Below, piece by piece: positions 1-38,727 of a stretch of DNA of 38,727 bases. A program made the translations under genes and the position numbers. Positions within the stretch are counted from its first letter, which is position 1; each line of letters opens with the position of its first letter. This DNA is from an uncultured Anaerolineales bacterium (lineage in GTDB: Bacteria; Chloroflexota; Anaerolineae; B4-G1), in the NCBI GenBank assembly GCA_964597105.1, contig CAZQXX010000004.1, positions 1-38,727 of the forward strand. Direction: 5' to 3'. Below the pieces are notes generated by a model. That model had not been told where the DNA came from, did no database searches, and saw only the letters and a list, made by a program, of their open reading frames with translations.

Positions 1-58
1 GGGTAGCGACGATCGATGACGTGTGTCGCCGTTGACCAGACATAAGCCTTCTCACCGG

Positions 59-87
59 TTGTTCAGGAAGCAGCGCTGGCCTATAAT
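59..87 (+). promoter_or_regulatory. sigma70-type promoter candidate upstream of the cinA-like gene
   Basis: TTGTTC (59-64), 17-nt spacer, TATAAT (82-87), about 55 nt upstream of the GTG start at 143. Read directly from the sequence. Confidence 0.4.
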
Positions 88-142
88 GGGGGCGCTTGTC
101 CAATAGGTGTCGCAGCGTAGTGCTTGCTGAGGGGGTAGAGGA

Positions 143-607
143 GTGACGGAAGAATCGATCGCTGAACAGGTGACTCGAATACTCGTCGAGCGGGAGTTGA
201 CCATTGGCACGGTGGAGTGCGGTGCAGCCGGTATCGTCAGCCATCGTATCTTTAGCACGGAGGAGGGGCCCAACGCGCTGGGGAATAGTCTGATCCTCGA
301 CGACGTGGAGGAGGCGATCGGCTTGATGGCGCTGCCCCGTCCTCAGTTCAAGAAGGCCGGTGACTTCTCCGCGAAGGCGGCCCGAGCGGCAGCTCGAGAG
401 GGGCGCAGCTTCCTGGGGGTGAACCTCTGCCTGGCCGTCTGGGCGAGGGGGCCGATCACCGATGAGGAAGAGCAGACGGTATACCTGGCCCTCAACACAG
501 CGCGAGACGTCATCGACGAGGCCTACCAGGTGGGGGGCGGGGCGGGACACGACGCCGACTGGCTGGTCGATCGAGCGCTCGAGATGCTGCTAGGGGTGCT
601 ATCGTAG
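143..607 (+). CDS. CinA C-terminal domain / PncC-like (nicotinamide-nucleotide amidohydrolase family) protein
   Basis: 154-aa ORF with a GTG start preceded by GAGGGGG. The N-terminal segment LTIGTVECGAAGIVSHRI aligns by eye with the LTxATAESCTGG segment of stand-alone CinA/PncC domains. The motif is divergent (ECGAAG instead of ESCTGG). Confidence 0.65.
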   Translation: MTEESIAEQVTRILVERELTIGTVECGAAGIVSHRIFSTEEGPNALGNSLILDDVEEAIGLMALPRPQFKKAGDFSAKAARAAAREGRSFLGVNLCLAVWARGPITDEEEQTVYLALNTARDVIDEAYQVGGGAGHDADWLVDRALEMLLGVLS

Positions 608-636
608 ACGTCGCCCCCTCGCGTGGTTCGCTCGTC

Positions 637-665
637 TTGACAATCCCCAGCAGTTGGGCTACAAT
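637..665 (+). promoter_or_regulatory. consensus sigma70 promoter of tRNA-Phe
   Basis: TTGACA (637-642), 17-nt spacer, TACAAT (660-665). The predicted transcription start lies about 6 nt before the mature tRNA 5' end at 678. Confidence 0.65.
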
Positions 666-677
666 AGCCAGCGTGAT

Positions 678-751
678 GCCGAGGTAGCTCAGCCTGGTAG
701 AGCACTTGACTGAAAATCAGGGTGTCCCCAGTTCGAATCTGGGCCTCGGCA
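678..751 (+). tRNA. tRNA-Phe (anticodon GAA)
   Basis: The cloverleaf was folded by hand. Acceptor stem GCCGAGG/CCTCGGC; D stem GCTC/GAGC; anticodon stem CTTGA/TCAGG with loop CTGAAAA; T stem CCCAG/CTGGG with TTCGAAT loop; discriminator A. CCA is not encoded. Confidence 0.95.
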
Positions 752-761
752 TCTCCCCAGA

Positions 762-791
762 GACCCGCCAATTCCCCGGCGGGTCTTTTTT
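762..791 (+). terminator. rho-independent terminator after tRNA-Phe
   Basis: GACCCGCC (762-769) pairs with GGCGGGTC (778-785) across an 8-nt loop, followed by TTTTTT (786-791). Confidence 0.85.
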
Positions 792-868
792 GTGTCCAAG
801 GAATCATCATTGTCCACGCGCCACAGCAGGCGTGAAGGTGTATGCCACGCCCTCCGTCGATCGCCCCG

Positions 869-1204
869 TCAGCTTGCGGACGTCTCGGTCACCGACGCCG
901 GGGAGCCTGTTGGCTGACGGTCAGGGCACGCCGTGCTTATGGCTCTCCCGTCCATGGCCGGTTGACCCGGTTGGGGGTCGATGGTGATGGTCGCGCGGTG
1001 TCCGCAGTGCCCGCACCGAGCTTCCCACACCGGTTGCTTCTCCATCTTGCTGAAAGGGCCCATCTCATGCCCGAGCTTGGCTGCCACGCGACGTGCGCGT
1101 TCCACCAGGGTCACGCGTTCGGCGTAGCAGAAATCCCCCCGGCACACCCCAAGCAGGCTAGCCACGCAGTCTCTACACTTACCCATGTATCGCCTCTTCC
1201 TCAC
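869..1204 (-). CDS. small cysteine-rich hypothetical protein (putative zinc-ribbon)
   Basis: 111-aa ORF whose GTG start overlaps the TGA stop of the upstream GH26-like gene (GTGA, 1201-1204). An alternative ATG lies at 1186. Cys pattern is CxxC, Cx4C and CxxC (CRDC, CRGDFC, CGHC). The opposite-strand ORF 842..1339 is Arg-rich and looks spurious. I recognise no family. Confidence 0.45.
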   Translation of the reverse strand: MRKRRYMGKCRDCVASLLGVCRGDFCYAERVTLVERARRVAAKLGHEMGPFSKMEKQPVWEARCGHCGHRATITIDPQPGQPAMDGRAISTACPDRQPTGSPASVTETSAS

Positions 1205-2355
1205 TTGAAATGGGGATCGTCGATCACGTCCTTGAAGGCATTCAGACTTTCATCGCTCGATGTTACTGACCAGTTGATGGCGGGCCACTCCCGGTCCGAC
1301 TCAACCTCAAACAGGATCACGGCTTCCACCCTCGGGTAGCTGGTCTCCAGCGACGCGAAGCAGTCCCGCAGCCAGGCTGCCTTGTCGCCCCCTTGCTCCG
1401 CCGTCGCCAGCTCGCTGATCATGATCGGCTTGTCCCACCCGAGCGCGGCTTCGTACTGGGGGGCGAACAGGTCGTCGAACGTGCGCCATTCCGCCCAGGG
1501 GGCCACGGCCGCCGTGCCGTGGTTCAACGTCGTCGTGCCGACCCAATCGACCACCTCGTCGCCCGGATAGTACTCCGATGCCCAGCTGTTCAGCCACATC
1601 GCGCTCCACAAAAATACCACGTTGTCCGCCCCTTCGTCGCGGAACACCGTGACGATCTGTCGAAACGCGTCCCGGTACGCCTCCGGTTCCCCCTGCCATG
1701 GGTACCAGGACTTGATGCCCGGCTCGGTGCTCTGCTCGTGGGCAAACCGCAGCACGATGGGCACGTCCAGCGCGCGGGCCCCGCGGGCCCATTCCCGGAT
1801 ATAGGCGTCGTGCTCGCCCTCGGCGATGCTCCTCAGGGAATACGCCGGCTGGCTAGCTGCGGGATCGTCGAACTGGCGTTTCCACGGCTCCCACGTGATC
1901 ACCGGGGTGAGCCCCAGCTCGGATGCCGCCCGGATCGCCTCGGCGGGGAAGTCGCGGTCTTGGTCGCCCCATGCGTGGAACCAGAGCACGTACGTCATCT
2001 TGTGCTCCACCAGCGTCTCGAACTCATAGACCGAGACGAAGTTGTCCTGGAGCACGCCTTCCGTGTAGATGCCCAGGCCCACCTGGCCCTCCGGGTTCAG
2101 CGTCGCCACAGGGCTGGGGAATGGGGTGGGAGTCGCCGTGGGAGTGGGCGTTGGGGTCGGCGTTGGCGTCGGTGTGCTCGTCGGTGTCGGCGTCGGAGTG
2201 GGCGTCGGGGTGGATGTTGGGGTCGGTGTGCTGGTCGCCGTCGGGGACGGCGTCACCGTGGGGTAGATCCCTGCCAGTGGCCCGCACGCGGTCAGCGCCC
2301 CCAGGGCGGCGGTGGCGATCACGGCGGCGAGTGGGCTCCATCTCACGCGTGCCAT
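1201..2355 (-). CDS. secreted lipoprotein, glycoside hydrolase family 26-like (beta-mannanase / beta-glycanase fold)
   Basis: Signal peptide with lipobox LTAC (Cys24), then a roughly 50-aa Pro/Thr linker. The catalytic domain carries GH26-like motifs: RFAHEQS...WYPWQG (acid/base Glu), YYPGDEVVDWVG, and PIMISELA (nucleophile Glu). ATG at 2353-2355 with GAGG upstream. Confidence 0.8.
   Translation of the reverse strand: MARVRWSPLAAVIATAALGALTACGPLAGIYPTVTPSPTATSTPTPTSTPTPTPTPTPTSTPTPTPTPTPTPTATPTPFPSPVATLNPEGQVGLGIYTEGVLQDNFVSVYEFETLVEHKMTYVLWFHAWGDQDRDFPAEAIRAASELGLTPVITWEPWKRQFDDPAASQPAYSLRSIAEGEHDAYIREWARGARALDVPIVLRFAHEQSTEPGIKSWYPWQGEPEAYRDAFRQIVTVFRDEGADNVVFLWSAMWLNSWASEYYPGDEVVDWVGTTTLNHGTAAVAPWAEWRTFDDLFAPQYEAALGWDKPIMISELATAEQGGDKAAWLRDCFASLETSYPRVEAVILFEVESDREWPAINWSVTSSDESLNAFKDVIDDPHFK
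2110..2259 (-). repeat. low-complexity Pro/Thr (TPTPTP) linker-coding microsatellite-like tract
   Basis: Encodes residues about 33-82 of the GH26-like protein (TVTPSPTATSTPTPTSTPTPTPTPTPTS...). On the plus strand it appears as reiterated GGCGTCGG/GGTGTCGG units. Similar tracts lie at about 15170-15310 and 18410-18500. Confidence 0.8.
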
Positions 2356-2626
2356 GGTGCCTCGGGGCGATAGCTATGGCAGGGAGCGAGTGGCGCTAGG
2401 CGCCGATGAGGAGCCCGGCTCCGCCGGCCGGGGTCCCCGACTGCCCGATGGGCTTTGGGCTCACGTTGCTGTCGCCTTGATCGGGACCGCATCGCCTCTG
2501 CCGGATGGGTGCGCTGGCTCTCGTCGCGATGATGAGGGCTACTCGGTTTCTCCATTCGTTCTTCCTTGCTCGGCGCCGGTCAGCCGAAGCCGTGGTGGCC
2601 TGGCACCTGGCACTCGATGCGTCACG

Positions 2627-4219
2627 CTACTCAGACTCGAAGAGGGAACTCAGGACGCGGACCAGGGCTGAGCTCTCGTGGACGCGCCGGAGCACCCTGA
2701 TCGCCTCCTTCTTCGGCTCTACCCCGTGCCACGAGTTCTGCACGGTCTGGCTCAAGCCGAGGATGAAGAACGCGGCCCAGAACAGGCTGCCCAGGTCGGC
2801 CGTGCTGAGCAGGGACTCGGTCATCACGTGATACACGCTGGCCCCGATCAAGCCCAGGAACAGGAGCATCTGGGGCATGACCTCGCGCCAGTACCAACGG
2901 TGGACGTGCTCCTTCCGCGTGACCCGGTAGGTCGGCTTTCCGTTGGGCCCGTACATCAGGGCGACGAGCGTGGCCCTGACGTATACCGGTGCCATCCCCA
3001 GCCACGTCTGTCGCGCGCGCCAGAGATCCTCGTAGGGAAGGCCGTCGGCGAGGCTGACCAGCAACAACTCGACGGCCACGGCGTAGGGCCAGAAGCGGAG
3101 CGCATACTCGGCGTGCGTCGTGATCACGGGGTAGATGTCGAACAGGAGCGAGAAAAGCGGCGTGATGGCGAAGACGAGCACGGCGAAGCTCAGCAGATAG
3201 AAGAAGCCCAGCTCGGCGAACTGCATATGCTGCCGCAGACTAAGGCCGATCTTGTCTCCCCAGAACGTGAGCCGCATGGTGTCGATCGCCCAGGTGCCCC
3301 GCTGCTTGAACGCGTTCGGTATGTCCTCGGGGGCCATCTGTCCGACCGCGCCAACGATGGGGAGGTAGAGCCCCCGCCACCCACGCCGCAGGGCCTCGAC
3401 CCCCGACTGCAGATCTTCGACGAGGTTCCACGTGGGGAATCCCCCGATATCCTCCAGGGCCTCTCGGCGCCACACCAGCCCGGAGCCGCAGGGGAACACG
3501 GCGTTCGCCGCGTTCTTGGCCAGCATGGCCTTGCGGTAGAACAGCGGCTCCAGGTTGCCGAAGGGATCGCCAGGGCTTACGTCGGCCTCCTTGATCGTTT
3601 GTACGAAGGCCGCCTCAGGATCTGCCAGGAGCTGCCCAATGATCTCTCGGAGAAAATCGGCGTCTCCGACGACGTCGTCCGCGTCCCGCGTCTCCACGAA
3701 GGCGGGCGGGGACTCAAGCGCCTCGATTGCGTCGAGGGCGGAGTTCAAGTTTCCAGCCTTCGCCTCGCCCCGACGATCCGGGTCGCCCCTCTCTGGCGGT
3801 TCGTGATACACCACGCGAGCGTCGGGATATTCAGATCGCAGTCGTTCGGCCATGGAACGAATCGCATATCTGTGCCCGTCATCGCTTATGACCAGACGGA
3901 TCTGTGCTGTCGGGTAGTTCTGTCGCAGGACGGACTCGACCGTCGCGTAGACCATCTCGGGAGGCTCCCCGTACGTGGGTACAATGACGGCGACCGCCGG
4001 TTCCTCTCCCTCCGGGACCGGTCGCCTCTCTGGTCTGCGATATTGCCAGTGGTTGGCGACCGTGACGAACGTCATCACTACGATGGTCAGGCTGGCGACG
4101 GCGAAGGGGACCGAGAGCCATAGGGCTCTTCTATTCAGGTTTCTGAGCACCCAGGGCAAGTACCAGGCTGTCGCGATCAGAAGAAGGACCCCGGCCCCCC
4201 TGACTTTCCAGTTCTTCAT
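2627..4219 (-). CDS. processive family-2 glycosyltransferase (cellulose/curdlan/mannan-synthase-like membrane synthase)
   Basis: GT2 signature motifs are present: VAVIVPTYGEP, ISDDG, TRDADD, VEDLQSG, and KQRGTWA in the QxxRW position. Two N-terminal and several C-terminal TM helices. Start chosen at ATG 4217-4219 (MKNWK), with GGAG 11 nt upstream and only 8 nt after the stop of the upstream gene. The ORF-track start at 4345 would overlap that gene. Confidence 0.85.
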   Translation of the reverse strand: MKNWKVRGAGVLLLIATAWYLPWVLRNLNRRALWLSVPFAVASLTIVVMTFVTVANHWQYRRPERRPVPEGEEPAVAVIVPTYGEPPEMVYATVESVLRQNYPTAQIRLVISDDGHRYAIRSMAERLRSEYPDARVVYHEPPERGDPDRRGEAKAGNLNSALDAIEALESPPAFVETRDADDVVGDADFLREIIGQLLADPEAAFVQTIKEADVSPGDPFGNLEPLFYRKAMLAKNAANAVFPCGSGLVWRREALEDIGGFPTWNLVEDLQSGVEALRRGWRGLYLPIVGAVGQMAPEDIPNAFKQRGTWAIDTMRLTFWGDKIGLSLRQHMQFAELGFFYLLSFAVLVFAITPLFSLLFDIYPVITTHAEYALRFWPYAVAVELLLVSLADGLPYEDLWRARQTWLGMAPVYVRATLVALMYGPNGKPTYRVTRKEHVHRWYWREVMPQMLLFLGLIGASVYHVMTESLLSTADLGSLFWAAFFILGLSQTVQNSWHGVEPKKEAIRVLRRVHESSALVRVLSSLFESE

Positions 4220-4227
4220 AGGCTCAT

Positions 4228-5652
4228 CTACTCCGATGTGCTTCTCCAAACGACGACGTCGACGGGAGAGCTGACGTATCTGAAGTTCGCTCCCAGATTG
4301 ATCACCATGCTGGTGCTCGAGAAGACCTGTTCGTAGGTGTCGCACGCCTCCACCTGATCAAGCACCTCCTCTGACCACGCGAAAGACCCGCGCGAGTCGA
4401 CGAACCAGTCGTACTCGCAGATGGACGGCGCCGATGCTTCATGGGTGATGCGGTACTGGTCGTAGACGTCCCAGGGCGAGTCAACGCTCCCGCCGGTGTA
4501 GAGATACATCGTGTACGGCCATGACTCGTTGATCAGGAGTTGCTCCCCTGGCTCCACGTGATCGACCAGGTAGGCTGCCGCCGGACGGGCGTCGGGCCAG
4601 GAGCGATCGGATTGATTCGCCTGCACCAGCCCGAGTCCGGCCAGCACCAGAACGACGAGCACCGTAAGGCCCTTCCGGAGCACGCCGGCCCCCCGGTCGC
4701 CCCACAGGCTGCTCAGGGTCACTCCTGCCAGTGGATAAGCGAAGAGATAGCCAAAGACCAGGTGCTTGTTCGTGCTGACCGGGTCGCCCGTGATCAGATG
4801 ATACGCGGGCCAGATCAGCAGGCTGAGGAGCATCAGGCTCGCCAACCAGCGTCTATCGCTGACGATGAACCAGCTGGAGAGGGCGAGGACGAGGGGCAGG
4901 GCGCTCAGGTAGACGATGACGAAGACGATGATCTCGTATGGAACGCCGAACGTGGGCCGGTTCTCCAGGCGCCAGTTGAAGAACTCCCCCACCTGCTCGC
5001 GCACCGGAAGGAAGAAGGCCAGTCCCACGGCCCCGGCCAGGAAGGCAAAGAGCAGGATGTCCATAGTCGCTCGGTCCTCCCGGAGAAAGAGGAGCGTGCC
5101 CAGGAGGGGGACAGCCATGATCCCGATCGGGTATTTCGCGAACACAGCCACGGCGAAAGCGCCTGCCGCTGCGACGAGCCAGGCCCGATGGTCCCTTCGC
5201 TCCAGCTCGGTGATCGCCCAGAACGCAACCGCGATCCCCGACAGCGCCAGGGTATCGTAGACCCCGAGGCGCGCCAGCGCCAGAAACGGTCCATTTAGGG
5301 CCAGGGCCACGGTGGCCCAGAAGCTCGCTCGCTCATCGAAGATGTTCGCCACGGCCCGCGCGAAGGCGGCCAGGCCGCCGACTGTCACGATAGCGGCAAC
5401 CGCGCGGGTGCCAATCAATCCGGCGACTCTGTACCCCAAACCGGCCAGGACTGGCCAGATGAGCGAGCCACCGAACCAGCTCAGGAAACGGTCTTCGTAT
5501 CCCATCCCCTCCAGGGTGCGAATCCCCGCGGTGACGTAGATCCCTTCGTCGAAGAAGGGGCCGTTGTAGTTGAGCGTGGCCAGGCATAGTACCAGGCACA
5601 CGCCCACGGCAAACCAGGTTGCACGTCTGTAGTTCCTGTTCAAAGTTGTCAT
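4228..5652 (-). CDS. GT-C fold membrane glycosyltransferase (ArnT/PMT/GT39-GT83-like)
   Basis: Polytopic membrane protein with about 11 hydrophobic segments. The first loop carries FFDEGIY (the DE motif typical of GT-C enzymes). A C-terminal soluble domain of about 130 aa follows. Start taken at ATG 5650-5652 (MTTLNRN). Confidence 0.75.
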   Translation of the reverse strand: MTTLNRNYRRATWFAVGVCLVLCLATLNYNGPFFDEGIYVTAGIRTLEGMGYEDRFLSWFGGSLIWPVLAGLGYRVAGLIGTRAVAAIVTVGGLAAFARAVANIFDERASFWATVALALNGPFLALARLGVYDTLALSGIAVAFWAITELERRDHRAWLVAAAGAFAVAVFAKYPIGIMAVPLLGTLLFLREDRATMDILLFAFLAGAVGLAFFLPVREQVGEFFNWRLENRPTFGVPYEIIVFVIVYLSALPLVLALSSWFIVSDRRWLASLMLLSLLIWPAYHLITGDPVSTNKHLVFGYLFAYPLAGVTLSSLWGDRGAGVLRKGLTVLVVLVLAGLGLVQANQSDRSWPDARPAAAYLVDHVEPGEQLLINESWPYTMYLYTGGSVDSPWDVYDQYRITHEASAPSICEYDWFVDSRGSFAWSEEVLDQVEACDTYEQVFSSTSMVINLGANFRYVSSPVDVVVWRSTSE

Positions 5653-5744
5653 TTGTTCGATCTTGCTGCACAATACGCCCTCACTTGCCGGTCCGAAAGA
5701 ATGGCAAGGGATTCACTCGGGTGGGCGGCGCCCACGACAAAGGC

Positions 5745-5773
5745 ATTGTAGCCTGATCGCGTCGCTTCGTCCA
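5745..5773 (-). promoter_or_regulatory. promoter candidate for the GT-C / GT2 operon
   Basis: Minus-strand TGGACG (plus 5768-5773), 17-nt spacer, TACAAT (plus 5745-5750). This would give a leader of about 90 nt containing two hairpins (GTGGG/CCCAC and TTGCC/GGCAA). Confidence 0.4.
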
Positions 5774-5891
5774 CCACGTTAACGGCCCCTTGCCTCTCTG
5801 TCTACCGATGCGGCTGATCGGACCGGCTGGCTCACACTATATAATGAGCAGAGAGGCTGGGCGTTACGGGTAAGGACGGAATTGTAAACCG

Positions 5892-8687
5892 ATGACAATC
5901 AGAGTCAGCTCTGGGATCAAGGTTGGAGCATTTGGGGTCATAGCGTTAGCTCTGGCACTCAGCCTGTCGCCAGTCGATCATCGTCTCCAAACGCGCCCCG
6001 GATCGATCGCCTTGGCGCAGACCACCGCCGACCTGTGGGTCGACGCGGTAAGCGGCCACGATAGTAACTCCGGGTTGAGTCGCTCCGCGCCATTCCGAAC
6101 AATCCAGAAGGCGGCCAGTCAAGCCGAACCGGGAACCACCGTGCACATCCTCCCCGGCGTCTACCGTGAATCCGTCCGTCCGGCTGTGAGCGGTGCCGCC
6201 GACGCGCCGATCACGTACGTCGCCGAAGCGGGGCCTGGCACCGTGGTCCTGCGGGGGTCCGAACCGTCGTCGTCGCTCGAGTGGCGAAGACCGTCCGATG
6301 ACCCGCTGGACCTGCCCGATGGGGTTGATCCGTCCAATATCTACTACGCTGATCTATCCGCCTGGGGCCTGGATGAGGCACCGCGCTTTGTGGTTCAGCT
6401 GGACGCACAGGGCGAGGTCGCTGCCCGGCTCCCCCTGGCCCGCGAGCCCGATTGGCACGTGGAGACCGACTGGCGATACCACGAGCTGTGGTGGACGGCC
6501 GACGGGGGCTCCTTCGTCGCCCAATGCGATCCCGCTGCCGATTCCGACTGGAACTGTGACCTCCCCTCCCGATGTGAGAATCAACTGACCGACGTCAATC
6601 ACTTCCCGGAGCCGGATCCGCGCATTGAGGCCGGTGACCTGACGTCCCTCGGGAACCTCACCGGCGCCACGCTGGTGGCTCTGGATGCCAAATGGGGTCA
6701 TTACGTCTACAGGCGTCAGATCGCGGGTCACGATGTCGCAGCGGGCCGCATCACCGTCGGCAGCGAGTGTCTCCAGGACGGCGGTTGGGAGGATCCGGGC
6801 CTGGGGTGGGGGACGAAGTACTACGTGGAGGATCATCCGGCCCTGCTCGACTCGCCCGGGGAGTGGTGGTACGACCAAACGACTGGTCGTCTCTACCTCT
6901 GGTCGCCCGGAGGCGGGAACCCGGCGGCGATGGACATCGAGATCTCGAGACGGGACGACGGTTTCGATCTGACGGACCGTTCCCACATCGCGATCGATGG
7001 ACTGACCATCGAGATCGTCAACCGGAACGCCGTCAAGCAGGGATGGGGGACGGGCTTCCATCAGGGGAATGCGATCCGCAACAGCACGTTACGCTACGCC
7101 GATTTCGGCGTCGTCGTGCTCCAGTCCGGTGACGGTGTCACACGGGACTTCCGCCTGGAGGACTCGGAGATCGCCCACATAGATACGAACGGCCTCTACA
7201 TCTCCGAGTGGTGGGACGGCGCGCCATCCCCCGGCCCCAACTGGGCCCCGAGCACACGAGACATCGTCATCAAGGGCAACGAGATGCACCACCTCGGCTT
7301 CCGTTCCGACACCGATAATGCCATCGGCGTCAAGATCCAGTTCGCCAACCAGCTCCGCTTCGAGGACAACCACGTTCACGACGTGGCCCACAACGGGGTG
7401 CAGTTTCTCTGGTCCGTGATCGACTCGGACAAGACGTACGACTTCTCACCCGACGAGATCAAGACCGGGGGGATCCTGGTCAAGGACAACCTCATCGAGG
7501 ACACCTGCCAGCTCACCACCGACTGCGCGGCGTTGAAGTTCTGGGGCCAGCCGCCGGATAATCACGTCTTCCGCGACGTGCTCGTGACCGGCAACGTCTT
7601 CCGCGATAACCTGGCGTGGACCTACGTCGGTGAGCAGCGCGTGGGATGGTGGATGGGGGGCGAGAGCTGCGAGGTGCAGGGCCGGGCCGGGTTCGGGCTC
7701 TACCTCGACTATGCCAGCGGCATCCACGCCTACCGGAACATCGCCTATAACAACGCGTACGCCGGGTTCATGCTCGTCGGTACCTGGCGGGACGGTGACG
7801 TCCTCTTCTACGACAACGTGGCAGCCAATTCCCTCTATGGCTTCCGACCCAGCGGGACGGTTGACGACACGCATCAGGGGAGCGTCAACACCCAGATCGT
7901 CAACAACGCCATCGTCGGTAACGAGGGGTACGGGATCTACCAGTGCACGAAGGAAGAGGCGTTCGGCAACCTGGTCATTGACCGCAACCTGTACTACAAC
8001 AACGGGTGGCGGGCCTACGCTGATGGCGGCGTGTGGAAACCGGGCGCTATGGCCATCCGCGTCGAAGGGGCGTCTCAGCAGTACTACCAGACCGTCGCCG
8101 AGATCCAGCAGCACCCTCAACGCTGGGAGCTCCACGGCGTGGGGGGCGATCCCGGCTTCGCCCGTTACGACCCGTCCGATCACGACCTCACGAATGGCTC
8201 CTGGCCGGATTTCCATCTGACGCCATCGAGCCAGCTGGGCGTCGATCAGGGAGCTGCGCTGCCAGATTCACTCACGGGGTTGCTAAGCGCGTTCGGGGTC
8301 GACGATCCTCAATGGGGGCCGGCTTGGGACATCGGGCGGTATGAGGGGAGCTTCGTCGTCTCCCCGAGTCCCTCCGCCCAGTCCATCGATCCCGGCGGGA
8401 CGGCGTCTTACACTCTCTTGGTCGAGTGTCTGAGCGAGTTCGCCTCGCCCGTGACCGTCGACGTCGAAAGCCCCGATCCCCGTTTCGAGATCACGGTCGA
8501 TCCGACGGTTGTCACGTCCGACGGGGAAGTGGCGCTGATGGTCACCGACACCGAGGGCGATGCTGCCGGACATTACCGCGTGCCGGTGACGGCGACTGGT
8601 GGAGGATTCACCCATCCAGCCGTCGTGGATCTCTTCGTGGGCGGATCGCAGGTCTATCTGCCGCTGGTCGTCAAGGGACTGCCCTAG
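5892..8687 (+). CDS. secreted right-handed parallel beta-helix protein (DUF1565/pectate-lyase-fold; polysaccharide lyase, hydrolase or epimerase-like) with C-terminal Ig-like domain
   Basis: Signal peptide present. The N-terminal segment LWVDAVSGHDSNSGLSRSAPFRTIQKAASQAEPGTTVHILPGVY is typical of DUF1565/beta-helix proteins. There are many N/G/D-rich coil repeats (NxxxxN, GNxFxDN). The C-terminal roughly 100 aa look beta-sandwich-like. Confidence 0.8.
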   Translation: MTIRVSSGIKVGAFGVIALALALSLSPVDHRLQTRPGSIALAQTTADLWVDAVSGHDSNSGLSRSAPFRTIQKAASQAEPGTTVHILPGVYRESVRPAVSGAADAPITYVAEAGPGTVVLRGSEPSSSLEWRRPSDDPLDLPDGVDPSNIYYADLSAWGLDEAPRFVVQLDAQGEVAARLPLAREPDWHVETDWRYHELWWTADGGSFVAQCDPAADSDWNCDLPSRCENQLTDVNHFPEPDPRIEAGDLTSLGNLTGATLVALDAKWGHYVYRRQIAGHDVAAGRITVGSECLQDGGWEDPGLGWGTKYYVEDHPALLDSPGEWWYDQTTGRLYLWSPGGGNPAAMDIEISRRDDGFDLTDRSHIAIDGLTIEIVNRNAVKQGWGTGFHQGNAIRNSTLRYADFGVVVLQSGDGVTRDFRLEDSEIAHIDTNGLYISEWWDGAPSPGPNWAPSTRDIVIKGNEMHHLGFRSDTDNAIGVKIQFANQLRFEDNHVHDVAHNGVQFLWSVIDSDKTYDFSPDEIKTGGILVKDNLIEDTCQLTTDCAALKFWGQPPDNHVFRDVLVTGNVFRDNLAWTYVGEQRVGWWMGGESCEVQGRAGFGLYLDYASGIHAYRNIAYNNAYAGFMLVGTWRDGDVLFYDNVAANSLYGFRPSGTVDDTHQGSVNTQIVNNAIVGNEGYGIYQCTKEEAFGNLVIDRNLYYNNGWRAYADGGVWKPGAMAIRVEGASQQYYQTVAEIQQHPQRWELHGVGGDPGFARYDPSDHDLTNGSWPDFHLTPSSQLGVDQGAALPDSLTGLLSAFGVDDPQWGPAWDIGRYEGSFVVSPSPSAQSIDPGGTASYTLLVECLSEFASPVTVDVESPDPRFEITVDPTVVTSDGEVALMVTDTEGDAAGHYRVPVTATGGGFTHPAVVDLFVGGSQVYLPLVVKGLP

Positions 8688-8691
8688 CCCC

Positions 8692-9714
8692 TCAAGCTGC
8701 TCCAGCCCCTCCGCTGGTCAGATCGAACCCGAATTTGAGCGGGTCCTCTGGATCCACGACGAACTGGTTGAAGCCCGTCACCCAGGCCTGGCCCGTGATC
8801 TCCGGTACGACGACCGGTTGATTCCCCATCCGCTCCTCGCGCAGCAGACGCCCGGTGAAGCGGGTGCCGATGATGCTCTCATTCACGAACCTCTGCTGGA
8901 GGCCGAGCCGCCCTGCGGCGTGAAGCGCGGCCATCTTGGCGCTCGTCCCGGTGCCGCACGGCGATCGGTCCACTTGGCCTGTGCCAAAGACAACGACGTT
9001 CCGGCAGTAGGCCCCGTCTTCTCCCTCGAGTTCCTCGTAGATCTCCACCAGATCGACGGTGTCGATGTGCGGCTGTGTGGGATGGACGACGTCGATCTGC
9101 TCGGCGATGGCTGCCAGGATGGCCCTTCCGCGCTCTATCAGCTCGGGCAGATGGGCCAGCTCGACCGCCAGCCCCAGGCTCTCCGCCGACACCAGAGCGA
9201 AGAAGTTTCCCCCGAAGGAGATGTCCAGTGGTACCGTCCCCCCGAGAGTGTCGATGGTCACCCCGCGGCGATAGACGAACGCGGGCACGTTCTCCACAGC
9301 GACCGCCCCGATGTGACCATCCTCTATCTGTGCGCGGGCGCGGACCAGGCCGGCCGGCGTGTCGAGCCGCACCTCCGTCGTCGGCTCCTTCAGTGGGACC
9401 AGCCCGGTCGTCAGGGCAGCCACGACTGCACCGATCGACCCGTGTCCGCACATCGCCAGGTAGCCCCCGCCGTCCATGAAGATCACGCCGATGTCCGCCT
9501 TGGCATGGGCCGGCTCCATGATGATCGCGCCGAACATGTCGGCGTGACCCCGCGGCTCGTGCATCAGGGCCGTGCGGACGAAATCGTACTCATGCTGCAG
9601 CTGACGCCGTTTCTCCGCCATCGTACCCTGCAGGAACGGGACGCCGGAGACGACCACCCGGGTCGGCTCACCGGCCGTATGCGTGTCCACGGTCTGGAAT
9701 ACGTGTTCGTACAC
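8692..9714 (-). CDS. proline racemase / 4-hydroxyproline 2-epimerase family enzyme
   Basis: The family N-terminus VDTHTAGEPTRVV is present, and both catalytic Cys motifs are present (AMCGHGSIG and DRSPCGTGTSAKMA). This argues for a Cys-Cys racemase/epimerase rather than a 3-Hyp dehydratase. GTG start with AAGGAG 7 nt upstream. Confidence 0.9.
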   Translation of the reverse strand: MYEHVFQTVDTHTAGEPTRVVVSGVPFLQGTMAEKRRQLQHEYDFVRTALMHEPRGHADMFGAIIMEPAHAKADIGVIFMDGGGYLAMCGHGSIGAVVAALTTGLVPLKEPTTEVRLDTPAGLVRARAQIEDGHIGAVAVENVPAFVYRRGVTIDTLGGTVPLDISFGGNFFALVSAESLGLAVELAHLPELIERGRAILAAIAEQIDVVHPTQPHIDTVDLVEIYEELEGEDGAYCRNVVVFGTGQVDRSPCGTGTSAKMAALHAAGRLGLQQRFVNESIIGTRFTGRLLREERMGNQPVVVPEITGQAWVTGFNQFVVDPEDPLKFGFDLTSGGAGAA

Positions 9715-9831
9715 TCGGTTTCTCCTTCGTGTGCTACCGGGTCATGCTGAGGGCTGGTGCTCCGTGGCTTTTCGGGTCCTGGCAGTCAGCCGTTCAATCG
9801 TCTGCCTGTGGATCTGCGCCAGCTGTTTGTT

Positions 9832-10809
9832 CTACAGGGGCAGCCAGGTGCCGATCTCTTTCTCGACCGCCCGTTCGTAGATAGAGGGCGCAACGGCCAT
9901 ATCGTCGATCGCCAGGCCCAGGTTGCACGTCATCGTACGCTCTTCCGCTGTCTCGCGCCCCGGCTTCTTCCCGGTCACCAGCTCGCCCACGTCTGCGTGG
10001 ATTGGCGGGATATCCTGGAAGTAGCCGATGCTCCTGTAGTGCTCTAGCTGCGGCACGTCGTCCGTGCAGAACTTGTCGACCTCTTTCATCGCGTCGGGGT
10101 GCCAGTAGGAGTCGAAATCGACCAGCGAGGCGAAGGCGCCTTCGTCCAGCCACCCGGCCTGAATCGTGGCGTGCGGTTCCTTCAGGATCGGTCCGGCGGT
10201 GACCACCATGTCACAGCCGGTCACAGCCTCCCGGGGCGTCTCCACGGGGTCCACCTCCAGCTCGAATCGAGATTCAATCTCGTCGGCAAAGCGGTCCAGG
10301 GCCGCCCGGTCCACGTCGTAAGCCATCACTCTCTCCAGCGGGAAGAGGACGTTGAGCGCTTCGGTGTTGGTATGCCCCTGCACCCCGCAGCCCAGGACCC
10401 CGAGCACGGCGGAGTCGGGGCGCGCCAGCTGCCGCGCGGCCACGGCGGTCGCGGCAGCCGTGCGCATCGCCGTGATCCACACGCAATCCATCACCGCGAT
10501 GGGCAACCCCGTCTCCGGATCGTTCAGGATGAGGAGGCCTGTGATGTAGGGCAGGTCGCGCTTGTGGTTCTCGGGGAAGCCGCTGACCCACTTGACCCCG
10601 GCTGAGTTCATCGCCGGGATGTACGCGGGCATGGCGTGGATGAAGTTGTCGCCACCTCCGGGATGAATGCCGGGCTTGGGCGGCATCTCCACGCGGCCCT
10701 TCCCCTTCTCACCGAACGCGGTCTCTACCAGGTCGATGATCTCCGCCATCGTCAGACCGGCGGATGCGACGTCAGCCTGGGACAGGTAGAGCAGGTCTCG
10801 ATCGTCCAT
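9832..10809 (-). CDS. ornithine cyclodeaminase / mu-crystallin family protein (possible pyrroline-2-carboxylate reductase)
   Basis: Family-typical N-terminus and Rossmann motif LGVLGCGVQGHTN. ATG start with AAGGAGA upstream. Confidence 0.85.
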   Translation of the reverse strand: MDDRDLLYLSQADVASAGLTMAEIIDLVETAFGEKGKGRVEMPPKPGIHPGGGDNFIHAMPAYIPAMNSAGVKWVSGFPENHKRDLPYITGLLILNDPETGLPIAVMDCVWITAMRTAAATAVAARQLARPDSAVLGVLGCGVQGHTNTEALNVLFPLERVMAYDVDRAALDRFADEIESRFELEVDPVETPREAVTGCDMVVTAGPILKEPHATIQAGWLDEGAFASLVDFDSYWHPDAMKEVDKFCTDDVPQLEHYRSIGYFQDIPPIHADVGELVTGKKPGRETAEERTMTCNLGLAIDDMAVAPSIYERAVEKEIGTWLPL

Positions 10810-11007
10810 AGGTGTCTCTCCTTGTCTGGGTAGTCAGTTGCTTTCTTGTTCGCGAGCTCCTACCGGGGGCTGTGTGAGTCGCGACCCCGGTCTGTCTCGT
10901 GTTCACGCCGCTTTTGAGCGCTCATGCCTCCCGGGACAGTGCCTGCGTCACGGCGTCGCGGCACGGTATCACGTCGTGCAGACTGGGCGCGCGGAGATTC
11001 CCCTCTG

Positions 11008-13611
11008 CTACGAGATGGCTTCCAGCAGGCGCTCAGTCAGGGCCTTGGCGCCCGGGTCGAGGTCCCCGACCGGGCCGACGCAGGCGGGGCACCCGTCGGT
11101 GCAGCCGCATTCCCTCACCCGGGCCAGTGCGGCCTCCAGCAGTTCGTCGTGGATCCCGTATATCTGAGGGCTGAGCCCGGCACCGCCCGGGACGGTGTCA
11201 TACAACGTCACTGTCGGCAACCCCGTCTCTGAGGACCGTGCCTCCACGGCCGAGCCCAGGTCCCCCGGCGCGCACATCAGATGGAGCGGCGCCAGGTTCC
11301 GCAGCAAGTAGGCGAGCCCTCCCAGGGCGCCGCGGGCCCCCCGCGCCCGCTCGGCCTGTCGATGACAGGACGGGCAGAGCGTGATCAGATTGTCGAGCTT
11401 GTTCGCCAGCTCGTAGAGGTCGTTCTTGCCCGGCACGTAGCCGAAAGATCGGAACGGCGTCAGGTGGTGGACGTCGTGGCGGCGTCCGTCCCGCTCCGGC
11501 GCGCCGCAGCGTCGGCAGCGGTAGTGGTCTCTAGCACGGGCCGCATCCCGCTGCGTTGCCCAGTTGGGGCCATAGTCGATCTTCGGTTTGAGAATCCCCG
11601 CCCGTTGCAGATCTTCGGTCAGCTCTTCCGAGAGGGCCAGCCAGTAGCCCATAGTCTCCATCTTCTGCTCCGGTAGGTCTATGGGGGCCCAGCTCAGCAC
11701 CTCGTGCGTATACCGCTTGATCCTCCGGTACCCTGTCGCCCGGCTTGTGATCATCAGCTCGCCATAGGCGTGCGAGGCCGGCGAGCGGGCCGCAACACGC
11801 TCGGCGTCCCGCGGAGCGCCGCGCGCAGCGCCCCTGTCATCGGTAGCACGGAGCACCTGGAGCACGTCCACCTCCGTCGTGCCACTCGCCCGGGTGTAGT
11901 AATCGAGCGTGGTGGGCCGGACGTGGGCGATGCCATCCTCCCAGTCCAGGGACTCCACCACGTAGGTCTGGCCGGCGTGCAGATACACCGCGCCTTCATG
12001 CACGAGGGTCGGGGCGCTGGGACGATCCATCTCCCCGATCACTTCCGGCGCGTCGCTCTCTTCCCCTGCGACCTTCTGGATGACGATGTTATCCGGGGAG
12101 CTGGTCCGCAGAGAGAGCTGTGCCGCTGGATACCCTTCGCCGATCCACGCGTAGTGGCCGTTGTAGCGGTGGAGCAGATCCTCGTCCGCCAGCGCGTCGA
12201 GGACTGCCTCGACCTCATCGAAGGTGCCGAACGACTCTCCGGGCTCGAAGGGCAGCTCGAACGCCGCGCAGGCCAGATGATTGGTGAGCACGGCCAAGTT
12301 GTCGGGGTCAAGCAGCGCATGTTCGACTGGCTGGCCGAAGAAGAAATCGGGATGCGTGATGAGATACTGATCCAGGGGCAGGGCGCTGGCGACCAGCACG
12401 GCGGTCGAAAGCCCCGCCCGCCGGCCGGCGCGGCCCGCCTGCTGCCACGCGCTGGCCATGGTCCCGGGATAGCCGGTCATGACGCAGGCGCTGAGCTGAC
12501 CGATGTCGATGCCCAGCTCCAAAGCGTTGGTGGCCACGACGCCTCGGACCGTCCCATCGCGCAGGCCGTGCTCGATGGCGCGTCGCTCGCTCGGGAGATA
12601 GCCACCCCGGTACCCCTCGATCTGGTGGGGGTCGCCGCCCGCGCCCGTCACGGCGTCCCGGAGGTAGCCGAGCAGCACCTCAGTGGTCAGTCGAGCGCGG
12701 GCGAAGACGATGGTCTGCACGTCGGCCGTCAGGAATTGAGCGGCGACGTCCTTTGCCACCAGGGTGGCGCTGCGCCGAATCCCGAGCTGTCTGTCGACCA
12801 GCGGGGGATTATAGAGTACGACGTGCTTCTCGCCTTGAGGGGCGCCGTCGTCGTCGACCAGGCTGACCGGGGCCTCGACTAGGCGCTCCGCCAGCTCGCG
12901 CGGATTGGCGATGGTGGCCGAGGCACAGATGAAACGGGGGTCGGCCCCATAGAAACGACAGATTCGTTGCATCCGCCGCAGCACGTTCGCCACGTGTCCG
13001 CCGAACACACCGCGGTAGGTGTGTATCTCATCGAGCACCACGAAGCGCAGGTTGCTGAAGAAGCGCATCCAGCGCGTATGATGAGGGAGGATCCCGACGT
13101 GGAGCATATCCGGGTTGGTGACCAGAAGCCGGGCCTCATTGCGGATCGTCGAGCGCTGGGCGGATGGGGTATCCCCGTCGTAAGCGCGCACCTTGATCGG
13201 CGCGGCCAGCCTCGAGGCCCGGGCCTTGAGGCCGGATATCATGGATGATAGCTCTGCAATCTGATCGTGAGCCAGCGCTTTCGTGGGGAAAATGTAGAGC
13301 GCACACGCCTGCGGATCGTTGAGAAGCGTGTCCACGACGGGGGCGTTATAGGCCAGGGTCTTCCCGGAGGCGGTGGGCGTGGAGAGGACGACGTGCTCGC
13401 CCGTCAGCGTGGCTTCCATCGCTTGAGCTTGATGGACGTAGGGCTGGTCAATTCCCTGGGCGCGGATGGTGGCCACCAGCCGCGGGTCGAGCGCCTTCGG
13501 CCAGCGGGCGGTGCGTGCCTGGCGCGCGGGAACCCGCTGCCACGCGGTCACACACCGCATAAACGAGGGATCCTGCCGAAAGGAATCCAGAACGTCGGAA
13601 AGCAATGCCAT
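11008..13611 (-). CDS. mrfA: MrfA/YprA-type (COG1205) DExH-box helicase with C-terminal DUF1998 Zn-Cys cluster and an inserted HNH-like module
   Basis: Walker A TPTASGKT (residues 78-85); DEIH (194-197); helicase C motifs (VATNALELGIDIG, QQAGRAGRR); terminal cluster ECGCTDGCPAC (835-844). The extra segment at 696-751 carries CxxC..HH..N..CxxCH. Confidence 0.85.
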   Translation of the reverse strand: MALLSDVLDSFRQDPSFMRCVTAWQRVPARQARTARWPKALDPRLVATIRAQGIDQPYVHQAQAMEATLTGEHVVLSTPTASGKTLAYNAPVVDTLLNDPQACALYIFPTKALAHDQIAELSSMISGLKARASRLAAPIKVRAYDGDTPSAQRSTIRNEARLLVTNPDMLHVGILPHHTRWMRFFSNLRFVVLDEIHTYRGVFGGHVANVLRRMQRICRFYGADPRFICASATIANPRELAERLVEAPVSLVDDDGAPQGEKHVVLYNPPLVDRQLGIRRSATLVAKDVAAQFLTADVQTIVFARARLTTEVLLGYLRDAVTGAGGDPHQIEGYRGGYLPSERRAIEHGLRDGTVRGVVATNALELGIDIGQLSACVMTGYPGTMASAWQQAGRAGRRAGLSTAVLVASALPLDQYLITHPDFFFGQPVEHALLDPDNLAVLTNHLACAAFELPFEPGESFGTFDEVEAVLDALADEDLLHRYNGHYAWIGEGYPAAQLSLRTSSPDNIVIQKVAGEESDAPEVIGEMDRPSAPTLVHEGAVYLHAGQTYVVESLDWEDGIAHVRPTTLDYYTRASGTTEVDVLQVLRATDDRGAARGAPRDAERVAARSPASHAYGELMITSRATGYRRIKRYTHEVLSWAPIDLPEQKMETMGYWLALSEELTEDLQRAGILKPKIDYGPNWATQRDAARARDHYRCRRCGAPERDGRRHDVHHLTPFRSFGYVPGKNDLYELANKLDNLITLCPSCHRQAERARGARGALGGLAYLLRNLAPLHLMCAPGDLGSAVEARSSETGLPTVTLYDTVPGGAGLSPQIYGIHDELLEAALARVRECGCTDGCPACVGPVGDLDPGAKALTERLLEAIS

Positions 13612-13622
13612 TGGTGTCGCAG

Positions 13623-13651
13623 ATTATACGCACGTGGAGGTCCTTGTGCAA
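13623..13651 (-). promoter_or_regulatory. near-consensus promoter of the helicase gene (leaderless-type)
   Basis: Minus-strand TTGCAC (plus 13646-13651), 17-nt spacer, TATAAT (plus 13623-13628). Only 11 nt separate the -10 box from the ATG at 13611, and there is no Shine-Dalgarno sequence. Confidence 0.6.
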
Positions 13652-13678
13652 GAGCGGGCGGCGAGGGAGAACGAGACG

Positions 13679-13707
13679 TTGACAGTCGTGCATGATCAAT
13701 GTATAGT
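13679..13707 (+). promoter_or_regulatory. consensus promoter of the HAD-ogt operon (leaderless-type)
   Basis: TTGACA (13679-13684), 17-nt spacer, TATAGT (13702-13707). The ATG at 13718 is only 10 nt after the -10 box. Confidence 0.7.
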
Positions 13708-13717
13708 CTCGAGCGTG

Positions 13718-14392
13718 ATGGCTGATGAACGGCGTGGGATCGATCCGGACGGGGTGGAGGCGCTGCTCTTCGATCTGGATGGGACCCTGATGGACACCGA
13801 TGACCAGATGGTGGAAAGCCTGGCTCTTCGTCTTCAGCGGCTCGGTCGACCGGAGATGTATCGCGTCGCCCGCTGGTTTGTCACGGCAGCCGAGGGCCCT
13901 GCCAATGCGCTGCTGACGGCTCTGGACGTCCTGGGGCTCGATGCGCCGCTCCTGGGGTTCTGGAAGTGGCTTAATCGCTGGCGCCAGGTCACGACGCCGG
14001 ACTATCGGCTCATGGAGGGCGCCCGCGAGGCCCTGGCCGAGCTCCGGTCCCGCTACCGCTTGGCGGTCGTGACCACGCGGGGGCTGGAGGATGCCGAGGC
14101 GTTTCTGGAGCAACATGACTTGCGGGATATGTTCGATGCGATCGTCACCCGCGAGACCACGTGGCGTCTCAAGCCCCACCCGGAGCCAATTCGCAAGGCG
14201 GCCCGGCTGCTGGGCGTTCCCGTGGAGCGCTGCGTGATGGTGGGGGACACGACCGTCGACGTGAAGAGCGCCCAGCGCGCGGGTGCCAGGGCCGTGGCAG
14301 TCGCCTGCGGGTTTGGCACGCCGGCAGAGCTGGAGCAAGCCGGTGCCAACGTCGTTCTGGACGGCATCCCGGATCTGACGTCTGTTCTCTGA
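13718..14392 (+). CDS. HAD-superfamily hydrolase (phosphoglycolate phosphatase-like)
   Basis: Motif I LLFDLDGTLMDTD, motif II VVTTRG, motif IV VGDTTVDVKSAQRAGA. Start moved from the ORF-track 13466 to the ATG at 13718, because upstream of it lies the helicase gene and then the promoter. Confidence 0.8.
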   Translation: MADERRGIDPDGVEALLFDLDGTLMDTDDQMVESLALRLQRLGRPEMYRVARWFVTAAEGPANALLTALDVLGLDAPLLGFWKWLNRWRQVTTPDYRLMEGAREALAELRSRYRLAVVTTRGLEDAEAFLEQHDLRDMFDAIVTRETTWRLKPHPEPIRKAARLLGVPVERCVMVGDTTVDVKSAQRAGARAVAVACGFGTPAELEQAGANVVLDGIPDLTSVL

Positions 14393-14448
14393 CGACCGTT
14401 CTCTGACGACAGAGAGTGCAGGGCTTCGTTGAAGGGTGCTCTTAATCA

Positions 14449-14976
14449 GTGATGGAGGAGGATGTAGTGCGCGATCTGTTGTACGCTCGCTTTAAGTCGC
14501 CGGTTGGGACGATCTGGGTCGCCTCAACGGACATCGGCATCTGCAAGATCTCCCTCGGGTCCGATCAATCGGGCGCCTTCCTCGACTGGCTTTCCGAGCA
14601 CGTAGGCCAGATGGAGCCCCGCGAGGATGGGGACGTCATGGGCTTCGCGACGTCTCAGCTTGTGGAGTACTTCTCCGGCACCCGACAGACGTTCGATCTG
14701 CCGCTTGATGTGCGCGGTACCGCTTTCCAGAGGATAGTCTGGAGTCAGGTGATCCGAATCCCATACGGCGCCACAGCGAGCTACGGTGACATTGCCCAGC
14801 TGGTCGGCAAGCCCAGGGCCTCTCGAGCAGTTGGTGGCGCCGTGGGCGCCAACCCATTGCCCATCGTCATCCCCTGCCATCGGGTGATTGGGAGTCAGGG
14901 CAACCTGGTCGGTTTTGGGGCTGGGCTAGACGTCAAGGAGTCGCTGCTGGAGCTGGAGGGTGCGTATCCGTCGTAG
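14449..14976 (+). CDS. ogt: methylated-DNA--protein-cysteine methyltransferase
   Basis: Active-site IPCHRVIG with flanking YGDIA..GKPRASRAVGGAVGANPLPIVIPCHRV. The start is uncertain: GTG 14449, ATG 14452, or GTG 14467, which lies 4 nt after a strong GGAGGAGGA. Confidence 0.9.
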   Translation: MMEEDVVRDLLYARFKSPVGTIWVASTDIGICKISLGSDQSGAFLDWLSEHVGQMEPREDGDVMGFATSQLVEYFSGTRQTFDLPLDVRGTAFQRIVWSQVIRIPYGATASYGDIAQLVGKPRASRAVGGAVGANPLPIVIPCHRVIGSQGNLVGFGAGLDVKESLLELEGAYPS

Positions 14977-15049
14977 ATCGCCAGGCGATCCGAGTCCTCG
15001 GCGCGAATCGCCGGCTGGCCGGGGCCGTCACCTGGCCCTGGAGGGGCAG

Positions 15050-15610
15050 ATGCAGAGAGGGGCGGTAGCTGTAGCGGTGGCCGGAATGATGGTGGCGGCA
15101 AGCGCCCTCGCCTGCAACGCGCCCGCGGATACGCCTGTCGTGACCGGTGCGCCGTCCGCTGGGACTGGCGTGCCCCCGGCTACTGAATCTGTTACCTCAC
15201 CGACGCCCCCGCCGGCGGAGACGGAGGCTGTGTCCCCAACGCTATCGGCGTCTCCCCCGGGGACGCCGACCGTGGAGACTCCCTCACCGACGCCGACTCC
15301 CACAGCCACACAGCCCGCAGAGGTCGAGCCACTGGAGATCGGGAGTCCCGGCTTCGACATGGTGGACTGGAGCCCGTTACCCGGAACCGGGGAATGGGAA
15401 GGCCAGCTGCGCATAACGTTCTCCGGCGGTGTTCCGCCCTACCAGTTTGCGCTGGAGGGGAACCAGCCTCAGGATGAGAATCTCCTGACCCTGCGCTGGA
15501 GAAACTGCAAGAACGCGCCGCTCACCGTGCGGGTCCTCTCCGGCGATGGGCAGGAGGCCAGGAAGCAGATCTGGATCGAGTCGCCCTATTGTCCGGAGTC
15601 CGACCAGTGA
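15050..15610 (+). CDS. hypothetical lipoprotein with Pro/Thr-rich linker
   Basis: ATG at 15050 is preceded by GGAGGGG. The signal peptide ends in the lipobox-like ALAC. A PT/PS-rich linker is followed by a roughly 90-aa domain with two Cys. I recognise no family. Confidence 0.6.
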   Translation: MQRGAVAVAVAGMMVAASALACNAPADTPVVTGAPSAGTGVPPATESVTSPTPPPAETEAVSPTLSASPPGTPTVETPSPTPTPTATQPAEVEPLEIGSPGFDMVDWSPLPGTGEWEGQLRITFSGGVPPYQFALEGNQPQDENLLTLRWRNCKNAPLTVRVLSGDGQEARKQIWIESPYCPESDQ

Positions 15611-15661
15611 TCGCTACTGCAGTGAATCCTCCCCGGGGTGACCGGGAGACTCGGGTGTGTG

Positions 15662-16936
15662 ATGCGTGAAGATCTGAGACAGCGGCTGCGGGAGCTTGGC
15701 GTGGTGCGGGGCGTGCGTGAACTGCGTCAGCGGCAGACCACGGAGGCCTTCGCTATCGAAGATCTCGTCTCCGGCCGGTTTCACACCACCGGCCGCGGGC
15801 AGTGTTTCGTGGTCGACGAGACCTATCCGCTGGCCCACCGCCATGGCGACCTGCCCCTGTCCGCGTTTCTGGAGGTGCCGGCGCCGGTCATCGCCCAGGT
15901 GGAAGGGGAGGAGAGGTTCCACGACGTGGATCTACGTCGGGTCTGCTTCCTCGACACCGAGACCACGGGTCTGTCGGGCGGGACGGGGACGATGGCCTTC
16001 ATCGTCGGTCTGGGTTTCTTCGACGAGGAGGGCTTCTGCGTCCGCCAGTACTTCTTGCGCGATCCCGGGGACGAGCCAGCGATGATCGAGGCCCTCACCG
16101 AGGGGATCCCCAGGTTCGAGGCCCTCGTCTCCTTCAATGGACGGGCCTTCGACGTGCCGATCATCGAGAACCGCCTCATCCTGGCGCGCGAGATGCCGAC
16201 CCTGCGGCAGATGCCCCACTTCGATCTGCTCCATCCTGCGCGCCGGCTGTGGCGCTATGCCCTCTCCTCGTGCGCCCTCACGTCTCTCGAGCGGGACGTC
16301 CTGGGCGTGCGCCGCGAGCAGGCTGACGTCCCCAGCGGGGTGATCCCCTACCTGTACCGGGATTACCTCCGGACCGGTGACGCTCGTGATATGAGACGCG
16401 TCCTCTACCACAATGAGATCGATATTCTGAGTATGGTGACGCTGGCGGCTCGTCTCTGCCGTGCGGTCGCCGATCCGTGGCATGCGGGGGACTATGAAGA
16501 GCGGCGCGAGTTGAGCGGTGGTGAGCTCTACGCGCTGGGTCGCTGGTATGCCGACGAGGGGAGGATCGGGGAAGGAGAGCGGGCCTATCGCACTGCCCTT
16601 CACTCGCGCCACGGGACCGAGCCCGCGTTGCGCAGGCGGACGCTACGCGAGCTGGCCTACCTCTTGAAGCGGAGTGACCGGCGAGACGAGGCTTTTTCGC
16701 TCTGGCAACAGCTGGCTCTCGAGTCTGACGGTCAAGCCGACGTGCTGGCCCACGTGGAGCTGGCGAAGTATTTCGAATGGTACGTCGAGGATCTTCCCCG
16801 GGCGACGGCCTGGACGGAGGCCGCCCTGAGGAAGGTCAGCACCTGGTCGGCGGGGAAGCGCCGGGACGAGACGCGGGCCGAGCTGCGCCATCGTCTCTCG
16901 CGCCTGGAGCGGAAGATGGAGCAGGTGGGGGCGTAG
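15662..16936 (+). CDS. mrfB: MrfB/YprB-type (COG3359) RNase H-like DEDDh 3'-5' exonuclease with C-terminal TPR-like repeats
   Basis: Exo I VCFLDTETTGL, Exo II SFNGRAFDVPIIE, Exo III LYHNEIDILS (H-x3-D). The C-terminal third has helical TPR-like repeats (YALGRWYADEGRIGEGERAYRTAL...). The start is ambiguous (ATG 15662 or GTG 15638). Confidence 0.8.
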   Translation: MREDLRQRLRELGVVRGVRELRQRQTTEAFAIEDLVSGRFHTTGRGQCFVVDETYPLAHRHGDLPLSAFLEVPAPVIAQVEGEERFHDVDLRRVCFLDTETTGLSGGTGTMAFIVGLGFFDEEGFCVRQYFLRDPGDEPAMIEALTEGIPRFEALVSFNGRAFDVPIIENRLILAREMPTLRQMPHFDLLHPARRLWRYALSSCALTSLERDVLGVRREQADVPSGVIPYLYRDYLRTGDARDMRRVLYHNEIDILSMVTLAARLCRAVADPWHAGDYEERRELSGGELYALGRWYADEGRIGEGERAYRTALHSRHGTEPALRRRTLRELAYLLKRSDRRDEAFSLWQQLALESDGQADVLAHVELAKYFEWYVEDLPRATAWTEAALRKVSTWSAGKRRDETRAELRHRLSRLERKMEQVGA

Positions 16937-17012
16937 CCTGCGAGACCGGGGGGCGAAACGATGGAACTTCCGCTTCTTGCCCCGCGTCTATATGGTTGGA
17001 GAGCTTCCTGGC

Positions 17013-17041
17013 TTGGACTCTGGTCAGGACTGTGCTAGAAT
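17013..17041 (+). promoter_or_regulatory. extended -10 promoter candidate for the L,D-transpeptidase operon
   Basis: TTGGAC (17013-17018), 17-nt spacer, TGcTAGAAT (-10 at 17036-17041). GGAG lies 7 nt before the ATG at 17078. Confidence 0.55.
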
Positions 17042-17077
17042 AGTGGTCAAGCATCCCATCAAATACGGAGATCTGAT

Positions 17078-18268
17078 ATGCGTCGCTGGATAATCCTTGC
17101 ATCGCTCATCTTACTCGCGGCATTGGCTCCAGAGGCCGAACCCGCCGTTGCGGCAGCTGCCTCGGATCCCGAGGCTGCTGCCACCACTGTCAGCCGCTAC
17201 GTCTGCGTGCCGAACATGGTGTGGCGCGATCCCGCGCTCTGTCCGTCCCACGGCCCGGGTACGACTGCCTATCGCCTGGCGTCCTTCAATCTGCCCGACC
17301 CGCTTCCTGAGTTGCCTGTCCAGGAGATTCCCGAGGAGGAAGATGACGATCTTCTTCCCCGCACCTATGCCCACGTCACCACCCTGCCTCTCGACGTCTA
17401 TCACCATCCGATGGAGGCCGCCGAAGGGCTCCCGCCTGCGCGAACCCTGTTGTCGGGCGACTGGTGGGTCAGTGTCGAGGGAGCGGTCGAGTTCGAGGGC
17501 CAGAGATGGTACAAGATCAATGAGGATGAGTTCGTGCCCGCCGATACGCTGGCATTCGCCAGCCCCTCCAAGTTCCGCGGTGTCTACCTCGAGGAGCAGC
17601 CCCAGCACCCGTTTGCCTGGATAAACCGCTGGACCCAGCCGTCGATCGTGCCCCAGGGCGCACTGAACGAGAGCGTTGTGCTCGAGCGGTACCAGCGGGT
17701 GACGATCTTCGGTGAGGAACGGCGGGGTAGCGACGAGATTTGGTATCTGGTGGGGCAGGATCAATGGGTCGAGCAGAGCAACGTGTCGCGGGTGGACGTC
17801 GACCCGCCACAGGAGGAGATCGGGCCGGGCGAGAAATGGATCGAGATCGACTTGTTTGAGCAGACCATCGCTGCCTACGAGGGGCCGCGCATGGTCTACG
17901 CCACGATGATCTCCAGCGGGCGAACCGCCACCGCGACGCCGCCGGGTCTCTACCGCGTCTATTACAAGGTTCGCGAGGGGAAGATGAGTAATCCCGACAC
18001 CGAGGACGGGAGTCCGGCCTGGTACTACATTGAGGACGTGCCCTGGACGTTGTACTTCCATCAGGGATACTCAATCCACGCCGCTTTCTGGCACGACGCC
18101 TTCGGCTTCCTGCGCAGCCACGGCTGCGTCAACCTGGCGCCCCGCGACGCCGAGTGGTTCTTCAACTGGGCCGATCCGCCAATGCCCGAGGGCGAGAGGA
18201 CGCTTTTCGTCCCCGAGGGCGGTCAGACGACCTGGGTCTGGTCGCATTTCAGCTCTCCGTTTGAGTAG
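17078..18268 (+). CDS. L,D-transpeptidase (YkuD domain) with N-terminal signal peptide
   Basis: YkuD catalytic region HQGYSIHAAFWHDAFGFLRSHGCVNLAPRDAEWFFNW (the His...SHGCxN motif), plus the upstream IEIDLFEQTIAAYEG strand typical of the fold. Confidence 0.9.
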   Translation: MRRWIILASLILLAALAPEAEPAVAAAASDPEAAATTVSRYVCVPNMVWRDPALCPSHGPGTTAYRLASFNLPDPLPELPVQEIPEEEDDDLLPRTYAHVTTLPLDVYHHPMEAAEGLPPARTLLSGDWWVSVEGAVEFEGQRWYKINEDEFVPADTLAFASPSKFRGVYLEEQPQHPFAWINRWTQPSIVPQGALNESVVLERYQRVTIFGEERRGSDEIWYLVGQDQWVEQSNVSRVDVDPPQEEIGPGEKWIEIDLFEQTIAAYEGPRMVYATMISSGRTATATPPGLYRVYYKVREGKMSNPDTEDGSPAWYYIEDVPWTLYFHQGYSIHAAFWHDAFGFLRSHGCVNLAPRDAEWFFNWADPPMPEGERTLFVPEGGQTTWVWSHFSSPFE

Positions 18269-18291
18269 GGCCTGGGGCCTATAGGACGTTG

Positions 18292-19992
18292 ATGACTTCA
18301 TCATCTCCCTCGCGCCGGGTGCTCTGGCCCGTGCTCGTCGGCGGCCTGGCGCTGGTGGGGACGCTCCTCATTGCCTGGAGCTTCGTCATGGCCCCCGGGG
18401 GCCCGGTCCCTGCAGGGCCGCCGTCCCCCACGCCCACCCCGCCTCCTCCGACGCCGACGCCCACAAACACACCCACACCCGTGCCATCGCCGACGCCGAC
18501 CCCGGCCTACCCGGTGACGGCGAGCTGTGGCGATGGTGTCCCGGTGGATATCTGCGGCCGGTTACAGGATGCCGTGGTCCAGGATTCGGATCACTTCGCC
18601 TGGATCGACGACGCGGCGGCTGCTGACGTCCAGGTCGGCATCGACTCCCTTCCCAATGCTCGACTCTTCGCGACCCAGGTCTACGCCCTCGTGGCCCCCT
18701 TCTTCACCCTGGAGGACGATGTCTCGTCGGCGGATCTGAGGGCTGCCTGGAGCGGCGAACCGGCCGGTCCCTTCGCTGACCATCCCCTCCTGGTCTCGCC
18801 CGACATCCAGCAGGCGTTGCCTCTCGGGGCGCCCGCCGATGACCTGCGGATCGTCGAGCCGTCTGCCGTGCTGACGCAGGCGATCGAGCTCGATGCCTGG
18901 GCGATCGTTCCCTTCGACGCCCTGGAGCCTCGCTGGAAGGTACTGCGCGTCGACGGCCTCTCTCCTCTGGACCGAGACCTCGACCTGGACGCCTACCCGT
19001 TGGTGACGAGGATTGTTCTCGGGTCGGAGACCCGGCCTGACGTCCTGTCGATGCTGCCGGCCGGCGTGACCAACCGCGATCCCGAGAAGATGTCGGTGGT
19101 GATGATGACGGGGGTCACCGCCCTGACACGCCGTACGGCGGTGACGATGGAGCGTGAAGGAGTCACCTTCCCGGGGCGCGATATCCGCGAGTGGATGATC
19201 GAGCCCGACATCACCCATACGAGCAACGAGGTTTCCTTCGCCGAGGACTGCCCGCCTCCGACGGGAGAATCGACGATGGTCTTCTGTTCCGACCCCCGCT
19301 ATTTCGAGCTACTGCCGTACGTCGACATCGACGTCCTGGAGTTGACGGGCAATCACCTCCTCGATTGGGGCGTGAGCGCGATGGAGAACTCCCTGGAGAT
19401 GTACGAGGCGCACGATTTGCGAACATTCGGTGGTGGCTGGACGCTGGAGCAAGCCCGGCGGCCCCTGACGGTGACCCACGGCGTGCATACCTTCGGCTTC
19501 GTGGGCTGCAATCCGGTGGGGCCCCCGTATGCCTGGGCGACGGCCGAGAGCCCCGGTGCGGCGCCCTGCGACTATGACCTGCTCGTCAGCCAGGTGCGCG
19601 GCCTGCGCGAGCGGGGGATCATCCCCATCGTCACCTTCCAGTATCTGGAGGTCGACCGGTACGGCCCGACAGCGAGTCAGCAGGCCGATTTCCGTGCTAT
19701 GGCCGCGGCCGGGGCGGCGATCGTCAGCGGCAGTCAGGCCCATTGGCCGCAGGGGTTCGACTTCCACGGCGATGGGTTCATTCACTACGGCCTTGGCAAC
19801 CTGTTTTTCGATCAGATGCAGCGTCTGGAGTATCGGCAAGAGTTCCTCGATCGACACGTGTTCTACGACGGCCGGCACGTTAGCACAGAGCTGCTCACGG
19901 CAATGCTGGAGGACTACGCTCGCCCGCGTCCGATGACACCCGAGGAGCGGCGCCAGCTTCTCCAGGCGACGTTCGCGGTGAGCGAGTGGTGA
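18292..19992 (+). CDS. CapA/PGA_cap family (metallophosphatase-fold) membrane-anchored protein with PT linker
   Basis: N-terminal TM helix and PT-rich linker. The C-terminal region resembles CapA family blocks (LELTGNHLLDWG, FGGG, VSGSQAHWPQGF, HYGLGNLFFDQ). The usual N-terminal GD metal motif is not obvious (MMTGVT). Confidence 0.75.
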   Translation: MTSSSPSRRVLWPVLVGGLALVGTLLIAWSFVMAPGGPVPAGPPSPTPTPPPPTPTPTNTPTPVPSPTPTPAYPVTASCGDGVPVDICGRLQDAVVQDSDHFAWIDDAAAADVQVGIDSLPNARLFATQVYALVAPFFTLEDDVSSADLRAAWSGEPAGPFADHPLLVSPDIQQALPLGAPADDLRIVEPSAVLTQAIELDAWAIVPFDALEPRWKVLRVDGLSPLDRDLDLDAYPLVTRIVLGSETRPDVLSMLPAGVTNRDPEKMSVVMMTGVTALTRRTAVTMEREGVTFPGRDIREWMIEPDITHTSNEVSFAEDCPPPTGESTMVFCSDPRYFELLPYVDIDVLELTGNHLLDWGVSAMENSLEMYEAHDLRTFGGGWTLEQARRPLTVTHGVHTFGFVGCNPVGPPYAWATAESPGAAPCDYDLLVSQVRGLRERGIIPIVTFQYLEVDRYGPTASQQADFRAMAAAGAAIVSGSQAHWPQGFDFHGDGFIHYGLGNLFFDQMQRLEYRQEFLDRHVFYDGRHVSTELLTAMLEDYARPRPMTPEERRQLLQATFAVSEW

Positions 19993-20011
19993 CCGTGGTT
20001 GAGGAGACGGC

Positions 20012-20470
20012 ATGAACCGGGAACGGGACGCTGAAAGCACAGACACAGGGCAAGACGGGCAACTAACGCAGCGGGATGAGGCGTTGTCTGCGAGTCCAGA
20101 CACGGGCTCCCCGGTGCACGCCACGGCTCCCCTGGACCCGATCTATGCCTGGGGCATCGTGCTCGAGCCCGTGGAGACCTTGATTGAGTGCACCGCCAGC
20201 TTCATCGAGCAGCTGGCCCGCGAGACCCGGGAGCGGGGGGAGAGCTTCAGCGACGAGGAGTTGGAGGGGAGGTTTCTTGCCTTGTTCGAGCGTCTGGTGG
20301 ACGAGGGAACTCTCCGTCGCCTGCCCGACGCGTCGCCGGAGATGGGCCGTCAGATTCTAGGCCCTCGTCGCTGGTTGCGTGCCCAGCGGATCCGCATCGA
20401 GCGCCTCGCCGAGCTGGAGGCCGGAGAAGAGGCGACTGGTCGGACTACGCCGTCCCGCCCTGATCGCTGA
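20012..20470 (+). CDS. hypothetical acidic protein
   Basis: 152-aa ORF with a good GAGGAG 5 nt before the ATG, 19 nt after the capA-like stop. I recognise no family. Its 3' end overlaps the convergent GT2 gene by 26 nt. Confidence 0.5.
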   Translation: MNRERDAESTDTGQDGQLTQRDEALSASPDTGSPVHATAPLDPIYAWGIVLEPVETLIECTASFIEQLARETRERGESFSDEELEGRFLALFERLVDEGTLRRLPDASPEMGRQILGPRRWLRAQRIRIERLAELEAGEEATGRTTPSRPDR

Positions 20471-21146
20471 TGATAGCGCGGCGTCGGCGCCAGGCGCGCC
20501 ACACCATGTCCAGGAAGCGGGCCGAGTCCTTTATGGGGTGGAAGTAGCTCGTCTTGTTGACGCCGTAGATCGTGCGGATCTCCACCCAGCCGATGCGCAT
20601 ACCCTGGCATACAGCCTGGATGATGAGCTCCACCTCCAGCTCGAAGCCGGTCGTCGTCAGGTCGAGCGTCTGCAGGAGGCGTCGGCCGTGGAGCCTGAAC
20701 CCGCTCTGGTTGTCGAAGATACGCTCCTTCAACACCAGTGACAGGAGCCACGAGCCAAACGGGTTCGTGTATCCCCGCGGGAACGGCATCTGCTGGAACG
20801 TTCGTTTCCCGATGATGAGATCCCACTCGCCGGTCTCATAGGCGCGGAGGAACGTCGGGATGTCGTCGGGATCGTGCTGACCGTCGGCGTCAAGCGTGAG
20901 GACGGCGTCGTAGTCGTGGTCGAGGGCCCAATCGAAGCCGGTCATCAGGGCGACGCCCTTGCCGCGGTTCCGACGGTGGCTCACGACGGCGGCCCCGGCC
21001 CGTTCCGCCACGGTGACCGTGTGGTCCCGAGAGCCGTCGTCCACGACGAGAACTGGCACGTAGGCACTGGTGGCCTCGACGACGGGGCCGAGGCGCGGGC
21101 CTTCATTCCAGGCCGGAATCAGAGCTAGAATACGAGTGTCGCTCAT
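20445..21146 (-). CDS. family-2 glycosyltransferase, polyprenyl-phosphate sugar synthase-like (DPM1/ArnC/GtrB-like)
   Basis: ALIPAWNEG...VLVVDDGSRDHT...NRGKGVALMTG...LTLDADGQHDPDDIP are typical of GtrB/ArnC-type GT2 enzymes. Start set at ATG 21144-21146 (MSDTRIL), with GGGAGAG upstream. Confidence 0.85.
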   Translation of the reverse strand: MSDTRILALIPAWNEGPRLGPVVEATSAYVPVLVVDDGSRDHTVTVAERAGAAVVSHRRNRGKGVALMTGFDWALDHDYDAVLTLDADGQHDPDDIPTFLRAYETGEWDLIIGKRTFQQMPFPRGYTNPFGSWLLSLVLKERIFDNQSGFRLHGRRLLQTLDLTTTGFELEVELIIQAVCQGMRIGWVEIRTIYGVNKTSYFHPIKDSARFLDMVWRAWRRRRAIISDQGGTA

Positions 21147-21162
21147 TCTCTCTCCCACAAAC

Positions 21163-21204
21163 AAAAAACCAAGAGGTTGAGGGACTCCTCATTCCACCTC
21201 TTGG
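21163..21204 (-). terminator. rho-independent terminator after tRNA-Gly
   Basis: On the minus strand, CCAAGAGGT pairs with ACCTCTTGG (9 bp), plus an inner 5-bp stem TGAGG/CCTCA with an AGTC loop, followed by TTTTTTGTTTG. Confidence 0.85.
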
Positions 21205-21213
21205 CTCTGAGAG

Positions 21214-21286
21214 AGCGGGCGACGGGACTCGAACCCGTAACCTTTTCCTTGGCAAGGAAACGTTCCACCAATTGAACTACGCCCGC
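21214..21286 (-). tRNA. tRNA-Gly (anticodon GCC)
   Basis: Hand-folded from the minus strand. Acceptor stem GCGGGCG/CGCCCGC; D stem GTTC/GAAC; anticodon stem TTTCC/GGAAA with loop TTGCCAA; T stem ACGGG/CCCGT with TTCGAGT loop; discriminator U. CCA is not encoded. Confidence 0.95.
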
Positions 21287-21298
21287 TCGACGGTCAAG

Positions 21299-21326
21299 AT
21301 TATAGCACAAGTTCTGCAGGGTGCAA
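21299..21326 (-). promoter_or_regulatory. extended -10 promoter of tRNA-Gly
   Basis: Minus-strand TTGCAC (plus 21321-21326), 16-nt spacer, TGcTATAAT (-10 at plus 21299-21304). The mature tRNA 5' end lies 12 nt downstream of the -10 box. Confidence 0.6.
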
Positions 21327-21481
21327 GTCGGGCGCCACGTCAGCGGGCGACGGAGACCCCGGGCCGACGCGACCCAGCAGCGGGCTCTCGCCTCGCGCGG
21401 GTCCGGTGGTAGGAGAGGTCTTCGGTTCGGCGATTGACGACGGCCGTCCTTTATAGTACCATCGGCTCAAGGAGGAGCGAG

Positions 21482-22291
21482 ATGGCACATCGAAGGAGCG
21501 GGCACGCTGTTGCCTACAAGGGAGCCGGTGGCGCCGGCCCCAACGTTATCCGCGCGATTGTCATTGTCACTTGCGTGGCTGCTCTGGGCACGCTGGCCCG
21601 GGGGTTTGGACAGCCTGCCTCGACAGTGGAGAGCGCGTCAAATCCTGCCACTCCCACGGTTGGGCCGACGGCGGTCGCCACCCCGGAGCCCTCGGTGGTC
21701 GCCGATAACCCGGACCCGGCGCCAGCAGGAGAGACGGAGCCGACACCCGTGCCCCATATTGGGATCGTCGCTGGACACTGGCAGTTCGATCAGGGGGCAT
21801 CCTGTCCGGACGGCCTGGACGAGGTCGACGTCAATCTCGACGTGGCGGAGCGGGTCGTCCAGTCACTGCGGGATCTCGGCTACCAGGTCGATCTGCTGGC
21901 GGAGTATGATGACCGTCTCTCAGGCTATCTGGCCGACGCCCTCGTGTCCATTCACGCCGATTCCTGCGAGCGTCTCCACAATGCCACGCCTCCCCCTACC
22001 GGTTTCAAGGTCGCGAGCGTCGTGGACAGCTACGTCCCGGAGGAGGAGCAGCGCCTGGTCGCCTGCTTGCGCGACAGCTACGGCGCCCGCACGGGGATGG
22101 TGAGGCACGACAACAGCATCACGGGCCACATGACCCAGTACCACACTTTCTATGAGATCGATGGCCGCACGCCCGGCGCCATCATCGAGGCGGGTTTCCT
22201 CTGGCTCGATCGTGAGTTGCTCACCCAGCGCCCCGACCTGGTGGCTCAGGGGATTGTGGACGGGATCGTCTGCTTCATCGAGGGAGACTGA
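21482..22291 (+). CDS. N-acetylmuramoyl-L-alanine amidase (Amidase_3 family), secreted
   Basis: Amidase_3 blocks GIVAGHWQFDQGA, VSIHADS and IIEAGFL. N-terminal TM/signal segment. ATG at 21482 is preceded by AAGGAGGAG. Confidence 0.85.
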   Translation: MAHRRSGHAVAYKGAGGAGPNVIRAIVIVTCVAALGTLARGFGQPASTVESASNPATPTVGPTAVATPEPSVVADNPDPAPAGETEPTPVPHIGIVAGHWQFDQGASCPDGLDEVDVNLDVAERVVQSLRDLGYQVDLLAEYDDRLSGYLADALVSIHADSCERLHNATPPPTGFKVASVVDSYVPEEEQRLVACLRDSYGARTGMVRHDNSITGHMTQYHTFYEIDGRTPGAIIEAGFLWLDRELLTQRPDLVAQGIVDGIVCFIEGD

Positions 22292-22308
22292 GGGGCGGGT
22301 TCCATCGG

Positions 22309-23019
22309 TCAGAACCCCATCTGTTCCCGAGCCGCGCACCACAGGTTGGTGCGAATCTGTCCCTGCTCGCGGCCGAACCGGCGGAGGAAAGCCTCTAGCT
22401 CTGCCCGTTTTGACTCTCTCCCTTGAGGGCAGGGGGGTCGGTCCGGATAGCCCGCTGCCCCTGCGTATCGGGCGAGCTCCTTCTCCGGAAGCAAGATCAG
22501 GGGACGGATCACCGTCACCGCGCCGTCGAAGAACGCCACCTGCGGTTCCATCGTCTCCAGCCTGCCCTGGAACATGAGGTTCATCAGCGTGGTCACCGCG
22601 GCGTCGTCGGCGTGGTGGCCGAGGGCGAGCTTGTCGCAGCCCAGGTCGACGCTGGCCGTGAAGAGGGCCTTGCGCCGATTCCAGGAGCAGCGGAAGCAGT
22701 CGAGGGGGAGCGGCTCGTCGGGCGGTAGCTCCAGCGGCACGAAGCGGTAGTCCATCCCCAGCTCTTCGAACCACGGGGCGAGCTCCGGGCGGAAGTCGGG
22801 CAGTCCGGCCTCTACACCGACCACGTGGAGCGCCAGCAGGTCGTAGCGGGTGGGGCTCTGCCGCCGGTGGCGTATCAGGAGGTCGAGCATCGACCGGCTG
22901 TCCTTCCCGCCGGAGATCGCCACCGCCACCCGGTCTCCATCCTCGATGAGCTCGAACTCACCGACGGCGCGGGTCACATCCTTCAGCAGGAAGTAGGCGA
23001 TGCGCTCCGGGTCGGTCAC
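22309..23019 (-). CDS. ttcA: TtcA-family PP-loop ATPase (tRNA 2-thiocytidine synthetase-like)
   Basis: PP-loop VAISGGKDS, CFRCSWNRRKALF (matching the CxxC..RRG block of TtcA), LALGHHADD, and a third Cys in PPCPQG. GTG start at 23019. Confidence 0.8.
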   Translation of the reverse strand: MTDPERIAYFLLKDVTRAVGEFELIEDGDRVAVAISGGKDSRSMLDLLIRHRRQSPTRYDLLALHVVGVEAGLPDFRPELAPWFEELGMDYRFVPLELPPDEPLPLDCFRCSWNRRKALFTASVDLGCDKLALGHHADDAAVTTLMNLMFQGRLETMEPQVAFFDGAVTVIRPLILLPEKELARYAGAAGYPDRPPCPQGRESKRAELEAFLRRFGREQGQIRTNLWCAAREQMGF

Positions 23020-23099
23020 GGCTCCTTGTCGGTGCTTACGGGTCTACGGTCCCGGACGAGAGCGGGCACGCGCATCGGTCATTGGCCCATTGATCATGG

Positions 23100-24125
23100 T
23101 CAGTTGATCTCCCGCCCCTCGTACTGCCGTCGGTAGTACTCCCGGTAGTGCTCGCCGCTCTTGATCGGTCGCCACCACCACTCGTTATCGACGTACCATC
23201 GCACCGTCTTCTCGATGGCGTCGGCGCAGGTGTGCGCCGGCTCCCAACCCAGGGCGCGGATCTTGCTTATGTCGAGCGAGTAGCGGCGGTCGTGGCCCGC
23301 GCGGTCTCGAACGGGCTGGATGAGGCTCTCCGGCTTCTCGAGCAACTCCAGGATCAGGTGGGTCATCTCGATGTTGGGCATCTCCGTGCCCGTGCCCACG
23401 TTGTAGATCCCGCCGATCTCGCCCTCGTGGAGCACCAGGTCGATTGCCTCGCAATGATCCAGCACGTAGTGGTAGTCGCGCACCTGCAGGCCGTCGCCGT
23501 AGAGGGGCAGCGGTTGATCGTCGATGGCGTTCGTGGTGAAGAGCGGGACCACCTTCTCCGGATACTGGTAGGGGCCGATGTTGTTTGCGCCCCGGGTGAT
23601 TGTGACCGGCAGATCGTAGGTCACGTGGTAGGCGTTGACCATCACGTCCGCGCTGGCCTTGCTGGCGGCATAAGGGCTTCGGGGCGCGATTGGGTCGCTC
23701 TCCTTGGAAGCCCCTTCGGGGACGTGACCGTAGACCTCGTCGGTGCTGATCTGATGGTAGCGCGCCAGTCCGAACTCCCGGGCTGCCTCCAGCAGCGTAT
23801 AGGTGCCGTAGACGTCGGTCTTGATGAACGCATCCGGGTCCATGATGGAGCGGTCGACGTGAGTCTCGGCGGCGAAGTTGACGATCGTATCCACGTCGTG
23901 GTCCTGGATCGCCTGCCTCACCTGATCGCCCTGACAGATATCCCCTCTGACGAAGGCGTACCGGTCGCCGAAGGTCTCCTCCACGTCCTTAAGGTTGTCT
24001 AGATTGCCGGCATAGGTCAGTTTGTCGTACACCACGACCCGGTAGTCGGGGTACTTCTCCAGCAAGTAGCGGGTGAAGTTAGAGCCGATGAATCCAGCGC
24101 CGCCCGTGATCAGCAGATTGCGCAC
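23100..24125 (-). CDS. rfbB: dTDP-glucose 4,6-dehydratase
   Basis: LITGGAGFIGSNF, YDKLTYAGNLDNL, the YAASKA catalytic Tyr/Lys block, and a C-terminus typical of RfbB. Start set to the GTG at 24123-24125 (VRNLLITGG), 6 nt after a perfect AGGAGG. The ORF-track start at 24254 adds 43 implausible residues. Confidence 0.9.
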   Translation of the reverse strand: MRNLLITGGAGFIGSNFTRYLLEKYPDYRVVVYDKLTYAGNLDNLKDVEETFGDRYAFVRGDICQGDQVRQAIQDHDVDTIVNFAAETHVDRSIMDPDAFIKTDVYGTYTLLEAAREFGLARYHQISTDEVYGHVPEGASKESDPIAPRSPYAASKASADVMVNAYHVTYDLPVTITRGANNIGPYQYPEKVVPLFTTNAIDDQPLPLYGDGLQVRDYHYVLDHCEAIDLVLHEGEIGGIYNVGTGTEMPNIEMTHLILELLEKPESLIQPVRDRAGHDRRYSLDISKIRALGWEPAHTCADAIEKTVRWYVDNEWWWRPIKSGEHYREYYRRQYEGREIN

Positions 24126-24187
24126 CAGAGACCTCCTGTCTCTCCACATCAATGCCCGGAGGGGGCATTCGAAGGTATTGGGGAACG

Positions 24188-24215
24188 ATTCTACCACAAG
24201 CCCCCGCTGCGACAA
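24188..24215 (-). promoter_or_regulatory. extended -10 promoter candidate for rfbB-ttcA
   Basis: Minus-strand TTGTCG (plus 24210-24215), 16-nt spacer, TGgTAGAAT (-10 at plus 24188-24193). The roughly 55-nt leader contains hairpin AATGCCC/GGGCATT (24151-24169). Confidence 0.5.
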
Positions 24216-24217
24216 CC

Positions 24218-24245
24218 TTGACTTGACCGTTGGACGTGCTATCAT
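24218..24245 (+). promoter_or_regulatory. extended -10 promoter candidate for the TPR-to-Wzy-like operon
   Basis: TTGACT (24218-24223), 16-nt spacer, TGcTATCAT (-10 at 24240-24245). It sits back-to-back with the rfbB promoter. GAGGA lies 7 nt before the ATG at 24271. Confidence 0.55.
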
Positions 24246-24270
24246 TGTCCCCACCTATGAGGATCAACAG

Positions 24271-25776
24271 ATGTATCTAGGATCACGACCCAGAAAGCGC
24301 CGTTCCTCTGTCTGGCGTGTATTGACGCTCCTGATATTGATCGGTATCGCTCTTTATGTCCTGGTCCAGGTGAACCAGGCACCTGTCGAGTCGGCGGTCG
24401 TTCCCACGCCGACGCCCACGCGTCACCCGTCGTCCTACTTCACGGAGGCGGAGGAGCTATACCAGCAGGGAGATCTACGGGGGGCCATCGCTGCGTACGA
24501 GCAGGCACTAGAGCTCAACCCGGGCAGAGTGGAGGCACGGATCTCCCTGGCTCGCCTGCTGGCCCTCGATGGGCGGACGAGCGAAGCTGTGCAAGTCGCG
24601 CAGCGGGCTGTGGAGCGGGCGCCGGAGAACGCCGATGGGTGGGCCGTTCTCGGCATGGCCTACGACTGGCACGGTCAGGTCGATCGCGCCCTCGAGGCCT
24701 GCCGGCACGCGATCGACCTCACGCCAGACCATGCGGATGCCCACGCCTATCTGGCCGAGGCTCACGTGGACTCGGGAAACTGGGCGGAGGCGACGGAGAT
24801 TGCCAGTAAGGCCCTGGATCTGGATGGCAACAGCGTGGACGTCCAGCGCAACTATGGCTACGTGATGGAGGTTCAGGGAAACTACACGGCGGCCATCGAG
24901 GCCTACAAGCGGGCGCTGGAGATCCATCCCAACCTGGCTTACCTCCATATCGCCCTGGGCAACAACTATCTGGCGCTCGGTGACGTCGGTGCGGGGATGA
25001 AGAGCTTCCAGCGGGCTACCGAGGTTGACCCGAAGAGCGTACGGGCCTACTATCGGCTGGGACGGGCCCACTATGAGCGTGGCGAGCTTGACCAGGCGCA
25101 GGAGGTCCTGGAGCAGGCGGTGGACGTCGATCCTCAGTTCGGGCTGGCCTTCGGCTACCTGGGCTTCACGTACTGGAGCCGCAGAAACTACGAGGAGGCC
25201 ATCCCGAATCTGGAGCGTGCCATCAGGCTCGAGTCCGCGACTGCGCGGCGTCGAGCCCGCCGGTTCTTCATTACGCTCGAGCCTGACGCGGGGCGCGTGA
25301 CGACCCCGTCGTCCTCCGTGGTGATGAGCGGCGACTTCGCTCCCCGGTCGCTCGGCGACGGCAATACCCTGCGCGCTGACCTGGAACCCCTGCCCCCGGA
25401 CGCTGGATGGCAGGAGGCCCGGGGGTCCGTGAGCCTGGACGCGCGCACCGGGGTCTACACAGTCACGCTGGAGAAGCCGCCTGAGGCCCGGCACGACGAG
25501 GTCTACGTGGGCTGGTTTGAGGGCGTGCAGGCCCTGACGGGCCATCCGCTGAGCACAGGACGGCTGAGCCTGAGCAATGGCGACTTCGAGGCGGCATTTG
25601 AGGCCGATCAGGTCCGCGGGCCGCGCATCGACTACTTCTACACCCTGGGCCTGGCCCACTTTTACCTCGATGAATGTGAGAAGGCTACCCCATTCTTCGA
25701 GGCGGCGCTTGAGATCGATCCGGAGGCTGAGAATGCGCTTCAGGGTATGCGACTCTGTCAGCAGGTGGAGGGATGA
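24271..25776 (+). CDS. membrane-anchored tetratricopeptide-repeat protein
   Basis: N-terminal TM segment (VWRVLTLLILIGIALYVLV), then at least 8 TPR units (for example AIAAYEQALELNPGRVEA, ALEACRHAIDLTPDHADA, AIEAYKRALEIHPNLAYL). A roughly 130-aa non-TPR insert precedes the last repeat. Start moved to the ATG at 24271. Confidence 0.8.
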   Translation: MYLGSRPRKRRSSVWRVLTLLILIGIALYVLVQVNQAPVESAVVPTPTPTRHPSSYFTEAEELYQQGDLRGAIAAYEQALELNPGRVEARISLARLLALDGRTSEAVQVAQRAVERAPENADGWAVLGMAYDWHGQVDRALEACRHAIDLTPDHADAHAYLAEAHVDSGNWAEATEIASKALDLDGNSVDVQRNYGYVMEVQGNYTAAIEAYKRALEIHPNLAYLHIALGNNYLALGDVGAGMKSFQRATEVDPKSVRAYYRLGRAHYERGELDQAQEVLEQAVDVDPQFGLAFGYLGFTYWSRRNYEEAIPNLERAIRLESATARRRARRFFITLEPDAGRVTTPSSSVVMSGDFAPRSLGDGNTLRADLEPLPPDAGWQEARGSVSLDARTGVYTVTLEKPPEARHDEVYVGWFEGVQALTGHPLSTGRLSLSNGDFEAAFEADQVRGPRIDYFYTLGLAHFYLDECEKATPFFEAALEIDPEAENALQGMRLCQQVEG

Positions 25777-25806
25777 CCTCGCCCGGCCGCTAGGGTGGGG
25801 CCGGAC

Positions 25807-26556
25807 ATGTCGATGATCCTCGTCTTCTTCTTGCTCGGTGTCTTGGTGGGCGGCATGGTCAATCGGCTCGGCTCAGACCTGCCGGCGCGGCGGCGTCCGA
25901 CGAGGCCCCATTGCCCGTATTGCGGGGAGGGGCGTCCCTGGTGGCAGTGGCTCGGCCTGTCTGCCTATCTGACCGGGCGGGCGGCATGCCCCTCCTGCGG
26001 GGCGCCCATTGGTCTGCGTCACCCTCTGGTGGAGATCGGCCTGGGCCTCACCTATGCCTATCTGTGGATGACGATCGACTCTTCGGTCAGGCTGGGTTTC
26101 TATCTCCTCTACAGCGCGATCCTTGCCCTCATCCTCGTCACGGATATCGAGCGCCGCCTGATCCTGAACGTGGTGACCTACCCGGCCATCGTCCTCGGTT
26201 TCGTCGCCAGTTTCTTCATGCCGGCCATGACCTGGTGGAACGCCCTCATCGGGGGAGGCGTCGGATTGGCCTTCTTCTTCATTGCGGCGGTGCTCGGCGA
26301 CGCGCTATTTGGATCGGGGGCGATGGGGGGCGGTGACGTGAAGCTGGCCGCCTTCGTCGGCCTGATCACGGGCTTCCCCCTCGTCATCGAGGCCATCGTG
26401 CTCACCATTCTGATCGGCGCGGCCGTCAGCCTGGTGCTCTTGATCACCGGGGCGCGCAGCATGGACGACTACGTGCCTTATGGTCCATTCCTGGTCGTCG
26501 GCGCGGTCATCACGCTTCTCTGGGGTTATCCCATTGCTGAATGGTTCCTCTCCTAG
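25807..26556 (+). CDS. prepilin peptidase (A24 family, PilD-like)
   Basis: N-terminal zinc-finger CPYCG...CPSCG, polytopic membrane core, and the catalytic-Asp block GMGGGDVKLAAFVG. The start is either the ATG at 25807 or the GTG at 25795. Confidence 0.85.
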   Translation: MSMILVFFLLGVLVGGMVNRLGSDLPARRRPTRPHCPYCGEGRPWWQWLGLSAYLTGRAACPSCGAPIGLRHPLVEIGLGLTYAYLWMTIDSSVRLGFYLLYSAILALILVTDIERRLILNVVTYPAIVLGFVASFFMPAMTWWNALIGGGVGLAFFFIAAVLGDALFGSGAMGGGDVKLAAFVGLITGFPLVIEAIVLTILIGAAVSLVLLITGARSMDDYVPYGPFLVVGAVITLLWGYPIAEWFLS

Positions 26557-27461
26557 ATAGGGCCCCCCCGCCTGACCACATTCTGCCCTGGCTCCTTGAG
26601 CCCCGCAACCCCTCGGCCCGCTATCTGGCTCTGACCCGGCTGCTCGGCCGTCCTGGTGACGATCCTCAGGTTCTGGCCGCTCGAGCCGCCATCCCGCGGG
26701 CCGGTCCCGCTCGCGATATCCTCCGTGCTCAGTACCCTCAGGGCTACTGGATGCACCCTGGTATCGGCCATAGTCCCCGCTGCCGGGCCACCCTGTGGCA
26801 GATCCTGTTCCTGGCCCAGCTCGGCGTGGGGCGCGGCGGAGCGCTGGATCGCGCCGTGGAGCATCTGTTTAGGGCGAATCAGCGCGAGGACGGCGCCTTC
26901 CGCGCCAGCAAGGAGCAGAGGGATACGCCCGCCTGTCTCAACGGCAGTCTCCTCTGGGCTCTGGAGACCCTCGGCTTCGGAGAATCTCCGCCGGTGCGCC
27001 GGGCCTGGTCGTGGCTGGCGGAGACGGTGGCCGCGCACGGGATCGAGGGGACGTACCCCGACGGTCAGGCCTGCCCCTGGGCGGGGGTCAAGGTGCTGTG
27101 GGCGACGAACGCAGTCCCGCAGCGTCGGCGCGCTGACGCGGTGCGGAGCCTGGCGCAGGCCGCTGCCGAGCGGCTGCTGGGCGGCGTGCCCCGTCCGGAT
27201 CGAGACGACGCCCGCTGGTTCCGCCTGACCTTCCCGCTGGCTCACACCGCCGATCTCCTCCAGTGGCTGGAGGTGCTGGTGGGTGCCGGCCACGGCGACG
27301 ATCCGCGCCTCGACGGTGCCCGCTCCTGGCTGGCTGAGAGGCGGCGCCCTGACGGCACCTGGTCGCTGGAGCGCACTCCCGGCAAGCAGTGGGCCCACTT
27401 CGGAGCGGTGGGGGAGCCGAACAAGTGGGTCACGCTCCGCGCCCTGGCCGTGAGCGCGTGA
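26541..27461 (+). CDS. prenyltransferase/squalene-oxidase-repeat-like (alpha/alpha-toroid) hypothetical protein
   Basis: The 306-aa ORF overlaps the pilD-like stop by 16 nt. Repeated aromatic/Gly blocks (GYWMHPG, DGAFRAS, DGTWSLE) resemble terpenoid-cyclase/prenyltransferase repeats. This assignment is by eye only. Confidence 0.55.
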   Translation: MVPLLDRAPPPDHILPWLLEPRNPSARYLALTRLLGRPGDDPQVLAARAAIPRAGPARDILRAQYPQGYWMHPGIGHSPRCRATLWQILFLAQLGVGRGGALDRAVEHLFRANQREDGAFRASKEQRDTPACLNGSLLWALETLGFGESPPVRRAWSWLAETVAAHGIEGTYPDGQACPWAGVKVLWATNAVPQRRRADAVRSLAQAAAERLLGGVPRPDRDDARWFRLTFPLAHTADLLQWLEVLVGAGHGDDPRLDGARSWLAERRRPDGTWSLERTPGKQWAHFGAVGEPNKWVTLRALAVSA

Positions 27462-27483
27462 GGTCCGGCAGGGATCGGGGGCG

Positions 27484-29073
27484 ATGACCGACCGGCGAGC
27501 TGCGGACCTTGTCCCGCCGTCGGCGCCGGGGATTAAGCGGCGCCGGGTGGTCAGGTGGGGCCTCCTGCTCGCCGTGGTGGTGGGCGGTCTCCTGCGTTTC
27601 TACCGCATCAGCGATCAAGGTCTATGGATCGACGAGGCGTTCAGCCTCTGGCTAACGCGGCGTTCACTAACGGATATGGTCCGCTGGGTGTCGACGGTCG
27701 ATCACCACCCGCCCCTCTATTACGCCCTGTTGCACGGGTGGGTGCGCATCGTCGGTGACGCCCAGGGTGCTGTGCGGGCTCTGTCGGCGCTCCTCGGCAC
27801 GCTGACCATCCCCGTTGCCTACGCGCTGGGCCGGCGGCTGGCGGATGAGTGGGTCGGGTTGGCCGCAGCGCTGATTCTGGCCCTCTCGCCCTTCCACGTG
27901 CGGTTTGCGCAGGAGGCGCGCATGTACACCCTCCTCACCTGGAGCGTGTCGCTGGCCCTGTATGCGGTGCTGCGCCTGCTCGACCGTCGCGACGGAGGCT
28001 CCCTCGACCTTACCCCCGAGGCCCGCTTCCTCCCCTGGGCCGGCTACGTGGTCCTCACCGCGGTCGCGCTCTGGACGCATAACGCCGCCGTCCTCTTCCC
28101 GCTGTCGCTCAACCTCTTCGTCGCCGGCGCGGCCTTGATCGAGAGGGTCCGTGGGTCCGTCCGCCGCTCCCTCTGGTCACCCCCGTGGCTCCGGACGTGG
28201 GCGCTGGCCCAGGCGGCCGTCCTGCTCTTCTGGCTCCCCTGGCTGCCGTCGCTCATCAGCCAGGCTGTGGGCGTCTACCAGCGCTTCTGGCTCCCGGCGC
28301 CGACCCTGGGGACCGTGCTGAGCGTGGTCAGCGTCCTCCTGTGCGACTTCCTTCCGTTCCCGCTGGCCGTCATCGTCGCGGTGGACCTCGCCCTCATCGG
28401 TCTGGCGCTGCTCGGCCTCCGGCACCTGAGTCGGAGCAGGCTCCATGGTGCCATCCACGGAGCCCTTTTGTCGGTCGTCTTCCTGGTTCCTCTCATAGGC
28501 GAATCGGTCGTCAGTCTCTGGCGTCCCGTCCTCCACGCCCCGACGCTGATCTGGGCCTCGATCCCCGTGGTGTTGCTAGTCTCGGCCGGCCTGGGGGAGG
28601 TGAGGCAGCTTTTCTCTTCGAGGTGGGCCTTTCTTCTCGCTCTGGTCGCCGTGCTGGTGATCAGCGGGACCGGGCTGACCGGCTACTTCACCGGCTTCAC
28701 GAAGGAGGAGTGGGACGACGCGGCCTCCCTGGTCGCCGGGCGCGCCCAACGTGATGATCTGATCCTCTTCCACGACGCCTGGGGCCAGATACCCTTTGAC
28801 TACTACTTTCGCGACCGGTACAATGGGCCGGTGACTGCCCACGGGGTCCCGGTGGATTTGTTCGATCGTGGCGTGCTAGAGCCGGAGATGACGGAGGATG
28901 ATCTCCCGCGTCTGCGCGCCCTCGTTCGGGGCCACGACCGGGTCTGGCTCGTGTACAGCCACGAATGGTACACGGACCCCCAGGAGCTGGTGCCGGCCGC
29001 GCTCGACGAGGAGATGGTCCTGCTCCGGCGATGGGAGTTTCAGGGCGTGAAGATCTTGTTATACGGGCGCTGA
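27484..29073 (+). CDS. GT-C fold glycosyltransferase (GT39/ArnT-like, PMT_2-type)
   Basis: LWIDEAFSLW and DHHPPLYYALLHGW in the first loops are hallmark motifs of ArnT/PMT-like enzymes. About 11 TM segments, with a C-terminal soluble domain. Confidence 0.8.
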   Translation: MTDRRAADLVPPSAPGIKRRRVVRWGLLLAVVVGGLLRFYRISDQGLWIDEAFSLWLTRRSLTDMVRWVSTVDHHPPLYYALLHGWVRIVGDAQGAVRALSALLGTLTIPVAYALGRRLADEWVGLAAALILALSPFHVRFAQEARMYTLLTWSVSLALYAVLRLLDRRDGGSLDLTPEARFLPWAGYVVLTAVALWTHNAAVLFPLSLNLFVAGAALIERVRGSVRRSLWSPPWLRTWALAQAAVLLFWLPWLPSLISQAVGVYQRFWLPAPTLGTVLSVVSVLLCDFLPFPLAVIVAVDLALIGLALLGLRHLSRSRLHGAIHGALLSVVFLVPLIGESVVSLWRPVLHAPTLIWASIPVVLLVSAGLGEVRQLFSSRWAFLLALVAVLVISGTGLTGYFTGFTKEEWDDAASLVAGRAQRDDLILFHDAWGQIPFDYYFRDRYNGPVTAHGVPVDLFDRGVLEPEMTEDDLPRLRALVRGHDRVWLVYSHEWYTDPQELVPAALDEEMVLLRRWEFQGVKILLYGR

Positions 29074-29156
29074 GGCACGGCTTCCATCGCGTGCCAGGTA
29101 AGTGCCTGTGCCCCGTCCGATCTCACGCTCTCGAAAAGCAGCAGCGATGTAATGCC

Positions 29157-29699
29157 ATGAAAGCATTCGTCGGTTCTAGAAACCCGGTCAAGATCGCCGC
29201 GACCCGCGCCGTGCTGTCCAGCATCTACCAGGACGCCGTCCGGGTTGAGTCGGTCGACGTGGAGAGCGGCGTGCCGGAGCAACCCTGGGGAGACGCGCAG
29301 ACGCTCCGGGGAGCGCGCCGGCGGGCACGGGAAGCGTTGCGGAGCCAGGGCGCGACCCTGGGCGTGGGGCTCGAGGCCGGCTTGATCGAGGTCGGGGGTG
29401 ACATCTTCACCTGCGCCTGGTGCGTCGTGCTCCACCGCGACGGTAGGGAGGGCGTCGCTGGAGGGGCTAACTTGCTCCTGCCACCGCCCGTGGCGGAGGC
29501 GGTCCGCGCCGGGGCGGAGCTCGGCCCGACCATGGATGCCGTGACCGGGCTCCGCAAGACCAAGCACGGACGGGGCGCCATTGGCATTCTCACCCGGGAG
29601 CATCTCGACCGCCAGTCGTCCTACGAGCACCTGCTCACACTCGCGATGGCCCGCTTCCTCTCTCCGGACTACTACGAGGATGGCAATGTGGGTGAGTAG
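29157..29699 (+). CDS. yjjX: inosine/xanthosine triphosphatase (YjjX/DUF84 NTPase family)
   Basis: N-terminus MKAFVGSRNPVKIAATRAVL and SGVPEQPWGDAQTLRGARRRA match the YjjX family. Start moved to the ATG at 29157. Confidence 0.8.
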   Translation: MKAFVGSRNPVKIAATRAVLSSIYQDAVRVESVDVESGVPEQPWGDAQTLRGARRRAREALRSQGATLGVGLEAGLIEVGGDIFTCAWCVVLHRDGREGVAGGANLLLPPPVAEAVRAGAELGPTMDAVTGLRKTKHGRGAIGILTREHLDRQSSYEHLLTLAMARFLSPDYYEDGNVGE

Positions 29700-32600
29700 T
29701 CTCTTGCGTGGCCGTCGTCGGCCCGAGGGAGCGCGCCGGTACCCCGCCATCCGTTGTCTGGTCTGGCTGGCGCTCCTGATCGCCCTGGTGCTGACTGGTG
29801 TGGAGGTCGTCACCGCCCACCGGAGGCGGGTCCAGTCCATCCCGCAGGGCTTCCCGGCCCCCGTGAGCGGGGCGGACGTGCCGACGCTCGGCGTCAACGT
29901 CTCGCTGGAGCAGTACGATGATCAGGATCTGGACGCGCTGCTGGGGCGCATCGCCGGGGATGGGTTCGTGTGGGTGCGCCAGTCGTTCACCTGGCACCAG
30001 ATTGAGCCCTCGGCCGGTGCCTTCGACTGGTCAGCGTCCGACCGGGTCGTCGAAGCAGTGGGCCGCTTCCCCGCGCTGCGACTCGTTGCCGTGCTCGAGG
30101 ACGATCCACCGTCTCCCCCTGACGATCCGCATCGGTTTGCCGCCTTCGCTGCTGCGTTTGCGGAGCGGTATGGCGACCGAGTGACGGCGTATCAGATCTG
30201 GGACGAGCCGAATCTGGCCGGCAATTGGGGCGGCGCCCGGGTGAGCCCCGCGGCCTACGCCGACCTCCTGACGCGTGCGGCCTCCGCCATTCGCGCCGCC
30301 GACCCGGACGCGCTCATCCTCCTGGCCGGCCTGGCGCCGACGACCGAGACCGGCCCCCAGAACCTGAGCGAGGCGCGCTACCTGGAACGGTTGTACAAGG
30401 CAGGCGCCGGGCCCGCCTTCGACGTCGTGGCTGCCAAGCCGTACGGGTTCGACACCGGGCCCTACGACCGCCGCGTCGACGAGTCGGTCCTCAATTTCTC
30501 CCGCATCTTGCTGCTGCGGCAGGTCATGGTCGAGCACGACGACGGGGACAAAGCGATCTGGGCCAGCCACTGGGGATGGAACGCCCTTCCGCAGGGGTGG
30601 GATGGGGGAACGTCGATCTGGGGGCAGACGGACGAGGAGACACAGGCGTCCTGGTCGGTGGCCGCGCTGGAGCGGGCGCGGACCGAGTGGCCCTGGATCG
30701 GGGCGATGATCATCGAGAACCTGCAGGCCGCTGGCCCTCTGACGACGGCGGACGGGGCGGTGCCCGGGGAGGAGCCCGGGGCGCCGCCCTACGATCCCCG
30801 CTGGGGGTTTTCCCTGCTTGGTCGTGACGGGTCCGCCCGACCCGTCTACGATGCGCTGGCCGCATGGCGACGGTCCCTGCCCGACGGTGCGCCCGTCGGG
30901 GGATATACCATGGACAGCCCGTGGACAGCGTACGAGGGGGACTGGCGTCTCGGGTCGGGAGGTGCTGATCCCGGGCCCGAGCCCGGGCCCGGGTCGGGGG
31001 TCACGGCTGAGAATCGGGCCACCTTCCGCTTCGATGGGACGCGCGTAGCCCTCAGCGTGCGGCGGGGTCCCTACCGCGGCTTCCTCGCTGTCACTGTTGA
31101 TGGAGAACCGGCCAACGCCCTCCCCCGCGACGAAGCGGGACGGGCGTATGTGGTCCTCTACGACCAGGAGCCGGGCCTGGCCACGGTGCCCCTGGTGACC
31201 GGCTTGGAGCCCGGTGGGCACACGGTGACGGTGGCGGTGGAGGGTGGGCACGGGGAGTGGCCCCTGGTCGACTGGCGGGTCGGCGCGACGCCGGTGCAGG
31301 ACGGCACGGCATGGATCTTGGGAGCTCTGGCGGTCGCCGCTCTCATCGTGGGCGCGCTCCTCCTGCTCGAGGCACGGCGGGTCGACTGGACGGGGCTGGC
31401 GGTCCGGTTTCGGGCGTGGCCCGAGTGGGGACAGGCGGGTCTGACCGCGGGGGTGGTGGGCGTCTTCTGGGGCGCGGTCTGGGTGGGCTGGGGCTCCTAC
31501 CCCGCTTACGATGGCTCCCTTAGTCTTGTCCCGGCGACCGGGCTCATCGTCGCGGGGCTGGCGCTGCCGGTCATGGGTTTCCTCTTCGCGCTCCGCCTCG
31601 ACCTGGGTCTGGCGCTCGTGGCCCTGTCCGCGCCCTTCTACCTGGTGCCCGACGCCATGGCCCATCAGGCTGTGAGCGTGCCCCAGATTTTGATCGTCCT
31701 GTGCGCGGTGGCCCATAGCCTGACGCGCCAAGCCCCGTCCTCTCGGCGGCTGTGGTCCCAGCATGTGTCGAGTCTGGCTCGGACGGGGACAGACCTCGCC
31801 GTCGGGCTCCTGCTTGCCGCGGCCCTGGTGGCGAGCGTGGCTGCCGATGATCGTGCCGCCGCCCTCTATGAGCTCTGGACGGTGTTCACGCCGCTGGCCC
31901 TCACCTACGGGCTACTGCGGCTGGCGCGGTTGGACCGGGAGGCCGAATGGCGGGTGGCAGACGGCTTCATTCTGGGAGGGCTCGCCGTCGCCCTCGTCGG
32001 GCTGGCCCAGCTCGCGCTGGGGCGTAACCTGGTGGTGGCTGAGGGAGGGCTGCCCCGTCTCCAGAGCGTCTACCATTCACCCAACAACGTTGGCCTCTAC
32101 CTGGGACGCGTCTGGCCGCTGCTGGCGGCCGTGGCGCTCGTGGGGAGCGGCCGGCGGCGCAAGCTGTACGCCCTGGCCCTGGTGCCGGTGACGGCCGCCC
32201 TCGTGCTCAGCCTCTCCAGAGGAGCACTACTACTGGGGGTTCCAGCCTCCATCGTGGTGATCGGCTGGCTCGCGGGAGGGCGCTTCCGTCGGCTGGCCGT
32301 CGCGCTGCTTCTGGTCGGCGCCGTGTCCCTGGTGCCGTTGCTCCGGCTGCCTCGTTTTGCCGCGTTGTTCGACCTGGGCGAGGGCACGACCTTCTTCCGC
32401 CTCAAACTGTGGCGCAGCACCCTCCAGATGATCCGCGAGCATCCCCTCTTCGGCGTCGGGCCGGGCAACTTCCTGCACGCCTATCGCACCCGCTACGTGC
32501 TGCCTACTGCGTGGGAGGAGTTCAACCTGGAGCACCCTCACAGCATCCTCCTCGACCATTGGACCCGTCTCGGCCTCCTGGGTCTCGTCGCGGGGCTGGC

Positions 32601-32805
32601 GGTCCAGGTCGCCTTCTGGCGGGCGGCCCTTCAGCGAGAGGAACGCGACCCGTTGATCTTGGGCCTGGCGGGAGGGATGGCGGCGCTATTGGCCCACGGG
32701 CTGGTCGACAACGCCGTCTTCTTCCCGGACCTGGCGGTGGCTCTGGCGCTGACCCTCGCGCTGGTTGGTCGGGGCAGGCGCCGGGACGCGGGGGAGCAGG
32801 GCTGA
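29686..32805 (+). CDS. large membrane fusion protein: N-terminal TM anchor, clan GH-A-like TIM-barrel domain, beta-sandwich domain and C-terminal O-antigen ligase/Wzy_C-like polytopic domain
   Basis: The GH-A-like block has YQIWDEPNLAGNWGG in the acid/base position, but KAIWASHWGWN where TE(F)GW is expected. The C-terminal part has more than 10 TM helices with LSLSRGALLLG and FGVGPGNF...LEHPHSILLDHW, typical of O-antigen ligase-like proteins. The ATG at 29686 follows GAGGA by 6 nt and overlaps the yjjX stop by 14 nt. Confidence 0.8.
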   Translation: MWVSSLLRGRRRPEGARRYPAIRCLVWLALLIALVLTGVEVVTAHRRRVQSIPQGFPAPVSGADVPTLGVNVSLEQYDDQDLDALLGRIAGDGFVWVRQSFTWHQIEPSAGAFDWSASDRVVEAVGRFPALRLVAVLEDDPPSPPDDPHRFAAFAAAFAERYGDRVTAYQIWDEPNLAGNWGGARVSPAAYADLLTRAASAIRAADPDALILLAGLAPTTETGPQNLSEARYLERLYKAGAGPAFDVVAAKPYGFDTGPYDRRVDESVLNFSRILLLRQVMVEHDDGDKAIWASHWGWNALPQGWDGGTSIWGQTDEETQASWSVAALERARTEWPWIGAMIIENLQAAGPLTTADGAVPGEEPGAPPYDPRWGFSLLGRDGSARPVYDALAAWRRSLPDGAPVGGYTMDSPWTAYEGDWRLGSGGADPGPEPGPGSGVTAENRATFRFDGTRVALSVRRGPYRGFLAVTVDGEPANALPRDEAGRAYVVLYDQEPGLATVPLVTGLEPGGHTVTVAVEGGHGEWPLVDWRVGATPVQDGTAWILGALAVAALIVGALLLLEARRVDWTGLAVRFRAWPEWGQAGLTAGVVGVFWGAVWVGWGSYPAYDGSLSLVPATGLIVAGLALPVMGFLFALRLDLGLALVALSAPFYLVPDAMAHQAVSVPQILIVLCAVAHSLTRQAPSSRRLWSQHVSSLARTGTDLAVGLLLAAALVASVAADDRAAALYELWTVFTPLALTYGLLRLARLDREAEWRVADGFILGGLAVALVGLAQLALGRNLVVAEGGLPRLQSVYHSPNNVGLYLGRVWPLLAAVALVGSGRRRKLYALALVPVTAALVLSLSRGALLLGVPASIVVIGWLAGGRFRRLAVALLLVGAVSLVPLLRLPRFAALFDLGEGTTFFRLKLWRSTLQMIREHPLFGVGPGNFLHAYRTRYVLPTAWEEFNLEHPHSILLDHWTRLGLLGLVAGLAVQVAFWRAALQREERDPLILGLAGGMAALLAHGLVDNAVFFPDLAVALALTLALVGRGRRRDAGEQG

Positions 32806-32828
32806 GCCTCCCGCTCTCGGGATATCCT

Positions 32829-33296
32829 CTATAGATACGGCTGCAGCAGGGCGAGGATCCGCTGGAGAGGCGCGATATCGTCCTCATCGAACTGACGCAG
32901 CTCACCCGAGTCGATGTCCAGCACGGCCACCACGTTGGATCCCTTGCTCACAGGGATCGCGATCTCACTCTTGGAGCGCGGGTCGCATGCGATGTGGCCG
33001 GCGAACTGCTCCACGTCCGGGACGACGACCGGTTGCCGCGTGCGGACCGCTTGGAGGCAGACGCCGCCCCCCTCCAGGATCTGGCAGGCGACAGGCCCCT
33101 GATACGGCCCCACGTGTAGCCTGTCCTCGCCCGCGACCAGGTAGAAGCCCGTCCAGAAGTGGTGGGGCATCTTGTGGTGGAGCACGGCGCACGTGGTCGC
33201 CATCGCAGCTGTGAGCGTGGGCGATTTCCCCTCGATCAGGGTCTCCAGTTGTTCCGCGATCCGCTCGTAGCGACCGGCTCGTCTGGGGTCGATCAT
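32829..33296 (-). CDS. msrC: free methionine-(R)-sulfoxide reductase (GAF-domain, YebR/MsrC family)
   Basis: WTGFYLV..LHVGPYQGPVACQIL..GGGVC...VPDVEQFAGHIACDPRSKSEIAIPV...VLDIDS closely parallels E. coli YebR. The ATG at 33296 follows AGGAG by 6 nt. Confidence 0.85.
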   Translation of the reverse strand: MIDPRRAGRYERIAEQLETLIEGKSPTLTAAMATTCAVLHHKMPHHFWTGFYLVAGEDRLHVGPYQGPVACQILEGGGVCLQAVRTRQPVVVPDVEQFAGHIACDPRSKSEIAIPVSKGSNVVAVLDIDSGELRQFDEDDIAPLQRILALLQPYL

Positions 33297-33354
33297 CGTG
33301 GTCTCCTTCCATGCATGGTATTCCTTCGCCTCCAACGGGGCGACCCACCCATCC

Positions 33355-33389
33355 GCAACAAGCGCCCCTCCCGGGGTGGGGAGGGGCGC
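33355..33389 (-). terminator. intrinsic terminator candidate after the CBS/ACT gene
   Basis: An 11-bp perfect GC stem: GCGCCCCTCCC (33362-33372) pairs with GGGAGGGGCGC (33379-33389) across a 6-nt loop. On the minus strand it is followed by TTGTTG, a weak U-tract. Confidence 0.6.
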
Positions 33390-33422
33390 AGGGTTGATCC
33401 ACTGTCGCGCAGGACTGGCTAC

Positions 33423-34088
33423 TTAGTCGCACGCGGGCAGCTTGCAGAAGCGGGCATCCTCCAGCTCGAGGCCCATCTCCTCCATTGCCGCGACCAGCGC
33501 GTCCATATCAGCATCTTTCTCGACCCGGATGGTTACCAGGTAGCTGCTCGGGTCCTCTCCCATGATGGTGCTGAGCGCGGTAATATTGGTGCCCATCTCG
33601 AAGATCTTGCTCGTGATCTTGGCCAGCATGCCCTCCTCGTCCGGGACGAACATGCTGACGCGCACGCCCTCCTCCCGACCGCCCAGCATCTCCAGGAACG
33701 TTTTGAACAGATCGGTCTCGGTGATGATGCCGACCAGCTTGCCGTCGCGCATCACGGGCAAGCCGCCGATCTTGTTGTCGGCCATCACCCGGGCTGCTTC
33801 CTCCAGGGGCGTGTCCTCGGTCACGGTGATGACGTCGGTGGTCATCACGTCCTTCATCTTGATCTTGGCCAGCAAGTATGGGATCTCGTAGACGCTCAGC
33901 GACGTCGCTGGCGAGGGAGAGACCTTGAGGAGATCCAGCTCGGAGACGATGCCCACCATCGTTCCCCGCTTGTCCACCACGGGAAGCCGTCTGACGTCCT
34001 CGTTGTGCATCAGCCTCAGGGCATCCTCGACGCCGACGTTATCTCGTACGGTGATGGGGGGCCTGCTCATCCGGTCCTTGACTAACAT
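33423..34088 (-). CDS. CBS-pair plus ACT domain protein (AcuB-like)
   Basis: Two CBS motifs (VKDRMSRPPITV...RRLPVVDKRGTMVGIVSELDL and VMTTDVITV...IGGLPVMRDGKLVGIITETDL), followed by an ACT-like C-terminus. The ATG at 34088 follows a perfect AGGAGG. Confidence 0.8.
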   Translation of the reverse strand: MLVKDRMSRPPITVRDNVGVEDALRLMHNEDVRRLPVVDKRGTMVGIVSELDLLKVSPSPATSLSVYEIPYLLAKIKMKDVMTTDVITVTEDTPLEEAARVMADNKIGGLPVMRDGKLVGIITETDLFKTFLEMLGGREEGVRVSMFVPDEEGMLAKITSKIFEMGTNITALSTIMGEDPSSYLVTIRVEKDADMDALVAAMEEMGLELEDARFCKLPACD

Positions 34089-34216
34089 AGTTAACCTCCT
34101 AGTTCTGAGTTGCGATGAACAGCTATAATCTAAACAGGCGTCTATCCTATTATAGTCGATTGAGAGCAAAAGGCCAGTCGAGCGACCGACGGTGCAGGTC
34201 TCTATCATTCTTGGGT

Positions 34217-34313
34217 AACCTTGCGAAGGTTCGGCCCCCGGACGGTATCAAGTGGTGGCTGTGCTCTAGACATCGGTCTGCCCAGGCTGCTGCTGCCCGA
34301 CCTTCGCAAGGTT
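34217..34313 (-). other. 97-nt intercistronic element closed by a 17-bp long-range helix (function unknown)
   Basis: AACCTTGCGAAGGT-T-CGG (34217-34234) pairs with CCG-ACCTTCGCAAGGTT (34297-34313): 14 bp, a 1-nt bulge, then 3 bp, enclosing 62 nt. It lies in the 263-nt gap between ssnA and the CBS/ACT gene. There is no U-tract on either strand. Confidence 0.5.
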
Positions 34314-34351
34314 TAGCTTCAAAACGACAAGACTCTGGCGTCGTTGGCACG

Positions 34352-35677
34352 CTACAGTCGGCGCCAGGCCGCAGCCGCCAGCTCTCGTGAGCGGGCGGTG
34401 ATCGCCTCCTCGTCCAGCGTCAGCAGCGTCCGGTCCCGCATCAGTACCTCGCCGGCGCAGACCGTGCTGGTGATCATCGAGGCCTCGACGCCGAACAGGA
34501 GGTGCCACGGCAGGTTGTCCGCCGAGAGCGGCGTCGTCGGCTTGTAGTCGATGAACACCAGATCCGCCATAGCCCCTTCCTCCAGGATCCCCAGCGTCTG
34601 GTCCGGCCAGAACACTCTCGCGAGCCGGGCGTTGTTCCCGTACTCCAGGTCCATCACCACGTTGCCGGGCATCGCCTGCGGGTCGCCCTGATCGAGCTTG
34701 TGCACGAAGTAGGCGGCCTTCATCTCGGCGAACATCTGATTGGAGAACCCGTCATTGCCCAGCCCGACGTGGACCCCTCGTCTTAGCATCATCTCCACCG
34801 GTGCCACGCCCACGGCGTTGTTCATGTTCGAGCGGGGCTGATGGGTCACCCATGTCTCCGTGTCTGCCAGCCGTTCGATCTCGCTCTCCGAGACGTGCAC
34901 GCAGTGGACGGCGATGGTCTTCGGCCCCAGGATCCCCGCGTTCCCCAGCCGATGAACCACGCGCGTGCCGCTCCGACGCACCGAGTCCTCCTGATCGGAC
35001 ACTCCCTCCGCCACGTGGATGTGAAAGCCGAGTCCCAGCTCGTCGGCAGCGGTGACGCAGTCGGCCAGGGTCTCGTCGGAGAGGGTGAGGGAGGCGTGGA
35101 GCCCGAAGGAGGCCGCTAACCGCGGGTCGTCCCTCACGGCTTTGGCAAATCGGGCGTTCTCCTCAATCCCGGCCCGAGCCCGCTTCGGGCCGTCGCGATC
35201 CGTCACCTCGTAGCACAGGCTGGCCCGGAGCCCCGCCCGGCGCACGGCCTCGCCGATGACGTCGAGGCTGCCGTCGATGGCGTTGGGGCTCGCGTGGTGG
35301 TCGATGAGTGTCGTCGTCCCGTGGCGGATCGCGTCGACGAGGCAGACCAGGGCCGAATACCGCACGTCCTCCAGCGTCAGTGCCTTGTCCAGCCGCCACC
35401 ACAGTCGCTCGAGGATCTGGGGGAACGTCTCCGGCGGCTCCCCCGGGATCCCCATCCCGCGAGAGAAGGCGCCGTAGAAATGCGTGTGCCCGCAGATCGA
35501 GGCCGGGAGCACCAGCTGTCCTCTGGCGTCCCAGCGGTCGACGCCCGGGAACCGGGTGGCCAGGTCGGTGGTCGTTCCGAGCGCCGTGATGCGCTGGCCT
35601 TGAATGAGCAAGGCCCCGTCATCGATCAGCTCGGGCTCGCTGCCGAGGGTAGCCAGTCGAGCGTGTATGATCAGCAC
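34352..35677 (-). CDS. ssnA: SsnA-type putative aminohydrolase (amidohydrolase superfamily)
   Basis: The blocks CGHTHFYGAFSRGM, LWWRLDKAL, LIDHHASP, HIHVAEG, QPRSNMNNAVG, LGNDGFS, MFAEMKAAYF and a C-terminal AAAWRRL all parallel E. coli SsnA. Start set to the GTG at 35675-35677 (VLIIHARL), 6 nt after AAGGAGG, giving 441 aa. Confidence 0.85.
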   Translation of the reverse strand: MLIIHARLATLGSEPELIDDGALLIQGQRITALGTTTDLATRFPGVDRWDARGQLVLPASICGHTHFYGAFSRGMGIPGEPPETFPQILERLWWRLDKALTLEDVRYSALVCLVDAIRHGTTTLIDHHASPNAIDGSLDVIGEAVRRAGLRASLCYEVTDRDGPKRARAGIEENARFAKAVRDDPRLAASFGLHASLTLSDETLADCVTAADELGLGFHIHVAEGVSDQEDSVRRSGTRVVHRLGNAGILGPKTIAVHCVHVSESEIERLADTETWVTHQPRSNMNNAVGVAPVEMMLRRGVHVGLGNDGFSNQMFAEMKAAYFVHKLDQGDPQAMPGNVVMDLEYGNNARLARVFWPDQTLGILEEGAMADLVFIDYKPTTPLSADNLPWHLLFGVEASMITSTVCAGEVLMRDRTLLTLDEEAITARSRELAAAAWRRL

Positions 35678-35752
35678 GGATGACCTCCTTTTGCGCGTCA
35701 ATCGACGGCGAATCGGGGAAGTGGGTCTTGCGGGGTCACCTCCCGGCACGGA

Positions 35753-36469
35753 TCAGATCAGGCCCATCCAGCGGAGCGGCTCGTAGAAGAAGGCGGGGAG
35801 CACCCCGAGGGCGTCGAGCACGAACACGGAAGCGCAGGCCACGATGAGCAGGAGGACGAGGCAGCCGATCCCAGCCCACAGCCACGTTCGGTTTGGCTGC
35901 GCCTCTTCCTGGCGATAAGACGGCGCCGGGGTAGACGACGGCCGGCTATGGAAGCGCTCCGCCGGCTCTCCGGGGGGCGTCCGCCGCTCTGCTTCCACCC
36001 GCCGCTCCGCCTCCACCCGCTGCGGCGGGTACGCTTGCTCAGCAAGACGCGTCTGCTCAGCGGGCTCCATCCTTTCGGGAGGTTGATCGCGAGGAGGCCT
36101 CGGGGGCGGCGGGGGAACATGCGCCGGCCAGCCGGCCGGAAGAGACCGGCCGGCCTCTTCCGGCACCACCTCGTACCGGTAGACCAGCGCCACCGCTTCC
36201 CCCAGCTCAATCACGTCGCCCCGGGTCAGCGCTCGGGGCTGAGACAGGTAGGCGCCGTTGACGAAGGTCCCGTTCGTACTGTCCAGGTCCTCAATCACCC
36301 AGGTCCTCTCCTCCCGCGCGATGCGCGCGTGGTGCCGCGATACCTGGGGGTGGTCGATCACGACGTCGTTCCGGGGATCACGGCCAAGGGTGACGGTGTC
36401 CCCGTGCAGGCGAACTGTCTCGCCCGTTCGAGGCCCTCTGATCAGGACCAACTGGGCATCGTCTGTCAT
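35753..36469 (-). CDS. FHA-domain protein with Pro-rich linker and C-terminal TM anchor
   Basis: The N-terminal FHA domain reads VTLGRDPRNDVVIDHPQVSRHHARI...STNGTFVNG. The linker holds a tandem RVEAER x2. The C-terminal TM segment is WLWAGIGCLVLLLIVACASVFVL. The ATG at 36469 follows GGGAG by 7 nt. Confidence 0.85.
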   Translation of the reverse strand: MTDDAQLVLIRGPRTGETVRLHGDTVTLGRDPRNDVVIDHPQVSRHHARIAREERTWVIEDLDSTNGTFVNGAYLSQPRALTRGDVIELGEAVALVYRYEVVPEEAGRSLPAGWPAHVPPPPPRPPRDQPPERMEPAEQTRLAEQAYPPQRVEAERRVEAERRTPPGEPAERFHSRPSSTPAPSYRQEEAQPNRTWLWAGIGCLVLLLIVACASVFVLDALGVLPAFFYEPLRWMGLI

Positions 36470-36618
36470 TCTCACGCTCCCGTTTCGCTGGAGATCCGCG
36501 ACGTAGAGTCTCTCGTTGTCTGGCGACTGATGGTGTCTTTCGTCGGGATCTCGATCTCCGACCGGGCCGGATGGTGGGCCAGGGTCCTGCGCCAGGACAT
36601 TCCCAGAGCAGCCGTCCC

Positions 36619-36647
36619 AGTATACGCTTGGGGTGTGCAGTTGTCAA
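36619..36647 (-). promoter_or_regulatory. consensus promoter of the FHA-ssnA operon
   Basis: Minus-strand TTGACA (plus 36642-36647), 17-nt spacer, TATACT (plus 36619-36624). This predicts a 5' leader of about 140 nt. Confidence 0.65.
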
Positions 36648-36668
36648 ACAGCTTGCTTGTGGTACACT
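36641..36668 (+). promoter_or_regulatory. extended -10 promoter candidate of the dipeptidase-trmD operon
   Basis: TTGTCA (36641-36646), 16-nt spacer, TGgTACACT (-10 at 36663-36668). Its -35 hexamer overlaps the -35 of the divergent FHA promoter. Confidence 0.55.
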
Positions 36669-36748
36669 TGCCGCCCAGCGATCGGGGATCTGCCCCCGGT
36701 CGACTCTCACAGACGCCCTTTACACAGACCCGCCAGATGGAGCTCTTG

Positions 36749-37804
36749 ATGACCGTGATGATCGTTGACGCCCACGAAGATATTGCCTGGAACGTGCTTG
36801 CGCTGGAGCGCGACGTGCGCCGGAGTGCGCTGGAGACCCGCCGCCTGGAGGTGGGGACAGACGCCCCCCAGCGGAACGGGATCTGTATGGTCGGCGTGCC
36901 GGAGTGGCTTGAAGGGAACGTGGCCCTCGTGTTTGGCACGGTCTACGTGGCTCCGGCGGAACGGGGGAGGAGATCGGGACCCCAGGTCTACTCGAGCCGT
37001 GAGGAGGCCCACGCGTTGGGGCAGAGGCAACTCGATGTCTACCACCGCCTGGCGGATCAGGACGAGCGGCTGGCCCTCGTCGGCACCCGGGACGACCTGG
37101 ACGGGGTGCTCGACTCCTGGGAGGGCGAGTCGCCCGTGGTGGGTCTCGTCCCGCTCATGGAGGGGGCCGACCCGATTCGTGAGCCCGCTGAGGCGGAGTT
37201 GTGGTTCGAGCGGGGCATTCGCCTGATCGGGCTCTCCTGGAAGGCGGGGACGCGCTACGCCGGAGGTGACGCGAGCGGGGGCCGGCTCACGGATGCCGGG
37301 CGAGAGCTGTTGGACGTGATCGCCGATCTGGGCATGGTGCTCGACGTCAGCCACCTGGCGGAAGCGTCGTTCTATGAGGCGCTCGGCCGTTTCGAGGGCC
37401 ACGTAGTCGCCACCCACGCCAATCCTCGAGGCCTGGTGCCGGGAGCCCGTCAGCTCTCCGATGAGATGATCCACCGCCTGGCCGAGCGCGACGGCGTGAT
37501 CGGGATCGTGCCTGCCAATGCCTTCCTCCGTCCTGACTGGCGCACGACGCGACCGACGCTGGATGACGTCGTTGCTCTCATCGATCACGTTTGTCAGGTA
37601 GTCGGCGATGCCGCCCACGTCGGTCTGGGCTCCGATTTCGACGGCGGCTTCGGCGCCGACGATACCCCGCCCGAGCTCGATACCGTGGCCGACCTGCAGC
37701 GGATTGGACCCGCGCTGGCCCGGGCCGAATACGACGAGGAACACGTGGCAGCGATCCTGGGCGGGAACTGGCTGCGCGTCCTGGAGGATGCCCTGCCGGA
37801 CTGA
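36749..37804 (+). CDS. membrane dipeptidase (peptidase family M19)
   Basis: [45 protein letters not shown] and GLGSDFDGG match the M19 metal-ligand blocks. The ATG at 36749 follows GGAG by 6 nt; the ATGs at 36737 and 36758 are alternatives. Confidence 0.85.
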
Positions 37805-38676
37805 TGAGTGCGCCTATGCGTGATCCGACGCACGACGTGGCCGCCTCACAGGCTCTTGGGGCGTCGGACCCTGGGGCGTCGCGCCCCAGGGCCATTCACT
37901 TCGACGTCTTCACCCTGTTCCCGGAGATGTTCCGCGGCCCCCTGGACGAGAGCATCCTCGGGCGCGCGCAGGAGGACGGTCACCTCTCCGTGGCCCTCCA
38001 CAACATCCGCGACTACGCCACCGACAAGCACCACGTCACGGACGAGCCCCCCTACGGCGGGGGCGGAGGCATGGTGATGAAGGCCGAGCCCATCTTCAGT
38101 GCGGTGGAGGCGGTTCTCGGAGACGAGGCCCCCAGTCGGGTGGAGGAGAGGACCCCGGGATCGGCAGATGAACCCGTTCCGGTAGTTCTCCTGACGCCTC
38201 AGGGACGGTGTTTCTCTCAGGATAGGGCGGAGGCCCTCTCCAGGCAGGGGCGCATCGCGCTCATCTGTGGGCGTTACGAGGGCGTCGATGAGCGCGTCCG
38301 CCAGCATCTGGCGACGGATGAGCTGTCGATCGGTGATTACGTGCTCACGGGCGGTGAGCTGGCCGCCATGGTCGTGATCGATGCCGTTACCCGGCTCCTC
38401 CCGGGCGTGCTGGGGGATCCGACGGCCACCGTCGAGGACTCCCACGCCCGGGGCCTTCTGGAAGGGCCCCACTACACGCGCCCCCGGATCTTCCGCGGCT
38501 GGGAGGTGCCCGAGATACTTCTATCCGGAGATCACGCCGCGGTCGCCCGCTGGCGGCGGGAGGAGGCCTTGCGTCGGACCCTGGAGCGCCGGCCCGAGCT
38601 GCTCGACGGGGCGGCGCTGACGCCTCAGGATCGTGAGTTTCTGGAGCGTCTGCGGGCTGAATCCGACACGCCTTGA
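37804..38676 (+). CDS. trmD: tRNA (guanine37-N1)-methyltransferase
   Basis: [40 protein letters not shown] and [30 protein letters not shown] are canonical TrmD blocks. The ATG at 37804 overlaps the dipeptidase TGA stop (TGATG). That start adds an N-terminal extension of about 33 aa; alternatives are the ATG at 37816 and the GTG at 37837. Confidence 0.9.
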
Positions 38677-38727
38677 GCCCCCGCGTGATGGCGGCTCGGT
38701 CGGGGCTTTATCATTGTCGGTAACCTT

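What the first reader, a model, noticed from the sequence alone, without database searches (positions are those of the whole stretch)
869..8687. Atypical synthase-dependent polysaccharide locus: GT-C + processive GT2 + GH26 lipoprotein + giant beta-helix protein
On the minus strand, a promoter candidate (5745-5773) is followed by a GT-C membrane transferase and, 8 nt later, a BcsA/CrdS-like processive GT2 with flanking TM helices. After a 271-nt gap come a GH26-like lipoprotein and a translationally coupled Cys-rich 111-aa ORF. Divergently transcribed is a 931-aa secreted parallel beta-helix (DUF1565-type) protein. Known synthase-dependent systems (Bcs, Alg, Pel, PNAG) combine a processive GT2 with a cognate endo-hydrolase such as BcsZ (GH8), and some include beta-helix modifying enzymes such as AlgG. 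This locus differs in four ways:
- It uses a GH26-type hydrolase. GH26 members act on beta-mannans, beta-1,3-xylans or mixed-linkage glucans.
- I see no PilZ or other c-di-GMP receptor domain.
- It has no outer-membrane porin or TPR scaffold.
- It places a GT-C enzyme directly in front of the synthase.
The polymer (beta-mannan-like or mixed-linkage beta-glucan-like) and the role of the GT-C partner are unknown. This could be an undescribed monoderm exopolysaccharide system.
Basis: partly seen in the sequence, partly recalled or inferred. Interest (0 to 1): 0.7.

Follow-up and report, generated by a model that had tools for sequence, protein, structure and literature searches.

The report
Anaerolineae glycan synthase cassette with GT-C
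This is a real gene cassette, conserved in Anaerolineae (Chloroflexota), that pairs a cellulose-synthase-like enzyme lacking its usual c-di-GMP sensor with a GT-C transferase, a lichenase-like GH26 lipoprotein and a small unannotated cysteine-rich protein; it probably makes an as yet unidentified surface beta-glycan, and I found no published description of it.

Summary
These are a GT-C fold transferase, a BcsA-like GT2 without PilZ, a GH26 lipoprotein and a DUF1565 beta-helix protein.

- **Conserved core:** it is GT-C, then GT2, then GH26, then the Cys-rich protein. Among 121 GT2 loci with enough upstream sequence, 46 have the GT-C directly upstream. All 46 are of the Chloroflexota type.
- **Downstream genes:** of 32 GT-C-positive loci with enough downstream sequence, 24 carry GH26 and 17 carry the Cys-rich gene. 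The 75 GT-C-negative loci (largely Actinomycetota) never carry the Cys-rich gene.
- **Fusions:** natural in-frame fusions exist for GT2-GH26 and for GT2-Cys-rich.
- **Beta-helix:** it accompanies the cassette only in the closest relatives, so it is peripheral.
- **GH26:** it resembles the Clostridium thermocellum lichenase CtLic26A (E=3e-28) and not the GH26 mannanases or xylanases.
- **GT2:** the family has an invariant QRGTW in place of QxxRW.
- **GT-C:** it keeps its catalytic residues in 62 of 63 orthologues.
- **Cys-rich protein:** it is cytoplasmic. In the one fusion it sits where BcsA carries PilZ.

The polymer is not identified; a beta-glucan is my first guess. I rate this a new variant of a synthase-dependent system.

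The parts
869..1186 (-). Small cytoplasmic Cys-rich protein of 105 aa (the ORF extends to GTG 1204). It has seven conserved Cys and one conserved His: C4, C7, C15 and C20, then H40, C58, C61 and C87.
   Evidence: It has no signal peptide or TM segment and no Pfam, NCBIfam or PHROGs family. The AlphaFold model has pLDDT 68.6 and no Foldseek match below E=0.9. The gene follows GH26 or GT2 in 21 loci and is fused in frame to the GT2 C-terminus in P0036/L071.
1201..2355 (-). GH26 lipoprotein with a lipobox LTAC, a Pro/Thr linker, and a CtLic26A-like catalytic domain at aa 107-378.
   Evidence: Pfam PF02156 scores 38.5 bits against 20.2. PDB 2bv9 and related entries (C. thermocellum endoglucanase H GH26 module) match at E=3e-28, whereas GH26 mannanases reach only E>=2e-4. 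The catalytic residues Glu207 and Glu315 are invariant in 18 of 18 cassette homologues. The domain is fused to the GT2 in L010.
2356..2626 (-). 271-nt spacer between GT2 and GH26.
   Evidence: No Rfam match and no terminator-like site on the minus strand. In L002, L003, L005, L008 and L056 a gene of 768-1522 aa follows GT2 on the same strand (before GH26 in the three loci, L005, L008 and L056, where the contig reaches GH26); Pfam, run on the L005 protein, finds BNR/sortilin, PQQ sugar dehydrogenase and PKD domains.
2627..4219 (-). BcsA-like membrane GT2 synthase of 530 aa. It has two N-terminal TM helices, a GT-A domain and four C-terminal TM helices, a gating loop YRVTRK, and no PilZ.
   Evidence: TIGR03030 scores 1e-47 but only 162.7 bits against a cutoff of 699. 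BcsA (5ej1, 4hg6) matches at about 1e-31. The invariant motifs are SDDG, RDADD, FPCGSG, VED, QRGTW and YxVTxK.
4228..5652 (-). GT-C fold glycosyltransferase of the PMT_2/ArnT type (474 aa from ATG 5652; the ORF extends to TTG 5673). It has a DE motif in the first outer loop and a C-terminal alpha/beta domain.
   Evidence: PMT_2 scores 33.2 bits. The model has pLDDT 90.7 and pTM 0.91. Foldseek hits are ALG12 (TM-score 0.70), STT3, ArnT, ALG9 and AftB. D42, E43, K180, H292, K303 and H304 are invariant. It lies directly upstream of GT2 in 46 of the 121 loci with enough upstream sequence, plus 17 partial cases.
5745..5773 (-). Sigma-70-like promoter candidate, TGGACG-17-TACAAT, upstream of the GT-C gene.
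   Evidence: It matches 9 of 12 consensus positions. Six such sites occur in 600-9000, against 1.4 expected. This is weak evidence only.
5892..8687 (+). Divergently transcribed secreted beta-helix protein of 931 aa. It has a DUF1565 N-terminal region, a parallel beta-helix, an Ig-like C-terminal domain and a VYLPLVVKGLP tail. I treat it as a neighbour, not a core part.
   Evidence: Pfam calls are. The only PDB sequence hit covers aa 53-133 and is the GH120 xylosidase 3vst. It is syntenic only in L067, L002, L003 and L005.

Best explanation
A four-gene cassette (GT-C, GT2, GH26, Cys-rich protein) makes, exports and processes a beta-linked surface glycan in a monoderm Anaerolineae bacterium.

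**Shown here**
- The GT2 has the catalytic, acceptor-binding, gating-loop and membrane-channel elements of BcsA, but no PilZ.
- The GT-C has a complete GT-C fold and conserved catalytic residues.
- The GH26 has both catalytic glutamates, a lipoprotein signal and a long linker.
- The four genes are inherited together.
- GH26 and the Cys-rich protein each occur fused to the synthase in at least one relative.

**Inferred**
- The GT2 polymerises a sugar from a nucleotide-sugar donor and pushes the chain through its own channel.
- The GT-C sits beside the synthase and acts on the outer face, using a polyprenyl-phosphate sugar to branch or anchor the emerging chain.
- The membrane-tethered GH26 trims or releases the polymer, as BcsZ does for cellulose.
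- The Cys-rich protein binds metal in the cytoplasm and docks on the synthase C-terminus as a regulatory subunit, in the place of PilZ.
- The polymer is most likely a beta-glucan, possibly of mixed 1,3;1,4 linkage. My rough split is 0.4 for that, 0.2 for mannan or glucomannan, and the rest for other polymers.
For: **Synteny**
- The GT-C is directly upstream of the GT2, with gaps or overlaps of a few nucleotides, in 46 loci with full upstream sequence and 17 partial ones. These come from two independent collections.
- GH26 is present in 24 of 32 GT-C-positive loci with downstream sequence, and the Cys-rich gene in 17 of 32. In GT-C-negative loci the counts are 3 of 53 and 0 of 53.

**Fusions**
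- GT2, an extra TM helix and GH26 form one ORF in L010.
- GT2 and the Cys-rich domain form one ORF in P0036/L071.
- The Cys-rich gene directly follows GT2, with no GH26 between, in L071, L081, L082 and L091.

**GT2**
- BcsA is the best solved relative, and the D, DxD, ED, W and FxVTxK-type elements are conserved.

**GT-C**
- The model is confident and the structural neighbours are all GT-C enzymes.
- Catalytic-loop residues are kept in 62 of 63 orthologues.
- A polyprenyl-phosphate glycosyl synthase-like GT2 lies next to it in L004 and L005. A PAP2 phosphatase lies next to it in L011 and L012. Three further GT-C paralogues sit in the operon in L006 and L069.

**GH26**
- It is CtLic26A-like, with both catalytic Glu invariant.

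**Precedent**
- Streptomyces CslA needs a translationally coupled membrane partner that is unrelated to BcsB (PMC11022532).
Against: - Nothing here is biochemical.
- The Arg of QxxRW is Thr in 60 of 61 family members. This Arg is invariant in the characterised processive GT2 synthases I know of (from memory). The chemistry may therefore differ from BcsA.
- Most GT2 family members sampled (75 of 121 loci, largely Actinomycetota) have no GT-C, GH26 or Cys-rich neighbour. The synthase does not universally need them.
- Polymer hints conflict:
  - GH113, a mannanase family, lies behind the cassette in L011, L012, L070 and L072.
  - GH10 replaces GH26 in L068.
  - A true UDP-xylose synthase precedes GT2-GH26 in L022, L026 and L032.
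- The GT2-Cys-rich fusion rests on a single short assembled contig.
- The regulatory role of the Cys-rich protein is inferred from its position only.
Confidence: 0.6

Rival explanations
1. The GT-C is mainly a structural, obligatory membrane partner of the synthase. It would play the role of BcsB or Streptomyces GlxA by stabilising the channel or guiding the chain, and its transferase activity would be secondary or unrelated to the polymer.
For: The GT2 has only two N-terminal TM helices. These align to BcsA from about residue 87 onward, so the BcsA TM1-2 region has no counterpart. The two genes are 8 nt apart here and overlap or are 1-20 nt apart in relatives. In Ktedonobacterales locus L014 the GT-C stays directly upstream although D42, K180, H292, K303 and H304 are all replaced. 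CslA-GlxA is a precedent.
Against: 62 of 63 orthologues keep every catalytic-signature residue, which argues for a selected enzymatic activity. Polyprenyl-phosphate sugar synthase, PAP2 and extra GT-C paralogues occur in some cassettes. The two roles are not mutually exclusive.
Confidence: 0.2
2. The GT2 is not a polymer synthase. It makes and flips a lipid-linked sugar or short glycolipid, which the adjacent GT-C then uses as donor. This would be a Gtr- or CsbB/YfhO-type three-component glycosylation system built from a BcsA-like scaffold.
For: Pairing of a GT2 with a GT-C is the hallmark of such systems (established knowledge; PMC5836110 was listed but not read). QxxRW is altered to QRGTW. 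A dedicated small polyprenyl-phosphate sugar synthase sits next to the GT-C in only a few loci.
Against: The GT2 keeps the acceptor-stacking Trp, the FFCGS-like motif, the gating loop and the C-terminal TM bundle of BcsA. An endo-acting GH26 is the regular partner and is even fused to the GT2, which only makes sense for a polymer. The many stand-alone actinobacterial homologues have no GT-C to feed.
Confidence: 0.1
3. The genes are independent housekeeping genes that merely lie side by side, and the locus is not a system.
For: The 271-nt gap could hold a second promoter. The beta-helix gene is indeed not conserved with the rest.
Against: The gene order is kept across GT2 identities from 92% down to about 50%, in genomes and in an independent metagenome sample. 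Fusions exist.
Confidence: 0.03

Closest known systems
Bcs cellulose synthase systems (BcsA-BcsB-BcsZ-BcsC)
   Same: The membrane GT2 has a GT-A domain, DxD and ED catalytic motifs, an acceptor Trp, an FxVTxK-type gating loop and a C-terminal TM channel. BcsA is the best PDB and NCBIfam match. A dedicated endo-hydrolase is encoded with the synthase.
   Different: There is no PilZ, BcsB, BcsC or TPR here. The hydrolase is GH26 rather than GH8. The motifs are QRGTW for QxxRW and FPCGSG for FFCGS. There are only two N-terminal TM helices. The TIGR03030 score is 163 bits against a cutoff of 699. A GT-C gene and a Cys-rich gene are added.
Streptomyces CslA-GlxA-CslZ-LpmP apical glycan system (PMC11022532)
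   Same: The host is a monoderm filamentous bacterium. A BcsA-like synthase is translationally coupled to a membrane-anchored partner unrelated to BcsB. A glycan hydrolase lies in the cluster. In five relatives (L002, L003, L005, L008, L056) a secreted BNR protein follows GT2; the L005 member, the only one scanned with Pfam, carries a PQQ sugar dehydrogenase domain, which loosely parallels the oxidative partner.
   Different: The partner here is a GT-C transferase, not a copper radical oxidase. CslA keeps QxxRW and part of PilZ and responds to c-di-GMP. I could not test homology to CslA itself, because no CslA sequence was available to me.
Bacterial mixed-linkage beta-glucan synthases (S. meliloti BgsA; Romboutsia ilealis RiGT2, PMC10374906)
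   Same: These are BcsA-like GT2 enzymes. The cassette hydrolase is closest to the only GH26 lichenase, CtLic26A, so a 1,3;1,4-beta-glucan product is plausible.
   Different: RiGT2 has QxxRW and a PilZ domain that it needs for activity. The BgsA C-terminus binds c-di-GMP. Neither has a GT-C or GH26 partner described in that paper.
Three-component extracytoplasmic glycosylation systems (GtrABC; CsbB-GtcA-YfhO; ArnC-ArnT)
   Same: The GT-C fold enzyme has an acidic motif in its first outer loop. A polyprenyl-phosphate sugar synthase-like GT2 lies next to it in L004 and L005. The donor is probably lipid-linked.
   Different: Here the GT-C is coupled to a channel-forming BcsA-like synthase rather than to a small GtrB-like GT2. 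No flippase gene was seen in the cassette.

Membership tests
GH26 glycoside hydrolase | Sequence match to the family profile above the curated threshold | tested here: met
   PF02156 scores 38.5 bits against 20.2. The full catalytic domain aligns to CtLic26A at E=3e-28.
GH26 glycoside hydrolase | Two catalytic glutamates, the acid/base in an HE motif and the nucleophile on strand 7 | tested here: met
   Glu207 (AHE) and Glu315 (ISE) align to the two conserved Glu-containing motifs of CtLic26A (HE and AE), which I take from memory to be its catalytic Glu109 and Glu222. Both are invariant in 18 of 18 cassette homologues.
GH26 lichenase (CtLic26A-like) as opposed to mannanase or beta-1,3-xylanase | Closer in sequence to CtLic26A than to other GH26 activities; substrate specificity | tested here: inconclusive
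   The E-value is 3e-28 to CtLic26A and at best 2e-4 to mannanases. There is no hit at E<1 to the GH26 xylanase Xyl4 (3VPL). Activity cannot be tested with these tools.
BcsA-type processive GT2 synthase | D, D, D catalytic signature (DDG, DxD, ED) | tested here: met
   SDDG, RDADD and VED are invariant in 60 or 61 of 61 sequences and align with the BcsA motifs.
BcsA-type processive GT2 synthase | QxxRW motif | tested here: not met
   The motif is Q-R-G-T-W. The Arg is Thr in 60 of 61 family members, while Gln and Trp are invariant.
BcsA-type processive GT2 synthase | Gating loop FxVTxK and a TM channel after the GT domain | tested here: met
   YRVTRK aligns to the BcsA gating loop. I count four hydrophobic segments after the GT domain and two before it. 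The hydropathy scan scored five of these six above threshold; the first N-terminal helix is read from the sequence. The TIGR03030 alignment spans the same region.
BcsA-type processive GT2 synthase | C-terminal PilZ domain that binds c-di-GMP | tested here: not met
   There is no PilZ hit. The protein ends about 35 aa after the last TM helix, and the TIGR03030 alignment stops at position 561 of 714.
BcsA-type processive GT2 synthase | Score above the curated equivalog cutoff for cellulose synthase | tested here: not met
   162.7 bits against 699.1 for TIGR03030, and 102.3 against 992 for NF008558.
GT-C glycosyltransferase (PMT_2/ArnT-like) | GT-C membrane fold | tested here: met
   The model has pLDDT 90.7 and pTM 0.91. 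The top 26 Foldseek hits at E<=1e-3 are all GT-C enzymes, including ALG12, STT3, ArnT, ALG9, AftB, PglB and Pmt4.
GT-C glycosyltransferase (PMT_2/ArnT-like) | Acidic catalytic motif in the first extracytoplasmic loop | tested here: met
   The motif is FFDEG. D42 and E43 are invariant in 36 sequences and in all but one of the GT2-adjacent orthologues that cover the site.
GT-C glycosyltransferase (PMT_2/ArnT-like) | Use of a polyprenyl-phosphate-linked sugar donor | not testable with these tools
   The only evidence is indirect: a PpgS/DPM1-like GT2 lies upstream in L004 and L005, and a PAP2 phosphatase in L011 and L012.
DUF1565 / parallel beta-helix protein | Profile matches above threshold | tested here: met
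   Beta_helix scores 42.6 against 25.9, and DUF1565 scores 31.9 against 20.3.
AlgG-like polymer-modifying beta-helix enzyme belonging to this system | Conserved co-occurrence with the synthase; specific similarity to epimerase or lyase families | tested here: not met
   It is syntenic only in the five closest loci. The only PDB sequence hit is the N-terminal 80 aa of a GH120 xylosidase.

The most novel reading that the evidence does not exclude
The cassette would be a self-contained synthase machine found in Anaerolineae and related Chloroflexota, with three unusual properties:
- The GT-C transferase is an obligate, catalytically active partner that branches or anchors the nascent chain as it leaves a BcsA-like channel.
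- The small Cys-rich metal-binding protein is a new kind of cytoplasmic regulatory subunit. It would replace PilZ and c-di-GMP control, for example by sensing redox state or metal.
- The QRGTW synthase makes a polymer not known from bacteria of this phylum, such as a decorated mixed-linkage beta-glucan forming the filament sheath or wall.
Probability: 0.25. Interest if true: 0.8.

Novelty: new variant of a known kind. Interest (0 to 1): 0.6.

Why it matters
Synthase-dependent polysaccharide secretion is understood almost entirely from Proteobacteria, plus a few Firmicutes and Streptomyces. Anaerolineae are abundant filamentous bacteria in sludge, sediments and mats, and their envelope polymers are essentially unknown.

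This cassette gives a defined and widespread gene set with three directly testable features:
- a processive-type synthase with an altered QxxRW motif;
- a GT-C enzyme coupled to a channel-forming synthase;
- a small, unannotated Cys-rich protein at the position of PilZ.

Heterologous expression of two to four genes would identify the polymer. It would also show whether c-di-GMP-independent control exists.

Tried and rejected
- **Riboswitch or regulatory RNA.** I searched 1-10000 in Rfam with the E-value threshold. It found only tRNA-Phe and a sub-threshold sRNA hit overlapping it.
- **Fold of the Cys-rich protein.** The model has pLDDT 68.6 and no Foldseek match below E=0.9. Pfam, NCBIfam and PHROGs give nothing. 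A profile search found a wider family of about 70-aa proteins, also uncatalogued.
- **Solved relatives of the GT-C by sequence.** None were found.
- **Xylan hypothesis.** A true UDP-xylose synthase precedes GT2-GH26, but only in one actinobacterial lineage (L022, L026, L032). The window GH26 does not match the GH26 xylanase Xyl4 (3VPL) at E<1. I kept this as a minor possibility only.
- **Mannan hypothesis.** GH113 recurs behind the cassette in four loci, but the GH26 is not mannanase-like. This is unresolved.
- **Beta-helix as a core part.** Rejected on synteny.
- **Metagenome scan with the single Ktedonobacterales GT2.** It found nothing. The alignment-based scan worked.
- **Literature.** Searches combining cellulose synthase or synthase-like terms with Chloroflexi, Anaerolineae or GT-C found no description of this cassette.
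- **GT-C-GT2 fusions.** None were seen in the homologue lists.

Full report
**Observation**

The five ORFs are present as described. GC content at the third codon position is 0.74-0.85 for all of them, which supports coding. Pfam and NCBIfam give the following:

| Product | Result |
|---|---|
| 1201-2355 | Glyco_hydro_26, 38.5 bits against gathering score 20.2 |
| GT2 | Glyco_tranf_2_3 8e-23, Cellulose_synt 1e-9, TIGR03030 CelA 1e-47 |
| GT-C | PMT_2, 33.2 bits against 26.1 |
| 931-aa protein | Beta_helix and DUF1565 |
| 111-aa ORF | nothing |

The TIGR03030 alignment stops at model position 561 of 714, and no PilZ family is hit.

Homologues of the GT2 are about 530 aa. Its start is therefore ATG 4219, 8 nt after the GT-C stop, with GGAG just before that stop. 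The spacer to GH26 is 271 nt and holds no Rfam match and no terminator-like site. The proposed promoter at 5773-5745 matches 9 of 12 consensus positions.

Two start codons should be moved. The Cys-rich ORF starts at ATG 1186 (105 aa), 14 nt after the GH26 stop and behind GGAAGAGG. The GT-C probably starts at ATG 5652.

**Organism**

GT2 and GT-C homologues at 60-94% identity come from metagenome-assembled genomes named Anaerolineae, Anaerolineales, Thermoflexales or Chloroflexota. From general knowledge, Chloroflexota are regarded as monoderm.

**Is it a system?**

I collected 66 loci from species-representative genomes, six from assemblies that carry listed homologues, and 80 from an independent metagenome scan. 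I searched all of them with profiles for the four proteins.

| Set of loci | Count |
|---|---|
| GT2 loci with at least 1.5 kb upstream | 121 |
| of these, GT-C directly upstream on the same strand | 46 (all Chloroflexota type) |
| shorter contigs showing a GT-C fragment upstream | 17 |
| GT-C-positive loci with at least 2.5 kb downstream | 32 |
| of these, with GH26 | 24 |
| of these, with the Cys-rich gene | 17 |
| GT-C-negative loci | 75 (largely Actinomycetota by the titles of the 52 genome records; the metagenome contigs carry no taxonomy) |
| GT-C-negative loci with downstream sequence | 53 |
| of these, with GH26 | 3 |
| of these, with the Cys-rich gene | 0 |

- The GT-C to GT2 junction is a few nucleotides or an overlap almost everywhere.
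- The GT-negative loci have GT2 proteins 45-54% identical to the window protein.
- The order GT-C, GT2, GH26, Cys-rich is kept while GT2 identity falls from 92% to about 58%. The GT-C to GT2 pair is kept down to about 50%.

Three natural fusions strengthen the link:
- In L010, GT2, an extra TM helix and GH26 form one ORF.
- In P0036/L071, the Cys-rich domain is fused in frame to the GT2 C-terminus.
- In P0112/L072, the GT2 carries an extra TM helix and a TPR-like tail.

In L071, L081, L082 and L091 the Cys-rich gene follows GT2 directly, with no GH26 between them. It is therefore tied to the synthase and not to the hydrolase.

The beta-helix gene accompanies the cassette only in the window and in L067, L002, L003 and L005. 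It is a neighbour and not a core part.

**The parts**

*GT2.*
- BcsA of R. sphaeroides is the best solved relative, at E about 1e-31.
- Across 61 homologues, SDDG, RDADD, FPCGSG, VED and the gating loop YxVTxK are invariant or nearly so.
- The QxxRW motif reads Q-R-G-T-W in 60 of 61.
- The protein has two TM helices before the GT domain and four after it. It ends about 35 residues after the last helix.
- It scores far below the curated cellulose-synthase cutoffs. I therefore treat it as a distinct subfamily and not as a cellulose synthase.

*GT-C.*
- The family is small and tight: 179 hits, the best 120 at 50-94% identity.
- The AlphaFold model is confident, with pLDDT 90.7 and pTM 0.91. Its structural neighbours are ALG12, STT3, ArnT, ALG9, AftB and PglB.
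- D42, E43 (FFDEG in the first outer loop), K180, H292, K303 and H304 are invariant. They are kept in 62 of 63 GT2-adjacent orthologues.
- The one exception is the Ktedonobacterales locus L014, which has lost five of them and still sits upstream of its GT2.
- Three kinds of gene that recur in some cassettes point to lipid-linked donors:
  - A PpgS/DPM1-like GT2 lies upstream in L004 and L005.
  - A PAP2 phosphatase lies upstream in L011 and L012.
  - Three extra GT-C paralogues sit in the operon in L006 and L069.

*GH26.*
- It has the lipobox LTAC and a long Pro/Thr linker.
- The catalytic domain aligns end to end with the C. thermocellum CelH GH26 module (CtLic26A) at 3e-28. GH26 mannanases reach only 2e-4 or worse.
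- The GH26 xylanase Xyl4 (3VPL), whose structure is cited in PMC10470212, does not appear at E<1.
- Glu207 and Glu315 are invariant in 18 of 18 homologues.

*Cys-rich protein.*
- It has no signal peptide. Its conserved residues are C4, C7, C15, C20, H40, C58, C61 and C87.
- It has no Pfam, NCBIfam or PHROGs family and no structural match.
- A profile search of 1.8 billion representative proteins finds about 30 full-length relatives. It also finds a wider set of about 70-aa proteins that share only the H/CxxC/C half (199 at E<=1e-3 in all). These too are uncatalogued.

**Mechanism**

Shown here:
- the domain architecture of each protein;
- the conserved catalytic residues;
- co-inheritance of the four genes;
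- the fusions;
- the predicted topology, with the GH26 outside and tethered and the Cys-rich protein inside.

Inferred:
- The GT2 polymerises and translocates a beta-glycan.
- The GT-C, made in step with the synthase, acts on the outer face with a polyprenyl-phosphate sugar to branch or anchor the chain, and may also stabilise the channel.
- The GH26 trims or releases the polymer, as BcsZ does for cellulose.
- The Cys-rich protein docks on the cytosolic C-terminus of the synthase as a regulatory module, where BcsA has PilZ.

Streptomyces CslA-GlxA is a precedent for a monoderm BcsA-like synthase that needs a translationally coupled partner unrelated to BcsB (PMC11022532).

**Polymer**

The CtLic26A-like partner favours a beta-glucan, possibly of mixed linkage. 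A GalU-like gene follows GT2-Cys in L071, which fits a glucan. Other hints disagree:
- GH113, with 2e-46 to endo-beta-1,4-mannanases, lies convergent behind the cassette in L011, L012, L070 and L072.
- GH10 replaces GH26 in the complete genome CP070818.1.
- A true UDP-xylose synthase, with 2e-97 to human UXS1, precedes GT2-GH26 in L022, L026 and L032.

I leave the polymer open, with beta-glucan as first choice.

**Comparison and novelty**

- The cassette works like a synthase-dependent system. However, it fails several defining features of Bcs: PilZ, QxxRW, BcsB, BcsC and the curated score.
- It differs from CslA-GlxA in the kind of partner.
- It differs from the known bacterial mixed-linkage glucan synthases, which keep QxxRW and a PilZ or c-di-GMP-binding C-terminus (PMC10374906).
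- Literature searches found no description of it.
- I rate it a new variant of a known kind, of moderate to high interest. The two points a specialist would not expect are the GT-C coupled to a channel-forming synthase and the uncatalogued Cys-rich module at the PilZ position.

Noticed in passing
window 8650-8687 (C-terminus of the beta-helix protein); L002, L005, L011 and L012 orthologues and neighbours: Three unrelated secreted proteins in these Chloroflexota loci end in the same tail, V[YF]LP[LV]V plus 2-5 residues. They are the beta-helix protein, GH113, and the BNR plus sugar-dehydrogenase protein, whose tail reads AYLPLVIRGDRQ. This looks like a lineage-specific C-terminal sorting or anchoring signal.
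   Followed up: partly
window 17078-32805: A second cell-envelope neighbourhood lies here. It holds an L,D-transpeptidase, a PGA_cap protein, an AglJ/PpgS-like polyprenyl-phosphate glycosyl GT2 (20445-21164, minus strand), an amidase_3, RmlB (23100-24254, minus strand; 457 bits, above cutoff), a TPR protein, a prepilin peptidase, a second PMT_2 GT-C (27484-29073), and a 1074-aa Wzy_C/O-antigen-ligase-like protein.
   Followed up: partly
window 869-1186 (aa 25-90 of the Cys-rich protein): The H40/C58xxC61/C87 half of the protein matches a much wider set of about 70-aa proteins with the pattern RGH...CxxC...PxPNEIxIxGxAVAxxC. The search found 199 representatives at E<=1e-3. Some occur as repeats in proteins of 480-640 aa. 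None is in Pfam or PHROGs.
   Followed up: partly
L002, L003, L005, L008, L056 (between GT2 and GH26): In one sub-lineage a secreted protein of 768-1522 aa follows GT2, at the position of the window's 271-nt spacer. Pfam on the L005 member finds BNR/sortilin repeats, a PQQ glucose/sorbosone dehydrogenase domain and a PKD domain. It may be an oxidative accessory enzyme.
   Followed up: partly
L014 8253-9914: The Ktedonobacterales GT-C orthologue has lost D42, K180, H292, K303 and H304, yet remains directly upstream of its GT2. It is the only such case among 63 orthologues.
   Followed up: yes
L022, L026, L032 (Actinomycetota, including Pseudonocardiaceae): A UDP-glucuronate decarboxylase (UDP-xylose synthase; 2e-97 to human UXS1), the GT2 and a GH26 lie together (in L022 the GH26 is on the opposite strand). 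In L026 and L032 a RamC/LanC-kinase-like gene and an S9 peptidase follow them.
   Followed up: partly
window 677-753 (+): A tRNA-Phe (GAA) gene lies 116 nt beyond the end of the cassette, on the opposite strand, with a strong sigma-70-like site at 637-665 (11 of 12 matches).
   Followed up: no
window 8692-13611: Beside the beta-helix gene lie a proline racemase-like gene, an ornithine cyclodeaminase-like gene and an 867-aa DEAD/Hrq1-type helicase with HNH/MZB domains. The closest relative, L067, has them in the same order.
   Followed up: no

What the first reader, a model, noticed from the sequence alone, without database searches (positions are those of the whole stretch)
29686..32805. GH-A-like domain with Glu-to-His at the predicted nucleophile, fused to a beta-sandwich and an O-antigen-ligase/Wzy-like membrane domain
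The 1039-aa product has four parts:
- A signal-anchor.
- A TIM-barrel-like region. The acid/base motif is intact (QIWDEPN, Glu codon at 30205-30207). About 120 residues later, where clan GH-A enzymes normally carry IWxTE(F)GW with the nucleophile Glu, the sequence is KAIWASHWGWN (His codon at 30568-30570).
- A beta-sandwich/CBM-like segment (about 30900-31290).
- A polytopic domain of at least 10 TM helices with Wzy_C-type motifs (LSLSRGALLLG, FGVGPGNF, EHPHSILLDHW).
A nucleophile-less retaining glycosidase cannot hydrolyse by the normal mechanism. It could bind glycan or act in transfer. Covalent coupling to a Wzy/WaaL-like polymerase or ligase suggests a single-polypeptide machine that captures and ligates or polymerises a surface glycan in a monoderm envelope. 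I do not recognise this combination as a characterised architecture.
Basis: partly seen in the sequence, partly recalled or inferred. Interest (0 to 1): 0.65.

Follow-up and report, generated by a model that had tools for sequence, protein, structure and literature searches.

The report
Glycosidase-like domain fused to glycan ligase
This gene encodes a widespread but unstudied cell-envelope protein of Anaerolineae bacteria, in which a sugar-cleaving-type domain that has lost one catalytic residue is fused to a membrane enzyme of the O-antigen-ligase type, so it probably holds a surface glycan rather than cutting it.

Summary
ORF 29686-32805 encodes 1039 aa with four parts: a signal-anchor; a PslG-type (GH39-like) (β/α)8 barrel plus β-sandwich; a linker helix; and a ~14-helix Wzy_C/O-antigen-ligase-type GT-C domain.

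Alignment to PslG puts Glu174 on the acid/base Glu165. It puts His295 on Glu276, the experimentally trapped nucleophile.

The fusion is not an assembly artefact. Full-length homologues occur in at least 595 species genomes, among the best 80 almost all Anaerolineae (Chloroflexota).

The Glu-to-His change is not a singular oddity. Among 140 diverse relatives, 42 keep both Glu, 74 lack the nucleophile (N/A/R/H/Q...), 16 lack the acid/base and 8 lack both. All states share the same conserved gene neighbourhood.

The cleft is still as conserved as the ligase core. The ligase domain keeps the WaaL residues that bind undecaprenyl-PP (Arg845, Arg905) and the proposed acceptor-activating His952.

Best reading: an active lipid-PP-glycan transferase with a covalently attached, non-hydrolytic glycan-handling module. 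This resembles a fused version of the PslG/Psl-machinery association. Function is inferred, not shown.

It is a new variant of known kinds and moderately interesting.

The parts
29686..29835 (+). Arg-rich cytoplasmic tail and signal-anchor TM helix (aa 1-50)
   Evidence: Helix 20-50 in the AF2 model. There are 6 K/R residues in aa 1-19, which fits the positive-inside rule.
29860..30885 (+). PslG-type (GH39-like, clan GH-A) (β/α)8 barrel, aa ~59-400
   Evidence: PslG matches at E 4e-14 (single sequence) and 1e-21 (profile). Foldseek's top hits are 5bx9, 9g17 and 4zn2. The model shows eight β/α units. In 120 homologues, 121 of 341 positions are at least 95% conserved.
30202..30207 (+). Asp173-Glu174: acid/base Glu in a D-E-P-N motif (PslG has N164-E165-P-N)
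   Evidence: Alignment to PslG. Glu174 is invariant in 120 close homologues and is E in 122 of 150 diverse representatives. Codons checked.
30346..30348 (+). Glu221 (LAPTTETG), a conserved carboxylate on the loop after β5
   Evidence: Invariant in the close family. It aligns with a Glu of PslG. E or D is present in 81 of 82 nucleophile-less relatives and in 50 of 58 nucleophile-bearing relatives. The loop has pLDDT <50.
30568..30570 (+). His295 at the position of the catalytic nucleophile (PslG Glu276), at the end of β7
   Evidence: Alignments. In 120 close homologues the residue is H 109, Q 5, N 4, Y 1, P 1 and never E. In 150 diverse representatives it is E 59, N 22, H 17, A 17, R 13, Q 7 and others.
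30886..31290 (+). β-sandwich accessory domain (aa ~401-535), equivalent to the C-terminal domain of PslG
   Evidence: Strands at aa 405-533. The Foldseek alignment to PslG spans about 497 columns. A weak, sub-threshold CE2_N jelly-roll hit is also present.
31306..31380 (+). Linker TM helix (aa 541-565) returning the chain from outside to the cytoplasm
   Evidence: Helix 541-565, followed by Arg564/565/574/576.
31381..32805 (+). O-antigen-ligase-type GT-C membrane domain (Pfam Wzy_C, GT121-like). About 14 TM helices, with a large outside loop at aa 887-953. Includes the stop codon.
   Evidence: Wzy_C at 66.9 bits against a cut-off of 31.7. The family profile hits WaaL 7tpg_B at E 4e-5. The domain model has pLDDT 82 and pTM 0.85, and Foldseek's top hit is RodA 6pl6. 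Topology is inferred from helices and charges.
32218..32220 (+). Arg845 (SLSRG), equivalent of WaaL Arg191 (binds Und-PP phosphate)
   Evidence: HMM alignment to 7tpg_B. The role of Arg191 is taken from PMC10920833. Invariant in the close family.
32398..32400 (+). Arg905 (FFRLKLW), equivalent of WaaL Arg265 (binds Und-PP phosphate)
32533..32541 (+). His950-Pro-His952 (EHPHS). His952 is the equivalent of WaaL His313, the proposed acceptor-activating residue.
   Evidence: Both His are invariant in the close family. H952 is H in all 80 GTDB loci.
27484..29073 (+). Upstream co-directional GT-C glycosyltransferase (PMT_2/ArnT-like), probably in the same operon
   Evidence: Pfam PMT_2 at 44 bits. 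The same arrangement occurs in 7 closely related loci, all His-type.
28965..29699 (+). NTPase_I-T (DUF84) gene whose stop codon overlaps the target's start by 14 nt
   Evidence: Pfam E 1.5e-52. The overlap is visible in the sequence.

Best explanation
The gene encodes a genuine, conserved, bimodular envelope enzyme of Anaerolineae.

A signal-anchor helix and a second 'linker' helix pin a PslG-type GH39-like module (barrel plus β-sandwich) on the outer face of the membrane. A roughly 14-helix O-antigen-ligase-type GT-C domain follows, and its catalytic loop also faces outward.

The membrane domain keeps the two Arg that bind the diphosphate of the polyprenyl carrier and the His proposed to activate the acceptor in WaaL. 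It therefore most likely transfers a polyprenyl-PP-linked glycan onto a non-LPS acceptor. Less likely, it elongates the glycan.

In this clade the GH39-like module has His where the nucleophile Glu should be, so it cannot run the classical double-displacement hydrolysis. Its cleft is nevertheless strongly conserved. It most likely acts as a specific glycan-binding or glycan-handling module that holds the acceptor or the nascent product at the transferase site. That would make it a covalent version of the association between membrane-bound PslG and the Psl Wzx/Wzy machinery.

Shown: the domain identities, the residue equivalences, the conservation, the distribution and the fact that the fusion is real. 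Inferred: the topology, the binding role, the donor and acceptor, and ligase versus polymerase.
For: - PslG homology, with E174 on the acid/base and H295 on the nucleophile.
- The fold is confirmed.
- Wzy_C scores above Pfam's threshold.
- The family profile hits WaaL 7TPG, with R845, R905 and H952 on R191, R265 and H313. The roles of those residues come from PMC10920833.
- The fusion is present in 120 full-length homologues and in at least 595 GTDB species genomes, including chromosome-scale assemblies.
- The catalytic dyad has been lost repeatedly. Among 140 representatives, 42 are EE, 74 lack the nucleophile, 16 lack the acid/base and 8 lack both. An NJ tree implies at least 17 and at least 14 switches respectively.
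- The same conserved neighbourhood (G5-PD40 / target / Macro / UXS-like / second Wzy_C / GtrA / GT4) accompanies every state.
- The GH-like barrel is as conserved as the ligase core (0.79 against 0.80 mean column conservation). Its cleft loops are 84-91% conserved. This argues for a working site rather than a relic.
- Positive-inside charges fit a topology with both the GH-like module and the ligase loop outside.
- Precedents: membrane association of PslG is needed for Psl synthesis (PMC6813494), and a bimodular O-ligase (WadA, GT25+GT121) is already known.
Against: - No biochemical data exist for any member of the family.
- 30% of relatives keep both Glu, so some members may be real hydrolases. 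A residual or non-classical activity in the His clade is not excluded.
- His, Gln and Asn at the site, with an invariant Glu174, could reflect altered chemistry rather than pure binding.
- Only the -1 subsite equivalents of PslG are partly kept (N164->D173, D332->D370). The distal subsite residues have no counterpart, so the ligand is unknown.
- The relative placement of the two active sites could not be measured, because no coordinates or PAE were available.
- Foldseek of the membrane domain returned RodA rather than WaaL.
Confidence: 0.5

Rival explanations
1. The GH39-like domain is still a catalyst but uses a non-classical mechanism. The options are:
- substrate-assisted catalysis on a 2-acetamido sugar, using the adjacent Asp173-Glu174 pair;
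- Glu221 acting as a relocated nucleophile;
- transglycosylation or an inverting mechanism with Glu174 as general base.
For: - Glu174 is invariant, and the residues around His295 (AIWASHWGWNAL) are invariant in the clade.
- The motif is D-E-P rather than the usual N-E-P.
- A carboxylate at position 221 is retained in 81 of 82 nucleophile-less members against 50 of 58 nucleophile-bearing members (Fisher p = 0.004, not corrected for phylogeny).
- Each clade has its own fixed motif at the site (ASHWGW, AVEFGW, ATAFGW, AVRFGW, GSNFGW).
Against: - The nucleophile position takes chemically unrelated residues (A, G, R, N, H, Q, S) in proteins that share the same gene context. One alternative mechanism is hard to reconcile with that range.
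- D173 is equally common in members that keep both Glu, and its association with nucleophile loss is not significant (p = 0.096).
- Glu221 is also present in PslG, where Glu276 is the proven nucleophile.
Confidence: 0.2
2. The membrane domain is a Wzy-type polymerase rather than a ligase. The GH39-like module would then act as an in-cis chain-handling or chain-length device, like the PslG 'failsafe' next to PslJ.
For: - Pfam Wzy_C covers both ligases and polymerases.
- PslG works together with the Wzy polymerase PslJ (PMC13434223).
- A second, stand-alone Wzy_C gene sits two to three genes downstream in 15 related loci. The two could therefore divide the polymerase and ligase roles.
Against: - The closest solved relative by sequence is the ligase WaaL, and the Arg/Arg/His set is conserved.
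- In the CAZy analysis, inverting polymerases of family GT126 carry Glu where ligases carry His (PMC10920833). This protein has His952.
Confidence: 0.2
3. The GH39-like domain is an evolutionary relic with only a structural role, such as folding, spacing or oligomerisation, and has no specific ligand.
For: Either catalytic Glu, or both, have been lost repeatedly.
Against: In 120 homologues, 121 of 341 barrel positions are at least 95% conserved. These include the cleft motifs and the loops on the catalytic face. That is as high as the ligase core.
Confidence: 0.07
4. The ORF is an assembly or annotation fusion of two genes, or the membrane domain is an IctB-like transporter rather than a glycosyltransferase.
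For: NCBIfam's best hit is the IctB family model, at 61 bits.
Against: - The same ~1000-aa architecture occurs on hundreds of independent contigs from different sources, including Mb-scale scaffolds.
- The IctB score is far below its cut-off of 366 bits.
- The WaaL catalytic residues are conserved.
Confidence: 0.02

Closest known systems
PslG of Pseudomonas aeruginosa (GH39 endoglycosidase of the Psl exopolysaccharide Wzx/Wzy pathway; PDB 4ZN2, 5BX9, 9G17)
   Same: - It is the best sequence and structural match.
- It has the same two-domain build: a (β/α)8 barrel plus a β-sandwich.
- It has an N-terminal membrane anchor and acts outside the cytoplasm.
- The acid/base Glu lies in an xEPN motif and the strand-7 motif is IW(S/A)xxWGW.
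- It is functionally tied to a Wzy-type machine.
   Different: - PslG is a separate protein with both catalytic Glu (165 and 276) and proven endoglycosidase activity.
- Here the nucleophile is His, the residue before the acid/base is Asp rather than Asn, and the distal subsite residues of PslG (His81, Asp83, Arg84, Tyr114, Asp133, Gln134) have no counterparts.
- Here the module is covalently fused to the GT-C enzyme.
- Identity is only about 21%.
WaaL O-antigen ligase (CAZy GT121, clan GT-C1; Cupriavidus metallidurans structure 7TPG)
   Same: - It belongs to Pfam Wzy_C.
- The family profile matches it at E 4e-5.
- Equivalents of Arg191, Arg265 (Und-PP binding) and His313 (acceptor activation) are conserved.
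- It has a large extracytoplasmic loop before the last three helices.
   Different: - Chloroflexota are not known to make lipid A-core (my own knowledge), so the acceptor must differ.
- This protein has two to three additional N-terminal helices plus a 490-aa ectodomain.
- The NCBIfam RfaL model is not matched (14 bits against 277).
WadA-type bimodular O-antigen ligases (GT25 + GT121; Brucella, Mesorhizobium)
   Same: An O-ligase-family membrane domain is fused to a soluble carbohydrate-active module. This suggests coupled action of the two modules on the same glycan.
   Different: The appended module there is an active Leloir glycosyltransferase (GT25). Here it is a glycoside-hydrolase fold lacking its nucleophile.
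Pseudo-glycosidases used as binding modules (Klotho GH1-like domains, chitinase-like lectins, the SLC3 heavy-chain GH13-like ectodomain). Cited from my own knowledge, plus 'pseudoglycosidase' usage for Klotho in the papers found.
   Same: A GH fold is retained with one catalytic carboxylate replaced. It is used for ligand binding or as an ectodomain partner of a membrane protein.
   Different: These are eukaryotic and unrelated families. None is fused to a polyprenyl-PP-dependent GT-C enzyme.

Membership tests
Clan GH-A / GH39 (PslG subgroup) | (β/α)8 barrel fold | tested here: met
   DSSP on the AF2 model shows eight β/α units. Foldseek's top hits are PslG, GH39, GH79, GH5 and GH30 structures with probability 1.00.
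Clan GH-A / GH39 (PslG subgroup) | Significant sequence similarity to characterised family members | tested here: met
   PslG at E 4e-14 (phmmer) and 1e-21 (profile). GH39 β-xylosidases at 1e-4 to 2e-6.
Clan GH-A / GH39 (PslG subgroup) | Match to a curated family HMM | tested here: not met
   Only sub-threshold Pfam hits were found: Cellulase/GH5 at 17 bits and GH42 at 14.5 bits. No Glyco_hydro_39 hit appeared at E<=1. dbCAN was not available.
Clan GH-A / GH39 (PslG subgroup) | General acid/base Glu after strand 4 (N-E-P motif) | tested here: met
   Glu174 aligns with PslG Glu165. The motif is D-E-P-N instead of N-E-P-N.
Clan GH-A / GH39 (PslG subgroup) | Nucleophile Glu at the end of strand 7 | tested here: not met
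   His295 aligns with PslG Glu276. The position is never Glu in 120 close homologues.
Clan GH-A / GH39 (PslG subgroup) | Glycoside hydrolase activity | not testable with these tools
   Requires an enzyme assay.
O-antigen ligase family (Pfam Wzy_C; CAZy GT121, clan GT-C1) | Match to the curated Wzy_C model above its gathering score | tested here: met
   66.9 bits against a cut-off of 31.7, over aa 831-969.
O-antigen ligase family (Pfam Wzy_C; CAZy GT121, clan GT-C1) | Two Arg that bind the Und-PP phosphates (CmWaaL R191, R265) | tested here: met
   R845 and R905 align to R191 and R265 and are invariant in the close family.
O-antigen ligase family (Pfam Wzy_C; CAZy GT121, clan GT-C1) | His proposed to activate the acceptor (CmWaaL H313) | tested here: met
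   H952 aligns to H313, within LEHPH against LEHAH. It is invariant.
O-antigen ligase family (Pfam Wzy_C; CAZy GT121, clan GT-C1) | GT-C_B-type polytopic fold with an extracytoplasmic catalytic loop | tested here: inconclusive
   The helix pattern and positive-inside charges fit. Foldseek's best hit is the related SEDS protein RodA (probability 0.99, E 0.18), but WaaL itself was not returned.
O-antigen ligase family (Pfam Wzy_C; CAZy GT121, clan GT-C1) | Ligation of Und-PP-O-antigen to lipid A-core | not testable with these tools
   The NCBIfam RfaL equivalog is not matched (14 bits against 277). The acceptor in Chloroflexota is unknown.
Wzy-type bacterial polysaccharide polymerases (e.g. GT126) | Conserved Glu at the position of the ligase His | tested here: not met
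   The position is His952. The criterion comes from PMC10920833 and was described there for GT126 only, so other polymerase families are not excluded.
IctB family (TIGR00947) | Score above the equivalog cut-off | tested here: not met
   61 bits against a cut-off of 366.
WadA-type bimodular O-ligases | GT25 domain appended to GT121 | tested here: not met
   The appended module is GH39-like, and no GT25 hit was found.

The most novel reading that the evidence does not exclude
The nucleophile-less GH-A module may be a natural 'glycosynthase'. Engineered glycosynthases are retaining glycosidases without their nucleophile. They couple an activated donor of the opposite anomeric configuration to an acceptor, using the remaining Glu as a general base.

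A polyprenyl-PP-linked glycan is axially linked and has an excellent leaving group. Presented by the fused Wzy_C domain, it is that kind of donor.

On this reading the GH-like cleft (Glu174, with a cavity or His at 295) would take part directly in forming the new glycosidic bond, instead of merely holding a glycan. The relatives lacking the acid/base (Gln174 with Glu295) would be the natural counterpart of thioglycoligase-type variants acting on the same activated donor.
Probability: 0.06. Interest if true: 0.9.

Novelty: new variant of a known kind. Interest (0 to 1): 0.5.

Why it matters
Anaerolineae are abundant in sediments, wastewater sludge and hot springs, yet the chemistry and assembly of their envelope glycans are almost unknown. 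They carry 'O-antigen ligase' homologues despite having no known LPS.

This family is found in at least 595 species genomes and in 467 sequence clusters (50% identity) at E<=1e-30. It gives three things:

1. It is a Rosetta-stone fusion. It argues that PslG-type modules work physically together with Wzy/WaaL-type GT-C enzymes, a point still debated for Psl.
2. It is a natural series in which either catalytic Glu of a GH-A domain has been replaced many times while the cleft stays conserved. That makes it a good system for asking how glycosidases turn into binding or transfer modules.
3. It offers a concrete target for identifying the acceptor of ligase-type enzymes in bacteria without LPS.

Tried and rejected
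- **Assembly fusion.** Rejected. There are hundreds of independent full-length homologues.
- **Glu221 as a compensating nucleophile.** Judged unlikely. The same Glu is present in PslG and in 49 relatives that still have the strand-7 Glu. The geometry could not be checked, because the loop has pLDDT <50 and model coordinates are not exposed.
- **Asp173 as a marker of substrate-assisted catalysis.** Asp173 replaces the usual Asn before the acid/base. It is family-wide and is not significantly associated with nucleophile loss (p = 0.096).
- **Single-sequence phmmer of the membrane domain against PDB.** No hits. Only the family profile reached WaaL.
- **Foldseek of the membrane-domain model.** It returned RodA at E 0.18 and otherwise noise, and did not list WaaL.
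- **Pfam CE2_N hit in the β-sandwich.** It is sub-threshold and was treated only as 'jelly-roll-like'.
- **IctB transporter reading.** Rejected on score.
- **Literature searches.** I searched for the fusion, for PslG-like or GH39-like domains on ligases, and for pseudo-glycosidases in bacteria. None found a description of this architecture.
- **Neighbour conservation.** The window's own neighbours (PMT_2, NTPase, GAF, CBS) are conserved only in the closest clade.
- **dN/dS.** Not attempted, because synonymous sites are saturated at 55-70% protein identity.

Full report

Yes. The + strand from 29686 to 32805 is one uninterrupted reading frame of 1039 codons plus a stop. In-frame alternative starts lie at 29680 (ATG) and 29581 (TTG). 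A GAGGA-like stretch precedes the ATG pair. The stop of the upstream NTPase gene overlaps the start by 14 nt, which suggests one transcription unit with the PMT_2 and NTPase genes upstream.

**2. The N-terminal soluble part**

- A single-sequence search of all PDB sequences gives PslG of Pseudomonas aeruginosa (family GH39) as the best hit, at E 4e-14. A profile of 71 homologues raises this to 1e-21.
- In these alignments QIWDEPN lies on PslG's VWNEPN, and AIWASHWGW lies on AIWSTEWGW.
- Counting along the PDB chain, the two PslG glutamates are chain positions 139 and 250, that is, residues 165 and 276. These are the acid/base and the nucleophile. The nucleophile was trapped covalently by a cyclophellitol probe (PMC11912335).
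- The AlphaFold2 model of the whole protein (mean pLDDT 80, pTM 0.71) has eight alternating strands and helices. Glu174 lies just after strand 4 and His295 is the last residue of strand 7. This is the geometry that defines clan GH-A.
- Foldseek against the PDB returns the three PslG entries first (E about 1e-13, roughly 497 aligned columns). Other GH39, GH79, GH5 and GH30 enzymes follow.
- The alignment length shows that the β-sandwich at aa ~401-535 is the accessory domain PslG already has, not an added CBM.
- Of the PslG residues that contact the bound pentasaccharide, only those at the -1 subsite have counterparts: N164->D173, E165->E174, E276->H295 and D332->D370. The last of these lies in a weakly aligned stretch. 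The -2 to -5 contacts fall in PslG insertions or are replaced. The ligand is therefore not Psl.

**3. The membrane part**

- Pfam Wzy_C matches aa 831-969 at 66.9 bits against a cut-off of 31.7.
- The single sequence finds nothing in the PDB. The family profile finds the O-antigen ligase WaaL of Cupriavidus metallidurans (7TPG) at E 4e-5.
- In that alignment, SLSRG Arg845 lies on Arg191, FFRLKLW Arg905 lies on Arg265, and EHPH His950/His952 lie on His311/His313.
- According to the CAZy analysis of these enzymes (PMC10920833), Arg191 and Arg265 bind the phosphates of undecaprenyl-PP and His313 is proposed to activate the acceptor. Inverting polymerases of family GT126 have Glu where ligases have His.
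- All of these residues are invariant in the close family.
- A separate model of aa 540-1039 (pLDDT 82, pTM 0.85) gives the SEDS polymerase RodA as its only meaningful Foldseek hit (probability 0.99, E 0.18). RodA belongs to the same GT-C clan. WaaL itself was not returned.
- Helix positions and K/R counts fit one topology throughout (inference):
  - N-terminus in;
  - anchor helix;
  - ectodomain aa 51-540 out;
  - linker helix aa 541-565;
  - about fourteen further helices;
  - loop aa 887-953 out;
  - Arg-rich C-terminus in.
- Both the GH-like cleft and the ligase loop therefore face the outside.

**4. Is the fusion real, and how common is it?**

- The word-indexed protein search returns 120 full-length homologues of about 1000 aa at 56-70% identity. 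They come from JGI, NCBI, ENA and Logan assemblies. Where they are named, the name is 'O-antigen ligase family protein' from Chloroflexota, Anaerolineae or Thermoflexia.
The best 80 are almost all Anaerolineales, Thermoflexales, Aggregatilineales or Roseilinea, and some lie on Mb-scale scaffolds.
- An exhaustive HMMER search with only the GH-like domain finds 467 clusters (50% identity) at E<=1e-30. Most of the best 150 are again about 1000 aa long and carry the HxH motif of the ligase domain.
- An assembly artefact is excluded.

**5. How special is the His?**

- Within the close clade, position 295 is H in 109 of 120 sequences. The rest are Q, N, Y or P, and Glu never occurs. Glu174 is invariant.
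- In 140 diverse representatives the picture is different:
  - 42 keep both Glu;
  - 74 keep the acid/base but have N (20), A (15), R (13), H (11), Q (7), G, D, S or T at the nucleophile site;
  - 16 keep the nucleophile but have Q, N, A or S at the acid/base site;
  - 8 lack both.
- A neighbour-joining tree needs at least 17 Glu/non-Glu switches at the nucleophile position and at least 14 at the acid/base position.
- Each clade has its own fixed local motif: ASHWGW, AVEFGW, ATAFGW, AVR(F/Y)GW and (G/A)(S/G)N(W/F)GW.
- Named Anaerolineae genomes include all of these states.
- So the classical dyad is dispensable for whatever this family does, and the His is one outcome among many.
- The domain is nevertheless not decaying. 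In the 120 close homologues the barrel has 121 of 341 positions at least 95% conserved, with mean column conservation of 0.79. This equals the ligase core at 0.80.
- The loops on the catalytic face are modelled with low confidence (175-183, 219-227, 255-269, 299-314). They are nonetheless among the best conserved segments, at 0.84-0.91.

**6. Genomic context**

- In the window, the gene follows a PMT_2-type GT-C glycosyltransferase and an NTPase on the same strand. GAF and CBS-ACT genes on the other strand come next. This arrangement recurs only in the closest, His-type relatives.
- In more distant relatives a different co-directional string is conserved:
  - a DUF348-G5-PD40 β-propeller protein immediately upstream (35 of 80 loci);
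  - the target;
  - a Macro-domain protein;
  - a UDP-sugar epimerase/decarboxylase-like enzyme;
  - a second, stand-alone Wzy_C protein;
  - GtrA;
  - a GT4 glycosyltransferase.
- This string accompanies targets with E, H, N, A, S, G, D or Q at the nucleophile site. That argues that all of them do the same job.
- The context is envelope-glycan assembly. The G5 and DUF348 domains hint at a link to the cell wall (inference).

**7. Most likely mechanism (confidence about 0.5)**

- The membrane domain is an active polyprenyl-PP-glycan transferase of the ligase type. It acts on a non-LPS acceptor. It is my own knowledge that Chloroflexota are not known to make lipid A.
- The PslG-type module is tethered at both ends next to the transferase. 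It binds the acceptor or the emerging polymer in its conserved cleft and presents or guides it.
- In the His clade it cannot hydrolyse by double displacement.
- This resembles a covalent form of the situation in Pseudomonas. There, membrane association of PslG is needed for Psl synthesis (PMC6813494), and PslG is proposed to police the chain made by the Wzy polymerase PslJ (PMC13434223).
- It also parallels the known bimodular ligase WadA, which combines GT25 and GT121.
- Shown here: the domain identities, the residue equivalences, the conservation and the distribution.
- Inferred: the topology, the binding role, the donor and acceptor, and ligase versus polymerase.

**8. Rival explanations**

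- *A non-classical catalytic mechanism (about 0.2).* Three points favour it:
  - Glu174 is invariant.
  - The motif is D-E-P.
  - A carboxylate at position 221 is retained almost without exception in nucleophile-less members: 81 of 82 against 50 of 58, p = 0.004, not corrected for phylogeny.

  Three points weigh against it:
  - The residues tolerated at position 295 are chemically very varied.
  - The Asp173 association is not significant (p = 0.096).
  - Glu221 is also present in PslG.
- *A polymerase rather than a ligase (about 0.2).* This cannot be excluded. The downstream second Wzy_C gene in relatives would fit a division of labour.
- *A purely structural relic (about 0.07).* This is contradicted by the conservation of the cleft.
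- *A fusion artefact or an IctB-like transporter (about 0.02).* These are rejected.

**9. Comparison with known families, and novelty**

- The N-terminal module works like, and is homologous to, PslG/GH39. It fails the defining nucleophile test and matches no curated GH HMM above threshold. I call it GH39-like, not a GH39 member.
- The C-terminal module passes the Pfam Wzy_C threshold and the Arg/Arg/His test of GT121 ligases. Its acceptor cannot be the canonical one.
- I found no paper describing a GH39-like/O-ligase fusion or the variability of its catalytic dyad. The CAZy survey of these GT families mentions only the GT25 fusion.
- The proteins themselves are already in public databases under a generic name.
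- I rate it a new variant of known kinds, with interest 0.5.
- The most novel reading still open is that the nucleophile-less cleft acts as a natural glycosynthase on the lipid-PP donor (probability about 0.06).

Noticed in passing
window 1201-5673 (- strand) and 5892-8687 (+): A separate candidate exopolysaccharide cluster. It contains a GH26-like protein (1201-2355), a processive cellulose-synthase-like GT2 (2627-4345) and a second PMT_2-type GT-C (4228-5673). A 931-aa right-handed β-helix/DUF1565 protein lies next to it.
   Followed up: no
window 11008-13611 (- strand): An 867-aa DEAD/DEAH helicase with an MrfA Zn-binding domain. It also carries an HNH endonuclease domain at aa 699-753. This is an unusual insertion for an MrfA-like repair helicase.
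   Followed up: no
window 17078-22291: A run of cell-wall genes: a YkuD L,D-transpeptidase (17078-18268), a PGA_cap/CapA-like protein (18289-19992), a small GT2 (20445-21164, -) and an Amidase_3 (21434-22291). tRNA-Gly lies at 21213-21286.
   Followed up: no
window 24073-27461: A TPR protein, a prepilin (type IV leader) peptidase and a 306-aa protein with weak prenyltransferase/SQHop_cyclase-like hits. They lie co-directionally upstream of the PMT_2 gene. The same order recurs in 3-4 close relatives.
   Followed up: partly
L036, L044, L049, L050, L056, L059, L064, L066, L073-L079 (related loci, genes -1 to +5 around the match): A conserved co-directional string in distant relatives: (PKD-PD40) / DUF348-G5-PD40 / target / Macro / UXS-like / second Wzy_C / GtrA / GT4. 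Further downstream there is often an AAA/Mg-chelatase-like gene, an FMN-dependent dehydrogenase-fold protein (possibly IPP isomerase type 2) and a polyprenyl synthetase. The window itself lacks the G5-PD40, Macro, second Wzy_C, GtrA and GT4 genes near the target.
   Followed up: partly
window 30208-30234, 30340-30366, 30448-30492, 30580-30627 (aa 175-183, 219-227, 255-269, 299-314): Four loops on the catalytic face of the barrel are predicted with pLDDT <50, yet they are 84-91% conserved across 120 homologues. They may become ordered only on binding a ligand or the membrane domain.
   Followed up: partly
representatives P0217, P0219, P0229-P0233, P0242, P0251, P0254, P0264, P0269, P0270: A whole clade of the fusion family has Arg at the nucleophile position (motif AVR(F/Y)GW). 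This reverses the charge in the -1 subsite and could indicate recognition of an anionic sugar or phosphate.
   Followed up: no
window 35948-37804 (+) versus 35753-36475 (-): The long ORF containing the M19 dipeptidase domain (Pfam match at aa 267-613) overlaps the FHA-domain gene on the opposite strand. The dipeptidase probably starts much later than 35948.
   Followed up: no
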